From Selaginella moellendorffii (taxonomy: Eukaryota; Plantae; Lycopodiophyta), in NCBI RefSeq assembly GCF_000143415.4, contig NW_003314344.1, forward strand, positions 380,336 to 444,335: a DNA stretch of 64,000 bases, in the 5' to 3' direction. The notes below the pieces were generated by a model that did no database searches, was not told the origin of the DNA, and was given only the letters and a program-made list of their open reading frames with translations. Positions within the stretch are counted from its first letter, which is position 1; every line of letters starts with the position of its first letter. Shown here piece by piece: positions 1 to 64,000 of the stretch. The translations under genes and the position numbers were made by a program.

Positions 1-2610
1 AGTTAGAGTTGTTTACACGGTCATGCCCTTTCAACGGAATAAGGAACATCGACAGAGAGGTGGGTGATGTGATCAGTCGACAGTAGCTACCTCATGACTA
101 GAGATTTCAACATGCACACGAAGTGCCGAAGCCAGTCTGCCTATACTGGCCCAAACTCAAAGATCAAGATATGGACAATATCAAAGTCATAGACAATGAT
201 GTCTTAGAGACTTAATTATCAGTGAATATACCTTAGAGTAGAACACAAAAGTATTCTAAGTAAGTTATCATCCAATAAACTAGTATTATAGGATAGGAAC
301 CACCAAGATCACTATCATTAGAAAACATAGGATTCACCACCCAACAAAATTCAATAACAAGTATATCATCAAGTACACTCAATGAGAAAACTTAACTACC
401 GAAGATTGTAGACAATATGCTAAACAACTTACCAAAGATAACTCAAAGAACACCAAGTATCAATGACTAGCAAGCAAAATGTTCGCGAATGTATCACTCG
501 AAGGAAATAACATCCCAACCTATCAGAACTACCTTGAGCAATAATCAACAGAATAGAATGAATGAAGTAAAACTAACAAACACTCATTCATGTCAACTAT
601 CACAAAAGCCAATCTGAATAGATTCCAGTCAACAATACCAAAGAACCAAAGTTGCTCAAGCAAGCGTTAGCAACATCCTACTAATGTCTCAAACCCAAGA
701 GATCAATCCAAAGCAAACCACAAAGAACATGTGGTATTGCAAAGAGCCATAAGCCATCAAAGAGAATAACTAACCATCATGAAAGATCATCAATCATCCC
801 ATCAAAAAGAGATATGCAGAATCATTGTCTAAGAAGGAATTCACCATCCCGAAGAATAGCAAATCAATCTAGATCAACGATAATCAAGCAAAACCTTTGA
901 CAAAGATAATCAATTATCCTAGATGATAATCAATCATCACCAATGATTGCTAAATGCAAATACTAATTTTAATATCGAAGCTAGGAGCCAAAATGCCTTC
1001 CCCAACAACTTCTAACAAATGGAACAATGAGCATAAAACTCAAAGAACCAAAAGCTTGAAGAAGCCTATAGCCAAGTCTTGCCTAATAATGATCACGAGT
1101 CTCATAAAAACTAACTTCAATGCTAAAAAAGAAATCGTGATGCAACCCACAATATCTTCCTCAACATATCTATAAGCCAAACTTCATAATGCCAAAGCTA
1201 ATGAAGAGCATTTCTGCATCAATCTAAAAGCTAAACACAATAAAGCTATGCCCAACAAGTGATCACTAAACAATCCTCCATGAATCCATTTACAACAACA
1301 TGTAACTCACTTTATAACAAGCACAAAAAGAATCATCAACAATCGATATATCCCGAACTCAAATCTAATAAAGACTCAAACATTCTAATATCGATCACTA
1401 ACTCTTCCACTTGCAAAGTTAGTAAAATCACTTTTCAAGGAAAAGCCAAAGCTCAACCCTTACTAAATAATCTCGTCTAAAACACAACTAACTTAAACTT
1501 GCCACTCAGCTCATTGAACATCAATACAATTGCTAATTAGCAATGCACGAATGCTAATAACACAAAGCGAAATCCAAATCATCAACACTATTTGCATCAA
1601 GACCAATGAAACTCAATATCAATCCTAAGGAAAAACATCTCATTTCACTCGAATCTCAATATTAATATTGTCAATGACAAGGCATTACTTCAATACCATC
1701 AACACTAGGACAAAGCTAGAAGAAAGCAAGAATGAATCACCACTCAAAACTCTCCAGCAACCAAGCTAACCAAAATTGAAGATACCTTAGTTAGTATCCG
1801 AAACCAATCCTTCAGCAATACTCAGTTTCAGATAACACATCATCAAGGAGTGATTCACCACATCCACGACTCAATGAAATCCAACACTACAGACTAAATG
1901 TAACCAAATGATATCAACAGAGGTAGAGTCGATATGCCAACATGAAAAACTCATGTAAGTCTAACGACACGATCCTCCGCAACACCATCCGGTAAAGCAA
2001 GCCCATCACTGCTAAATCATCATCGAGCAAAGCAAGTGTCAACAGTCCTTGATGAAGTCTACAAGTAATTACTAGTTGCAAGCAACTAACAATCACTCCT
2101 CCACTTGCCTTCACAAGACCCAAACACCAACTTTTGTCATTAAGTTATATACTTGTTTAACATGAACATGATACCCCAAGTACGAGATAAAAGTTTATAG
2201 ACAAGCACCAACTAAATGACCACTCGAATCCAACTCAACCGCAATAAGCTCACTAATGCATTTAGCTAATAGCTCTGAGCATGCCTTGAAGAGGCTAGCT
2301 ATGCCTAATCAACACTTAGTCAAAACTAAAGTGAAGACCACGAGATGGACCCATATCAGTACACAACCTCCTCATAGACACAGCTATAGTATGGGTACCA
2401 ACATCTCAACCTCAAACAACTAAGTTGGACATCATCATCCTCAGCCAAGGCACAAGGTCACCAAGACCAAGTCAAGATCAGTGAGAGCTCACTACTCTCA
2501 TAGAGTCTAATGAAATGCAAGGTGCAATCTGCCACCAAGCACAACACTTTAGATGAAAGGGGAAAATACAAAAGTTGATGTTGAAATGATTGGTTCGGGA
2601 CGAACCAACA
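1..2610. mobile_element. Probable non-coding retrotransposon-derived sequence (possible LTR end at 2610)
   Basis: Strong A/C strand skew and no credible ORF. It ends in TGTTGAAATGATTGGTTCGGGACGAACCAACA (2579-2610), a CAACA LTR-like terminus. The partner end is not in the window. Confidence 0.3.
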
Positions 2611-2945
2611 ATTCTATTCAAAACTTAAGACATATTTTCAGTTCTAGAAAAAGCTAAATAATATAAATCTAATAAGAAAATAAATATCATAAGTCAAAGA
2701 AGAAACTCTATATTACCACTAAAAAATTCGACTAAAAAGAAAACTAAATTTAGTCTTCCTCGACATCCACATCCACAAAAGGAAGAGTTCGTATAGTATT
2801 ATGCTCTCTAACTGTGGGCTCTTGTTGTATATGAGCTTGTGCCATTGTTTCTACATAACATGGCAAATTATAGCCCACATCATCAATCCATCTAATATAC
2901 ACAACCATGATGGAATTACTATAAGGAGAAATTTATACTTTATTA

Positions 2946-5900
2946 TCACCTGTTATGCAATGTCCCAAGAACACCTTCAAATGTACTCTCCTTCTCTAGT
3001 GCAAAAATTGCACACCCAGTCTCTTTAGCCGCTAGCACCATCGAACCAAAACCTACTGTAGCATCAAGCATAATCCCCTTAAGAGGACAAAACAACTTTA
3101 GGAGGATTTGCATAGCCTTTGGTGAATGGTGTCGATAACCAGGGAACTCTATATGATGGTCCTCATTGATGACATTCGGGATGATATCTGTTGAGCTATC
3201 ATATCCTGGCAATGCCAAACCTGCACGCTCATCAGCTCGTGTAATACTATGATGGCAAGAGTAGCGGCAGAGAGCATGGTAGTTCCATGCTAAAACCTAT
3301 AAGGAAAAGAGGCAATCAATTTAAGATATGAAAAATAAGGAAATGTAAACCTTTTGGATTCGGCCACCTGCTCCTTTTGTTTCGACCGGGATGTTTGAGA
3401 GTAGACAACCTGATGCAAACTCAACCAATCTAGAGTCATCATTCTCCGCCATCATTGCAAGAAGACCTCCCCAAAATAAAGAACGGGGAAGAATGACTAG
3501 CATAATGCCCTTGTATCGCAACACCTTGGATGCCACATCCACCGCTTGAGAAATATGGTCCGGTCGAAGGATGTTCTAGGATGGAGTGTCATCTTGTAAA
3601 GGTGGTAACCCATCAGGCAGATCAAAGAATGTGAGGTCGATGCCAAAAGTATTGTTCATTCCCAATCCTCGCATCCATCGATGGAACATAGAAGACTCTC
3701 GGCTCACATTGTTGCAAAGTGGAAAGTAGTCCCCAATAACTATTTCCACATTGCCAACACTTCCCATAGGAGAAAGAGGGCGAACCTAAATAGTGTTCAA
3801 AACCAGGAAATATTAAAGTTAATACATGTTTTTTTTCATACCTGTTTATGTGAAGCCGATGAAGATAACTCTTGGAGGTCGTCCTCTGTAGCAGTGGGGA
3901 GGGATGGAAAGAATGCATTTGTACGTCGATGTAAAGAGTGCTGGCTGGTTTCTCCGACATCTACAACCAAATTACATTAAGCAAAGTCATTGGAAATCAA
4001 GTTCTTACTCTCTTGGACGTCCTCACTATGGAGCTACCTTTGTATATTTCGAGCAATCGGGGCTGGACGAGCAACGGCAGTAGGATCTGAGGAATGAGCA
4101 ACTGCTATAGGATGAGATGGGGCAGGAGAGTTTTCAGCCGGGTTCTCCACTCGTTCGTCTTCGGTCTGCTCAATATGAATCTCGTCCCTGTCTTGAGGCA
4201 TCTCCACTCCCTCCAAAAGTGCCTTTACAATAAAGTAGAAACATAAGTTACTACTAGGAAATTTTACTCATCAAACCTAGATGACACTCGAGGTAGAGAT
4301 CAAGCTCAAAAGGTGACGATGGCATTTGCCTCCACAACTCCAAATACCATGGACAAAGTTCTCGCTCCCATGTAGTGGAACACTGAAACTCTGGCTCATA
4401 CATACCAAGTTTCTTCCCACCAATTAAGAGCTTGAGAAAAACACTTGCTGTGTACATTGGAGCACCTAGGCAATGATTTAAATACCTACAAAAGAGTCAT
4501 GATTAAATAAACAAGTCAATTTTTTGCAATGTACCTATATGCCATGCGACATGAGAAAAATGGTTGGCCCGGCTGATTCTTGAAATCCATAAAGCTTGAG
4601 CTGCCATCAGGAAGCCATCCATCCCCAAGCTCTTGAAGGGAAGCTCAGACATATTCTGGAAGTGTTATGCCGGTGCGGGCACTAGTAAGGAACTTCGTAT
4701 CCCATACTTGAAGTAGCTCCTCGGCAGCCGCAATACTCTGAGTGATATAGAGCTTCTCCTTCATCACATTCTCAAGTTTGCTCTCCAACCTTTTATCATT
4801 GTTACGATGCCAAGTGTTGAGGAGTTCCAAGCAAGAGGTTTGTTCGTTAAAGGAGAGCTTGCTTTTTGCGATGTTATAAATCAATTCTTTAGGTGCTTTA
4901 CCATTTCCTGCAAGGACAAGGATTTCAAAGTGGAATGAAAAAGATAAAAGGGACTAACTTACTGCCACGAGAGCATATCTCTGCAATGCAATCCAACCAA
5001 TATTTATCGCGGTGAATGTCTGCAATTGCAAGTAGCTTCTTCACCTTTGATTTCTTCGAGTTCAAAATGCGCTACTCAATTTGTCGCAGTTCAAGGTTCT
5101 TTTGCACCTCATCCGTCACTTGCGTAATCTTCAAATACGAGTTTTTCTCCGCCTTGACAATTGGCTAAAAGAAAAACTTGTGAGTAGAAAACACAAGTTC
5201 ATGCAAGAAAAGGATACCTTTGCCCAGACCGCAACCAAAAAATCCATAGGCACTTGATACCAAGTAAGCAACTCTTGGCTTTTACGTGCCACAAGCTTTG
5301 CTTGAACCACTTCCATAACTTCACGACTATACAACATCTGGATTTCGTCGAGAGAAAGCATGCCAACATATCAAAGGTGCTCAATATCATGGACCAAGGT
5401 ATGTGCTTGGAAAGCAAATTGATTAAGCTTGTAATATAGTTGGTGAGAAAAAAGGTTACAAATAAAAGATTCTTACATGTTGATCTTGTGATATGCCAAG
5501 TTGAGCCTCACAGCTTGGTTTCGATCTTGTGGCTCCACAAGTGTCACTGGAACACAAATATGTCGCTTGTCATCGTCTTGGAACTTCTCTTGGATACACC
5601 TCCAAAACGCAAGCCACCGGTGGTTTATATCAATAATGAAGAACATCCGGCCTACAAAGGCTTGTGTCTCCTTGTGGCATGCCATCAAAGTATCAAACTC
5701 TTGAGATTTCCTCTGCCATATTTGATCCCAAGTTTGCTCAATCTCATGAGTAACCATGTCTATGCAATTTGTTTCGGAAAATGATGACGACACAATAAAC
5801 GATCCAGCAGTGTGCCCGAATCTAACCTCTGTGAAAGAGGTATAAATAGCCATGTTGAGGTCGTAGGCTGAGTGCACCCAGTGACTCTACTTAAGACAGC

Positions 5901-6415
5901 AAAGTGGAATCTCAAGATGTTGGGATCCTTTCCAAGCCATTTCACCTAACACCTTGCTAATAGTTCATTCTTGAGCCTGGACAATAGTCTCACGTACTTG
6001 CTCATTCAAGATCGTGTCGGCCTCTAGCATAGTTACCACCTCATTTCTGTGACCTTCAAGAGCAGCAGCATGTCCGCCATTTCCACCACCAAGATCTGCC
6101 CCACCACCTATAGCACTAGGTGCTTCATTTCTGCCACCAAGTTCCGCACCACCACCTATGGCACTACCACCAGCAGCTTCTCCTATGCTATAGCTAGCTT
6201 CTGCATTTCCACGCTCTCTAGAACCATTTGGCTCCTGCATGCTAACACCTGGATCTGGACAACACTACTCCCACCATGGTCTTCCTCCGAAGCAGCGCTT
6301 TGAACTTGTGACATGTCCCTAGTGAATCTAGCACAACAATCTAGTTGTTTTCCTGGAGAATGGGTCCATTGAGGTTGACCGGGACACTTCTTTTGTTGTG
6401 GCATGATTTATATAT
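2946..6415 (-). pseudogene. Multi-exon gene: ParB/Srx-like domain plus beta-class amino-DNA methyltransferase-like domain (decayed)
   Basis: 5473-5877 reads GSFIVS...FFIIDINHRWLAF (ParB-like DGxHR). 3576-3767 reads IVIGD...IDLTFFDLPDG..TPS*N (motif IV DLPY-like, W-to-stop). 3321-3542 reads ASKVLRYKGIMLV. 2946-3218 reads SPKAMQILLKLFCPLKGIMLDATVGFGSMVLAAKETGCAIFALEKE (motifs X-I-II). There are short GT-AG introns, a frameshift near 5880 and in-frame stops. Confidence 0.7.
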
Positions 6416-6463
6416 CTGCATGAAAATGACAAATAAACTTGAGTAAACATTAAAAAAACCGCG

Positions 6464-6846
6464 AAGAAGTTCCCTTGGCTCGTCGTCACGGAACTGATCT
6501 TTGCAGCACCAAGGGAACAAAAAAAAAGAAGAAAAGAAGAAGTTCCCTTGGCGCTGGGAAGATCGGTTCATCACCGAACCGATCTTCCCAGCACCAGGGA
6601 AAAAAAAAAAGAAGAAAAGAAGAAGTTCCCTTGGCGCTGGGAAGATCGGTTCGTCGCTGAACCGATCTTCCCAGCACCAGGGGAAAAAACAAAAAGAAGA
6701 AAAGAAGAAGTTCCCTTGGCGCTAGGAAGATCGGTTCGTCGCTGAACCGATCTTCCCAGCACCAGGGAAAAAACAAAAAGAAGAAAAGAAGAAGTTCCCT
6801 TGGCGCTAGGAAGATCGGTTCGTCGCTGAACCGATCTTCCCAGCAC
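6464..6846. repeat. Hairpin tandem array, ~84-bp unit (left half)
   Basis: Unit is GAAGAAAAGAAGAAG-TTCCCTTGGCGCTGGGAAGATCGGTTC-GTCGCT-GAACCGATCTTCCCAGCACCAGGGAA-A-tract, recurring near 6541, 6624, 6709 and 6793. The last unit is cut by the transposon insertion. Confidence 0.95.
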
Positions 6847-8476
6847 ATGCTCTATTTCGTTAAAGTGGGATTTATTCAGTAAAATGGGACTAGGTACAAA
6901 TTTTCAAGTATTTGAAAATGACGTGAAATTATATGTTTTTTGTCCAGGGGCTAGACATATCTGGGGCATGGTGACTAGCGCGGTGACTTTGTGTCCAGAC
7001 TGAGTCCATCTGGTTGTATAATAAATCTCATTGTCAAGGTGAACAAGCCGAATCTGAAGCTAAAGAAGAGCGATCGCATGCGCGCACACACTATTTGTTT
7101 GTTCATTGAGCGTGTGGTGAGCTTTCCAAGATGAACGTCATTCCTATTAGCCAGACATATAACTTAATGGTGAGAACATTTAGATATTATTCAATGTTAT
7201 CTTTTTCTAATGAATCTAATTGTGAAGGTGTAGCAAGAGGCATTGCTAGTCTAGAGAAGTCATTTAACTCATTTGACCCTTAGTGTATTTTCATGAAACT
7301 AAATAACATTCATATTATTAAGGAATTTCTCTAGTACCTTTTTTTTATGACTTAGAGGCTTGCATTTCTTTCAAAGGTGATTTAGTAAAAGGCCTGAGGG
7401 CACATGCCATTCTATTTCTCAGACCGGTATTAAGATATACTAGTGCAAAGGGAAAAAGGTATTTGGTGATCAAGTAAATGGCATGAGGGCACACGCCATT
7501 ATAAGCCTAAGTGCTAGTGGACACCTCCTTTTTGGTACTCTCAGCGGTACTATCATCCTCTCTGGGTCAGTTGTTTTGCTTTGGATTGTTGTCTCTGACG
7601 TTACTGGGGCGTTCTCGATAGTTGTTAATGTTGCCGTTTGTTCAGAAAAATGATCACCTGGAGTATAGTACGGGGAGTTTGGAAGACTTATATATTCTAC
7701 ATCTTCACCTATCTCCTTCTCCGTCTCCTTTTCTGCCTTACTTACAGATTTTGTGCTTGCCATGAGAACACTCTTCACCCTAAAATATGGAGTTTGTTGT
7801 GTTATAAAAGGAAACCAACACACACGCTACAAGGGAATGATGGTACATAAAGCACGTAAGCCCACAATATGGGTTTATGTGCCATTAATATGGGCCACAC
7901 GCCATATTATTAGATTTATGCACGTGTGATTGGTAAATGCATATGTCACATCATCTTTGTTTTACCTCACACACTATATCAGGCCTAATGAACCATATCA
8001 CATGTGCACACATGCTATATATATGGAGAAGTATTATGCAAGGATAGAAAAATTCAATGCATGATTGTGGAGAGCAATGGCATGAAGCCACATGCTAAAT
8101 AACATTTTAGAGAAAGAATTAAAATAAAAACATGCAAACAATACTGAGTGGACCAAGACTTAGAAGTGCACAATTGAATGAGGTATTTCTAATAAATATT
8201 TCACTCACCTCATATAGGAATGGCTACCACTCTCAAATGGCATATCACCTCATGCCATCACCTCGCAATTTGTTATAACAATCCGATGAATTCATATTCG
8301 GCTTGTTCACCTTGAACTTTAAGTAAGATTTGCTAGAACAACTAAGAATTTATACTTGTTATTTGTATCATCTCACCTAGGAATGGCGTAAGGCCACATG
8401 CCATCACGCCTCCTCTGATTCAGATTCGGATTGTTCACCTTGAAATAAAATACATTAGAAACTTAGTAAAGGAATA

Positions 8477-11302
8477 TTAATGAATCTCACCTTGAACCCG
8501 GGTTATGAATGCTCTTGCTGCATCTCTTGCATGGTCTAACAAGGTGATGGTGGCACTCTGCTTCCACATCCAACCATGCACAACATTATCCACCGATATG
8601 CTCATGCTGGGATCCCTTGGATTCAGCACCCATCTCTTTTCTAGGCAATCCTTCGTATATCCGGAACTTGGCTTGAACCACTCCACAGTTACATTGAAGG
8701 AGTTAGTTTCCGCATCCTCCTCTGCATCAGTGATGCAGCGCCCCACCCATATCATTTATTTTTTATTACTGGGTCTGACAAGCATGACCATTCCTTTGCA
8801 GACCTGTACTGGATTGAATGCTGAATTCGGCTTCTTGTTCCTCGGCCCACAATAGTGATCCTCAACATCGTTATCTGTCACTGCATTTCCAGAGGACATT
8901 GTTCCGCTACTATCTGGTGCTCTGGGTTCTGGCCAAAAGGACGCTTCCAATTCTTCATATACAACCGGCCCATTTTGGATAGCAGATATAATCTTCTCCC
9001 AGTATTCGAGCAAAGGCTTGCACCTCTTAAAATAGGATTCTCCACCAAACACCAACCCCCTCTTCCAGAAGGCAATATGCTGTCTAATCCCGGCCACTAT
9101 ACTTTCCTAGTCTTTGAGTCCATCCAGGTGCATCGGCCGTGGGGAACCCTGAGGAATCATAGGTTCCCCAGTTATGGGATTTCTCTTGAAGAGTTCAATG
9201 CCGTCCACTGGCAGCCACACTGTGTCCCATTCTCTCATCTTGTACCTCATCACTAGAGCACTGTCACGCATGCTGAAATGAAACTGAAGAGGCTTGGAGT
9301 GGCCAATCAGCGTTTCGGATCCGTCCCTGATGTAGCCTCTTACAAACCCCTTAAAGTCTGGAACCTCTGTCACAAGTGCAGCTTCAACAGTGCCTTTGAT
9401 GCAATTTTGGAATTCATCGTAGAGTTGTGGGAGGGTGAGGACATTGGATCGCCGAAGGGACTCTGCCAGGTGACTGAACATGGCATCGACGTCTTCATGA
9501 GTGTGCCCAACCATGAGAAAGCCAAGTGTAACCGTTTCAAATATGCCTTTGGCAACAAGCATCACCAAGTACGCGAAGACGTACATGTTTTTGTTCTCAC
9601 TGCCAGCATTGTCTGTTTGGAGCAGAAGATGGGGTGGAAGGCCACATCGGCCGCAAGAACTTCCTTGAGATTCTGCTTCGTTTGGATGAGGCTGTGCATT
9701 CACCGGGCGACCAGCCTCGTCGGAATGGCATGAGGCCTCACGTGATAACCCTACAATCTGACGGCCAACATATTCATTGGGGTGGCATGGGGCCCCACGC
9801 GATACTGCAAGCCTTTGCTCCTCCTCCAGCTGAACCCTGTATGGGGTTTGATCGACAAGGGCCTTATGCAAGGGTTGGCCGTTCAGCTCAGTCTGTGCAC
9901 TTTGCAGAGACATTAAGTGTTTTGCTAGGGATGCAATCATCATGTTTGCACCCCCGCCACCCCATAGAGGTACAAAGAAGTTCCTATAGTTCTGGGCACC
10001 ATGCCCATGAGCGATTATGCCAAACAAAGACACAGGCAGCTGCATGGATGAAGAGATTGCCTTGGGGGCAGGATTGAGTCGAGGTAAGCACGTCTTTTTC
10101 TAGTCCATTTTGTCGTGGATGATGCAGAGGTAAGAGTCAGGTCTCTCCATGGAGAGAATCCTGTTATGATAATATGCAGTTCTGTAGCTTCTCTGCTCGA
10201 TGTTGTGGTCGAGCCGCCTTCTAACCAACGTCTCTCGCTCTTGAGCGATACAAAAATTCTTCGACAAAGCCATTTTGATAGCAGTGCACTCGTCACACTT
10301 TGAAAAGCTGGAGTACTTTCCTATACTCACATCCCTGAACCTGTTGCTCCACAATCTACTAAATCTAGATTGGCTCAGCTTCCTATAGCCATTACTCTGG
10401 AGTTCCCGATTCACATCTTCCAATATGGCCCCCTTGGTATACATGGAAGGGAGAACTCGTTGGGTGTCTCGAGTTCCATCTTCCAAGAGGCGGGTTTTAT
10501 GTGGTTGCTGCTCGCTACATGTCTCGACAAACCTCTTGAAGATTGCCTCTCCATATACAACATGACCCCTGGTTTTGTGAGTACCATCGTTCCCATGGAC
10601 TGCCTGTTGAACCCTTTGTTCCTCGAACTCAGTTTTGATTCTGTAGAATGTGGTTCGAGGGACTCCATAAATGATTCTCCATGCCTTCATGCAGACCAAA
10701 CCCCTCTGGAAGACCATGCCCCCCACCTGATGTTCTGAAGCATCAACAGATGACCGTAATGCCTCATACACAAAATTGCGAGCTGCCTTCCAGGACAATG
10801 TCTTGTATCTTGCTCTCTCCTCTTCAATAGCATCCCAATCAGCATGTTGACAGCACCTCCTCTTGCAACAAGCAACTGTCGAGACCATTCGAACCTCCAT
10901 CTCCATTTTCTACCTTTTCGGTTCGTTGCTCAAATCCCTTTGGCTGCACTTTAGGAAGGTGTACTTTCTTTTCCCATAAAGAGATGTTCTGTCATCAGTT
11001 GTAGTGGTGTTTGATTGTGAATCCTTCACATTCTCAAACACTAAGTGCCTCAATTTCCACCGCACAATGCTTCCAATAGTCAGACTGTTTTCTTCTGTGT
11101 TAACAACCTCTAAAATTGCAACTCCAATATCATCCCAGCCCAATTCTTGATTAGCAACTGCATCTCTTGGATCGACAATTGTGGCTAAGCCCTCAGCTAC
11201 CACCTCCCCCTCGGGGTTGTTTAGAAACACCTTTGCCTGAATCCATGTAGCACAGTTCTTAAGATCCACGGAGGGAACATGCATCACACTTGCGAAGGCC
11301 AT
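8477..11302 (-). pseudogene. Sola-like (DUF7869-type) DDD transposase, one ~940-codon frame with 4 premature stops
   Basis: ORFs 10910-11302, 10100-10906, 9107-10045, 8756-9097 and 8477-8755 share one frame. Motifs: CCKRRCC, VCMKAW, SKCDECT, IIHDKMD*KK, LLLQTDNAGSENKN, FLMVGHTHEDVDAMFS. Confidence 0.85.
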
Positions 11303-11639
11303 TCTGAAAGTGCAGAAAAGAAGTTAAGACCATACAAAAAATAATTGGAGAATGGCCTAAATCATAACATACCAAACAACCTTAATAGCATGAGACCACA
11401 TGCCATTATTCAAACATGCTATTGACACCCACGTGAAATTTCGCATTCACAAAATTGGCATGAGGCCTCATGCCATCTTGATATACACACAGCTGCAGGC
11501 AAGTAAAAACATACATGACAATACGCTAGCCATGAAATTGCAAGGGCCCAAGATGGCATGTGGCCTCATGCCATTTCTAAATGTGGTCCTAAGCCATTCC
11601 ATGGTGAACATACCAGGAAGCACAAGTGTCGAATATCAA

Positions 11640-11880
11640 GAGGAAGCGGTAGCCACACCAAAGACAGTGCCGCTCGCAACACCGCAACTACTTGTAGCAC
11701 CGCTCGCAACACCACAACTGCTCATAGCGCCGCTTGCACAAACTACCACTCGCATAAACTGCCGCTCGCAATGGCGCTCACAATGCCGCAACCGCTCGTA
11801 GACGCATAAACCACAGCTCACAATGCCGCTTACACAAGCAGCGCTCACTGCGCTCAGCGGAACCAAGAACACGGCGCACA
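11640..11880. repeat. Short imperfect tandem repeats (GCCGCTCGCAA-like) upstream of the transposase
   Basis: Repeated (G/A)CCGCTCGCAA/CACCGCAAC units are visible. Confidence 0.7.
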
Positions 11881-11923
11881 AAAATGATAGACCTAGGAAT
11901 GAGTTCGAGAATTCAAAAATAAC

Positions 11924-13845
11924 ACACGCTTGAACGTCACATCAAATCCTCTGGCAAACCAGATCTTATGATTCCTCTGACAAATTTCAAACTGAGTAGC
12001 TTCTAGACTTTGCTGTCGGAGGTTGAACTTTGTCACATCATGTCCTTGCCTCGATCCAGCTGTGCCATGTCAGTGATTCGAACTTTGCCATGCCACGTCA
12101 GCGATCCGCGCCAAGATTATTCGCCATGTAAAGGAATAATTATGCTGTGTGTGTACGTCCATTTATGGCAATATAAGGCCACACACCATTCAAAGAATAA
12201 TGCTAGTCGAGCATTTTTTGGTGCATTTTTTGGTTCAAAATTGCATGAGCCCACACGCTATAAAGTTTACCTGTACCAAAAATAGAAACAGCTTTATTTA
12301 CTTGGGAATTTAAGTGGTTGAGGCATTTTTAAACTTACAAACACATGCCCTACTTACATTCCTTTGGTTGCTTAAAATTCAAAAATATTATAAACCTTTC
12401 TTTTTGCATTTTCAATGTTTTCAATTATGGTTTTTGATTTTCGCAGGACTAGCCTAGTAATCTATTTGCATCCCGTCATGTTTATAGCTAGCTTTCGTTT
12501 GTCCCCTTCGCTAGCCTGAGATACATCTGCTTGGCATCTGCCTCTTACAGCATTTGCCCAGAAAGGGCATCTTTCTTCACACAGCATTTGCCACATGTTT
12601 AGGGTTTAGGGTTTAAGGTTTAGCAATTCAGTAGCTTGATAAACATGCAAATACAGAACTTGATGCAAAATCCTTTGATATGTCACAATGCCCCTAGGAC
12701 CATAAACACATTTCAATAGAGAGGGTCCTTTCATTTCATAACTCCTTACGTAGATCTTGGTGAAACTAAAGTTAGTGAAGTTAGTTTTTTGTGATCCCGC
12801 ATCTGATTGTGATGTCCCTTTGCAGTGTCGATGGAAAGGTCAATGCACACCAAACTGTAAAATCTTGGAGCAAAATAACGGTCGGATCTATGGCAAATGC
12901 CCCTGAAATATTGTAAGGCTCGTGTGGTCTCATATGGTGTCTGATCGAGATCCTTCTTTGCAGGGTCATCAAGAAAGACATTGTATACCATTCTGTAAAA
13001 TCTAGTTGTGATCTAACGGTTGGATCTCCAGAAAACTCAAAAAAATCTCGCGCATGTCAGAATATTCTAGGAATATACTCCTATGTGCCCCTGAAAATGG
13101 CATGCGGCCCCACGCCATTCAAGAGATAACGCCAAATGACGCCGAGCATTTTTTGGTGCATTTTTTGGGATCAAAATTGCATGAGCCCACACGCTTGAAC
13201 GTCACATCAAATCCTCTGACAAACCAGATATTATAATTCCTCTGACAAATTTCAAACTGAGTAGCTTCTAGACTTTGCTGTCGGACGTTGAACTTTGTCA
13301 CATCATGTCCTTGCCTCGATCCAGCTGTGCCATGTCAGTGATTCGAACTTTGCCATGCTATGTCAGCGATCCGCGCCAAGATTATTCGCCGTGTAACTGC
13401 TCGGCATCTGCCTCTTACAGCATTTGCCCAGAAAGGGCATCTTTCTTCACGCAGCATTTGCCACATGTTTAGGGTTTAGGGTATAGCAATTCAATAGCTT
13501 GATAAACATGCAAATACAGAACTTGATGCAAAATCCTTTGATATGTCAGGACTATAAACACATTTCAATAGAGAGGGTCCTTTCATTTCATAACTCCTTA
13601 CGTAGATCTTGGTGAAACTAGAGTTAGTGAAGTTAGTTTTTTGTGATCCCGCATCTGATTATGATGTCCCTTTGCAGTGTCGATGGAAAGGTTAATGCAC
13701 ACACAACTGTAGAATCTTGGAGCAAAATAACAGTCAGATTTATGGCAAATGCCCCTGAAACATTGTAAGGCTCGTGTGGTCTCATGTGGTGTCCGATCGA
13801 GATCCTTCTTTGCAGGGTCATCAAGAAGGACATTGTATACCATTC
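11924..13845. repeat. Internal direct duplication in the spacer between the two transposon genes
   Basis: 11924-12129 matches 13188-13393, and 12531-12993 matches 13403-13845 at high identity. Both copies contain TTTAGGG repeats (12598-12623, 13468-13481). Confidence 0.9.
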
Positions 13846-14737
13846 TTTATTTAGCTGAACATTTGGCATTTTTGGAAATACAAGATGCTTTGGAATATCC
13901 AATCATGCATGGTATAAATATAGCGAGGGTATTAAATGATATCCCAATCATGATCTTTCTTTTGGATTTCGCGTGCATGCAGTCCGAGGAATGATGATGT
14001 TGCGGATTTCTTTTAGATTTCACGTGCATGCATGCGCGCGGCGATCCAGAAATTAATGGTGGCGCCCAAGTCCGAGGAATGATGACGTTGCGGGATTACC
14101 AACCGTCGTGACATTTCGCGCGTGTGAGATTAGGTTTTGCATTTTGCTTCGTACTCGTGCTTGCATCGCGCTCCCACTCGCGATCACGCTCACATTCGCG
14201 CTCATCTACCTTCTCTACAGGTTTCTCGTGTGCATCGGCGTCCACTCGCGCTTGCATCACACTCGCGCTTGCATCGCGCTCGTGTGCATCGGCGTCCACT
14301 TCAAGACACACCCAGTTTGTAACTTCGCCGCCAACTTCGCCACCCACACGCAGCCCACTTGGCATCCCGGGAGATTTCAGCGCCACTCTCCAACTGTAAG
14401 TGGCAGAGTAGCCTTGCTGCTACGATCCGCTACACACATAGTGCACATTCGCTAGCGAGTCTGGCCTTGATTGTCACGCCTCCATTCGGCTTCAAATGGT
14501 AAGTCTTTTAGGCCAAGTAGAAAATGGCATGAGGCCACATGCCATTCAGTAGCAACATTGGCATGCACCGATTGGGCTCTCGAGTGCAGTCCGGTTACAG
14601 ATGGCGTGTAGCCTCACGCCATCTTAGGATGCAGCCTCAAGACATCTGATGCAGTGGTGAATGGCGTGTGGCCTCACGTTATTTCCAGTTGCTAGCTTTT
14701 CATCTGTCAACTCTAATTGTTGTGCATTTCTGAACAG

Positions 14738-17700
14738 GTGAGGAATTGCGTTCTTCTTCCAGCCACTGTCAATGTGGATGCAGAGAAGGGGGAGGAGCTC
14801 ACCAGTTGGACTTTCGGGATGGAAGGCGAGGATCTGAGGCTGTACAATACAGATGGTGGGAGAAAAGAATGCATGGGGATCCTCATCCAAGTGACAGACA
14901 CTCCATGCAGTTCCATGCAAGAATATGGACTGGCACTTGTGGTAGAAACAGCGTCCGCCTTCAAGATCCACCTTGCACATCCTAGCGGCTTCCCGGAGGG
15001 GGGCAGCGGCTATGAGGAATTCCTAGAGGGAGATAGGGAGAGGTTGCTCTGGGTTCAACTAAAGAAGCCACAAAAACCAGAACAAGGATGTGCACTAGCA
15101 ACTAGCGCCTGGCAGGTAAGCCTCGTTGCATGTGGCATAGCATGTGGCCTCACGCCATTTCCATTGCAGGAATTCTCGAGTTTTCTCTCGAAAACACTGG
15201 GGGTCAATGACACACTCAGCATCCATAACATTCTACTCGCGACAAAAGTTGTTTTTAACAAATGGGTAGATGTGTTGAGGAAGTACCATGACGGGGAGTT
15301 GCTAAACTCAATGGGTGTGGAGGACGGCCGGAAGCCCAATGATTTGAAGCTCAACGCCTTGCGTTTCTCGCGGTCTCTAGACGACGACGACCTTCTGACA
15401 GTGGCTAATGCTCTTCTACGTGGTGAGGTAGTCTTCAACAAGACCAAAATGACTCCCGGCCATATTGTGACATAGGAGGACTTGTGCACGACTCTGAGAG
15501 CTCATGCGCTATTGAAGGATTGGATCTTCGAGCAAGTGGCCGTGGAGAGGGTGAGCATCGACACCACGCAAGAGATGATGGAAGAGCTGGAGTTGTCAAA
15601 TGAAGACATCGACGAGTACGTGAAGGGGGCCCCCAAGTTCATCGATCTGCTGCGGGATGCCACGAAAAGTAAAGCTGAGAAGTTGGATCAGTATCCAAAT
15701 TTCATTAAAAGGGATGTCGACCGCCGGCTTCAGAAACAGCTCGACCCCGCAGCAGAGGCCTATCGAGAACCTTACTGGGTATACGTGAATTCGGATGAGG
15801 ATCAAAGGTGGAGGAGCATCGTTTCCCGCGGAGATGAGCAGGTCAAGAACATCTTTTGTGTGATGAACTTCACAAATGAGGAGATCACTCATGCAGACGA
15901 AGTCAGCTCCATCATTGACTTAATGGTGGGACTTGCGGAGGTGGAATCGTGAGTCCACTATATGATCTACGACTCCGAATCCTATCACAAGTTCTGGAAG
16001 GCCTTGAACGAGGTGAAGGCTCGGTTGAAAGGCAAGGAGATGCGGGAGATCCATGGGATAATGGCTAAGAAGAAGATACCGACGAATGTCCGCATCTTCA
16101 CACTTGCCCTTGTTATTAGTCTTGTAGCAGAGTGGGACTGGAGTGACTTCCCAGCTTCATTCGACAAGGCCGATCGAATTGATCTGAGGGAGGTCAATTT
16201 ACCCGTGCCTGAGGAACTGAAGATGGCTATAGAGCTTTCGAATCCAAAGAAAGCTCCAGGTGCAGCATGGGAAATGCTCAGCTGGGTCTTCAACGCAATA
16301 GCGGGTGGGTCACCTACTTCCGACTCCAAGGGCAAATGCGTTGTCGAGTACAACTGCGGCAGACTATTCTTTTGAGCCGCACTACTCAAGGGTGTCCCGT
16401 GTGTTGCGGTGACAAACTCCATTGAAGAGGTGACTTCAATGGAGCATATAATTACAGTTGCCAAAGAAAAACAGTATTTTCTCTGTGAATCTGGTGAGTA
16501 CGCACTTTAAGTTTAAATGTTATCTCACAAGCTCTGTATGCAGGAGCGTGGCCACCCCCAGATGCTGAAACGGCGTTAACAGCTACTGTTGAAGATACCC
16601 ATGTTGGGCCGAGCTCACAACCTGCACAAGGTAAGGTCACGTGAGGCCTCACGCCATTTTGATTATAGATCGTTGTGAATATTCAGACACGAGGACTGAA
16701 AAGCGCACTGGTGGCGCATCGAAGAAGGATAAACAGACAAGCAATAGGAAAAAAGGAGGTACAAATTATATTTGCAATGGCGTGTGGTCTCATGCCATTC
16801 CTTGCAGGAGACACTTCTTCAAAGGCAAAACAGGCAAGCACCAGCCAAACTCAAACTGACAGTGGTCATAAAAAGCGAAAGCACGTTGGACAGTCGTCGG
16901 GATCAGAGGCGTTTGATTCGAAAAGGAAGAAGGGCAACGAAAAGATGATAGGTAATGTCTCGCGGTTATGGCGTGTGTGCTCATGCCATTCATTGCAGAT
17001 CAAGGGCTAAGTGAAAGCAGCCAATCACCACCTCCTGACTCAGATTCCTATGGCGGACTCCCCTTCCCCAATCTCAATGGAGAGGTACAATGGATGAGGG
17101 ATGCTTTTCAAGTCAGGGCCACGTTTTTCTCATCTCATCATCTTCGAAGGGTGCAAGAACGTGCAGAAACCATGTTAAGACAGTCGGGTGAGGATACGGT
17201 CCTAGGTCACGCACTAAAACAAGCTATGGATGTCTTGTATTTTGAGATGGAGACTCGGCCAGATGATTTTCCCAAGATGGTCCTGGAAGAACAAGCCATC
17301 TAGCCTGAGCAGCCTATGGAAGAAATGCAGGAGGGGGATGAGGAGCCAGAGAAAGATAATGAGCAGGAAGAGCAGAAGGACGAAGAGGAGGACAAAGAAG
17401 AGGAGGACGAAGAAGAGGAGGACGAAGAAGAGGAGGACGAAGAGGACTTGGATGGTCCTCACAATGGTGACGATCACAATAACGACGACGACGATGATGA
17501 CGACGATGGCCAGCCTGAGGTGGCCAAAGAGCAGCGGAGGAAGGTCATACAAGGTAAACCATCAGGTAAATAATAGTACATCCATTCCTAACCTTTTACC
17601 ATTTCTAACATTGTCCATGTAGGTCGCAGAGCAAATGGTAAGTAGAGATTATTCAGTTGAATTAAGATACAAACTCTAGCCTTTAGTGTCGAGGAAGGAT

Positions 17701-18958
17701 AGTGCTAAGCAAGGGTCAAAACGTATGTCCAATCCTTCAGAATCAGCAATGCGCCCAAGTGATATCGGTCCTAGTTCCTCAATAGTAGTTGATGGTAAAT
17801 ACAGTATAGTCGATTCAATGTGCTAATGGCACCAGCTGAAATGGCGTGTGATCACATGCCATCGGAACCACCCCATGCCACTATTGAGCCAGTTGTACCA
17901 GAGTCTACAGCTGAAATGGCATGTGCCCACACGCCATCGAATGCGATTGACCCCACATTGCAGAGGAGAGTATTTCCGCCCTTCACGTTTCCTCGACCAA
18001 AACCCTCTCAACGACCATCGGGAGCACCATTCGCTAATATTGTAGATGGTAAAATTGACTTGTACCATTTTTTATGCTGACGCATTTCATTTTAGAGTCA
18101 CGGCGAAGGTACTGTATCGTTTTTGATTTGAACGGTGTCCTTTTCTCCCATGAGCGTGGCTCATCCTCGAATGTCACTGCACCCTCCAAAGCCTGCGGTC
18201 GCAAGTTGGTCAAAAGAGACAGATTCACATTAATCACACGGGAGAAACTGCGGGATCTAATAATGACCATGCGACACTTAAAACAGAGGGCCGGGTTCAA
18301 TTTGCAATTGGGAGTTTGGACATCCATGATGCGCCACAATGCATTAACGTTGCTACAGATGATGCACGATCAAACGCGAGTAATATTACCATTTGACTTT
18401 CTCCTAACGCAGGAGGATTGCTTGACTATGGTCCATGTGAGGGGTAGCAAGCCCATCTTCGTCAAGCCAGAGGCTGTAGTGATGAACCGGACTGCTAGCT
18501 CAAGTGAAATCCTCATCATCGATGACTCGCCGATTAAAACTGCAGCGAACACGCACACATATGCAGTGCACCCCATCTCTTGCAGTATGGAAACTAGGGA
18601 GAAGAAACCGTATGTTCTGGGGGACCTTGCAAAACGGCTTGGAGCGATGGTGATAGAGAACTGGCCAGTCCAGGAGGTGGCTGCAGAAGTCAACCAAATG
18701 GCAGATGGAACGGTATATCAGAAGCCATTTGATCGGACAGACACCAGTCATCATTTATGGCATGTATATTGTCTAGCCAAGCACTATCCGCATCTCCATA
18801 ATCTGCTCAACCGGATGGGTTCTTCGACCACTGAACATGAGCGTGGACGTATTAGAGAAGAGATGGCATTACTATTGGGTTTAAATCCTGATAGTGTGGA
18901 GAGTGATGAAATTCCAAGATTATTGTATAGGCATTGGAGGCAAAAAATAACAGTTTGA
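14738..18958 (+). pseudogene. Transposon cargo gene: helical region, degenerate MTase-like fold, acidic linker and FCP1/NIF-type HAD phosphatase domain
   Basis: ORFs 14717-15475, 15482-15952 and 15962-16375 are in frame across single stops. The motif KKAPGAAWEMLSWVF...KGKCVVEYNCGRLFF*AALLKGVPCVAV is MTase-like. Phase-1 introns (16494-16543, 16631-16686, 16759-16807, 16952-16998, 17554-17622, 17638-17686, 17795 to 17835 or 17910, 18049-18095) chain in frame into 18096-18958. Confidence 0.6.
18074..18958 (+). CDS. FCP1-homology (NIF/HAD) phosphatase-like domain, open terminal exon
   Basis: CIVFDLNGVL (motif I, DLNG variant), LGVWTSMMRHN (motif II), LLTQEDC, KPIFVK, ILIIDDSPIKTAAN (motif IV). 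Confidence 0.85.
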   Translation: MLTHFILESRRRYCIVFDLNGVLFSHERGSSSNVTAPSKACGRKLVKRDRFTLITREKLRDLIMTMRHLKQRAGFNLQLGVWTSMMRHNALTLLQMMHDQTRVILPFDFLLTQEDCLTMVHVRGSKPIFVKPEAVVMNRTASSSEILIIDDSPIKTAANTHTYAVHPISCSMETREKKPYVLGDLAKRLGAMVIENWPVQEVAAEVNQMADGTVYQKPFDRTDTSHHLWHVYCLAKHYPHLHNLLNRMGSSTTEHERGRIREEMALLLGLNPDSVESDEIPRLLYRHWRQKITV

Positions 18959-19400
18959 GATGGCATGTATTTATTTAAAAATGTAACTTATTATGGCATG
19001 GGGTTCCATGCCATTGTATTAATATTAAAAGACAATTCTTTGAGAGGATTTGCATTATACTAGAAGTGTTACAGCATGTTATTGGAAGTCTACGAAGTTG
19101 TTTTATTAATAAGGGGAAAGTAAAGATTGAATGGGGACTTGGGCTCCACCTAGACTCGGAGCAACTGAGCCAATATTAAAAGGATGGAAAGAAATTGGAC
19201 GACGATGACAAAGAGAAGAGAGAGGTGAAGCAGTGGCAGGGGGAGGAGAAGTGATTGAGTAGACATTTCCTTGTTTAAAATAAAATGGCATGTGCCTTAA
19301 TGCAGTTGAATTTTGTTATATTTATATACTATATAAAGGTTTGGAAACCTTATTTTACAAGTGGGATAATGACAATTCCCACTTTAACGAAATAGAGCTT

Positions 19401-19990
19401 GCACCAGGGAAAAAAAAAAAGAAGAAAAGAAGAAATTCCCTTGGCACTGGGAAGATCAGTTCGTCGCCGAACCGATCTTCACAGCACCAAGGGAACAAAA
19501 AAAAAGAAGAAAAGAAGAAGTTCCCTTGGTGCTGGGAAGATCAGTTTGTCGCCGAACCAATCTTCCCAGCACCAAGGGAAAAAAAAAAGAAGAAAAGAAG
19601 AAGTTCCCTTAGCGCTGGGAAGATCGGTTCGTCACCGAACCGATCTTCCCAGCACCAAGGGAAAAGAAAAAGAAGAAAAGAAGAAGTTCCCTTGGCGCTG
19701 GGAAGATCAGTTCGTTGCTGAACCAATCTTCCCAGGACCAAGGGAAAAAAAAAAGAAGAAAAGAAGAAGTTCCCTTGGCGCTGGGAAGATCAATTCGTCG
19801 CCAAACCGATCTTCCCAGCACCAAGGGAAAAAAAACAGAAGAAAAGAAGAAGTTCCCTTGGCGCTGGGAAGATCGGTTCGTTGCCGAACTGATCTTCTTA
19901 GCGCCAATGGAACGACAAGAAACAAAAAAAAAACCCAAAACCTGATGTGCTGGGAAGATTGGTTCGCTGCCAAGCTGATCATTCCAGCAC
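19401..19990. repeat. Hairpin tandem array, ~84-bp unit (right half)
   Basis: Same unit and orientation as 6464-6846. About six units (near 19434, 19519, 19602, 19685, 19768, 19851) plus a degenerate one. Confidence 0.95.
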
Positions 19991-20173
19991 GAAGTAGCCA
20001 TGAGGCACAAATTACTTGCAAGCTAGGAGCAAAAGATGGGGAGATGGAAAAGCAGCAGAGAGAGGCATACCTTGATTGAGGAGTGTCTTTCTAGTGTCTT
20101 GAAGAGCATCTAACATCTAGATTGAGAAGCATCTTGAAGCATTCAAGCGTTTTTCTCTTGCCCTTCCTTGCTC

Positions 20174-20270
20174 AAACCCTAGCAGTAAAACCCTAAAAAT
20201 TAACGGTCACAATCAATGGTCATGATCAATGGTCATGATCAACGGTCACGATCAATGGTCACAATCAATT
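20174..20270 (-). promoter_or_regulatory. Putative promoter/TSS region of the ParB-MTase gene: telo-boxes and 13-bp tandem repeat
   Basis: AAACCCTA occurs twice (20174-20194). (ATCAA(T/C)GGTCA(C/T)G)-like repeats run 20203-20268. A minus-strand donor-like site lies near 20070. Confidence 0.35.
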
Positions 20271-21454
20271 TTTTAACAGTACTTGGACAAATCCATTATG
20301 AACATAGATTTCATGTGTTCTTTCCAAGGAGACAATCATTCAATGCTTTAGATATTAATTGTAAAATTGATTGTGAGAGGAATAATACTGTTGAAATGAA
20401 TGGGGTTATGAGCAAGAGGCATTGATTAATTGCGAGAGTTGTAGCATTAATTGCTTATTCTCCCTTTCATCTCCATGTTCTTTTCCCTTCAAAAGAGTTT
20501 CATTCTTTTGTGATAAGTGAGAGAGACTTAAGCTCGAAAAAGTTGGTTCATGCGCCGCCCAAGGAGCGAAGGGACAAGAGCCCGGAGCAACTTGGAACAG
20601 TCATGGAACAACTAGCATCCCAATGCCAGGACTAGCACACAAAATGGAGCCAAATGGAGTCTAGCGCTATTTTGGCATACCGGTAGCCTAACGTGAGGAT
20701 ATGGGTACTCCACCAGCTAACATGGAATGGAACTTGGGCTTAGATCCAAGCCGGATGCAGAACAAAGATAAGCACGCAAGTGGGAGCTAAACTATGCCTC
20801 AGGTTGGTCGGCCATACCCGACCTACCCACTATCCCTACTATACATTTGGAAGCCCCACAGCCCCCTCCCACCCCCCTGAGGAACACACGCTTTGGGCTT
20901 TCACCCCAAGCCTCCCTTAGTATCAGGAATTAGTCTCTGGGACAAGCTCGAAACTTACTAAATATGGAATGGCGCTAGAATGTGAATTTGGACACGGGAT
21001 AAACACCATTGTGTTCAGGCTGATCTCTACATTCCGTAGATATGCCAAATAGAAAATCTAGACACTTTCCATAATTAGCATTTGGGACCAAATTGAGACT
21101 AACACAAAAGGGCATGATAGCGAGGGTGTTTGGCAGACACGGTAAACTATCATCCGGTGATATTGAGGGACTAATCTCAATACGCGATTGTCAAGCCAGT
21201 GCAAGACAGAGCAAAAGAGAACTAAGAGCCAAGACAAGTATGCTTAACTAGAAACACATAAGAGTTCCTACTTTATGTCCATCTGGCTAAGTATAGGTGC
21301 TAAGCCCAATTTACTAACACTTGAACAAAAGGGACTAATAAAGGAAACTAGCAATACCGACCTCTTGCCATCGTGGCAATAAGGTAAGAGTGTCCATAAG
21401 GACTGGCCGACAGGTAACTTTCGATACCTGAAGTCACATTTGTGACATGTTTGG

Positions 21455-23100
21455 TCAAATATAACCTTTATCAAGAAGCTCTATGAGTTGCTTCTTGAGT
21501 TCAGCCATCTCCTTGATGTTCAAATGATATAGAGCTTTCGTAGGTGGTTTAGAACCTGGAATAACCTCAATCCGATGATCAACCTCACGGCTAGGAGGTA
21601 GCCTTGGCAGCAAATCCTTTGGGAAGATATCTTGATTCCGCGCCAACAACTCTAATATCTTCTTTGGTACAGAATCAACTCCGTCACCAATTCAATCTGA
21701 GTCACCCACACCCTCAACTTCTATCACTTGAACCCAAAAGGTCCAACACCCCTTCTTAGCTGCTTTTTGAGTGGCAGTCACAGTCAAGAACTTTGCATCC
21801 CAATCCTTTGAGGAGCGCTTTTGCAACTGGAAGAACACATCGGGACATCCTTCAGACTTTAACATAATACGACTTTGTCCAGCACTGTAGCGCACCTTAT
21901 CTCTCTCCCCTTAAACCAACTAGAAAAGGGGTAATTGCTTGATGAGATGCTTATCCCCCAAGGTTCCAAGGATCCATGGTGACAGTATATCCAAATCTCA
22001 TCCCATGATCACATGCGCTACAAGCACCATAAATCCCTTTTATATATCTGTTGAAGAAATCTATACTAAACACTATCTGAAAATCTAGTATCTTCAACAC
22101 TACCATGTCCACTCTTTCTTTCCACTTAGATATTTTTATTGGAACATCACTCACAAACTTTTTGGCTACTTACCCATCTTCCGCAAACCGGAAGTGCATA
22201 GGCGACATTTGCTCAACATTCAATCTTAACAACTTAACTAAGTCTTCGGATATCACATTGTGCATAGCTCTCATATCAATCATCACTCGGATTCAGTGTT
22301 TGCGGACAAAGCCTACCAGATACATCAACGAATCAGTGTTTGCATTGACTGTGAGAAAAGCTTGAGCAAAGCAACGAAAGTAACTCACCTCCTCTTCCTC
22401 ATAGTCTGCATTGACCAACTCGTCAACCCCTTCAGCATCACCACCACCATCTTCCCTTATGACATTAACACAAAACTTTGTATTATACTTGTTGGGCATT
22501 TTGAGGACCTATATCCTGACTCTCCACAATGGAAGTAATGACCCACACTACCTGTTCCACTAAGAGCAGGTTTCACAAGTTGCTACTGCTTGTACCCACC
22601 AAGAGGAGGAATAGAGGGCCTAGGACTAAAAGAAGCTGTTGGTGGTCTCCAACCACCACCACTTTTGTTAACTGTTGCTTGTGAGCCTCTAGGGTGGAAC
22701 CTTCCTTCCACCCTCTATTTTCGATCACTTTGTTTATTCCTAGAATTCTTATTCTTGTCTGAGGTACTAGCATATGGCTGCTAATATTGCTCCATGAGTG
22801 AGTGACTATAGGCAACTTGCTGTGTTGCCTCTTCGGCTTAAACTTCAAAATCTCATTACGAGAAAGTGAATTTAAACCCTCTAGGAAATAACTTCGAGCA
22901 TCTTTGTCACTCATATTTGCAATCATAATGTGCTTTTAAACAAACGCATTAACATAATGCATAAGGTCCCCTCGCTACTTTAACCGCCGCAGCTTCGTGT
23001 GAAGTCTCAAACCAAGGTCATTTGGCAAGTATTCCTTACGGATACGAGATTGCATCTTGGTTCAACTTCTAGTCTGCCCTTTTTCAGCACACACCTAGCA
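21455..23100 (-). mobile_element. Truncated, degenerate Ty3/gypsy gag-protease-RT-start remnant
   Basis: LPPSREVDHRIEVIPGSKPPTKALYHL...ELKKQLIELLDKGYI (21455-21649). Gag-like MSDKDARSYFLEGL (22573-22926). Many stops. Confidence 0.8.
21886..22022 (-). mobile_element. Solo LTR of the TRIM family seen at 46097-46771
   Basis: TGTAGCG...CGCTACA ends, perfect 5-bp TSD AGCAC, and the sequence matches the TRIM LTRs. Confidence 0.92.
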
Positions 23101-25099
23101 CCACCAAATTTTGGCATGATCGGTGAGAAAGAATTGCATGCACACAACTTTCATACGATCATCTATGTTGACCGCTATAAAATAATTTTCCATATTATAG
23201 ACCTAGTCTTCCAAAACCTGATCCATAGTAGCCAACTTGATATAAGTTCTTCTCAAGCCAGCTTCTCACTAAACTTCATCTTGTGGTAATGGTTTGAACT
23301 CTTTTACCCTCTTATAGCATGTTAAGTGCATGGTGTCTTGGGGCTTGAGGATGGTAGAACCATCATCATGAGAGTAGAGTAGTGTGCTCCAAATGACAAG
23401 ACTTTTGTTGCTGCTCTTAAGGCATGCTTTGGTCTAGCAGCCAAGGATGAAGGCAGTAAAGTTGGAAGATGGTTCGTGAAAATAAGGATGTTGCCATTCA
23501 CCTTTGAATGGCATGGATCTCCATTCTCAAGCTTCAGACAGCTACTAAATAGATATATTCATGGCTAGTTTGCTGATTGATATGCACGCTAACTACAAAA
23601 AAGTCTCAAGCTGTTTTTGAAAAAAGGCCGCAACATGAGTTTTATTGATGCTAGGGGTAGAAACTCAAGCTCAACCAAGGCAACTTCATCATCTCAAATA
23701 GTACCACTAGCACTCATAACACCACAGTTGCATCTAGTTCCTATAAGGTAAATGGTGTATTTGTGCCTAACACTAGTCACCCAATGGTGTATTTTGGGTA
23801 GCATTTATGAGCAAGCAATGTGCACACTATTCATGATAGTGAGGTATTGGTTCCAAGTATAATCAAAAGAAGATTGAGTTGTTATTTTCATCATGGCATG
23901 CACAAAGTCAAGGGAGGCTCAAGCCCAAATTTAGGGTTTATTTTGGCATTAGCCACTTTTTATTGGGTGATTACATTGTTTATAGTTCATTTAATGAAAT
24001 TGCGCAATTTAGTGAGAGTTGAATAACATGTTGTCCAAGAAGCATAAATGACACATGAGAATATTAACATGGTAAATGTTTTCTCGAATAAGGGAAGACT
24101 CCACAAAAATCACAATCACCAACAAGAAATCATCAATTGTGTTGTTTATGGAATTCTTTTAGTAATATAGATCTTTAAACCCTTAATTGCATATGTTCTT
24201 ATTGTCATAAAATTGTGTCAGTGATAAAACATTGTCCAGATATGGCATTTTCTTTTATTTTACAATGTCAAGATTCTAAAGAATATTCAAAAGAAGGATA
24301 TTCCAAGAGTTCATGATAAGAAGAAAGAAGTTAAGAGAAGTTAGGGAAGAGAGGAGAATGATAAGCGGACCTTAGCATGAGTTAGAGAGGTAGAACAATG
24401 GAGCACAACATAGAGCTGATGTGGTGATGTCGAGTATTCAAGTGGAGTGTAGAGCAAGCGAGGCTATCTAGTGAGCAGCAAGTGAGTACAATGTGCCCAC
24501 ATTGTGGGCAAGAGTGGATTAAGTTGCTAGCTGAAGTCTTGGCTGAATTGTTAGAGGAATAGAAGCTTTTATTCCTATGGAGCTCTTGGAGTATGAGTTC
24601 AGGGTTTTAGTTAGGCTTCTAGTTATCATGTTTGGTGCCTCAGCTAGGAGTTGCATTCGTGAGCATTGAAGCTTAGAAGGCCAGACTGCAGCTGCGGAGT
24701 AGTAGCTTGTGCATGCATACAACAACAAGAACAAGTAGAAAAAGCCATAGAGGATATTCTTAAAAGGGAGAAATCTAGAAAAAAGACAACAAAGCAAAAT
24801 TTAAGAAGCACCAGCAAAACAATCTAGCATCTTCTTCAGAAAAAACACCATAAAAGTCACACTAGACCGAGGAGGAAGAGTGGGGATATTATCAAAGTTT
24901 TCCACAACACCAACAACAGTAATCAGTTATCATGCAACAGTACCACCACCAACAGTTACTAGCTAGATGAAGTATCCTTTGTATGTGATATTTGGTGATC
25001 CCAATGAGCATGTCACCACATTCAAGAACGTGAGCACAGCCAATAGTGAGCAAACTTTGCAATGTTGAAGGATGTTGTTGTGGAGTGGTATGCAGCAGC

Positions 25100-26400
25100 A
25101 GTGACAAGAGCAGCTCTCATTGATTGGGCCAATTTAAAGAATGCATTTTTAAATGCTTTTTGCCCTACAGGATTTCATCAATGAGTGAGTGACAAGTTCA
25201 ATGTGATTACCTTGCTGCCGAGAGAAACTATTCAACGGTATGCAATGAGTATTTGGCGACTCCTCTCGAAGAAGGATCCAAAACCTGTAGAAGATTATCA
25301 TGTTTGATATTTTTGGCAAGGCTTACTAGAGAGCACATCCTTCTTTGTGCAATGCCATGAACCAGCTGATCTTGACACAACAGTCACTTTGGCATCACAG
25401 TTTGAGCAACCCAAGTTGCCAAGTCATCCTAGACATGTTCAAACATCATTAGTCCTTGGAGGAATGGCTACACAGCCAGTAAGCTTGCTAGATCATACAA
25501 ATCTAGGAGTCTATCCAGGTAGAGTACTTGGAATTTTGAATCCAACGAGTGTGACAGCTCCAACTTTGATCCTAGCAGTGGCTCCAGTGGCTCCCATGCA
25601 AGTTCAGGTTCCAACTCCATCACTAGAGGTGCAGATGAACAAGGTTAAAGAGGATTTATTCGAGGCTCTTACAAAGAAAATGGGGGACTTATAAGTTAAT
25701 TGGATCAAGGGTGTTCAGAATCCTCCGCAACCAGTGTGTGATCACTCAAATGTCTAGTGTGTGAAATGCAAGAATTATGGTCACTATCCAAATGAGTGTC
25801 CAGTCCAACAAGTGAGAGTAAGTTGTCAATTCTATGGCTAGATTAACCATGCATTGGAAAATTGTTTCTATCATCCTATGAAAGCACAAGCACAAGCAGT
25901 ACTTGTCTATCAGTAGCAGCAGCCTTATATGCAACGTGTGCCTCCACCAGCGAGTTTTCCACAATTGCAAGTACATGTGGTTCCAAGTTATCATGTTCAA
26001 ATGCAAACTCCATCACCATATTAGCCACAAGTTCCATGCCAAGAGAATACAATGCAACAGTTTGCATCCAGAAGTGTTCCAGTGTAAGAGTTGGAGTGCA
26101 ACAGCAGCAAGAAATGGGATGTGGAAGAGGCCGTGGCAGAGGTCCTCAATGCTATAAATGCTGGGAGTTTGGTCATATTCAAGCAAATTGTCCAAATGTA
26201 AAGAAGCCAGAAGATTACCAACCAATGTGTGGAGTGTGTGAGACTTGAGGCTTCCATCCTCAAGATCAATGTCCTCACAAGTTGAAGCAGGACTGTGGCA
26301 AGCAAATTGTAGATTTGCGAGCTGTGTTTGTTCAAGAAGCAAAAACCTAGATCACACTCATTATAAGCTAGGCAGTTCAGTGAATATTATTAAGGATTCA
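25100..26400 (+). mobile_element. Degenerate LTR-retrotransposon gag remnant with zinc knuckle
   Basis: GRGRGRGPQCYKCWEFGHIQANCP (CCHC) at ~26125-26195. The frame is broken by stops and frameshifts. Confidence 0.65.
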
Positions 26401-27062
26401 AAGTGGACAAACTCTAAGATTTAGATAGGTGCCAAATGAAAGGTGGTGGGGCTGGATTCCCACCCGCAATGGTCTCAGTCTAGCGCTATAAACATGCAAA
26501 TATATAAAAGAGAACCAAACGCCAGTCCAATTATGCTCTACAAAGTCTGCATCTAGAATCTACCATGGAATTTTTACTCCCTATATATTCCTTCCACCGC
26601 CAAAATCATCCACCCAATCAATCAAAATCAATGCTTGTAACCATAGGAAATACTTTTGTATTGTTTTTCAATTTGGTTGGCCGGTGGCTGCCTGGCCACA
26701 CATTTTCTGACACGTGCCACGCCACAGGGAATTAAATCACTTTGCCATCATGACATGGACAAAGGTCCCCGTTAAACCGGATTAAAGGCCCTTAGTTTTT
26801 AACCGGCTGGGGGAAGAACCCTAAAACTAACCTGGAGGTGGAAGACGAAGAAGGCGGTGAGAGGCGCGTGCTTGAGAGCGAGAGGGGGCAGGGAGAGAGA
26901 GAGGGAGAGGGGAGGGCGCCCTGGCCCTAGCCGCGCGCGCGGCGATCGTTGCGAGAGGCCGAGAGTGAGAGAATTTGGCGCAGCATTTTGGGGTGTGGGG
27001 TTTCCAGGAGCGCGAGGGATTTCCTCCAGATTTTGGTGAGAGGGGCCTCGGATTCCTGGTAG

Positions 27063-30000
27063 ATGAAGCCGGGAGGGAAGAATGAGAAAGGAGGCTACCA
27101 TGCCGTGCCTCCACCGCCTTCACTGTATGGTCAGTATCCGTTCCAGTGCCAGCCGGTGTCCAAGCCCCGGACGAGATCTGCTGGAGGCACCGAGGATTTA
27201 GCTGCCAGGGAGAGGGATCGAGATCGGGATGGGGAGAAGAAATTTCGGAAGAGGCCCAGTCGCAAGTCCAAGCAGTTTGTTTCTCCTGACAATGGATCAG
27301 GTAAGTTTTCTTTCAGTGATTCCTCGTTGTTTTCCTTTGATCTTTGTGGAGAGCGCATTCTCATCTTCTCATCTCCTTTAGTTGCAGGAGTGGAGATTTT
27401 TAACTCGTGTGATGAGAGGGCGTCGCCGACGGGCAGTCCGTTCTCCCCCAACTTTTCTGTGCAAAGATCTAGAGATTATCACGTCGTCAAGACGCTCTAC
27501 AAGAACGGGAAGTACTCGGAGCTCGAGTTTAAAGAGTTCACGGAAACGCTGCCACCTTATGGGCCGGCTATCAACAACAATCACGACCAGCCGAGCAGCA
27601 GCAATTCCGTTGCCTACGCCAGTCCTGGCAAAGGCGCAAGTCCGCTGTCTACACGATTCTACGCTGATACAGACACCAATTTCCAGTTGATGAAGGATCC
27701 AGTTGCACCACAGATTTTTCCAGAGCATTGGTCGCTTCCTAAAGTAAATGAAGCCATGCAGGTATCCGTTTTCTCCGTTCTCTTCGCTCATTTCTGGTCT
27801 TACGCAATATGTGCTCTTTTCGTTCAGTCTGGGCGTGTTTTTTCTTGCTCCTTGAGAGTAAATGCTCACAACCGAAGTGAGGTACGTAATCCTTCCATTT
27901 CTTTTGAGGTGTATACGTGATCATTGTGTGGTTGCCTAGGCTTACGCCACAGTCGACGGACTTTCCGTAGATATCTTGATCGAGGGAGCCTGTGCTCAGA
28001 ATCGTGCAGTAAGTTCCTCGTGTTAGTTTTTTCCTTCGAGAATTGACCTGGTTTTTCGTTTTGCAGCTTGAAGGGGATTTAGTTGCACTTGTTCTTGATC
28101 CGCCTAATTTATGGCCCAGGATGAAGGGCCTTAACAACAATCGGACTGATCGAGTGGTAACTGCGAGTAGTATAGCTGTGACAAACCAAAGTTTCAGTAG
28201 TGGTGAAGGCGTACAGGTTTCTAGAGAGATACGTTTAGAAGAGGAGGTAGTCATAGAAAGTGTTGGAAGTAGCAACCAGGTTGTAGAAAGTAGTGAGGAT
28301 TCGGGTAGTTTACTGTCAGGCCCGGGGTCGACGGCGCTAGAAAAAGTTCAGGCATTGCTCCAAGCTACACCGGGTAAAAGGCCTACTGGGAAAGTAGTGT
28401 CTATTTTATCAAAGTCTCGCCGGCGTGATGCGGTGGTCGGATTTCTCTCTGTCAAGTTCCAGCCGCCAACGAGAAATCAAATGGTTCTCACTCCAGTTGA
28501 TGCCAAGTTTCCGAAGATGGTGGTTTTACCTGATAGCCTTCCGGAAGTTATAGCTCAAAGGTTGCGGGACGGGGATCGTAAGATGGGGAATGAGCTTTTA
28601 GCAGCGTGTGTTGATCGCTGGGACTGTAACAGTCCTTATCCTCTCGCGATCATCACACATTGCTTGGGACAAGCTGGGGAACTAGAGGCACAGACAGCGG
28701 CTATTTTATTCGAGCACGCGGTTCACAGTGCCGAGTTCCCTCCGGAGGCGATGGCTTGTCTTCCTCGTGTTCCGTGGAGTATTCCGAAGAAGGAGCTACA
28801 GAGACGAAGGGACTTGCGCTCACGTAGAGTGTTCACAATCGATCCAGTCACTGCCAGGGACTTGGACGATGCACTGTCGGTGGAGCATCTCGGGGATGGT
28901 TTAACGAGAGTTGGAGTACACATCGCAGATGTTTCTTACTTCGTCCATGCTGGCTCGGGTTTAGACAAAGAAGCACAGCAGCGGTCGACGAGTGTGTACT
29001 TGATCGAACAGGTGCTTCCAATGCTTCCTCGACTGCTCTGCGAGGAGCTCTGCTCGCTACAGCCCGGAGTAGACAGGTTAGCATTTTCGGTGATGTGGGA
29101 TCTAGATTCAACAGGACAGATTGTCAAGCAGTGGATAGGTAGAACTGCGATCAAGTCATGCTGCAAGCTAAGTTATGGTGATGCCCAAGAGATCATTGAC
29201 GGGACTTTCAGCGAGAAACCAGGTCTTTCGGGAAACTTCAGCTGGCAGGAAGTGGCCGCTGATATCAAGACTTTGTACAACATTGCCAAGCAGCTAGAAG
29301 AGAGTAGAATTAGGGACGGAGCACTACGTCTAGACACTGGGAAGCTCGTCTTTGCTCTAGATGGGGATGGGAATCCCCACGAGACGAGCTTCTACGAGCA
29401 GATGGAATCCAACAAGCTGGTGCAGGAGTTCATGCTTCTGGCTAACGTGAGCGTCGCCAAAGTGATATCGAGAGCGTTTCCCGACTGTGCACTCCTGAGG
29501 CGTCATCCTGAACCGAGCTCACGTAAGCTTCTCGAGTTCCAAGAGTTTTGCAAGAAGCACGGGTTTGTGCTGAAGACGGACTCTTCGGCGGACTTGCATG
29601 CGTCCCTGGAAGTACTGAGGGAGGAGCTCAAGGACGACCCGGTTCTTCTCAGCATCGTTACACTCTACGCCACCAAACCGATGCAGGTGGCGAAGTACTT
29701 TTGCACGGGCCGGGACAAGGACGGTGACTGGGGTCACTATGCCTTGGCCATGCCTGTTTACACGCACTTCACATCTCCGATTCGAAGATATCCCGACATC
29801 GTCGTGCACCGGACACTGACAGCCGCTCTCGAGGCCGAAAAGGTGTTGAACAAAAGCCTCACAGGTCCCGAGGATCTGGTCTCAACCAAGGACTATGAGG
29901 TACTCCAGTTGGCTGCTTCAAAGCACAGGATCTCTGATCCCGCTGAGATGGCTTTGCTTGCGGACCATTGCAACGAAAGGAAAATGGCAAGCAAGAACGT

Positions 30001-30587
30001 TCAAGAGGCGACTGACAGGCTCTACCTGTGGACTATGCTACAGAGAAGAAAGGTAACCTTTTCTTTCGTCTTTCCTTCATCCAAGACAGTATCTTATCAG
30101 TGTAAGCTTCTGGTTGCAGGGTCTGTTATCAGATGCGTGCGTTGTTGGTCTGGGACCAAAGTTCATGTCGCTGTACGTCTCCAAAATCGCGGTAAGTGAA
30201 TTTCGCCTGGTTTTCCTTGGCGGACTAATGGACGCCATCTCTCACCAGATGGAGCGCCGTTTATACTACGACGAAGTAGAGGGTCTCAAGGTAGACTGGC
30301 TCGAGAACACTGGTACACTGGTTCTGGATTACTGCCGCCCGAGGCAACACTCTCGAAAGGCCAAGTGCCGAAGCATCTCTGACGTCGCAGTTGTGTCCAA
30401 TCCGGCAATGGATCCTGACGACGAGACTGGTAATCTCGACAGGTTAACCAGGATCGAGCCAGAAGCCATGCCTCTCACCCTTCGCTTGTTCTCACACATC
30501 CCAGTTCTTATCCATGCTCTCGGTGGTGATAGCTCCCCTCTCGACATAGGTGTTCGTGTCTACGTTACCTCATACTTCTTCTCCTAG
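27063..30587 (+). CDS. DIS3L2: DIS3-like exonuclease 2 (RNase II/RNB family; SOV-like)
   Basis: LRVNAHNRSEAY, FTIDPVTARDLDDALS, GVHIADVS, YTHFTSPIRRYPD. Exons 27063-27300, 27388-27761, 27828-27881, 27940-28008, 28067-30052, 30120-30191 and 30249-30587 have GT-AG introns. Confidence 0.93.
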
Positions 30588-31019
30588 CTATCTTTCTTTT
30601 TTTCCTTCTCTCTACTACCTCTTACAACGTACCTTGTTTCCTTTCTCTTTGGTTCTTTGTTGTCTCTTCGTTTTTCGTTCTCTCTTTTCTTGCTCCTTTG
30701 TTTTCCCTGTACAGCTCCGTTAAGTACTACTTGTAGAATGGGAGAAGTAAAATAATCCTGCAGTGGAAGAGAGAACTAAGACGAGGAAGAGTTTGAGAGA
30801 GCCCGGGTTTTTTTTTTCTTCGTGGCTCGCTCGCTCTCTTCTTTGGTCTCTCCTCTGCGTAACGAGGCAGGCTTGTTTTACTACTCTGGACAAGAGTTCC
30901 GCGTTTTAGTAGGTGCTCTACTCCAGCTCTTATCGTTGTGGGCCGTACGACTTGATGGCCTGGTAAAAACTCTTAGAAATAAACAAATAAATGAGAAAAT
31001 TCAAAGTTATGGGTAAATA

Positions 31020-33870
31020 CAGGTAATATATTAACTATAAGCATATTTTGGACTAAATCTAGTATATACTTATTAAAGTCCCAGTAAAAATGTGCAAGGG
31101 CACTACAATTTATTCATGAAGGGCAAAGGTTTTTAGTAATATTTTGCTCTAGGATTTTGTTGTTTGTTCTTATTCCTTCTTTTTCTTTTACAATTGGATT
31201 TGTATTAGTTTTTTGATAGATCTAAAATTCTAGCTATTAATGTGTTTAAATTTGATCTTCCTTGGGATCTTTATTACATTCATTTTTCTCTCCCACTATC
31301 AATCAATGAGTATATCACTTGAGGTTATTATTAATGCTTCATTCAATGAAATTTTTTATGCTATAGAGTGTGATTATAATCATATTGCACCTACCTTTGG
31401 TGTGTTGATATCTCTAGCTTCTGTAAGACATGATTATATGGCTTTTTTGGTTTTTGGTAATTTACCATCTCCTAATAATATAAAGGGTGATTGTGACATC
31501 AATTGGAAAGTTATGAAGGTCACAATTAGGTTTTTGGAGATTGTTTGAGGATTAAATTTATAGGAAGCCAATGTATCAAAGCTTGAGTGGATTAAAGATT
31601 TCAATGAGGAGCTTGATTATTGTGAAGACAACTTAAGTTAGAGATTTTGTGGAATAAGTGTCAATCCTTCAATTTGTTATTTGATCTTTTTTTTTCACCT
31701 TTTGCTCTTTCCTAACTTAATATTGCTTGTGTTCCTTTTTCATTTCCAATATTTCCTTCTCCTAGCATATTAATAATTCATGACTCTTATGACTCACATT
31801 CTTAATCTAGTGTTGAGTTGTATGTTTTTTATTCTCCTCATACTAATTTAGTTATTTAATATATATAAAGTTGAGAATTTTACTTTTGTTTCTTTGGTAA
31901 AGTCTTTGATCAATTTAAGTGTTAAGTATTCCTTTGTTCCAATGGTTAAGTCATTATTGCATTTGGGTATCGAAAAATATTTGTTGGTTAGTCCTTATAG
32001 ACACTCTTTCCTTACTGTCATAATAATAGGAGATCAATACTATTAATCCCTTTGTGATCTCCATCTAAGCTAATTATGACAAAATTATGCTAAATACTAT
32101 ATGACACCATGATTGTTTGTAAGGGATATTAAATGCATTCTAAACCCTTATTTTGTAGTGTAACAACTTTAGAACATCCTTAAGTTTAGCTCTAAGTGTT
32201 ATAATCACTTTAGTCAAAAGTGTTAGATTCAGTGTGTCCCTAGATATCCTTCATTTTATAGTGTAGAGTTTTGGGTTGAGTGTGTATCCTTGGATGTTCC
32301 TTATTTCGTAGTGTAACAACTTTAAAGTTTAACTCCAAATTTAAATGCATTATAATTATTTTGGTTAGAGTTTTGGGTTGAGTATATATCCTTGGATTTG
32401 ATCTTCCCAAGTGATCACTCAGCCTAGTAGTATTTAAACTCAAAAACACTTAAACCTTTGCATTTTTATTCATAGACCCTTTCCCTTTATATTTGAATTA
32501 AATTAACTATTTTTTAAATTGTTCTCTTTGGTTGCTTATAATCTATTACGCTTACTTACGAGTTCACACCTTTATGAATAGAAGCTAAAAGCCATAACTC
32601 TTCTAAGAACCTTTCTCTTTTGAGACTTTATTTCTTAAGTCGAGACTAACCAAAGAAAATTAAACTTGCATACATGGTATGATTTCTTTAGCCCATTAAT
32701 AGAGTTAAACTTGAAATCTCTTTGATACAACTATTAACCAATTGAAAAAAGGGGTGTATTCTTATTTATGGGCTTTTTCCTTCTATATTTAAACTTAATG
32801 AACCATATTTTAAATTATTATTATTTTTTTGTTTACAGAGTGCTATTAAGAGCCTTTATTTTTTAATTATTGCTGACAAATTTATATGTTCATAAGATTG
32901 GACTTTGGATTGTATTGAGGAGGTCAAGTAATATGAATCTTTTGGTTATCTCGTAGTTGCAAAATATTTTATCACAACAAATTCTTTATTCTCTAGGCTT
33001 TGAGCACATTTCCTTCTTTTCTCCTATTTCTACATTGAAAATTGCTATTCTAATGCTTCTTTATCTTCTTCCATAATATTTCTTCTTAAATTTTTCTCAC
33101 TTTCTACTCTTTATCTTAAAAATAGAAACTTGTTTTTTTAGAGGGTAGAGGGGATGGACTAGAGTCCAACCTGGTGAGGATAAATAGATATAATAATGGA
33201 GCAAAGATAAAAAAATATGATGAGGATAAGTATAGTGAGTTTGAATAGAATATTTAACAAGGTCGAATGAATGTAATAATGGAGTGAAGTTGAACATAAA
33301 TGGTAAAGTGAGGATAAATATACTAAATTTGAACAAAGTTAATGCTTTAGAATTTTTTCTCTTTGAGCAGGATAAAGAAGATGTGAAAGATGAATGGAGT
33401 GAATTTAACCTCCCATGTGTAATGTTGAGCAAAATAAATTCTATTGATGGTTATGAGTCTAAGTTAATGGTGGTATTAAATGATGGTTGGTAAATAAAGT
33501 TTGATATGGGATATATTATTTATTGCAATGGTGCTTTATGAACTATAGTGGCTCTTGAAATCTTTTGTTTTAGTTTAAAATTACTTCAAGGTTGATTCAA
33601 GCATTTAGTAGTTGCACATAGAATTGTGATTGAATCATTCAAATTCTATAATTAATTTATATTTATGCTATGGCTTTAGAGTTATAATTATTAACAACTA
33701 TGTTGCTAGTTCCATGGGAGCTTCAAGTTCTTATGGTAGCCTATAATCATTTATCAAAACTCTAAATATTCCACCTAACTTATTATCAATATCTTTTCAT
33801 CTTATAATGTAAAATATGTAGATATATGTATCCATTCTTCTATATAAGCAATAGTCTAAACCCTAATTAA
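31020..33870. other. AT-rich, highly decayed repeat-like tract (possibly old LINE)
   Basis: Low GC and no credible ORFs. No family could be assigned by eye. Confidence 0.25.
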
Positions 33871-33919
33871 TATATTTATTCCCATCACAACCTTGTTTAT
33901 TTTGGAATTGCATTATAGT

Positions 33920-34330
33920 GGCTTAGTAAACATGACAATCCAGCCTTTAGAGAGGTTGACTCTTCTAATAAACCAGTCTAAATGTTTGATCCATGTTCAT
34001 TTTTTGAGACTACCATCCAGCTTCCAGTTGAATCCTTGGATGAATGTCGCAATACCAATCTGGACAGCATCAAACCCAAGCTTGGCACTGGGACAAACTC
34101 TCCTCCCCGTCCCAGACAGGACCAAGTTAAATTATGTTCAGAGACATCAAGTGTCGATGAGAAGCTGGGGCTGAAACTCTAGAGGGTCTTCCCCAGGGAA
34201 GCCCAATTAATTAAGCTCAGCGGCTCAGACGGGACTGTGATCCACACCAACACCTACTCGATTGCCATCGACAAGAGGTTTTGTTGTTTGCAAAGAGCTA
34301 GTGGAACCACTGGGCAGAGCCTCATTGTTT
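33920..34330 (-). pseudogene. Cytochrome P450 exon-2 fragment (rearranged)
   Basis: The minus strand gives GTGRRVCPSAKLGFDAVQIGIATFIQGFNWKL, matching the P450s at 37593-38213 and 60324-60953. An internal piece (~34195-34280) is in the opposite orientation. Confidence 0.85.
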
Positions 34331-34742
34331 CAGCAGGATATATCATAAGTTCATTAGATTATGTTTTGCAGTCCTAATTATTTGTCAAGTCTAAAGAATA
34401 CGTGATGACTAGGCACGTTAGTGTTTCAGAGACAAGAAGAAACCAAGATCTGATGCCTGATGCACCTAGACCAGAGGAGGTGAGTCCTTGAATATAAGTC
34501 ATGTTTGCCTTTACTTCAACATACTCGTTCCGTCAAGGGAAGCTCTTGAAGAAAGACAACTGGTGGACGCTATAGTCATTGTCTACAGTCTAAATTCATT
34601 TACATTTATCTCTGTAGGAGAAACTGGCATCCTTTCCAAGTGCCTTTGCCAGTTGAGCTGCGCATTTGTGATCCCGGTGATCCGGTTAATTCTGTATCCT
34701 CAGAGGCTGGAAGGACTCAAATCCGTGTCACACACAAGATCC

Positions 34743-35018
34743 GGGTGATGAGCTGCTTGTGGATCCTGACGGCTGCTCGGATGCAGGCACTGTTTTGGCG
34801 AGCTATCGAGCAGGTGTGGGAGGAGCGCGTGCCAGATTCCACTGTGCGTGGTATTGGTGGAGGGAGTTCACGGAACCACTCCCGTGCACTGCGGGAACTC
34901 GAAGAAGTTTAAAGAAGTTTGCGGAACGAACCTCTGAGGCCCCAGTTCACAGACGATCCTAGAGTGTGTGCTCCTGCGCGATTTCAAGAATGCCGATTAT
35001 GGATGTGATATGGCATAG
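34743..35018 (+). pseudogene. Deleted copy of the small secreted Cys-rich gene at 57417
   Basis: Colinear with 57433-57791 (GTGATGAGCTGCTTGTGGATCCTG...GATATGGCATAG), with multiple small deletions. Confidence 0.85.
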
Positions 35019-35136
35019 CACTTTGCAGAATAAATGGAGTTGGGATATTGGATTCTTAAGGATGAAAGTGAGCTTGATTGCGCAATGATTTAAGAATAAT
35101 GTCTTCTTATAAACAATGCACTTTGAAAAGATTGGG

Positions 35137-36499
35137 TCAAACGCCTTTCACAATGACCAGCTTTCCTAGTTTCAACGGAGGCGCCTCCTTTGCATCGCTA
35201 CGCTTCTGCCATAGCTGGCCGACGAGAACACCAGGACCAGCCGGCCGGATGTAAGCCACGAAGTTTTCCAGTGGCCACGAAAGCTTTTCTGCTTGAAAAA
35301 TTGGGAGCTCTTAGCAGCAGAGAGAGCAATCATCGGTGGTTTACTCACCTGGTTTTCGAAAAGAGGACGGCAGCTCGTCTTTGAGATGGAGATGGCCGCT
35401 GCTAAAATCGAGAACCATATCGCATTCGTCATTTGTAACAGACACAAACTCTGCCTGTTGGACTTTGAAGTACAAAGGCATGTAGCGTGAAACAACACTC
35501 CCAAACAAGCCCGCTGATCAGAAATGCATTCGTGATGAGTTCCAGCTTCAAGCAAAAAAAGATCTTACAGCAGCTAAGTTGGCCATAAATACCATCGTCC
35601 TTGGACACGAAAAACTCCTACAGGCAGAGAAAGAGTTTAACCAAAGCTTTACATGAAAGTAAGGAAAACATACGATTGTTATGTCTCTCAACCAGCTCCA
35701 TGGCCAGAAATCTGTGACATATTCTTTGTTGTTCTTGTGAGAATACAAAAAGAAAGAACTTTACCTCCTCCAACCTTTCCATGCCAGATCGTTTTCTTGT
35801 ATGGTTCCTCGATTTCGGGAGCTGGAAGAAGAGTAAACGCGTCCCCGGCAAACAATTTGGGGCTGTCATAGCGTTTTCCAGTCACCTCCCACATCGACTG
35901 CATGAGACTGTCATCCTCGTTAGCAAGCTTTTCCACAAGAAAAGTTCCAAAACTCACAAAACCTGGGATGGATTAGCTCCAAAAGCCGAGCTCTTCGCTC
36001 CTCCGGGACATCTCCAATCTTCTTCCTGTGACACGACTAAAACGTTAATCCAGGAAACTCCAGCTGAAAGAGTCACCCACCAGATGAAAGACGCATGGTT
36101 GTAGCTCGCCGGATCTAGAGGCGACAAGTATGGCGGATCCAGCAGCGTTATCACGTCCAATTCGTCCAGGTAGAACTTCCCCAGCCCCGGAATCGTTCTA
36201 TAAGGCCTGTCTCCAAAAGTCCCTGGACCACTGTCTCCCACTCTCTTGTTCTTGGTCGCAGCACTCTTGTTTTCTCTCCCTCCGTCGCTCTCCTCGAAGA
36301 ATCTATACTCTTGGCGCTCACCAGGACCGGACGAAGACGATGCTCCAGGGCGCCCATTGGTAGCAGCAGCAGCAGCAGCGCACACGAAACCACGCCTTGT
36401 GCATGAAATGCGCGCCTGCCGCGCTGCGAGAGAATCCCACGACGCGCTCGTGCATTCGCCTGGAAGCACAGTCGGAGACGCCGCCCCGAGAACCGCCAT
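35137..36499 (-). CDS. Conserved plant protein of unknown function, probably plastid-targeted (multi-exon)
   Basis: Ala/Ser/Arg-rich transit-like N-terminus MAVLGAAS..., then LDVITLLDPPYLSPLDPASYN, KKIGDVPEERR, and a C-terminal AGPGVLVGQLW. Short GT-AG introns. Confidence 0.7.
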
Positions 36500-36542
36500 A
36501 GCCGTATAAACCCTAAACCCAAACAAATAAACAAACAAACTC

Positions 36543-36543
36543 A

Positions 36544-36582
<39 letters not shown>
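36543..36582. repeat. (TC)n(AC)n microsatellite in a 137-bp divergent intergenic region
   Basis: Directly visible. A telo-box lies at 36508. Confidence 0.95.
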
Positions 36583-36636
36583 TAGACCTCATTAACGCCA
36601 CCACTAAGCATTGCGTTTTTCCGTCCTAGCAAAACT

Positions 36637-38213
36637 ATGACTATGGATCTTCTCCCATTTAGTTTGAGCGCCTTCATGCTGCTTGTTTTAACTTCCATCC
36701 CTCTCTGGTTTCTTCTTGCTTCTTTAACTAGAAGAAGAAATCTTGGAAAACTCCCTCCAGGACCATTCAATTTGCCAGTCATTGGCTGTCTTCACATGCT
36801 TGGCTCGCTCCCTCACATCTCACTCCACAAGCTCTCCCAAAAATATGGCGATGTGATGTACTTGAAGCTTGGGACGAGGTCCACCGTTATCATCAGCTCT
36901 GGGAGAGCTGCCAGAGAGATTGTCAAGCTCCATAACCTCAAGTTTGCGTCTAAAGTCCCATTGATCTCTGGCAAATACTTTGGGAACGATTACAGTGGTA
37001 TAGCTTTCAGCCAATACACTCCAGAAGTGAAGTTCTATAGGAAAATTATCAACACTCACTTGCTCTCCCCGACCAAGCTCAAGATTTACGATGGAATCCG
37101 TCACGAGGAGCAGCGCCGTCTCGCTCGATCTCTCAGTGACGAGCGAGGAAATCCGGTCCTCCTGCGGCAAAAGCTCCACAATATGAACATGAACGTGATA
37201 ACTTACATGCTGTTTGGGAAGCGCTTCTGTGGACACTACAACAACACTGTGAATGTTGACGGGTTTGTGCAAGTGATAGTGGACATTTTGAGGCTGGCTG
37301 GGGTTTTCAACGTGAGCGATTATATCCCGGGAATTCGCTGGCTGGACGTTCAAGGTTTGGAGAAGCAGTACAAGCACCTTATGGACAGGGTAAACAGGCA
37401 CCTCCTTTCAATCTTGCAAGACCGGCGAGTGAATCCTCCGGTTTTCACCAGCGAGGAGCCCATAGCTTTCATTGACGTGCTCATTTCCATGGAAGAAAAG
37501 CTCTCAGACATCACCATAATCTCACTCTTGCTTGTAAGTTTTTTATAACCGTTGGTTTCTTAGCTTAACATTGGAAAAATGGAATCTCACAGGATCTGTT
37601 GCTGGGTGCGGTCGATACTTCGGCTCTTCTGCTAGAATGGGCAATGGCGGAGCTGTTCCGGCATCCAGTAGAGCTATCAAGAGCTCAGATTCAGATAGAC
37701 GCGGTAGTCGGCAAAGAAAAACTTGTGGACGAGTCGGACATCTTAAAGCTTCCATACATTGACGCTATAGTCAAGGAAACAATGAGGCTCCGCTCGGTGG
37801 CTCCGCTATCTCTTCCCAAACAAGTCCAGGGAGGCCCCATTAAGCTCAGCGGCTACACCATCCCGAACGGTACCACGATTTACATCAACAGCTACTCGAT
37901 TGGCATCGACGAGAGGTTTTGGAAAGACCCTCTAGAGTTTCAGCCACAACGTTTCTTCGACTTGCCAGACGTCGATGTTTTTGGCCATAACTTTAACTTT
38001 CTTCCGTTTGGAACAGGGAGGAGAGTGTGTCCCGGTGCTAAACTTGGATTTGATGCTGTCCAGATTGGTCTTGCGACGCTCGTCCAAGGATTCGACTGGA
38101 AGCTGGATGCTCCGGGGAATATGAACATGGATCAAACCTTTGGACTGGTTTGTCACAAGAGTCAACCTCTCGTGGCTATCCCAGTCCCAAGGCTGGACTC
38201 TCATATTTACTAA
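36637..38213 (+). CDS. Cytochrome P450, CYP71 clan (2 exons, intron 37534-37592)
   Basis: N-terminal TM segment, LPPGP hinge, I-helix GAVDTS, KETMR, PQRF and heme motif PFGTGRRVCPG. Confidence 0.93.
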
Positions 38214-39378
38214 ATTGGTCGACACTAGCTGGTCTAGGAAATATCGTGTCTTTACTTTTCCAAACGTCACAGTTTGAAAGAAAGATGAAAAGGCTGGTAC
38301 CTCTCACACAAATAACATGATCTCGTCTTGAATGTATGCTTTACTACTGTCACGAATGCTCCCAAGAGCGCTTAAAGAGGAAGTCCCTCACATTTTTTAT
38401 CTTAGAGATCATGTCCTATTTATTTGACAATTGGCATTTAGAATTTAGTTATATCTAGAATATATTTAAATATTCTAGCATCATGTTTATAAGTATGTTC
38501 TCTATTATGTTCATTCAATAAATTATATAAGATTAAGATGAACAAATAAATGCAAAATATAATTTTAGAATATTGAACATGTGAGTGCTTGGAATATGGA
38601 AAGGGAATTTAGAAAATATGCATATCAATTAACCCAAAAACCTTAGCTTATATACATAAGTGAGTGGTTTGGATTGAAACCAATCTAACGGTTATCAAAA
38701 TCCCACTATGCTAATATTAATATACAGCATCGTAACTGTATACTTAGACCTCACATCATCCCTCTTCTCAGAATAATGGAAGACCATCAGAGTTCTTTTG
38801 TATATGGGCTGGAATCTGGAGGAACGTTAGGAGGAGGCATTGGCAGATTTGTAGGTGGTCTAAGTTGTTTCTGATCCCTTTGCATGAAGTGTTTCAACCA
38901 TTGCACATGCATAATTTCTGGGAGATTGGCTTGCTAGACATCATGCTGAACGTCATAAACTTACAGTCCAACTTGCCACAACACCTAATACAATCCTTTC
39001 CACTAAGCAAGGAGCCCCTTAGAAAAACTACGTATCGTAAGATGGGGAAAACAGACTAACACTAAATTATCCACTTTATACTCCACAGATGAACGATGAT
39101 AGGAGTTGTAGCACCATTGTTATCCCTCTTGTACGGCCTAAGTGTTCGGCAGACTTTTCTTGGACAAGTGGAAGAATGATCGTCAAATACTGATCCTACG
39201 ACCTAGCATTGGCAACTCGTGGCAATCACGAAGGTAAACTCAGTTTTGTTGGTAATATTGGATCATGACCATATAGAAGTTTATATGGTGAAGCACCAAT
39301 ATAACTCTACACCTCTGTAACATATGCATACCAAAAAGACGACAAATAACCATCCCAATCCGAATGTTGAAAGTTCAC

Positions 39379-42300
39379 TGTCAGGAATCCCCCAATTCAT
39401 ACCACATTCTTGAATCTCGCTGGATTCCTGACCTGCAGACCACATTCCTGATTCTCGAGACACTTCCCTATTCCTGATTCTCTGATTTCCTGTACGATTC
39501 CTGAGTCTTGAGCCACATTCCTGATAATGATGTGGCACCTCCTTGACCTCAGCTATATTTAAGCTGTCCTTGATCCAAGAGTGGTGGAGCTTCATCAACC
39601 TATAGTATATATAGGTTAGCCTTGTTCCATCTCTCCACAATCTGAATCAACACCAATCTAGGCCTCTTCTTTGTTTCCACTAGCTTTTCCCTTTGTCTTT
39701 TGCATTCTCCGGTCTTGATCTTGTTGGGGGTTTTGATAGTTTGATTCAAATTGTGTTTTTTCATTTTTTTTTCCTTTAGCTCATTTTGATTGTTTGACTG
39801 CCTTTGCCTTTTTTTCCCCCTTTTTCTTTCTTTCTGCCGATGGAGTCTCCAAGCCATCCTGATTTCTTTGCCGAAGTCCTTGCAAAAATCCAGTCTGAGA
39901 ATACTGAGCTGAAGGTGACCCTTCTTCGCATGTAGCAGGAGCTTGCTTCACTTTCGGCTCAAGGATCCAACAAAGTTCCTGAACTGAAGGTGAGTTTCCC
40001 GGCGAAATTTTCAAGCAAGCGTTCGGAGCTTCGCGGATTTCTGAACCAGATGGAGCTGATCTTCGCGGATTCCTGAACCAGATGGAGCTGATCTTTGCAC
40101 TTCAACATTGGCGGTACCCCACTCATGAGTCTCAAATCGGCGTGATTGGGACGTTGCTCAAAGGTGCAGCTTTGTCATGGTTTTCTCCTCTTCTGGAGAA
40201 GAGCATGAAAGGGGTCATGGTTCCGAAGCTGATGGATTTTCAATTGTTCAAAGAGAAGCTCGAAGCATGTTTTGGTGAGACGGATCGGGTTCGGGCTGCT
40301 ACCACAAAGATGAGACGTCTCTCTTAGGGGTCTCGTTCTGCCTTGATCTACGTTGCAGAATTCCAACTACTTGCCTTGGACACTCAGTGGGATGAGCAAG
40401 CTCTGATTGACCAATTTCGTTTCGGCCTCAACAATGGTGTCAAGGATTTGTTGCTCACCATGGAGGATCCCAAGGACCTGTCGGACGCCATCAACAAAGC
40501 TGTTCGATGTGATAATTGTCTCTTTGAGCGTCGTCAGGAAAGTCGCTGCGCCGCTGTTTTTCCGTCCCAGACTCAGGAATCCCAACTTGAGTCTTCAGGG
40601 CATACTCCTGAACCTACTGCTCTAGTCCCGATGGATATTTTTGGTACTCCCAGACTCATCAAAGGGAAGTTGAGTCCTGCTGAGAAGCAACGTCGAATAT
40701 CTCATAATTTTTGCCTCTACTGTGTTGATTCTAATCACAAAGCAGCTATGTGTCCCAAGAAGCCTCCCCGACTACTCGAGTTCACTCTGCCTCAAAATCC
40801 ACCTTTGTTGCAGTCGGGAAACAACCCTATCCAAACAAAGTAGGAGCTGTCTGTTTGGACTCCCCGAATTAAAATCATTTTTCTTCTTTATCAAGCTCCT
40901 CACCACCTTTCATCAAAGCCACCACCAATTCCCGCAACTTCTGCATCCCATGTCTCCTTTCTTTCACCGGACAATCAGGACTCAAGGCTTTGGCGCTTGC
41001 AACTTCCTGCTTCATGGACACAGACTTTGCTGCCCGACATCACATTCTTCTTTCTTCTACCATACGGGATCTGAGGGTTGAAGGCATCGGCGGGCATTTT
41101 GTGTCTCCATCTTCTGGACTTAGGGAAACGTTGCCCGTTCAAGTACACATCGGGTCCACCGTCACTGATATCACCTTCAACATCATCAACAGCAAGTCCT
41201 CCTCTGTGGTGCTCGGTCTTCCTTGGTTCCAACTACATTAGCCTCAGATCTGTTGGAAGGAATTACAGCTCATCTCTCCCACATCACCATCTCCCACGGC
41301 TTCCCCTGCTGTTCATCGAGTCCGAATTAGGAAAAGTTCCCTAAACTCAAATTGGGATTTTGTTCTTGACTCTACGAAGGTTTCACCCTTTTCTTTTTCC
41401 TCTCCTCCATCTTACATTGGACCGTATCCTGGTCTCATCATTCCATTTAGTCGTATGCCTCCTCCTATCTTCATAATCACTATGAAAGAACTCCTTCATT
41501 GTGAACCTATTTTCCTTTTTGCTTTGCATGTTTCTCCTATTAGTCTTCCTGAGAAGTATCATGATTTTGGGGATGTGTTTGACAAGAAAAAAGCTAGTGT
41601 ACTGCCTATTCATCGGCCTTATGACTGTCCTATTGATTTACAGGAAGGAGCATCACCTCCGTGGGGGCCTATCTACGGGATATCCCCATCCGAGCTTAAG
41701 GCCCTCAAAGAGTACGTGGATGAGAACCTTGACTCCGGGTACATTCAGCATTCGCAATCCCCGGCTGGAGCTCCTGTCTTCTTTATCAAGAAGAAGGATG
41801 GGAGTTTGCGGCTAGTCATCGACTACTGAGGTCTGAACAAGGTGACTGTTCGGAACCGTTATCCACTGCCCCTAATCTCGGACCTGTTGGAATGCCTTGG
41901 CGGTGCCTGCTTCTTCACCAAGATCGACCTCTGTGGAGCAGACAACCTGATCTGGATCCGGCCTAGTGATGAATGGAAGACTACGTTTCGAACCCGCTAT
42001 GGCCACTTCGAGTACACTATCATGCCATTTGGCTTGACAAATGCTCCAGCAGTTTTCCAACACATGGCAAACGACGTCTTTCAGGAGTTTCTTGATCAGA
42101 TGGTGATCGTCTACCTCGATGACATCCTCATCTACTCATAAACTCAAGAGGAGCACGACGAACATGTACGCAAGGTGCTGGCGAAGCTGCGAGAACATGG
42201 CCTATATGCGAAGCTTGAGAAATGTTCCTTCGATCAACAGTCTGTGGAGTTCCTTGGGTACATTGTCACTCCTGAGGGTATCACAATGGATCCTACCAAA

Positions 42301-44973
42301 GTCAAGACTATTCTCGAATGGGAGCCTCCACAATCAATGTCGGACATTCAGGTTTTCCTTGGCTTCACCAACTTTTATCGCAAATTCATTGATCACTACT
42401 CTGACATTGTCCTTCCTCTCACGCATCTCACTCGCAAGGATGTTCCCTTCTCTTGGTCTGCTACTGCCCAGCAGGCCTTCGACACACTTAAGGCAGCCTT
42501 CAGTTTTGCTCCCGTCTTGATCCGTGTTGATCCCTCACAACCTTTCTTCATCGAGGCTGACGCCTCCGACTTCGCCATCGGTGCTGTGCTGTCTCAACTT
42601 GGAGTGGATCATGAACTTCATCCGATCGCTTTCCATTTTCGGAAATTCCAGCCTATGGAGATCAATTACGAAATCCACGACAAAGAGCTCCTTGCCATCG
42701 TGGATTCCTTTGGAGAGTGGCGCCGTTTCTTGGAGGGGGCGGGCCATCAAACAACAGTCTAAACAGATCACAAAAATCTCAAGTACTTTGCCACTTCCCG
42801 AGTTTTGAGCCGTCGTCAAGCAAGGTGGGCACAATTCCAAAGTCGGTTTGACTTTGTTATCATGTATAGACCTGGAAAGCTTCAAGGCCTTCCTGATGCT
42901 CTTTCAAGGCGCTCCTATCTTAGTCTCAAGCCTGGTATTCCTGCTTTTGATCAACAGAATCAAGTTATCCTTGGTCCTGACTGGCTTCAAGTTATGGCAA
43001 TTTCCCTGGCCCCTCAGGACTCCTCCTTGATGGATGTGATTAGAAACAATCTTCAATCCAATGACCTCACCAGTGACATTTTCCCCCATTTTCAAGCTGG
43101 ACACCCAATGACTCCCGATTGTCGATGATTTGACGAGTTCGAGTTCTTAGATAGCTTGTTGTACCGTGGGGAGCAGCTTTACGTTTCTGAAGGTGATGCT
43201 CGAAGGTTGGTCCTAATGGTGTGCCACGATAGCCCGACTGCTGGTCACTTCGGCATCGCAAAGACCTATGAGCTGGTTGCACGGGACTTTTGGTGGCCTC
43301 ACCTAGACGACTACATCAAAACTTTTGTTACCCCTTGTGACAGTTGCACCCGAAATAAGGTACCTCGCCACCTTCCTTCAGGATTGCTTCGTTCCCTCCC
43401 GGTCCCTTCAGGTCCTTGGGAATCCATCTCCATGGATTTCTTGAGTGATCTTTCGAGTTCTGAAGGCTTCAATAGCATTTTAATTATGGTGGATCGCTTC
43501 ACAAAGATGGCACACTTCTTGCCGTGTACCAAGGAGTTTTTGGGCGAGGACATGGCAAAACTGGTATTCAGGGAAATTTTCCGACTTCATGGGATTTCTG
43601 CAGATGTGGTTTCGGATCGGGGACCTCAATTCATCTCTCATTTTTGGCAACGGTTTTTGCAACTGCTTGGAGTGAAGGCCAACCTTTCTTCAGCGTATCA
43701 TCCTCAAACTGATGGACAGTCCGAGCGAACGATTTAGACGTTAGAACAATTCCTAAGGTGCTTCATCAACTATCATCAGGATGACTGGTTCGATATCCTT
43801 CCCCTTGCTGAGTTCTCCTATAAGAACTCTATTCACTCCTCTCTTCGAGTTTCCCCCTTCTTTGCGAACTCTGGCCGAAATCCCCGATTCAATCTCTCAC
43901 TTCCTTCTCCATCTGAATCCTCTCATTCAAATCCCCGCTCTGAGACATTTGTCTCCAACCTCCAGGAAATCCACAACTCCATCTCCTTCCACCTCCATCG
44001 TGCTCAGGAATCTCATAAAACATTTGCCAATGCCCATTGTCAAGATTGTCCCCCTTACAATATTGGGGATAAAGTCTGGCTCCTCAGGCGAAATATCTCC
44101 ACCACCAGGCCATGTCCCAAACTCAATTTCAAAAGCCTCGATCCTTTCCTTATCATTGCTATTATTAATCCTATTACTTATCACCTTGCACTTCCCTCCT
44201 CCTATCAAATTCACCCGTTTTTCACTCCTCTCTCCTTGAGCCTTATATTCCCAGTCCTATTCCAAATCGGGTCATTCCTCCACCTCCACTAGTGTAGCTC
44301 AAGGATGGGTTTGAGTATGAGGTTTAGGACATCCTTGATTCCAAGATCTCACAATCTAAATTCTACTATCTGGTGGATTGGAAGGTTTATGGACCCGAAG
44401 AACGCACTTGGGAACCTATGGACAACCTGATTCATTCTCTTGACCTTGTTTAGGACTTCCACTGCCGTTATCCTTCTCGTCCCAGTCCTCAGTCTTTTTC
44501 TCCATCTCCCGTCCCTTGCTGCCCATCTCATCCTCCACTTCGTTCTCATTCACGTCCTCGTTCCACTCGTTCTTGAGGAGGGGGTGTTGTCAGCAATCCC
44601 CCAATTCATACCACATTCTTGAATCTCGCTGGATTCCTGACCTACAGACCACATTCCTGTTTCTCGAGACACTTCCCTATTCCTGACTCTCGAGACTTTT
44701 CCCTATTCCTGACTCTCTAATTTCTTGTACGATTCCTGAGTTTTGAGCCACATTCCTGATGATGATGTGGCACCTCCTTGACCTTAGCTATATTTAGGCC
44801 GTCCTCAATCCAAGAGTGGTGGAGCTTCATCAACCTATAGTATATATAGGTTAGCCTTGTTCCATTTCTCCACAATGTGAATCAACATTAATCTAGGCCT
44901 CTTCTTTGTTTTCACTAGCTTTTCTCTTTGTCTTTTGCATTCTCCGGTCTTGATCTTGTTGGGGGTCTTGACA
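39379..44973 (+). mobile_element. Full-length chromoviral Ty3/gypsy element (Tcn1/Tf1-like), inactivated by stops
   Basis: LTRs 39379-39738 and 44588-44973, TSD TTCAC, PPT GAGGAGGGGG. Gag has CLYC..H....C, RT has YLDDILI, RNase H has EADASDFAIG, integrase has HDSPTAGH/CDSC/SDRGPQF/YHPQTDGQSER, and a chromodomain YLVDWKVYGPEERTWEP lies at ~44310-44430. Confidence 0.95.
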
Positions 44974-46096
44974 TTCACATACTTTGTGATCATTCCTTTG
45001 AATGTTCAAACGAGCCGTTCCACCAAACCATCTGATTGTGAATGATAAACACTCATGAAAGTGTGGCATATCCCCAACTGAGACATCAAAACATGAAATG
45101 CCTCAACCATAAATGCAAGACCATTATTCCAAAGAATCCACTCTGGATAAGAATGCTTGAACACCACTCGATTGAGGAGGAAATATCTAATAGCAATTGC
45201 AAAGGCATTAACAAAAGCACCAACTTCCACCGAATAAGTCAAATAGTCAAAAGCAATAATAACATACTCATTGCCAACAGTCGATCGTGGAAAAGGTCCT
45301 ATAAAATCAAACGCCACTAACTCAAATAGACGGGAAATTGCAATTAACTCTAACCATCCTTCGCAGCATAAGGGGGAGTATTATAAGCTTAGCACCAAAT
45401 GTAGCTACACACATATTGGATAATATCACGTCGCATCTTCGGCAATAAAATGACCTATGTAGATTCTCAGTCACATGATGATGTCCCATATGCCTGCTTA
45501 GAATAGGAGAATCATGGTAGGCATGGAGAAACTGAGGAATAAAGACAAAAGGCACCACTAGCCATAAAGGATCATTAGGATTCAACCCCACAAAATAAAG
45601 AAAGCCGTCTTCAAGGCGATACGGAGAATATAAATGCCGGAATGGCAAGTCATCAGTAAGTGATGCAAGATTCTCAAACCCATTTCGAAGCCTTCGAATC
45701 CATGGCTTAAGCTTTTGAGCCTTGCGAACCTCATCAAGAGAAGGTAGATCTTGCTTTACATCTTATGGACACTAAACGTCAAGTATAGCAATTGCCGATA
45801 GCACAGAATCCTCACCTAGAAAATTCACAAATGCCGGAACAACAAGCTCATCAGAAACATAAAAAGAGAATGGAGAAGAAAGAGGATCTTGAAAAAAGGC
45901 ATCAGTATCAACCATATAACTCCTTGGGCGATGAACAACATCAAAATCATATATTTGAAGCTTCAAAGCCCACTGAGCAGTACGACCAACCAGGTTCTTT
46001 CGCTTTAATAATGAAGTAATGGCAGCATGATCACTTTCAAGTAGCATTTGAGAACCTTGTAGATATGCATGAAGTTTCTCGAAACCCTAAATTGCT

Positions 46097-46771
46097 TGTA
46101 ACGCACCTTATCTCTTTCCCCTTAAGCCAACTGGAAAAGGGGCAATTGCTTAATGAGAGAGCCTTTAGTGGTTATTTTATCCCCATTTATCCCCCAAAGT
46201 TCCAAGGATCCATGGTGACAGTATATCCAAATCTCATCCCATGATCACATGTGCTACACTCACCCCCCCCTTTAGAGATGTTAATATCCTCATTGACTAT
46301 TGATTAACAGCCCCTACTGAGCCAAGGGGAACCAACACCTCCATTTCTGCACTCAATCTACCAATCCTTCCATTGTGTAGAGTAGCTATTCCATGTGAGA
46401 CAACTAGTTATTCACCCGTACCGCAGTCCCATGGTGGATACCTTCGTCTGTGGATACTCCACACAAGAGGAAGGACGTACGTATGGATGCCCAATACGTA
46501 CGATTTCAAATTTAGGGGTAGGAATATACCTTGCTCAAGGGTATATTATACTTTTAAGTAGCCACTAATCAATGGGAATCAAACCCGTGCCATTTGCTCC
46601 GATACCAACTATAGCACACCTTATCTCTCTCCCCTTAAGCCAACTAGAAAAGGGGCAATTGCTTAATGAGAGAGCCCTTAATGGCTATTTTATCCCCATT
46701 TATCCCTGAAGGTTCCAAGGATCCACGGTGACAGTATATCTAAATCTCATCCCATAATCACATGCGCTACA
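46097..46771 (-). mobile_element. TRIM (terminal-repeat retrotransposon in miniature), 675 bp
   Basis: ~160-bp LTRs (46097-46258, 46611-46771), tRNA-Met PBS TGGTATCGGAGCA on the minus strand, G-rich PPT, TSD TTGCT/CTGCT and a non-coding interior. Confidence 0.92.
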
Positions 46772-49700
46772 CTGCTGCTAAACACTCATTCTCTTTCATG
46801 GAGTAGTTCATCTCCATTGGTTGTAATATACAGTTTATATACATAATGGGATAGCGCTGACCAGGCACACTTGGGCTCTCTTGCATCAACACACCTCCAA
46901 GATTAATATCAGAAGCATCCACACACAAAATAAAAGGTTGAGTGTAGTCAGGATATGCCAAAACTAGAGGAGCCGTCAACAACTCTTTGAGATCCACAAA
47001 TGCTTACTCACAATCCGGAGACCAGATGAAAGATGACATTAATGACTTCAACAATGCTCACAACGGTGCAGTGTGATCAGAAAGATGATCCACAAAATGA
47101 CCGAGATACTGCACCTTGCTCAGGAAGTGCTACACATCATTCACACACTTCAAAGTAGGGAACTTTAAAACAGCCATAAGTTTGTCATGATCAACTTGCA
47201 AACCCTCATGAGAAATACGGTACCTAAGATAAGTTGTGTTCTTGGACCGAAATACACACTTTGACCACTTCAGCTTTAAATTAATGTCCCGTAACCGATC
47301 CAACACTTTACAAACATCACGAACGTGCTCCTCCTATGTCCCCTCTGAGTGGATCAAGACATCATCAATGAAATCAATAGTTACCTCCAACATATCACAA
47401 AAAACCTCATCCATCATCCACTGGAAAGTTCCTAAAATATTATTCAAGCAAAACGGCATCACCAAGAACTCATACAAACCAAATGGTGTACGAAAAGCAA
47501 TCTTAGAAATATCTTCTTCAGCCATCAGTACTTGCCAGTACCTAGAAGCAAGATCTAGCTTGGTGAACCAATGACTTTGCCCGAGATGATCCAAGAGATC
47601 AGCAATGTGAGGAAGAGGGTACACATCCAAGATCATCACTTTATTTAACAGATGATAGTCGATGTAGAAATGAATACTCCCATCAGGCTTCATCACAAGA
47701 TGAAGTTCACATGCCTATAAACTCCACAACTTCCAAATAACACCCTTCTCCAACATCTCTTTTATGTTTGTATATAAAATCTTGATCTCTTTGGGTGACT
47801 GATGACAAACATGAACCTTGATTGGACGAACATCCCCGGTTAGAATTGAATGAGATGTGGCAATCTTGGCCCTAGACGATATGTCAAATTCAAAGAGATC
47901 AGAATACTCCTTCATGAGCCAGTCAACTGCTGCAACACAAAAATTGTCAAAGGGATTAAAAAAAGGAAGAGCAAAACAAGACGGAAACATAGGAGGAAGG
48001 AGTGGGGGGACAAAAGTAATGGAAGCAGAGGTAGAAGCAGAGGGACAAAGAGGTACTGAAGCAAGAGGAATTAATGAAATATAAGGAAGTATGAAACAAG
48101 GGGGAAAAGCTTCAAAGTCATACTTGGCATGATTGCGTTGCAACTAATCCATACTAAGGATAAGGTTAAAAGCTTTACTCGGCACCACCCGCAATGACTG
48201 CAACCCAAGCTCAAGATCGCCCACACACACAACTAAGTTCACCTCATCCCGTGCATATGCATGTGTATGGCTATTGCTATAAAGAATGAAAACTAACTCC
48301 GCCACACGATGCAAATATAGACAACAACGTGTGGCAACAGATCGAGCAATAAAAAATAAACTCGAACCTGTATCAACTAACACGGAGAGAATAATAAAAG
48401 ACCTTTTGTTATAAAAATGAACTTGGAAAGTAAACATTGAATGAACTAGTGCCGGGAAACGAGGTATCGTGCAAGTAATAGAGGGACTTTACACGAATAA
48501 GTTAATAATCCCTCCATCTTTCTTTTGGGAGTTTCATCAAGAGGATGCATTTTGGTGTCCAGACCTTCCATTACAGCAACACCAACAGGACGTTGTTGAC
48601 ATCAAGGTCTCCACCTAGAAAATGGAGGTTGCCAATCCGGAAAACACCGACAACGCCGATAAGTATAACTAACTTTATCATATACCCAGCAGCAAACATC
48701 ATGGCCACAAGCACATCCTTGCCCTTGTCCTTGGACTTGAGTAGCAGTAGCATCAACCTTCATTGGAACAAGACCATCACCCACAGGAAGTGGAGTGAAA
48801 GGACGTGCAACGAGAAGTGGAAAAAGCGACGTCTCATAATGTTGTGCCAAGTGAAGAGCATCATCAAGGGTGGCTAGAGCAAGTGCATGCACAAGTCTGA
48901 CAAGATCTTGATGAAGTGCTGGCCACAACATTCCTAGCTTGATCCACTCCAACATATTTGGCTCCACACGAAACAAGAAGCTTCGGAAACGAATGCCAAA
49001 TTGCATTACCAACTTAGATAGCCTTTGACGAAAACGATGCAATTGCTGAGGAGCATTGTCGACGACCTTCTTTTCTTCCACTGGAGGAGCCGCAGCGCTC
49101 ATCGCAACCTCGTCTTTCTTCTCCTCCTGCACCTCCTCTAAAAGGCATCATCACAATCATTAGCATGTTCAAATGCGCTTTTGAAGATGTCTGGGAGAAC
49201 ACTTCAATCCCTACGAGTGGCTGCATTCAAACCATTGTACCACTATAGTGCCGTCCTTTGAAGACACATGGGAAACTCACACAAATGTCGAACATTATCC
49301 CAAAAATGATATATGGCAATCACCATGAAGTGATCAAACCAATGGTACACATCATCCCTAAGATTCCTATGAAATAACTTTGGCCAAATGCGAGGATTGG
49401 CACCAAGAGTAAGAGGAGCTACCACGTGCTGTGAATGCCGCCATCAACTAAGTTTGGTTGTTCAATTGCAATCATATGGCATCAAGCAATTGCACCAATT
49501 GCTACTCTAAAGTCAGAAGAAGAGACTACTGCTCTGCCATAAAAATGAATGAAAAAGATAGAGTAAAAAAAAGGAAATGAGAAAAAACTAGAAGAAAAGA
49601 GAGATCTAAACAATGGAAAAGCTAAATTTAAATCAAAATCCTGAAAGAAAAGAATAAAAGAAAGGAAATGGAAAAAACTAAATCTAAATGATGCAAAAGT

Positions 49701-49999
49701 TAAATCTAAACTAAAATCCCAAATCCAAACATTCCTCAAGGACCTTTCATTGCACCTTTTTGGTGAGTGTTTGGAATATAGAAAGGGAATATAGAAAATG
49801 TGCATATCAATTAACCCAAAGACCCTAGCTTATATATAGAAGCGAGTGGTCCGGATTAAAATTAATCTAACGGCTACCAAAATCTCACTATGCTAATATT
49901 AATATATGGCATCATAACTGTATATTTAGACCTCATGAACAGATTATAATAAAATAAATGAATAAACAAATAAATAGCAAAGTGTCACTTCAGAAATTG

Positions 50000-51062
50000 T
50001 GATAAGCTTGGTAAGTGATCATACCTCACTTCAATAGGCTAGTACCCTGACAACTTTAGTCTGGTAGTATTGTTGTTGTGCATCCCAACGAAAAATACCC
50101 ACTTGTTTGAGATCACTTTGCAGAGCATAATGGGCACTTTGATGCGTTCCCTAGTACCAGTAGCCCAAAAATTCCTCTTGTGGATCATGTATCCAAGGTA
50201 TTTGTAGGACTCCATCGTCCAATGCCTGGCCGTCATAGGTGAATGTGTCAGTCGCCTTGAGCTTTTTCAAAGGCCATCACTTCAGCACACAAGTTGAGGC
50301 AACTAGAAGGAGATCATCAACTTAGAGGAGGAGGTAGATGTATAATTCTGCCATCTGGATACCTGATAATTGCGTTCTCAAAGATACCTTTTAAATATGT
50401 GAGGAGTTGCTCAATGGCCGTGATAATTCCTGGTGGACTGTTGAGCGCTTGGAGTCGTTCAATGAGTTTTCGTTATGGGACAGTGTCGAAGGCCTTCTTG
50501 AAATCGTCAAAGCAGCAGAGAAGTCGGCTTCCGTCGTTGTCCGTGTAGTGTCAAAGTGTTATCAAGTGGTCTGTAATGGTGGCAGAAGGCTCCTTGTCCG
50601 AGAGCCCGCTTTGCATACTTTTCAAGCCACAAGCTGTCGTTAGGCGAGCGAAGATTTTGGAGAAGATCGAACTAATCAAGTTTTCTGGAAGCGTTGGATC
50701 TCCAGTCTTATAGGTTGGAACTAGCTGATTGATGGTCCATTCTCTGCATTGAAGATTGGGTGGAGTATCTTCGCCCTGTAGAAGTTCAGCATGCGCATCC
50801 GCTGCTCTACGTCGGTGCAGATGTCCAATGGCCTCAGTAATGTCCTCTGGGAAGCAAGGGCAATACTGTGACTCAGGGGAGTAGATTCCGGAGCCTGCTG
50901 TTGCGCAGGTATAACACCCAGACTTCAGTGTCATCTTGCAGCAAAGGCATCATAATCCAGGTATCGGAGCAGTATCATTTGGCGTGGATTACGCCTAGGA
51001 CGGGAACACCAGTCACCAGCTTCCTGAAGATACAGAATGCCTTCGCGAAGGTTGTTGCCTAA
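50000..51062 (-). mobile_element. Degenerate non-LTR (LINE) reverse-transcriptase fragment
   Basis: LVPTYKTGDPTLPEN..SSIFSKIFAR, DFKKAFDTVP and ESYKYLG motifs in broken frames. Confidence 0.75.
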
Positions 51063-51134
51063 CTTGGCGTAGATTGTCCACATGTTAAATAATGTGATAA
51101 AGAAAAGGTTGGACTAAACTTTAAACATTAAACA

Positions 51135-52505
51135 TTAATTCCCAGCTTTTCGCCCTGTAATCCTACGCAACACTTCCCTCAAGCTCACGTCGAAAGCATC
51201 CTCGAATCCACTCCCATTTTCTCCGCCAGGCATTCGGTATATCAACCTGGGAATCAAGGAAACCACGCTGCTTCTCAGCTCCAGGATCCTCTCGCCGGGC
51301 AAAGAGCTCAAAAACTCCACCACGTCGACGCCACCACCCGTGATGGATTCCTCGGCGATGAACACCGAGTAGCTGCCAGGATCCGATGGAAGGTGCCACA
51401 CGTACTGCGAGTAGGCCGAGTCGTGGTGGAAGAACACCGGTATACACCCCGAGATGATGGCGTCGAATGCCGACCTCCGGGTGGCCGTGTCTCCCCTGGG
51501 TTGCAAGCAAAACTCCGACTCGAGAAACTTTGCCACGCTCGGCCGGGGATCGTGACCACACTTGAGCGATCCTCCGCAGTCGACATGGACGCACAGCTCC
51601 GCCCGTTTCTGGCACTGCCTGAGAAGAGTGCTTCTCACGCTCGTCGCGTCCTTCATGGTGGCTCGAATCCCTCCCGAGAATGACAGCAGGTACTTTCTTC
51701 GCGACGTGGCCACGGTGCGGATCCAGGCGTTGAGCTGAGTGGCGTTGGACGGATGAAAGGACGTCGGATAAGGCACCGCAACTTGGTTCTCTTTCCACGG
51801 GTTCCTCTCGATGTAGAGGGTCGTCATGTTGGCTACGTGATCCAGTCCCTGTATCCCTGTTCCCCATGATCCCCGAGCAACCGCAAAGTCCCACGAAGTC
51901 CTTCCCATCACCATGAAGTGATCTCTCCCGTTCCACCTCTTCCACGCATCCCCAGCCTGTTTTTCCAGCCATTTTGCAAGCTCCACCCCGTGCCGGTCTT
52001 GCATTGTCTTCACACAACCGCCACTGTAAAGGTACTGAAGAGCATCGAAGCCGGCATAGTACGGGACGAACAAGGCGTCTGCTCGACTGGAGTCGTTCGT
52101 CAGACAAGAATAGTTGCGAATCCTGGAGTGGAAAATCACCTCCAGCATGTAAGCATCGGTAGCGTACCAGCCAGCGCTCCGATCAATTGCCTGTCCAAAC
52201 CCATAGTTCTCAAGGTGCCGGCAAAAGTCTAGCCAACAAACCAGTTGCTTGTCGCATTTCTTCACCAGCCCCTCGTTCAGCTGCGCTGGAAGATTGTAGA
52301 CATAGACTCTTTTCCCCCAGCACCTGTCGAAACTGACTTGGCCACCGGCCTCGTCTCGTACCAGGTTGTTTAAGAGCGGCCGCCTGAGATCGGACGAAAT
52401 GCTGATCCTGTGCTCCGGAAAGACTAGTAGAACAAGAACTAGAAGCAAATAGCAGCTGACCGAGAGCAGCAAGGCACCGCAGCTTATCCTTTTCAAATGC
52501 AGCAT
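51135..52505 (-). CDS. GT47 exostosin-family glycosyltransferase, xyloglucan galactosyltransferase (MUR3/XLT2) clade
   Basis: Type II TM segment, VYVYNLP, WYATD.YMLEVIFH, FVPYYAG, GRDHFMVMGRTSWDF, VPYPTSFHP, FCLQPRGDTATRRSAFD, GCIPVFF. Intronless, 456 aa. Confidence 0.93.
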   Translation of the reverse strand: MLHLKRISCGALLLSVSCYLLLVLVLLVFPEHRISISSDLRRPLLNNLVRDEAGGQVSFDRCWGKRVYVYNLPAQLNEGLVKKCDKQLVCWLDFCRHLENYGFGQAIDRSAGWYATDAYMLEVIFHSRIRNYSCLTNDSSRADALFVPYYAGFDALQYLYSGGCVKTMQDRHGVELAKWLEKQAGDAWKRWNGRDHFMVMGRTSWDFAVARGSWGTGIQGLDHVANMTTLYIERNPWKENQVAVPYPTSFHPSNATQLNAWIRTVATSRRKYLLSFSGGIRATMKDATSVRSTLLRQCQKRAELCVHVDCGGSLKCGHDPRPSVAKFLESEFCLQPRGDTATRRSAFDAIISGCIPVFFHHDSAYSQYVWHLPSDPGSYSVFIAEESITGGGVDVVEFLSSLPGERILELRSSVVSLIPRLIYRMPGGENGSGFEDAFDVSLREVLRRITGRKAGN

Positions 52506-52932
52506 ACTGGTAGCAACCTGAAAGAGGTAGCGTCATTCCTCGTTGAGCTCGAAGGCGGCGATGATGCGCGGCTCATGGATTTTCTTGGCTTGAATGAACA
52601 TGAACACGCGGCAGACGCAAGCGTTTGGAGCCGTTTCTAAAATGTAGACGTCAAGGCCCCACCGCACTGAAGTGTAGTTACCATGGCACTAGCCGCCACC
52701 ATTTAGGAAAATTCGCGTGTTTATAGCCGGCGACACCTAAGGAACCAGTAAACAACAAAGTTACAAAAGAATCTTCAACGGACAACAGGACTTAAGTTAC
52801 CATATTAAGTTGGGCCGCTTCCCAGATAAGACGAAAAAAATATGTAACTGTTGAGCACGAGCAGCGAGCGAGCATGTCTCCCGTAGACGAAAAAATATAG
52901 CCGCGTGCCAAGATGCACATGAGCACACATGG

Positions 52933-55900
52933 TTACGAATCGATGCTTTCAAGAGATGTCAAGGCTTTGTCGAGATGATTCAGCAACGCAAGGCCAAATA
53001 AAGTGTCCTCGCAGCAGATCGTAAGCGTGCCATGCACAGCATCCGGTTCCAAGGCCACGGAGATTAGACATAACAGTGACCCTGTGAGAGTTTCCGCGCC
53101 AAAAAGAAGAACCACGTCTTCGGCGTCTCGCGAGCCTATGAATGAGACCCTGGCAGCTGCGACTATTCTTTTGCAACACTGTCCCGGAGAAATTCCGTGA
53201 AGATAAATTCTGCAGCACCAGAACAAGACTAAGTTTCGGCAAGCTAGACTAAGAGAGAGCTCACCTCCGAGAAGACCTGTGCATCCCAGCAATTCGGGCT
53301 TCAGCAGCCAAAAACACGCTTATACTCATCTTCCGAGGACGCAAAAGAACGCCTGGTTCTGGCGATATCTTGATAGGGAACTTGTTTGAGTTGCAGTGCA
53401 GGCACACCTTGACGATACTTAGGTTGTGCCGAAAATCAACATGCGCATTGAGTTCCGTTTTCTCCCCTGGCTCGAGAGCAACTGCTTCCGGTGGTATGAT
53501 TCTCGCTGTGCCACTCTCGAAAGCAGTCTGGCGTCTGAGAGAAAAGAGAGCAAATTAGACAAGCCAAGAAAAAAGAACAGCTGCGTACCCTGCAGTTTCT
53601 CCATCGTTGATTTCTATCCCATGCATTGGTTCCGACGATTTGTTGTGAAGGAAGAGCCTCACACACACCATGCTGGACGAAAATATGGAAGGACCTCTCA
53701 TAAAGCCGTAGTGAACTTCCAGTCCGTCTCCGTTTGTGAAGTCAAGAGCCAGCACCTTTTTCACTTCAGAGTTGGAGCTTTTATCGAAGTCCTCTGGCGA
53801 ATTGGAAGGTTCTTCAGGTCCAAGCCACGACTCAAGATCCACAGACGGGGACAGGTCCTCAGGCGAAGCGTCTCTCTTCAGCAGTTCCGTGTCAGACAGC
53901 GAAATTAAATCTGCTTTCTCCTTCGCTGTGTTCCCGTCGGCGTCACTTATAACAGCAAGATCGTCATCTGTATAGTTCCCGTCATCCTCAGATTCAAAGC
54001 TTTCACTACCCGAGTCCGTAGATTCACTCTGGCTTTGAAGTTCGGGTTGTCTTTCGGGTAAAGTTGGGCTGGAAGGACTCAAATCCGTGTATCTTTCGCG
54101 TGGAAGAGGTCTGTATCCAGGAGACTTGTGTTGAACCATATGAGACATCGATCCTGGTAGGAATGTGGACGGCTGTAAACTCAACGAAGGTAATACTGGT
54201 ACCGACTTCTGGCGAAGAAACATGGAGTTGGCAGCTTTGGATAGTACACCTGGATCAAGTTTTGACTGATCAATGTTGAGTAAAATAGCGTCGATAATCT
54301 CCGGAAGACGTGGATCTGCGTCATATGACGAATGGTGCTTGATAGCGTCTAAATGGCCAGCCAAGAGAACTCGTAAAATCCAGGCTCGATCTCGTACGTC
54401 ATAGTTTAAATCACAGGCGGCAAGATCCAGAATATACTGAAGAATTAACAGGACAGTCTTCAAAGACGAGCACCGTTGAGAAGATGAAATGATCTGGATC
54501 ATTTTTTCTGTAAGATAGAGATCAGCAGCAAAGAAGCTTACCTTCGCAAGGCAGTTCAAAACTTGAAGCTTAGTTCCATTGGACTCGTTTGCAAACGTTT
54601 TGGCTAGATACCGCAGGGCCACAGGGATTCCTTCAGCAAGTGCAGGACGAGCAATCGCTTGTTCACCAATCATCCAAATGACGACTTCACGTGCCGTTGG
54701 CTCTAAAATGTGGTTTAAGTTGCGTAAAAGATGAAGAATTACCTGCAAGACAAGATTAAAGTTCAGTACTCCAGCACTTACACAACAACATAAAGAAACC
54801 TGGTCCTGCTCTGCTGGGTGCTTCTGCATAATAGCTCTTAGCGACGAAACCGCTTGAACCACCACTCTTCCCCTCCCCGGACTATATTGTTCGCGTCCAG
54901 AGTCTCCAACCTTTGGTTCAGCATCATTTGCATTGTGGAGCGAATCGTCGTCACGGGAAGACCGAGAAACAACTAGCTTGAGAAGACCCTTGGTGCATAT
55001 AGCCACTGTGGAAGACAGTCGAAGCGCACACCGGCCAATCGAGTTTACTGCGTCTGCTGCCAGCTGAGAGTTTGGGTTTCGTATATAGGCCTGTGATGAA
55101 GTAGCAAGTAAGCAAAGGAAAACATTTGTCTTGCTTACCTCCAATTCTTGAAGAATTTGCGTGGCGGACAAATCTGACACTATGTTTGTTAGTATGTCCA
55201 GCTTCAGAGCTTGAATAGCTTGAGAGTCAGAAGAACATATGAAAAAATCTTCAAAATATGCCTCGAACAAACTTGGCTCACACTTCGAGAAAGAAAGTAT
55301 ATTTGCAAGCACCTGAAACAGAAGGCTTAGATCAAAAGCTGAAGTAACTGCCAAATTCTCACCACATGCCGTGCATCAAGCGACGAACGAAGTAAAAACA
55401 GTAATGGCTTGACAATGTTGCTGAGTTCATTGCCCGGAGAAAAATACCAATGGATCACTGCCGCCTGTAATACGACCGCACTATTTTGGCTCCGTAGCAG
55501 AGAAAGCGTAGACGATAGCATGAGCCTCACTTCCCACCTCTCATCCGGAAACGAGGATCTCGTGTCAGCTTTGTAAAAGTCGCCACCATTTTCTTCGTGT
55601 GCTTGCTGTAAACATGAGAATTCTACGTTCACGGAGCTGAAATCTCTAACAACGCCATACTTTGCCACGATATACCGCATCAGGATGTCCATAAGAGAAA
55701 TCTGTCCCCATTCATCAGCCTCGTAAAGTAGTCCACACAGCTTCCTGAAGCTGGAGCTCAATAAGGAATAACGCTCCGGGCAAACAGAGATAAAAGCCTG
55801 CGCTGCGGCTCCAGCTACGCCCGGATAATTGTCGTTCAGCAAGATGGACACAAGCTGAAAAAGATCCTGTTACTAATCCAACAGACAACGAACTGGAAAC

Positions 55901-56587
55901 AACCGTACCTGTACAAGCTCGTCGAAATGTTGTTCGTCACCCATGGAATGAATCTTGGAAACCGCATTCGCAGCACACCTCCGAACGTAAGGAGAAGGAT
56001 CTCTGGCACACTTGTTTGCAGCCATGATAACGAGAGGGCCAACTGCGCGGACCTTGATCCCGGACATCGCTCGCAAGGCCCAAGCACGAACCAGAGGATT
56101 GATATCGGATAGATCTCTTTGGAAACTGTTGATAGAAAGCAACGCCTCGTCTGGTCGTCTACAAAGAAGAAGAAAGATGTATCGCGTTGGAGAATTTTTT
56201 TTCCTGGAAACTGGAGAAGTTCTAGCATTACTTATCAGCGTAGTGGACGAGGTAGATGTAAACGAGCTTCTTCACTTCCAGAGACTGTGAAGCAACGCCC
56301 TTGACAACCTGTGAAAAAAAAAGGAATTTGTGAAGGAAGGGACGATAGAAGAAGCTAATCATCTATGAAGAGAAATTTACCTGTGGGAAGAATGTGGAAA
56401 CGTCCTGCCCCTGTGCCATGAGCGCGATGAGGCGCTTCAATCCCTGGGCTTTGTCCGCGTCGTAGCGACTGTCGAGCAGCGTAGGAATGTCCGCGTCCTG
56501 GGGATCGTCGTAGATCGCAGCATCCGTGCCGACGCCGCTGACGAGAGCGGACATTTTGGAGATCGAAGACGCCGTGGACGAGAACAT
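52933..56587 (-). CDS. AP3B: AP-3 adaptor complex subunit beta (multi-exon)
   Basis: LKRLIALMAQGQDVSTFFPQV, LSINSFQRDLSDINPLVRAWALRAMSGI, DEWGQI, DLNYDVRDRA, an acidic hinge and an ear domain LDFTNGDGL. Confidence 0.92.
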
Positions 56588-57416
56588 TGCCGCTGCCGCT
56601 GCTCCCTGGAAACCCTGCTCTGATAAACCCTAAGAATCACTGCGATTTCACCCTGCCGATTCTCAAGGATTGGAGCGAGCTGGTATTGATCGAAATTTCG
56701 CGTTACCTGTCCGGGAATGGAGCGCTGGCCCTGAGAACGGGTTTCTTAGGTTTCTTCCGCAAGCCGCAAATCTCTTGGACAAGAGGAATGTGAACGAGCA
56801 GCAGCTTCCACGCCACGAACCATCCTGAAAGAGATTGGGGTAATGGATCGATCCAAATGTAATGGCGAATTACCGAGAGCTATGCAGGAGAAGACCAGCG
56901 CGATGGCCAACGCATAGCGGATCGCGAAGTCGAGCATCGCGCCAGAGGAATTTTAGTTGCAATGCCCTAGAAGGATATTAGGGCTTATACGGTAATCATA
57001 TATTATTTAATTGTTAAGTAAATTTTAGTCAATGGTCTTAGTCAATGAAGGTCAACAGACTTGAAAGTTAACACCAAAACGTCTTGATGCTAGTTCTTGG
57101 AGGCCACGATTCCTCGCCACGGAGAACTTAGACAAGGATTTGGAACGATTAGAACTTTCAGTCGCTCATACTCGTTCTAATGGGGTCAAAAACGTCATCT
57201 CACCACGTTGCAAAAAGGCCTCGTCCGTTATAGCGAAGTCAAGCAAGACTGCACACCATTTTGGTCTATTAGCATCCCAACGTGTAGTTCAGAGAGGTCA
57301 GTCACGTCAAGGACCACGCGTTGTGAAATGTAAGGACGCTTTTGCCTATAAATTCCAACACTTCCATTCCAGCTTATCATAACAAACAACATTCTAAGAT
57401 CCAATCAAAACTTAGA

Positions 57417-57791
57417 ATGATGAGGACGATGAAGGTGATGAGCTGCTTGTGGATCCTGGCGTTGCTGCTTGGCTGCTCGGATGCAGGCACCGTTTTGCTC
57501 AAGGATGGGGAGCTATCGAGCGCGTGTGGGAGGAGCTCGTGCCAGATTCCAGTGTGTGGGATATCGGTGGAGGGAGTTCACGGCTGCACGGGAGGCCAGA
57601 CCACTCCCGTGCACTGCGGGAAATCGAAGAAGTTCCAGGAGTTTAAGGAAGTTTGCAAGGGCGGGAGGCTAAGCATCGACTGGCGGATCGAGCCTCTGAG
57701 GCTCCAGTTCAGAAACGATGCTGGGGACTTTGAGGAGTGTGTGCTCCAGCGCAATTTCAAGAATGCCGACTATGGGTGTGATATGGCATAG
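57417..57791 (+). CDS. Small secreted cysteine-rich protein (~124 aa)
   Basis: Signal-peptide-like N-terminus (MKVMSCLWILALLLGCSDA) and 8 Cys in the mature part. TATA box TATAAAT at 57347. A decayed paralog exists at 34743. Confidence 0.75.
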   Translation: MMRTMKVMSCLWILALLLGCSDAGTVLLKDGELSSACGRSSCQIPVCGISVEGVHGCTGGQTTPVHCGKSKKFQEFKEVCKGGRLSIDWRIEPLRLQFRNDAGDFEECVLQRNFKNADYGCDMA

Positions 57792-59011
57792 ACGATTGTC
57801 TTGTAACTTCCTATAATAACTTGGAGCTGGATGTTGGTTCTCAAGGATAAAAGTGGCGTGAGTAATTTAAGAACAATGTCTTCTAAATCAAAATTCAAAC
57901 CAGCTATCATCTCAAAGGAAAAAGTTTGTTGTACTTTTCTGCTCTATTCTATTTTACTTTAAAAGAAAAGTTATTATAAAAGTATCTTTGTCAAAAAAAT
58001 AAACATATAGGCCAAATTTACCATACCTTTCCTCATGACACTGCCAGGAACTCAGAAATTTTTTTTATCTAGATGGAATGAGAAGGAAATTGTTGGTGTA
58101 AATTATAAAATAATAATAATGTTTTATTATTCCTGCATTTACAGCCCTAAAAAGCAACATAGTTGTTGCTGTAGAAAACCAAACTTTATCTAACACCCAC
58201 TGCTTAAGCTCAGAACAACTTAAACTATAAATTCTTCTTACATTCTTAAAATTTTAACACTCTAAATAGTGTTAATCAATAATCGTCATGCAAATCCAGC
58301 ATCAGTGCTCCTGACCAACTTGTATGATTCTAGCACCTAACAAGCTTGCTGCAAACCATGGATCTATTTATCATATGGGATTATTGATTCTTTCATATCT
58401 GCCAACTAATTTATAAAGTTCCTCATGGGCAAATTTTCTTCTACCAACCCACCCCCCATCATTGCAAGCTGATTTTAATTATAATTTCCATAAAATTTCA
58501 CCACTTTGAGCACAAAGCCAATTTTGCTTTCAAGAAGTAAAATGTTGGACATTGATATCGATATTGGGGCATCTCCAAAGCCCCAACTCTAGCATGCTTA
58601 AGACACGCCAAATCATGCTATCTATCTATATATTCCTTCCTGGCTGTATGTGTAAACTTAAGCTACATCTTGTCTTCCTCCTGATCACGGCTCCTTTCTT
58701 GGCTGTATGTGCAAACTATCAATCAATAAATAAATTTGTTTAATTAATAAAATGGAGATGATAAATTTTAAAAAAATTACACGTTTTAGATTCAATATAT
58801 ACATCTATGTGGAATAGATATTCCCAGGATGCATGAATATTCTAATATATGTTTCATTTGTTGTGGTTATTTTCTATGTTAATGTATTTTATCTATATTT
58901 TTTATTATTATTATGTTCTTTTAGTAAGTTAATCATTTCTTTCACTTCTAGATATGTATTTTATTTCTTGAGAGCTCATTGACTTTTCTTTTAAAAAATT
59001 ATTTCTATACA

Positions 59012-59041
59012 TGTGAGGTCCAAATATTCCATGCACTCACA
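59012..59041 (+). mobile_element. 30-bp internally collapsed solo-LTR remnant
   Basis: TGTGAGGTCCAAATATTCCATGCACTCACA joins the two ends of the reverse complement of LTR 38580-38755. It is absent from the duplicate copy near 62918. Confidence 0.6.
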
Positions 59042-59361
59042 TAGAGTATTTTTTTCTTTTATTTAAAGTGTTAACGTGCATTAATAGTAAAAACATTTCT
59101 TGTAAAAGCTTTTGGAAAATTCCAGGGAAGCCTCGATGTTTCCTTGGTTATGGCCTGAAGCTATGCAATGTCCGCCCGTTCTAGATAATGAAAACTTACA
59201 AGCACAGTTTATGTGAAGAACATTGGTTGGTCCTGCATTGATCCAAGATCCCAAGACCATGTAAATGCTGGAGGCGGGAAAGAGAACGCGTGTCCGCTTT
59301 ACAAGCCAGTCCGATTCTTTCAAAGTTGGTCATCTTCTTTTTTCGTTTTTTCTTGTTGCTA

Positions 59362-60046
59362 ATGGCGGCAGCTTCGGTCGCAGCAACAAAGGGGAGTTTT
59401 CTTGGCAGATCGATCAAGCAGCAGCAGTGGGAAGTTAATCACAGCCCCCACAAAAAAGTTAGTATAGTTCTTCTGGCACAGGATAGAAAGGATGAAACTC
59501 CTCCCGGCGAGGGGAGTGAACAGAAGCAGGAGAAGACATCACTTCTGACTAGCATCACCGACGCGCTGGATTTCTCTCAGGCAAGGTCGGAGAGGGACGC
59601 TGATTTGATCGACGAGGCTCGTCAGGCTACAAAGTCGGGCGAGAAAATGTCCCGAGAGCAAGTACGAAAAAACATCTTTGAGAAAAAACATCCAACGCGT
59701 GCAAATTTCTCATCTCTCCCTTCTTGACTTTTGCAGTACGCAGCTCTGAGGCGGAAGATCGGTGGCACCTACAAGGATTTCTTCAAAGAATCAATCGATG
59801 GTATTTACAAGTCTCTTTCTTATTTTCGGGTCTTTTCATTTTCGTCCTCATGCCAAGATATTGCGTGATCAATCAGTGAAGGGTGCGTACGTTGAAACTG
59901 GATGGGTGGACAAGCGATGCAAAGTTTGTGGCAAGGACACATCGAAAGAGCCACGCTCCAAAGATAAGCTCGGGAGGTACGCTCACGTAGAGTGCTTGGA
60001 ATCAAACTCTTCCACTAGTTTCTTTGGTCGCCTATTTGGGAGGTGA
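59362..60046 (+). CDS. Small conserved plant protein with transit-like N-terminus and C-terminal CxxC...HxxC Zn-binding motif (3 exons)
   Basis: ALDFSQARSERDADL, MSREQ/YAALRRKIGGTYKDFF, GWVDKRCKVCGKDT...GRYAHVECLE. Introns ~59661-59736 and 59802-59876. Confidence 0.8.
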
Positions 60047-60323
60047 CCATTTCATGTAATATCTTTCTATTTCCACTTCCACCATCTAAAATAGAATAAA
60101 TTTTTACCTCCTGGATAGATGTTTTGGAACCATTGTCCAGGTTACTTTTCTTCCACATGAATTGATACATTGTTTTATTGATCAGTTGTATCATTGAAAG
60201 GCTAGAAAACCAAATGGTTGAATTATGATAGTTCTTCGAGCGTCACACCCGAAATTATGATAGTTTTCCTGGAGAGGAAGCAAACTTTATATGGAAGAAA
60301 CAAGCTGGTATGGACCAATGTTT

Positions 60324-61887
60324 CTAGTAAACGTGAGAATCCAGCCTGGGGATTGGGATAGCTACAAGAGGTTGACTCTTTTGACAAACTAGTCCAAATG
60401 TTTGATCCATGTTCAGCTTTGCCGGATCATCAAGATCTCCATCCAGCTTCCAGTCAAATCCTTGAACGAGCGTTGCAATACCCATCTGGACAGCATCAAA
60501 TCCAAGCTTTGCACCGGGACAAACTCTCCTCCCTGTTCCAAACGGAAGTAAGTTGAAATTTTGGCCAAAGACATCGATGTCTGGCAAGTCGATAAAACGC
60601 TGCGGCCGAAACTCAAGAGGATCTTTCCAAAACCTCTCATCCAGACCAATCGAGTAGCTGCTGATATAGATCACAGTCCCGTTCGGGAGGGTGTAGCCAT
60701 CGAGCTCTATTGGGCCTCCTTGGACGATCTTGGGAAGACCTAGTGGAACCACTGACCGGAGCCTCATTGTTTCCTTGGCTATGGCCTCGACGTATGGAAG
60801 CTTTGCGATGTCGGACTCATCCACAAGTTTTTTTTTTCCGACAATTGTATCAATCTGGCTCTGAACTCTTGAGAATTCGGCTGGATGCCGGAGAAGCTCG
60901 GCCATGGCCCATTCCAGCGAGAGAGCCGAAGTATCCACAGCACCCATCAACACATCCTGTGGGATTCATCCCAGCATTAAAGAACAAATTTGACCAAGAG
61001 AAACTTACAAGCAAAAGTGTGATTTTGGTGGTGTCAGAGAGCTTCTCTCCCATGGAGATGAGCACGTCGATGAAAGACATGGGCTCCTCGCTGGTGAAAA
61101 CCGGAGGATCCACTAGTCGGTCTCGTAAGATCCCCAAGAGGTGCCAGTTTACCTGGTTCATCAGCTGCTTGTATTTCTTCTCCAGGCCTTGGACGTCCAG
61201 CCAGCGAATTCCAGGGATGTAATCGCTCACATTGAAGATCCCAGCCAGCCTAACCATCTCCACGACTGTTTGCACGAACTCGTCGACATTCGCAGTGTTC
61301 TTGTAGTGTCCACAGAAGTGCTTCCCGAATAGCATGTAAGTTATCACGTTCATGTTCATGATGTGGAGCTTTTGCCGCAGGAGGACCGGATTTCCTCGGT
61401 CGTCACTGAGAGATCGAGCGAGACGGCGCTGCTCCTCGCGACGGATTCCATCGTAACTTTTGAGCTTGGTCGGCGAGAGCAAGTGAGTGTTGATGAGCTT
61501 CCTGTAGAGCTTCACTTCCGGAGTGTATTGGCTGAAAACTAGACCACTGTAGTCGTTGCCAAAGTATTTCCCGCAGATCAGTGGAGCTCTGGAGGCAAAC
61601 TCGAGACCATGGCGCTTGAAAATCTCTCTGGCAGCTCTCTCGGAGCTGATTATGACTGTGGACACGCTGCCGAGCTTCAAGTGCATCACATCGCCATATC
61701 TCTTGGAGAGTTTGTGGAGTGAAATGTGAGGGAGCGAGCCGAGCTTGTGGAGACAGCCAATGACTGGCAAGTTGAGTGGTCCTGGAGGGAGATTTCCTGG
61801 AGGATTTCTTCTTCTAGTAGAAGAGCACCAGAGAGCTGCAGCAAGCAGCACTAAGGCACTCAAACTTGGGAGGGAGAGAAGATCCAT
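60324..61887 (-). CDS. Cytochrome P450, CYP71 clan, close paralog of 36637-38213
   Basis: LPPGP, GAVDTS, KETMR, PQRF, PFGTGRRVCPG. Single intron at ~60957-61008 in the same position as in the paralog. Confidence 0.93.
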
Positions 61888-62643
61888 GAATGGAAGGCAA
61901 AACACAGCAGTGATAAGTCGTACACTAAATGGGAATGGGAATGAGGTCTTGCTTTTGCTTGACTTTGTCTCATCCCAGTAACAATATGGAGGCAGCGAGC
62001 CAATGTGTTGTCTTAGAAGTCGTGTTTGAGTTAAGGTTTTAAAGGACGGCATCTCAGGTTTAATGCCCTGTGTATGGTTAGCAGCAACATTGGTTTGGTA
62101 TTCTAATTTTACTTTAGATTTATTCTTTTTCTTTGAAGTTTGTGTTTTTAGTTAATAGAAGTGTGTATTTTTAGAGGTATCAACATTGTCCTTGTTTAAG
62201 AATGTTGTTGATGTTTAAGTGGATAAACCAATCTAGAAGATCAAATTAAGCTAACACAATAACACATCATAGCATATCTAAAGTCTTAACTTTTAAATCA
62301 ATGTCATTATCAATTACTCTTTATATCAAACATCACAAAACCTTTTTTTTTTTTTGTTCAATTCTATGTTTTTATTTGGGTGCTAAAACATAAAACATGT
62401 AATATAATGGTAGAGTTATGCTACAGAAGAATAAAATAGCATTACACTATGAGAAAATAATGTTTATGAGCTTGAGTGGATTTTTCAGTTTAATAACTTT
62501 GATAATGAGATAATGATTTCATCAAGATGTGTTATTCTTTTTTTTTTGCCCTATTATGTTTTATGTTTATATTTTTTGAATCATTTTCAAACCATTTACT
62601 CTTTTATGTGTGTTATACCAAGTGTCATAGTTTAAATCATACG

Positions 62644-62780
62644 CGGCAAGATCCAGAATATACTGAAGACTTAACAGAACAGTCTTCGAAGATGAGCACC
62701 GTTGAGAAGATGAAATGATCTGGATCATTTTTTCTGTACGATAGAGAGCAGCAGCAAAGAAGCTTCAGCAAGTGCAGGAC
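62644..62780 (-). pseudogene. Duplicated fragment of the AP-3 beta gene
   Basis: Near-identical to 54418-54539, joined to 54632-54648. Confidence 0.85.
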
Positions 62781-63241
62781 TAACAATTGCGTTTTTATTA
62801 TTATGTTGTTTCAGTATGTTAAGTACAATAATTTCTTTCACTTCTACTCTATCATAAAAAATAGATATGTATTTTATTTCTTGAGAGCTCATTGAATTTT
62901 CTTAACATGTTATTTCTATAGAGTGTTTTTTTCTTTTGTTTAGCGTTAATGTGCATTAATAGTAAACTTCTTAAAAGCTTTTGGAATATTCCAGGGAGGC
63001 CGAGCAATGTCCATTGCCAACAACTCTTGAGAACTCCAGAAGAAGCTTGGCCATGGCCCGTTCTAGATAAGGAAAACTTACAAGCACAGTTTATGTGAAG
63101 AACATTGTTTGGTCCTGCATTGATCCAAGATCCCAAGACCATGTAAATGCTGGAGGCGGGAAAGAGAACGCGTGTCCGCTTTACAAGCCAGTCCGATTCT
63201 TTCAAAGTTGGTCATCTTCTTTTTTCGTTTTTTCTTGTTTA

Positions 63242-63912
63242 ATGGCGGCAGCTTCGGTTGCAGCAACAAAGGGGAGTTTTCTTGGCAGATCGATCAAGCA
63301 GCAGCAGTGGGAAGTTAATCACAGCCCCCACAAAAAAGTTAGTATATTTCTTCTGGCACAGGATAGAAAGGATGAAACTCCTCCCGGCGAGGGGAGTGCA
63401 TCGCTTCTGACTAGCATCAATCTTCCGCCTCAGAGCTGCGTACTACAAAAGTCAAGAAGGGAGATGAGAAATTCGCACGAGTTGGATGTTCTTTTTCAAA
63501 GACGTGGTACTTGCTCTCGGGACATTTTCTCGCCCGACTCTGTAGCCTGACGAGCCTCGTCAATCAAATCAGCGTCCCTCGCCGACCTTGCCTGAGAGAA
63601 ATCCAGCGTGTCGGCGGTGGCACCTACAAGGATTTCTTCAAAGAATCAATCGATGGTATTTACAAGTCTTTTGAGTGTTTTTTTCTCCTAGGCTGTTTTC
63701 TTTTTCGTCCTCATTTTTCTCAATGCCAAGATGTTGGGTGACCAATCAGTGAAGGGTGCGTACGTTGAAACTGGATGGGTGGACAGGCGATGCAAAGCTT
63801 GTGGCAAAGACACATCGAAAGAACCACTCTCCAAAGATAAACTCGGGAGGTACGCTCACGTAGGGAATCGAACTCTTCCACGAGTTTCTTTGGTCGCTCT
63901 TCGGGAGGTGAT
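63242..63912 (+). pseudogene. Duplicate of the 59362-60046 gene with an internal inversion
   Basis: 62790-63950 parallels 58900-60085. 63420-63614 is the reverse complement of 59558-59759. There are small deletions. Confidence 0.9.
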
Positions 63913-64000
63913 CACTTTCATGTAATATCTTTCTATTTCCACTTCCACCATTTCTAGAAAATCTCCAGCCTCCAAGATCAGTTGTGGAGGTAAGAGTTTA

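Follow-up and report, generated by a model that had tools for sequence, protein, structure and literature searches.

The 64,000-nucleotide stretch of Selaginella moellendorffii DNA analysed here, hereafter called the window, carries a multi-exon gene on its minus strand (6404..2946) that combines a ParB-like motif with motifs of bacterial-type amino-methyltransferases. This raises the questions of what the gene is, to which element it belongs and whether its product could modify DNA. The reading that we favour, with a probability of about 0.7, is that the gene is the dead accessory gene of a Selaginella-specific Mutator-like transposon, which encodes a ParB-like/methyltransferase-fold protein that serves the element.

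Organization of the gene

Direct reading of the sequence recovers all motifs of the original prediction on the minus strand, at their place and in the reported order. The introns that it proposed are also found, and the exon-intron layout of the window gene agrees with that of intact relatives. From the N-terminus to the C-terminus, the features of the gene are:

6402-6404 (-), start codon ATG
6025..6404 (-), low-complexity Gly/Ala-rich N-terminal exon, compared with the open exon 6997-7929 of the transposon copy L001
5218..6024 (-), ParB/Srx-like region, formed by exons 5218-5427 and 5479-6024
5617-5643 (-), FFIIDINHR motif, in which DGNHR is degraded to DINHR
4281..5164 (-), central, mostly helical region of three exons (4281-4466, 4528-4905 and 4967-5164)
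3836..3970 (-), small linker exon with approximate limits, which matches the L001 exon FFPSLPTATDDDLEEL
3351..3785 (-), exon that encodes the GDY motif, strand beta4 together with motif IV (FFDLPDG), and KVLRYKG, interrupted by the TAG at 3576-3578
3609-3638 (-), DLTFFDLPDG, strand beta4 and motif IV
3507-3527 (-), KVLRYKG motif
2946..3290 (-), last exon, which encodes the half of the methyltransferase fold that binds SAM (a motif X-like region, D-x3-G-x-G as motif I and E as motif II)
2994-3122 (-), SAM block PKAMQ...FALE
2946-2948 (-), stop codon

Decay of the window copy

The copy was predicted to be decayed, with a Trp-to-stop change and a frameshift, and the damage is indeed extensive, as six stops lie in frame in the gene, one frameshift is apparent and the element has lost its end:

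near 6260 (-), apparent frameshift in the low-complexity N-terminal exon
5965-5967 (-), in-frame TGA in the ParB/Srx-like region
5887-5889 (-), in-frame TAG in the ParB/Srx-like region
5371-5373 (-), in-frame TGA in the ParB/Srx-like region
5072-5074 (-), in-frame TAG in the central region
4645-4647 (-), in-frame TGA in the central region
3576-3578 (-), TAG replacing a Trp codon, after DDTPS
2564..2945 (-), 3' non-coding tail of the element, which has lost its final ~60 bp and with them the terminal inverted repeat

The similarity of the window to the related copy L007 (89%) stops at 2564, while L007 runs on into the conserved terminus ...GAGCTTAGCTCAAAAACTACCTAGCCCC, which it has in common with L001; the subterminal motif TTGGTTCG..CGAACCAA is located at 2590-2608 of the window. 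No transposase homologue was found anywhere in the window, and a transposon of 12.5 kb is inserted at 6846/6847, splitting the palindrome array upstream of the gene. Because of the six stops, the frameshift, the missing terminal repeat, the missing transposase and the split array, the window copy is a pseudogene; it is non-functional and represents a fossil of a transposon accessory gene. A Pfam search with the window's own ORF pieces returned nothing relevant. Three raw RNA-seq runs, which have no positive control, gave only 4 partial reads on the window with 90-95% identity, and none of the indexed RNA runs contains the window stretch.

The parent transposon

In close relatives the window gene corresponds to the second gene of an 8.85-kb Mutator-like transposon. 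Six copies in S. moellendorffii are 99.6-99.9% identical across ~8.85 kb, all seven checked exons of the accessory gene are open in five of these six young copies, and the element, judged from sequence, looks recently active. One annotated, putative isoform skips the SAM exon. The intact elements have two divergently transcribed genes with a palindrome array between them; one gene would encode a MULE/SWIM-type transposase and the other an accessory protein of ~700 amino acids. Terminal inverted repeats together with target site duplications of 8-11 bp were taken as the mark of a MULE, and both are present in the young copies, while the window copy has no terminus. The terminal inverted repeats, which are short and imperfect, are found at both ends of L001, and the duplications have 8-9 bp: AACAGAGT in L004, GTGAATGAG at the left of L001 and the right of L003, and GTGATTGC at the left of L002 and the right of L005. 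These near-identical copies, with their repeats and duplications, bear out the proposal of a mobile, multi-copy family.

The transposase region has 66 of its 100 atlas matches, based on language-model features, in MULE (PF10551) clusters, with a score of 0.91. A CxC..CxH pattern is visible and is SWIM-like (Pfam SWIM E 0.13), and the Pfam search gave no PF10551 match to this region. From these features and motifs the region is tentatively assigned as MULE/SWIM-like. The older relative L008 has the same two-gene arrangement with a divergent transposase, and L007 retains the transposon terminus.

The intergenic array of the window is found in two parts:

6464..6846 (.), proximal part, with palindromes of ~60 nt, a period of ~83 bp and the core GATCGGTTC..GAACCGATC
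19401..20863 (.), distal part (19436-19913) and remnants toward the lost transposase gene

Positions 7242-9780 of L008 align to 20863-19670 of the window with 73-79% identity, and the counterpart array of L001 is located at 6170-6730. The window palindromes are diverged and longer, and have only the CGGTTC..GAACCG core in common with the L001 type; a search of the window for the L001-type palindrome turned up only the subterminal motif. The array adjoins the gene in both old and young lineages.

Comparison of the L001 gene with the window gene gives pN 0.20, pS 0.69 and dN/dS 0.125, which indicates purifying selection on the gene from one transposon lineage to another. Since this selection acted while the lineages diverged, the accessory protein probably serves the element.

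Methyltransferase domain

That the C-terminal domain is homologous to beta-class N6/N4 amino-methyltransferases is established by an unbiased profile search, by four HMM libraries and by the match of its fold. Chance does not account for the resemblance: when 1.84 billion proteins were searched with a last-exon profile built from the family only, bacterial beta-class methyltransferases were recovered with E values of 3e-5 to 1e-3. The last exon of L001 matches positions 169-218 of the 221 positions of PF01555 with an E value of 2e-4 and 21.7 bits, which is the best score of the family and is below the Pfam gathering cut-off of 26.7 bits; P0005 scores 13.8 bits against the same model. The other libraries gave NCBIfam PRK13699 (E 8.5e-6), the PADLOC models mad2 (2.5e-7) and Type II MTase (5e-5), and a PHROG DNA methyltransferase (E 4e-6), and no library match of the family reaches a curated threshold. 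The hhalign probability for the domain is 98.8%, and about 80 alignable columns are common to the family and the bacterial enzymes.

The AF2 model of the domain (pTM 0.76) matches CcrM, M.BceJIV, TTHA0409, HpyAVI, N4CMT, PvuII and RsrI over the whole domain, with E values of 2e-11 to 1e-7; the Foldseek match to CcrM (E 2e-11) has a TM-score of 0.59 over 284 columns, and the AFDB matches fall in 'DNA methylase N-4/N-6' clusters. This fold match is not fully independent, because the alignment given to AF2 included bacterial methyltransferases. A PDB search with a single sequence and the family-only profile found no significant methyltransferase match (2zie, E 0.35). Strong PDB matches obtained with alignment A4 were discounted as circular, since A4 holds bacterial methyltransferases, and a PDB match to GspG (E 0.06) was taken as chance. 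The whole-protein MAFFT alignment A2 was dropped in favour of domain alignments because its exon fragments were smeared, and two sequences that the profile search returned, P0006 and P0008, are artefacts of tandem repeats.

The order of motif IV before motif I, which had been read as that of beta-class enzymes, is upheld by the profiles and the fold and is the same in L001 and P0005; the amino-methyltransferase match expected from profile or structure comparison was obtained with both PF01555 and CcrM. The proposed prokaryotic origin of the family is plausible.

ParB-like region

The N-terminal region has a hydrophobic strand followed by a D-G-x-H-R motif, which is FWVIDGNHRWLA in L001, FFVVDGNHRLLA in P0020 and FFIIDINHRWLA in the window, where the Gly is lost. 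Two paralogues match TIGR03187 (DGQHR, E 0.007-0.008) and phrog_1033, a 'ParB-like partition protein' (E 0.009-0.014), weakly and both at the DGNHR site, and the atlas feature neighbours of the region have ParB_N-like models. The region has no match in Pfam (including ParB), PADLOC or the PDB, tblastn against phages gave chance matches only, and the AF2 model of the N-terminal 285 residues has a pLDDT of 40.6, which is too low for use. The ParB-like N-terminus of the original prediction thus finds agreement in the two matches with E values of about 0.01 and none in Pfam or in a usable structure model, and these low-scoring, concordant matches weakly suggest a ParB/Srx-like domain.

Motif IV and the question of activity

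The SAM-binding motifs of the family, LDATxGFGS / VDATAGCGS (motif I) and ALEKE / AIEVD (motif II), align with the bacterial LDPFxGSGS and GIEKE, and paralogues with no more than 46-48% identity still have the glutamate of motif II and the D-x3-G-x-G of motif I. For motif IV, every lineage has D-[L/M]-P-D in place of the canonical (D/N/S)-P-P-(Y/F/W): DLPD is found in the window, in L001 and in gene-model fragments derived from L001, and DMPD in LOC9661604, a paralogue of the window gene. HMMER aligns DlPdG with DPPYG of M.BceJIV, and the first Asp and its placement at the end of strand beta4 are retained. A TPSW / SPW sequence 12 residues downstream was rejected as an alternative motif IV, its Trp being aligned with the Trp that starts the helix after DPPY in bacterial enzymes. 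In place of HPTxKP, which is lost, YRHRS / YRYRS precedes motif I.

DLPD had been explained as a decayed DLPY. This explanation fails, as FFDLPDG is found in intact young copies and FFDMPDG in LOC9661604, a paralogue with 48% identity; a variant that is present in all lineages is not a product of decay. The examination of relatives proposed for motif IV and the SAM motif therefore has a divided result, in which the SAM motifs are kept and (D/S/N)xP(Y/F) is absent in every copy examined. The aromatic residue of motif IV stacks on the flipped base, and the change from Tyr to Asp argues against canonical base methylation. As the whole family lacks the aromatic residue, a conserved change, the designation of the family as a 4mC/6mA writer cannot stand as an inference, and methyltransferase activity is unproven.

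The domain may be a pseudoenzyme, and the protein an accessory factor that binds DNA and SAM and that targets the element or protects it but does not methylate it, as in METTL14, the methyltransferase domain of DIRS1 or VANC-like anti-silencing; we hold this tentatively, at somewhat less than even odds. It is consistent with motifs IV and X, which are non-canonical family-wide, and with the conserved palindrome array that adjoins the gene in old and young lineages, and inactive methyltransferase domains carried by DIRS1 transposons give it a precedent (Iyer et al. 2016, PMC4738411). A purely structural role, however, would not need the SAM-binding residues that are retained.

It is rather unlikely that the family encodes a DNA amino-methyltransferase that is catalytically active and writes 6mA or 4mC, with D-[L/M]-P-D as a functional variant of motif IV. 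Conservation of motif I and of the motif II glutamate at such low identity points to activity, since pseudoenzymes often lose such residues, as do the first motif IV Asp, kept at the end of beta4, and the strong purifying selection. Against these stand, in every lineage, an Asp in place of the base-stacking aromatic residue and a Leu or Met in place of the first Pro, together with the loss of HPTxKP, and we know of no active amino-methyltransferase with an acidic residue at the fourth position of motif IV.

Comparison with known systems

By module make-up, the closest precedent is found in red algae, where Plavaka, Mutator and Zisupton transposons carry PAG2 (PF01555 DNA methylase and SET) and PAG3 (ParB-like and 2OG oxygenase), with tandem inverted-repeat arrays beside PAG3 (10.1101/2025.02.11.637652). 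The Selaginella element, a probable DDE transposon, likewise has accessory ParB-like and PF01555-type modules and inverted-repeat arrays adjoining the accessory gene, and the idea of an element that binds or modifies its own DNA may apply to both groups. In Selaginella, a lycophyte land plant, the modules are fused in one protein that has no SET or 2OG domain and a D-[L/M]-P-D motif IV, and the gene is carried by a compact MULE of 8.85 kb. No red-algal protein appeared in the family-only profile search of 1.84 billion proteins.

The order of the GD motif, beta4 with motif IV, and then motifs I and II toward the C-terminus is that of CcrM, M.BceJIV, M.RsrI, M.PvuII and YhdJ-like PRK13699, and the fold and the SAM-binding residues are the same as in these prokaryotic and phage beta-class enzymes. 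The Selaginella family differs from them in the change of DPPY to D-[L/M]-P-D, the loss of HPTxKP, an insert of ~25-40 residues between the GD motif and beta4, and a eukaryotic gene with seven or more introns that fuses the domain to a helical region of ~350 amino acids and a ParB-like domain.

Bdelloid N4CMT and Marchantia DN4MT1 likewise have a beta-class N6_N4 methyltransferase fold encoded by a eukaryotic gene, the likeness shown being that of fold; three structures of N4CMT (8s9m, 8s9n and 8s9o) match the AF2 model with E values of about 1e-8. Both are single-locus host genes with a canonical motif IV and demonstrated 4mC activity, N4CMT having a chromodomain (PMC8885841) and DN4MT1 being reported to have the motif IV TSPPY (10.1101/2021.02.12.428880), whereas the Selaginella family is transposon-borne, multi-copy and ParB-fused, with a non-canonical motif IV.

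The accessory protein VANC of the Arabidopsis MULE VANDAL, cited in 10.1101/2025.02.11.637652, serves as a model of anti-silencing that an element directs at itself. VANDAL is also a Mutator-like element with an extra gene and short repeated motifs in its own non-coding DNA. VANC has no sequence or fold relation to the Selaginella protein, being neither a methyltransferase nor a ParB homologue, and the function of the latter is proposed by analogy.

Possible function of the accessory protein

To our knowledge, few transposons carry accessory genes of their own that modify chromatin or DNA, and in plants VANDAL/VANC is the only studied case of self-directed epigenetic action. In the transposon reading favoured here, the accessory protein, with an N-terminal ParB/Srx-like domain (DGNHR), a helical middle and a C-terminal permuted beta-class N6/N4 amino-methyltransferase fold, would act on the element's own DNA. 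It would probably recognise the palindrome array, as ParB does parS or VANC its repeats, and then either deposit a non-canonical methyl mark or, as a pseudoenzyme that binds both SAM and DNA, help transposition or counter silencing. Palindrome binding and enzymatic activity are here purely what we infer.

A bolder version, which we consider improbable, makes the ParB-methyltransferase an active non-canonical DNA modifier, targeted by its ParB module to its own palindromes and marking the transposon against silencing, with LOC9661604 as a domesticated writer or reader in host chromatin; if true, a transposon would have given rise to an amino-methylation system in a land plant. The family is a compact, apparently recently active element in a small, sequenced lycophyte genome; the accessory gene, which adjoins a putative binding-site array, joins a ParB-like module to a bacterial-type amino-methyltransferase fold. 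Questions that can be tested directly on it are whether the genome of a land plant can acquire amino-methylation, or a pseudo-methyltransferase, by way of a transposon, whether the palindrome arrays of eukaryotic elements are recognised by ParB-like modules, and what role the D-[L/M]-P-D motif IV has.

The host paralogue

LOC9661604 (L009) sits among ordinary host genes, with no terminal inverted repeat, palindromes or transposase found around it, and has intron positions in common with the window gene. That the window feature is merely a pseudogene duplicated from this host gene, with no transposon link, is nonetheless very improbable, as its protein is 67% identical to the transposon-borne L001 gene and 46% to LOC9661604, its closest relatives L007 and L008 carry a transposon terminus and a divergent transposase, and the same upstream palindrome array is present in the window. 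As a non-transposon paralogue, LOC9661604 could either have been domesticated or be the gene from which the capture was made.

Structure and decay of the window gene

In six-frame translation, the window gene is a chain of exon-like open stretches on the minus strand, which begins with an ATG at 6402-6404 and ends with a stop at 2946-2948. Every motif named in the original prediction is located in it on this strand. Its description as a decayed copy is borne out by six in-frame stops and by an apparent frame shift near 6260, in an exon whose reading frame is uninterrupted in intact relatives.

Features of the window gene (window positions)
5617-5643, minus: FFIIDINHR, predicted motif
3609-3638, minus: DLTFFDLPDG, predicted motif
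3507-3527, minus: KVLRYKG, predicted motif
2994-3122, minus: SAM-binding block, predicted motif
5965-5967, minus: in-frame stop TGA
5887-5889, minus: in-frame stop TAG
5371-5373, minus: in-frame stop TGA
5072-5074, minus: in-frame stop TAG
4645-4647, minus: in-frame stop TGA
3576-3578, minus: in-frame stop TAG

The window locus is a fossil. Its own pieces have no Pfam match, and three 2026 RNA-seq runs gave essentially no reads at 2500-6900, which says little because a positive control is absent.

A young Mutator-like element

Relatives of the last exon and of the DINHR exon are found among S. moellendorffii proteins only. Six loci, L001 to L006, encode one of these proteins, P0001, in identical form and have in common a block of ~8.85 kb (about 2133-10984 in L001) with 99.6-99.9% identity. 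The block is bounded by imperfect terminal inverted repeats, GAGCCCGGGTAGGTTTTGAGCTCA... and ...GAGCTCAAAAACTACCCAGCCCC, and flanked by target-site duplications of 8-9 bp.

Features of the young element
Both sides of L004: target-site duplication AACAGAGT
L001-left and L003-right: target-site duplication GTGAATGAG
L002-left and L005-right: target-site duplication GTGATTGC
~8.85-kb block, minus: putative transposase, MULE-like core and SWIM-like C-terminus
L001 6170-6730: palindrome array, at least six units, core GTCGGTTCGCGCGCGAACCGAC
L001 6857-10448, plus: homologue of the window gene

The transposase core is similar to proteins with a MULE domain: in the atlas (a protein-language-model feature search), 66 of 100 matches fall in PF10551 clusters. 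A SWIM-like CxC...CxH lies at the C-terminus of the putative transposase. All seven checked exons are open in five of the six young copies. The block is therefore a young element of Mutator-like type with a second gene, and is probably still autonomous. The mobile, intron-bearing character that had been proposed is real.

Two duplications are common to different loci (L001:2125-2140 with L003:10980-11000, and L002:2130-2150 with L005:7795-7815), which points to ectopic recombination between the near-identical copies or to an assembly in which they have been joined chimerically. The annotated gene models (698-738 aa, L001:6857-10831) run beyond the SAM-exon stop at 10448 and end at 10831. In P0009, a fragment model, the SAM-binding exon is left out, which is either an annotation artefact or alternative splicing with loss of the SAM-binding half.

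Methyltransferase domain

In the protein-language-model search, 77 of 100 neighbours of the window gene's last exon are listed in PF01555. A profile of family sequences of this exon only, compared with 1.84 billion representative proteins, has 17 matches; besides Selaginella and two matches set aside as repeat artefacts, those inspected are bacterial- or phage-type beta-class methyltransferases (E 3e-5 to 1e-3). The intact last exon matches PF01555 at positions 169-218 of 221 (E 2e-4, 21.7 bits, under the cut-off of 26.7), NCBIfam PRK13699 (E 8.5e-6) and PHROG DNA methyltransferases (E 4e-6). In P0005, encoded by the paralogue LOC9661604, the methyltransferase region matches PADLOC mad2 (E 2.5e-7), Type II MTase models and PHROG DNA methyltransferases (E 1.4e-5). 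None of these methyltransferase matches passes curated thresholds, and the family-only profile has no match in the PDB. The family aligns with the bacterial matches at 98.8% probability over 79 C-terminal columns (hhalign), and MAFFT and HMMER align its IGDY...IDFIFFDLPDG with GDC...IDLIVADPPYG of the bacterial enzymes.

The AF2 model of P0005:340-627, whose input alignment included bacterial rows, has pLDDT 72.5 and pTM 0.76, and in it a confidently modelled strand ends in motif IV. It matches, over the whole domain, CcrM, M.BceJIV, TTHA0409, M1.HpyAVI, bdelloid N4CMT, M.PvuII, M.MboIIA and M.RsrI (E 2e-11 to 1e-7, TM 0.5-0.6). The predicted methyltransferase homology is real.

Further matches of the model are AFDB clusters with the name 'DNA methylase N-4/N-6'. 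Four 'DNA methylase N-4/N-6 domain-containing protein' clusters matched by fold (A0A388LEZ3, A0A388JU24, A0A388LX61 and A0A388MEC1), probably from Chara braunii, hint at a wider distribution of PF01555-type proteins among streptophytes.

Motif IV and catalysis

The reading of DLPD as a decayed DLPY was wrong: motif IV is FFDLPDG in intact young copies and FFDMPDG in LOC9661604, which is only 48% identical. The family as a whole therefore lacks the stacking aromatic residue and the first proline, and this is a conserved trait. It also lacks the HPTxKP motif, having YRHRS or YRYRS instead. It keeps motif I (D-x3-G-x-G) and the glutamate of motif II. The C-terminal domain has a methyltransferase fold, and this pattern of kept and altered motifs indicates that it probably binds SAM and makes canonical N6A or N4C catalysis doubtful. 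From the sequence evidence, a non-canonical or inactive enzyme is more likely than a 6mA/4mC writer of the standard type.

N-terminal domain

In intact members, DGNHR comes after a hydrophobic strand. At this site the top matches, both weak, are TIGR03187 'DGQHR domain' (E 0.007-0.008) and phrog_1033 'ParB-like partition protein' (E 0.009-0.014), in L001 as well as in P0020, likewise from LOC9661604; atlas neighbours of the region have ParB_N-like models. The region has no Pfam, PADLOC, PDB or phage match and gave no usable AF2 model. The proposed ParB-like N-terminus is partly supported, and membership of ParB/Srx is likely, at roughly three chances in four. The nearest atlas neighbours of P0020:40-215 are ascomycete DUF3723 proteins and unnamed proteins of cnidarians, with ParB_N-like models, and there may be a wider, perhaps transposon-associated, eukaryotic family of such domains.

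Relation to known systems

A catalogue of eukaryotic N6A-methyltransferase clades (Iyer et al. 2016, PMC4738411), which does not mention Selaginella, lists a chlorophyte/chytrid Dam family fused to ParB-HTH, a haptophyte clade that descends from phage ParB-terminase loci, and MT domains of DIRS1 that are transposon-borne and inactive. According to Rodriguez et al. 2022 (PMC8885841), the bdelloid N6_N4 enzyme is without eukaryotic homologues. Marchantia DN4MT1 has a canonical TSPPY (bioRxiv 10.1101/2021.02.12.428880). The closest precedent, from a 2025 preprint, is in red algae, where Plavaka, Mutator and Zisupton transposons bear PAG2 (PF01555 + SET) and PAG3 (ParB-like + 2OG oxygenase), the latter adjoined by arrays of inverted repeats in tandem; the authors propose that PAG proteins bind and modify their own element (10.1101/2025.02.11.637652). 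The Selaginella element is of the same kind, but it is carried by a MULE in a land plant and has a single fused gene with a non-canonical motif IV. Full-text literature searches found no paper describing it.

Selection and the paralogue LOC9661604

Over about 750 aligned codons, L001 and the window differ with pN 0.20, pS 0.69 and dN/dS about 0.125, and L001 and LOC9661604 with pN 0.34 and saturated pS. The accessory gene was therefore under functional constraint during divergence of the transposon lineages. Between the window and L007, a closer relative, dN/dS is 0.52, consistent with partly neutral decay.

LOC9661604 is intact at L009:10001-13177 (GL377567.1:3908782-3911958) among ordinary host genes (RPL29, CLE-like, PH_SMPa gene, SINA/TRAF, GSHPx, ABC transporter), with no TIR, palindromes or transposase nearby. 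Its checked intron positions are common to the transposon copies. It may have been domesticated from such a copy, or it may be the gene from which the transposon's was captured long ago.

An older subfamily

At the DNA level, identity of the window copy is only ~68% with the young family, against 89% with L007 and 82% with L008, and it therefore belongs to an older subfamily. Since L008 has the divergently oriented transposase upstream and L007 has the same terminal sequence as L001, the architecture predates the split of the two subfamilies. The window copy's similarity to L007 ends at 2564, ~60 bp before the terminus, and no transposase homologue is detectable in the window. Upstream of the window gene lies a palindrome array (units ~60 nt, period ~83 bp) with the CGGTTC..GAACCG core of the L001 palindromes. 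A transposon of 12.5 kb interrupts this array at 6846/19401.

At least three further copies of this MULE family likewise have this transposon (window:6847-19400) less than 10 kb away, at 95-98% identity (L001:14485-20448; L007:19010-21755; L008:88-2010). The element may be very abundant, may prefer such insertion sites, or may share transposon islands with the family. In the L007 copy, a ~5-kb element is inserted among the ParB-like exons (L007:2450-7471); it recurs elsewhere in the window (39378-44973) at 85-92% identity.

Follow-up and report, generated by a model that had tools for sequence, protein, structure and literature searches.

That transposons may encode accessory proteins that recognize their own element is a recent proposal, drawn from algal genomes. 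Sola1-1_Ec32, a 21.5-kb giant Sola1 of the brown alga Ectocarpus, carries on the strand opposite its transposase a ParB-like/DNA methyltransferase accessory gene of >1,100 amino acids; its transposase has Repbase Sola1-1_PPa as best blastp match according to the authors, and its targets are "biased towards ending in A" (Genome Biol 2025, PMC12477816). Giant Plavaka (KDZ) transposons of the red alga Bostrychia bear the accessory genes PAG2 and PAG3, of which PAG3 is ParB-like and adjoins inverted-repeat arrays, and on their authors' proposal the ParB-like protein binds the transposon that encodes it and modifies it (bioRxiv 10.1101/2025.02.11.637652). In contrast, the Sola1 elements and MITEs of insects measure 0.3–2.8 kb and encode a 630-aa transposase only, with an AWWT target as their hallmark (PMC3845634). 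Reviewed sizes for Sola elements are 2–9 kb, reaching >15 kb, which does not support the view taken in the preliminary description that such elements are usually small and hold just a transposase.

We analyzed a 64-kb stretch of Selaginella moellendorffii DNA (the window) and consider that its 12.5-kb element is very probably a decayed, complete-ended copy of a high-copy Sola1 cut-and-paste transposon with terminal inverted repeats (TIRs), an accessory gene and palindromes of its own. The element and its insertion site comprise the following.

6847–19400, whole element, 12,554 bp, inserted into an 84-bp satellite
6483–6846, no strand, left part of the satellite, a hairpin satellite (Tandem Repeats Finder: period 84, 4.3 copies, 94% matches)
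6843–6846, no strand, left copy of the target duplication, GCAC (intact satellite units read CCCAGCACCAGGG; here CCCAGCAC is followed by the element)
6847–6870, plus strand, left TIR, ATGCTCTATTTCGTTAAAGTGGGA (the family consensus begins AAGCTC)
19377–19400, minus strand, right TIR, reverse complement AAGCTCTATTTCGTTAAAGTGGGA
19401–19404, no strand, right copy of the target duplication, GCAC
19401–19912, no strand, right part of the satellite (Tandem Repeats Finder: period 83, 6.1 copies)

The terminal repeat core GCTCTATTTCGTTAAAGTGGGA occurs as two exact copies in the 64 kb, at 6849–6870 (plus) and 19377–19398 (minus), with 0 mismatches where chance predicts 0 such pairs in the window, so that the perfect 22-bp core first described is confirmed. 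In the family consensus the repeat extends to 24 bp, and the change at position 6848 is private to the window copy because L002, a sister copy with an internal deletion that is 96.9% identical, reads AAGCTC at that end. The satellite unit, itself a 60-nt inverted repeat, reads CTTCCCAGCACCAGGG when uninterrupted and CTTCCCAGCAC – element – GCACCAGGG when interrupted, which allows the empty site to be rebuilt. Since the interrupted unit holds exactly one extra GCAC, the target duplication is 4 bp, as had been proposed alongside a 2-bp CA duplication with longer ends. The latter is disfavored: the end of L002 (...AAATAGAGCTT) is followed by A rather than G, and a contig of another copy (run X3) matches exactly as far as 19400 and then diverges, both of which favor ends AAGCTC...GAGCTT with a 4-bp duplication, on a thin sample of one full insertion and one further end. 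A search for TIRs of a larger element enclosing the satellite found none, and metagenome contigs searched with the TIR held no match. The targets in this family, GCAC for the window copy and AAAG/CTTT for L002, do not follow the AWWT preference of insects, which may not define Sola1 outside animals.

The transposase lies on the minus strand, as had been noted, and has the following parts.

8479–11302, minus strand, Sola1 transposase gene, a single frame of ~940 codons with four in-frame stops
10103–10123, minus strand, first catalytic-Asp motif, IIHDKMD (the next residue is Q in intact copies, and DKMDQxKT is conserved in homologues)
9230–9643, minus strand, DUF7869 domain (Pfam PF25273, E = 5.8e-43)
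9587–9619, minus strand, second catalytic motif, QTDNAGSENKN, within DUF7869
9476–9508, minus strand, third catalytic motif, GHTHEDVDAMF, within DUF7869

We found 3,703 homologues of this protein. Across 20 of them DKMD, QxDN and GHTHxDxD are conserved or invariant (a D-D-D triad), with the Q, N, K, N, G-H-T-H, D and F of Q-DN-NKN...GHTH-D-F the same in all 20. The core of the curated Sola1-1_Ec32 transposase, QVDNTVAENKN...MMVGHTHIQIDQIFS, is identical at 27 of 55 positions (49%) in an ungapped alignment read by eye from the supplement of PMC12477816, and for this reason we assign the transposase to Sola1 and not to Zator. The 4-bp duplication, the TIRs and a D...DNxxxxNKN...GHTHxDxD core are likewise features of Sola1, so that the Sola-type label of the preliminary description is borne out and can be narrowed to this group. 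Membership in Zator/ISAzo13 (TP36) instead has some appeal, in that structure neighbors in the Atlas include bacterial ISAzo13 transposases, 11% of the members of one DUF7869 cluster have PF07592 matches, and the DD~40D spacing with weak structural matches to Mos1 and Sleeping Beauty resembles the IS630-Tc1-mariner group, the ally of Zator. However, PF07592 matched 0 of 20 members of the DUF7869 family at E up to 10, Zator and ISAzo13 duplicate 3 bp in the literature as against 4 bp here, and the core is 49% identical to that of a curated Sola1 transposase; this assignment we regard as extremely improbable. Foldseek gave no significant match of the transposase model in the PDB.

The four transposase stops are TAG at 10910–10912, TAG at 10100–10102, TAG at 9107–9109 and TAA at 8756–8758. 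The first two are glutamine in the intact relatives P0001 and P0151, and the C terminus of the protein is conserved with P0153. Stop-codon reassignment, suggested by all four being TAG or TAA, was considered and rejected, as host genes use the standard code, the cargo contains in-frame TGA, and intact sister proteins have glutamine at two of the sites.

The plus-strand gene is, as described earlier, large and of several exons.

14738–18958, plus strand, accessory gene, predicted model of 10 exons and ~1,258 codons
14738–15115, 15170–16493, 16544–16630, 16669–16758 and 16808–16951, plus strand, exons 1–5
16999–17553, 17630–17637, 17680–17794, 17836–18048 and 18096–18958, plus strand, exons 6–10
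18110–18556, plus strand, NIF/FCP1-like HAD phosphatase domain (Pfam PF03031, E = 3.5e-6; score 27.2 bits, cut-off 21.8)

Its predicted introns are GT..AG and 38–76 nt long, seven of them not multiples of 3, and since their removal restores the frame we treat the gene as one continuous reading frame. The RNA runs checked gave no support for its splicing, with run X26 lacking expression; contigs of run X20 are colinear through two predicted mini-introns and may be DNA or unspliced RNA. The predicted protein combines basic, NLS-like stretches and an acidic tract with a C-terminal FCP1/SCP-like phosphatase domain. Motif I of this domain is DLNGV in the window copy, rather than DxDx(T/V), with asparagine in place of the second aspartate; its AAC codon could have arisen from GAC through the G-to-A decay that affects this copy throughout.

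The first ~530 residues of the protein have no Pfam match at E up to 10, and the corresponding exon-1/2 piece found no homologue in protein databases; the AlphaFold single-sequence model of the N terminus, with a pLDDT of 36, is unusable. Homology searches with the phosphatase piece returned a single NIF protein, which belongs to a compact genome and is of no relevance, PDB sequence searches with the accessory pieces (phosphatase included) gave no match, and the Atlas gave nothing convincing for them. A ParB-like N-terminal domain leaves no signal in Pfam, the PDB or the Atlas, and for an N6/N4 methyltransferase domain there is neither a Pfam match nor a visible DPPY-like motif. Likeness of this cargo to ParB or to methylases is without statistical support. 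Searches of the element, cargo and transposase pieces against the putative ParB/methylase gene at 2946–6415 and the rest of the window found no similarity.

The lack of a homologue for the first 530 residues, together with the stops that riddle the gene, might suggest that the element passively captured a host gene fragment, in the manner of Pack-type elements, which has no role for it. Abundance argues otherwise. In DNA run X1, 25,468 contigs fall on 13441–19440 with roughly even depth over cargo and terminus, and because cargo and ends are equally abundant the cargo is integral to a recurring family and not a one-off capture, in keeping with the expectation of the preliminary description. 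Two of the four accessory stops are private to the window copy, the palindromes of the element run through the cargo leader and introns, and the same divergent layout recurs in Ectocarpus Sola1-1 as well as in a Sola1 relative from a liverwort; we therefore consider passive capture highly unlikely.

The palindromes and the central region are placed as follows.

7073–19306, no strand, 25 dispersed 22-bp palindromes, ATGGCRTG-N6-CAYGCCAT, all in the element
7073, 7389, 7478, 7997, 8077, 8237, 8383, 9725 and 9782, starts of palindromes 1–9
11385, 11455, 11553, 12240, 13097, 14524, 14601, 14661 and 15137, starts of palindromes 10–18
16636, 16777, 16968, 17841, 17916, 18993 and 19285, starts of palindromes 19–25
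11923–13847, no strand, central intergenic region between the divergent genes, with an internal duplication of ~0.85–1.3 kb and TTTAGGG-type repeats

All 25 matches in the 64-kb window fall within the element, where shuffles predict 0, at a spacing of ~0.5 kb. They occupy leaders, flanks, four mini-introns and disordered linkers; seven lie downstream of the transposase, three upstream and two in the intergenic region, with others in 3' flanks. The internal duplication of the central region is seen as the direct repeat families D2, D4, D6 and D7, which are 95–97% identical.

We propose that the transposase would bind the AAGCTCTATTTCGTTAAAGTGGGA ends, excise the element and reinsert it by a 4-bp staggered cut. 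The accessory protein would be a nuclear factor that recognizes the 22-bp palindromes and acts locally on the chromatin or transcription machinery of the element, which would parallel what is proposed for the ParB-like/methylase accessory proteins of algae, namely that they bind the transposon encoding them and modify it. The palindromes would be kept clear of coding sequence by their placement in leaders, mini-introns and linkers. A more specific version is that protein and palindromes may form a self-recognition system like ParB/parS in a land plant, in which the N-terminal region would bind the palindromes and the FCP1-like domain would dephosphorylate a chromatin-bound substrate, the CTD of RNA polymerase II or some other, specifically at the element; this we regard as rather unlikely. 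If true, the mini-introns and linkers would be purpose-built, letting candidate binding sites tile the coding regions. The anti-silencing role suggested for the cargo in the preliminary description is speculation.

Another reading assigns the palindromes to the transposase, as internal or subterminal enhancer motifs comparable with those of Ac/Ds and En/Spm, with the accessory protein acting elsewhere. The transposase has additional N-terminal beta-barrel domains, a CCx3CC zinc motif and helix-turn-helix-like helices, and palindromes occur on both sides of its gene. They nevertheless share no sequence with the TIR, which is the required target of the transposase, and span the whole 12.5 kb rather than concentrating at the ends; in the liverwort described below, an array accompanies the partner gene, and arrays are absent from loci that lack the partner. 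This reading appears rather unlikely.

The palindromes might instead act in RNA, as hairpins aiding the splicing of short introns or the production of small RNAs, or be the footprints of introner-like mini-insertions. Four predicted introns of 38–54 nt are each centered on one palindrome, which GT precedes and a pyrimidine tract and CAG closely follow, and T-to-C differences from the family majority occur in two palindrome introns and in the palindrome-less 50-nt intron at 16494–16543, a pattern that fits ordinary neutral decay. Against this, most palindromes lie outside introns, and the remaining 51 kb of the window hold no copy of the motif, even in host introns of comparable length, making an RNA-level role improbable in our judgment.

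A comparison comes from the liverwort Riccia sorocarpa. Its locus L004 (GCA_046195345.1, CM100795.1) has the same divergent two-gene layout, in which a DUF7869 transposase (~24–36% identity to the family) faces a partner with an N6_N4_Mtase domain (PF01555, E = 2e-7) and a recognizable motif I. It also has an element-specific array, ~22 copies of the 16-bp palindrome TGTATGCGCGCATACA in intergenic, intronic and flanking positions, confined to its ~10-kb element; TIRs could not be defined from this single copy. The Riccia palindrome is unrelated in sequence to that of the window, which would, if the self-recognition reading is true, reflect co-evolution of protein and site, and the partner has no phosphatase domain, unlike the window protein. 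The N-terminal region of the window protein resembles the Riccia partner by eye; in BLASTP of the accessory protein against the Riccia methylase frame the best match, at E = 0.05, covers 12 residues immediately ahead of motif I. Three other DUF7869 loci (L005–L007) lack both a partner gene and palindromes, and hence the two-gene layout is not universal.

Like the window element, Sola1-1_Ec32 has the core QxDNxxxENKN...MVGHTHxxxDxxFS, a 4-bp duplication, termini starting AA, giant size, an opposite-strand accessory gene, high copy number and many pseudogenized copies. They differ in host (brown alga against land plant) and TIR length (282 against 24 bp), in the ParB-like and methyltransferase parts of the Ectocarpus protein, neither of which is statistically detectable here, in the FCP1/NIF-like phosphatase end, which is not reported for Sola1-1_Ec32, and in the 25-copy palindrome array, which PMC12477816 does not mention for it. 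The Plavaka elements share the coupling of an accessory protein with element-borne inverted repeats, although their transposase belongs to KDZ/Plavaka and not Sola1, their repeats form tandem arrays by the gene rather than 25 single dispersed palindromes, and their effectors are 2OG-oxygenase and methylase/SET rather than a HAD phosphatase. Insect Sola1 elements and MITEs share the 4-bp duplication and, in a weak resemblance seen by eye, an AAAGTGG at the same offset (positions 16–22) of the terminal repeat; the window element is far larger, has two genes, and its family targets GCAC and AAAG/CTTT rather than AWWT (PMC3845634).

The cargo-carrying architecture is not in itself a novelty, since a 21.5-kb Sola1 whose opposite strand bears a ParB-like/methylase gene has already been published (PMC12477816). 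The layout is known from algae (2025) and apparently unreported in land plants, and we found no literature on Sola in Selaginella with these two genes. The lycophyte element and its liverwort relative extend it to land plants, with a CTD-phosphatase-like domain as a new effector module, and the 22-bp palindrome, in 25 element-specific copies, offers a compact candidate site that makes the idea of self-recognition testable.

The element was first described as having intact ends, which holds, but neither of its genes is intact. The in-frame stops of the accessory gene begin at 15473 (TAG), 15950 (TGA), 16373 (TGA) and 17301 (TAG); the family majority has TAC at 15473–15475 and CAG at 17301–17303, and it apparently keeps the TGA at 15950. 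With four nonsense codons in each gene the window copy cannot make either protein, and it could move only with transposase from intact sister copies. About 80% of its differences are T/A where the family majority has C/G, and of 17 T sites 13 fall in a CG or CHG context; the nonsense codons arise mainly from C-to-T/G-to-A decay, of the sort that methylated repeats in plants typically undergo. As a separate observation, a reading frame of this family stands in the protein record as P0151 (UniParc), and a family of such high copy number likely contaminates gene annotations.

The 12,554-bp element at 6847-19400 is a dead copy, with well-defined boundaries, of a Sola1 family that is high-copy and has the accessory (cargo) gene as an integral part. 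Features are given in window coordinates.

Features of the element and the rest of the window
6483-6846 and 19401-19912: 84-bp satellite hosting the element and flanking both its ends
11302-8479, minus strand: transposase frame, ~940 codons, no frameshift, four stops in frame (TAG three times, TAA once)
10913-11302, minus strand: transposase N-terminus, region of interest
8479-8755, minus strand: transposase C-terminus, region of interest
11923-12131 versus 13188-13396, and 12527-12995 versus 13397-13847: internal duplication in the element centre (11923-13847), 95-97% identical
14738-18958, plus strand: predicted accessory gene model
27063-30199, 36637-38213, 41800-44300, 51135-52505, 53555-55851 and 60850-62052: ordinary plant genes and a Ty3/gypsy remnant

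The 22-mer GCTCTATTTCGTTAAAGTGGGA occurs at only two sites in the window, 6849-6870 and 19377-19398, in inverted orientation and against a chance expectation of 0, which bears out the perfect terminal-repeat core claimed in the preliminary description. Each unit of the host satellite is a long hairpin by itself; eight unbroken units read CTTCCCAGCACCAGGG or a near variant, and the broken unit reads CTTCCCAGCAC, then the element, then GCACCAGGG. Compared with the unbroken units, the broken one has a surplus of exactly one GCAC, which confirms the proposed GCAC duplication and allows the site before insertion to be rebuilt. The alternative of a 2-bp CA duplication, with each end extended by one base, had been thought to fit equally well, but it is disfavoured by two other copies: in the sister-copy Logan contig L002 the terminus reads ...AAATAGAGCTT and the next base is A, not G, and in run X3 the match between the window and a contig of another copy breaks off at precisely 19400. 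Family termini, as judged from L002, are AAGCTC...GAGCTT, a 24-bp perfect repeat, making the T at 6848 private to the window copy.

Reads and contigs were mapped to window 13441-19440. The DNA run X1 alone placed 25,468 contigs there, with depth about even from the cargo gene through to the terminus, and each of 17 small runs of one sample contained ~60% of the stretch. These numbers and the even depth indicate that the family is high-copy and that the cargo recurs with it as an integral component rather than a one-off capture. In ~80% of the differences between window and family majority the window has T or A and the majority C or G, and 13 of the 17 window-T sites among the differences listed lie in CG or CHG context; on this evidence the bias is the signature of methylated-cytosine deamination in a silenced plant repeat. 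Contig L002 follows window 11476-9413 (96.9% identity) and passes straight from there to 6980-6849. The join, seen in the region L002:2079-2216, has four filler bases between the transposase gene (9413) and the left subterminal region (6980). The terminus of L002 is perfect, and we class this contig, from the alignment, as an internally deleted derivative of the family. Contigs from three runs leave the window at exactly 15046 and 17828, on both sides, from which family members seem to be mosaics with segment 15046-17828 joined to other sequence. Telomere-like TTTAGGG-type repeats lie near 12600 and 13470 in the element centre, and another copy, seen in a DNA contig, has a similar insert at 14871/14958.

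The transposase lies on the minus strand, as had been described, in the single ~940-codon frame at 11302-8479. Reassignment of stop codons as an account of its in-frame stops is ruled out by the long standard ORFs of the host genes in the window, by an in-frame TGA in the cargo, and by glutamine at the first two stops in the near-identical intact relatives P0001 and P0151. Its Pfam match is to DUF7869 (E = 5.8e-43). The representative library holds 3,703 relatives, among them proteins of the liverwort Riccia sorocarpa, Chara braunii and Branchiostoma. Twenty aligned relatives show little or no variation at Q-x-D-N...N-K-N...G-H-T-H-x-D-x-D-x-x-F, and DKMDQxKT is conserved upstream of the QxDN core. 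The AlphaFold model of P0151 (pLDDT 73) gave no significant match to the PDB, with a weak likeness to the Mos1 and Sleeping Beauty cores. At the N-terminus this model (m0e15c252bebf) has tandem small beta-barrels with weak structural matches to Tudor, Spindlin, Agenet and KOW folds, and the region has a weak Pfam match to Transposase_23 (TNP1; E = 0.014). A conserved C-terminal block, FV.VRP...WLG.A...W..P, resembles a chromo/Tudor-type module. None of these terminal resemblances is significant; the modules may be chromatin readers steering integration.

Reviews describe Sola elements as having DDD transposases, 4-bp duplications and sizes of 2-9 kb, up to >15 kb, and count the moss Physcomitrella among the Sola hosts. 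The supplement of an Ectocarpus transposable-element paper prints a curated Sola1-1_Ec32 transposase, whose best blastp match according to its authors is Repbase Sola1-1_PPa (PMC12477816). Its core QVDNTVAENKNNYLMGILAAMVGRGIMRTVTLCFMMVGHTHIQIDQIFSCFAKAV and the window's QTDNAGSENKN...GHTHEDVDAMFSHLAESL share 27 of 55 residues, counted by eye, with no gaps, and like the window element Sola1-1_Ec32 has 4-bp duplications and ends beginning AA (PMC12477816). On these sequence grounds the element is filed under Sola1, which sharpens the earlier Sola-type assignment, with the caveat that the GCAC and AAAG duplications do not fit the AWWT target preference called a hallmark of insect Sola1 (PMC3845634). 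An Atlas search hinted instead at bacterial ISAzo13 transposases, relatives of Zator, whose duplications are 3 bp. Against a Zator/ISAzo13 identity, none of the 20 family members searched matched PF07592 with E allowed up to 10, and the window element has a 4-bp duplication.

The large spliced plus-strand cargo gene of the preliminary description is supported as a predicted model. Plus-strand 14717-16510 is a single frame interrupted by stops only, and removal of nine predicted GT..AG introns of 38-76 nt, seven of them with lengths not a multiple of three, leaves one 1,258-codon frame that starts at 14738 and closes with a TGA at 18956; such a frame is very unlikely to arise by chance, to judge from the sequence. 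The predicted mini-introns include 15116-15169, 16494-16543, 16631-16668, 16759-16807 and 16952-16998. Host introns in the window are likewise short (~57 nt). Four internal stops, at 15473, 15950, 16373 and 17301, interrupt the model in the window copy. The family majority has TAC at 15473-15475 and CAG at 17301-17303, so private decay accounts for at least two of the four; in the majority the TGA at 15950 seems to be kept. Contigs of run X20 read through two predicted introns and could be DNA or pre-mRNA; RNA support for splicing was not found in runs X20 and X26, and no expression of the gene was seen in RNA run X26. Some 170-200 X26 reads match only 14393-14431, a 38-bp stretch of the cargo leader, and on each side of the match they run into conserved, dissimilar sequence; the stretch thus briefly resembles a transcript that is expressed.

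The C-terminal exon scores above the Pfam cut-off for the NIF/FCP1-like phosphatase family, with motif I reading DLNGV in the window copy. Basic stretches that look like an NLS and a long acidic tract occupy the middle of the protein. The first ~530 residues had no match in Pfam, large protein databases, PDB sequences or the Atlas; BLASTP against the Riccia partner protein gave a best E of only 0.05, and a single-sequence AlphaFold fold of the N-terminus was too poor to use.

Searching the whole window for ATGGCRTG-N6-CAYGCCAT with up to three arm mismatches, we found all 25 copies of this palindrome inside the element, which is 20% of the window. The palindrome has no sequence in common with the terminal repeats.

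Placement of the palindromes
3' of the transposase: 7
in the disordered transposase linker: 2
5' of the transposase: 3
intergenic: 2
in the cargo leader: 3
at the centres of predicted cargo mini-introns: 4
in a cargo linker exon, or alternative intron: 2
3' of the cargo: 2

At the Riccia sorocarpa locus L004, a liverwort Sola1-like element, a DUF7869 transposase also has a divergent partner gene, whose last ORF matches N6_N4_Mtase (E = 2e-7, motif I clear). This partner gene carries DIPY and AGSGTT motifs and, by eye, is also ParB-like. Another palindrome, TGTATGCGCGCATACA (16 bp), occurs 22 times in the ~10-kb span L004:4565-14864 (CM100795.1) and not beyond it; it differs from that of Selaginella, whereas the two-gene divergent layout is common to both. 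Three other DUF7869 loci (L005-L007) lack both partner gene and palindromes. Sola1-1_Ec32 has a 1,104-aa ParB-like/methylase gene on the opposite strand (PMC12477816), and in Bostrychia Plavaka elements the ParB-like PAG3 adjoins tandem inverted repeats and was proposed to bind and modify the DNA of its own element (bioRxiv 10.1101/2025.02.11.637652). Both this architecture and the idea of self-recognition are thus in the literature already. Our literature search found no report of land-plant hosts of such elements, of a phosphatase module in them, or of dispersed palindromes partly within mini-introns. A ParB-like or methylase-like reading of the Selaginella cargo would rest only on context and by-eye motifs, and we consider the self-recognition mechanism in its full form unlikely.

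The satellite, which consists of 60-nt hairpins in tandem, lies immediately upstream of a minus-strand gene; gene and satellite together span window 2946-6846 and 19401-19912. This arrangement recalls the red-algal tandem inverted repeats adjoining ParB-like accessory genes (bioRxiv 10.1101/2025.02.11.637652), and by that likeness satellite and gene may be part of another element. Four ORF fragments of the gene had no Pfam match, it showed no similarity to the element's cargo, and terminal inverted repeats enclosing satellite and gene were looked for and not found. Elsewhere the window holds a Ty3/gypsy pol remnant and ordinary plant genes for a DIS3-like RNB exonuclease, two P450s, a GT47 exostosin and an AP-3 beta adaptin.
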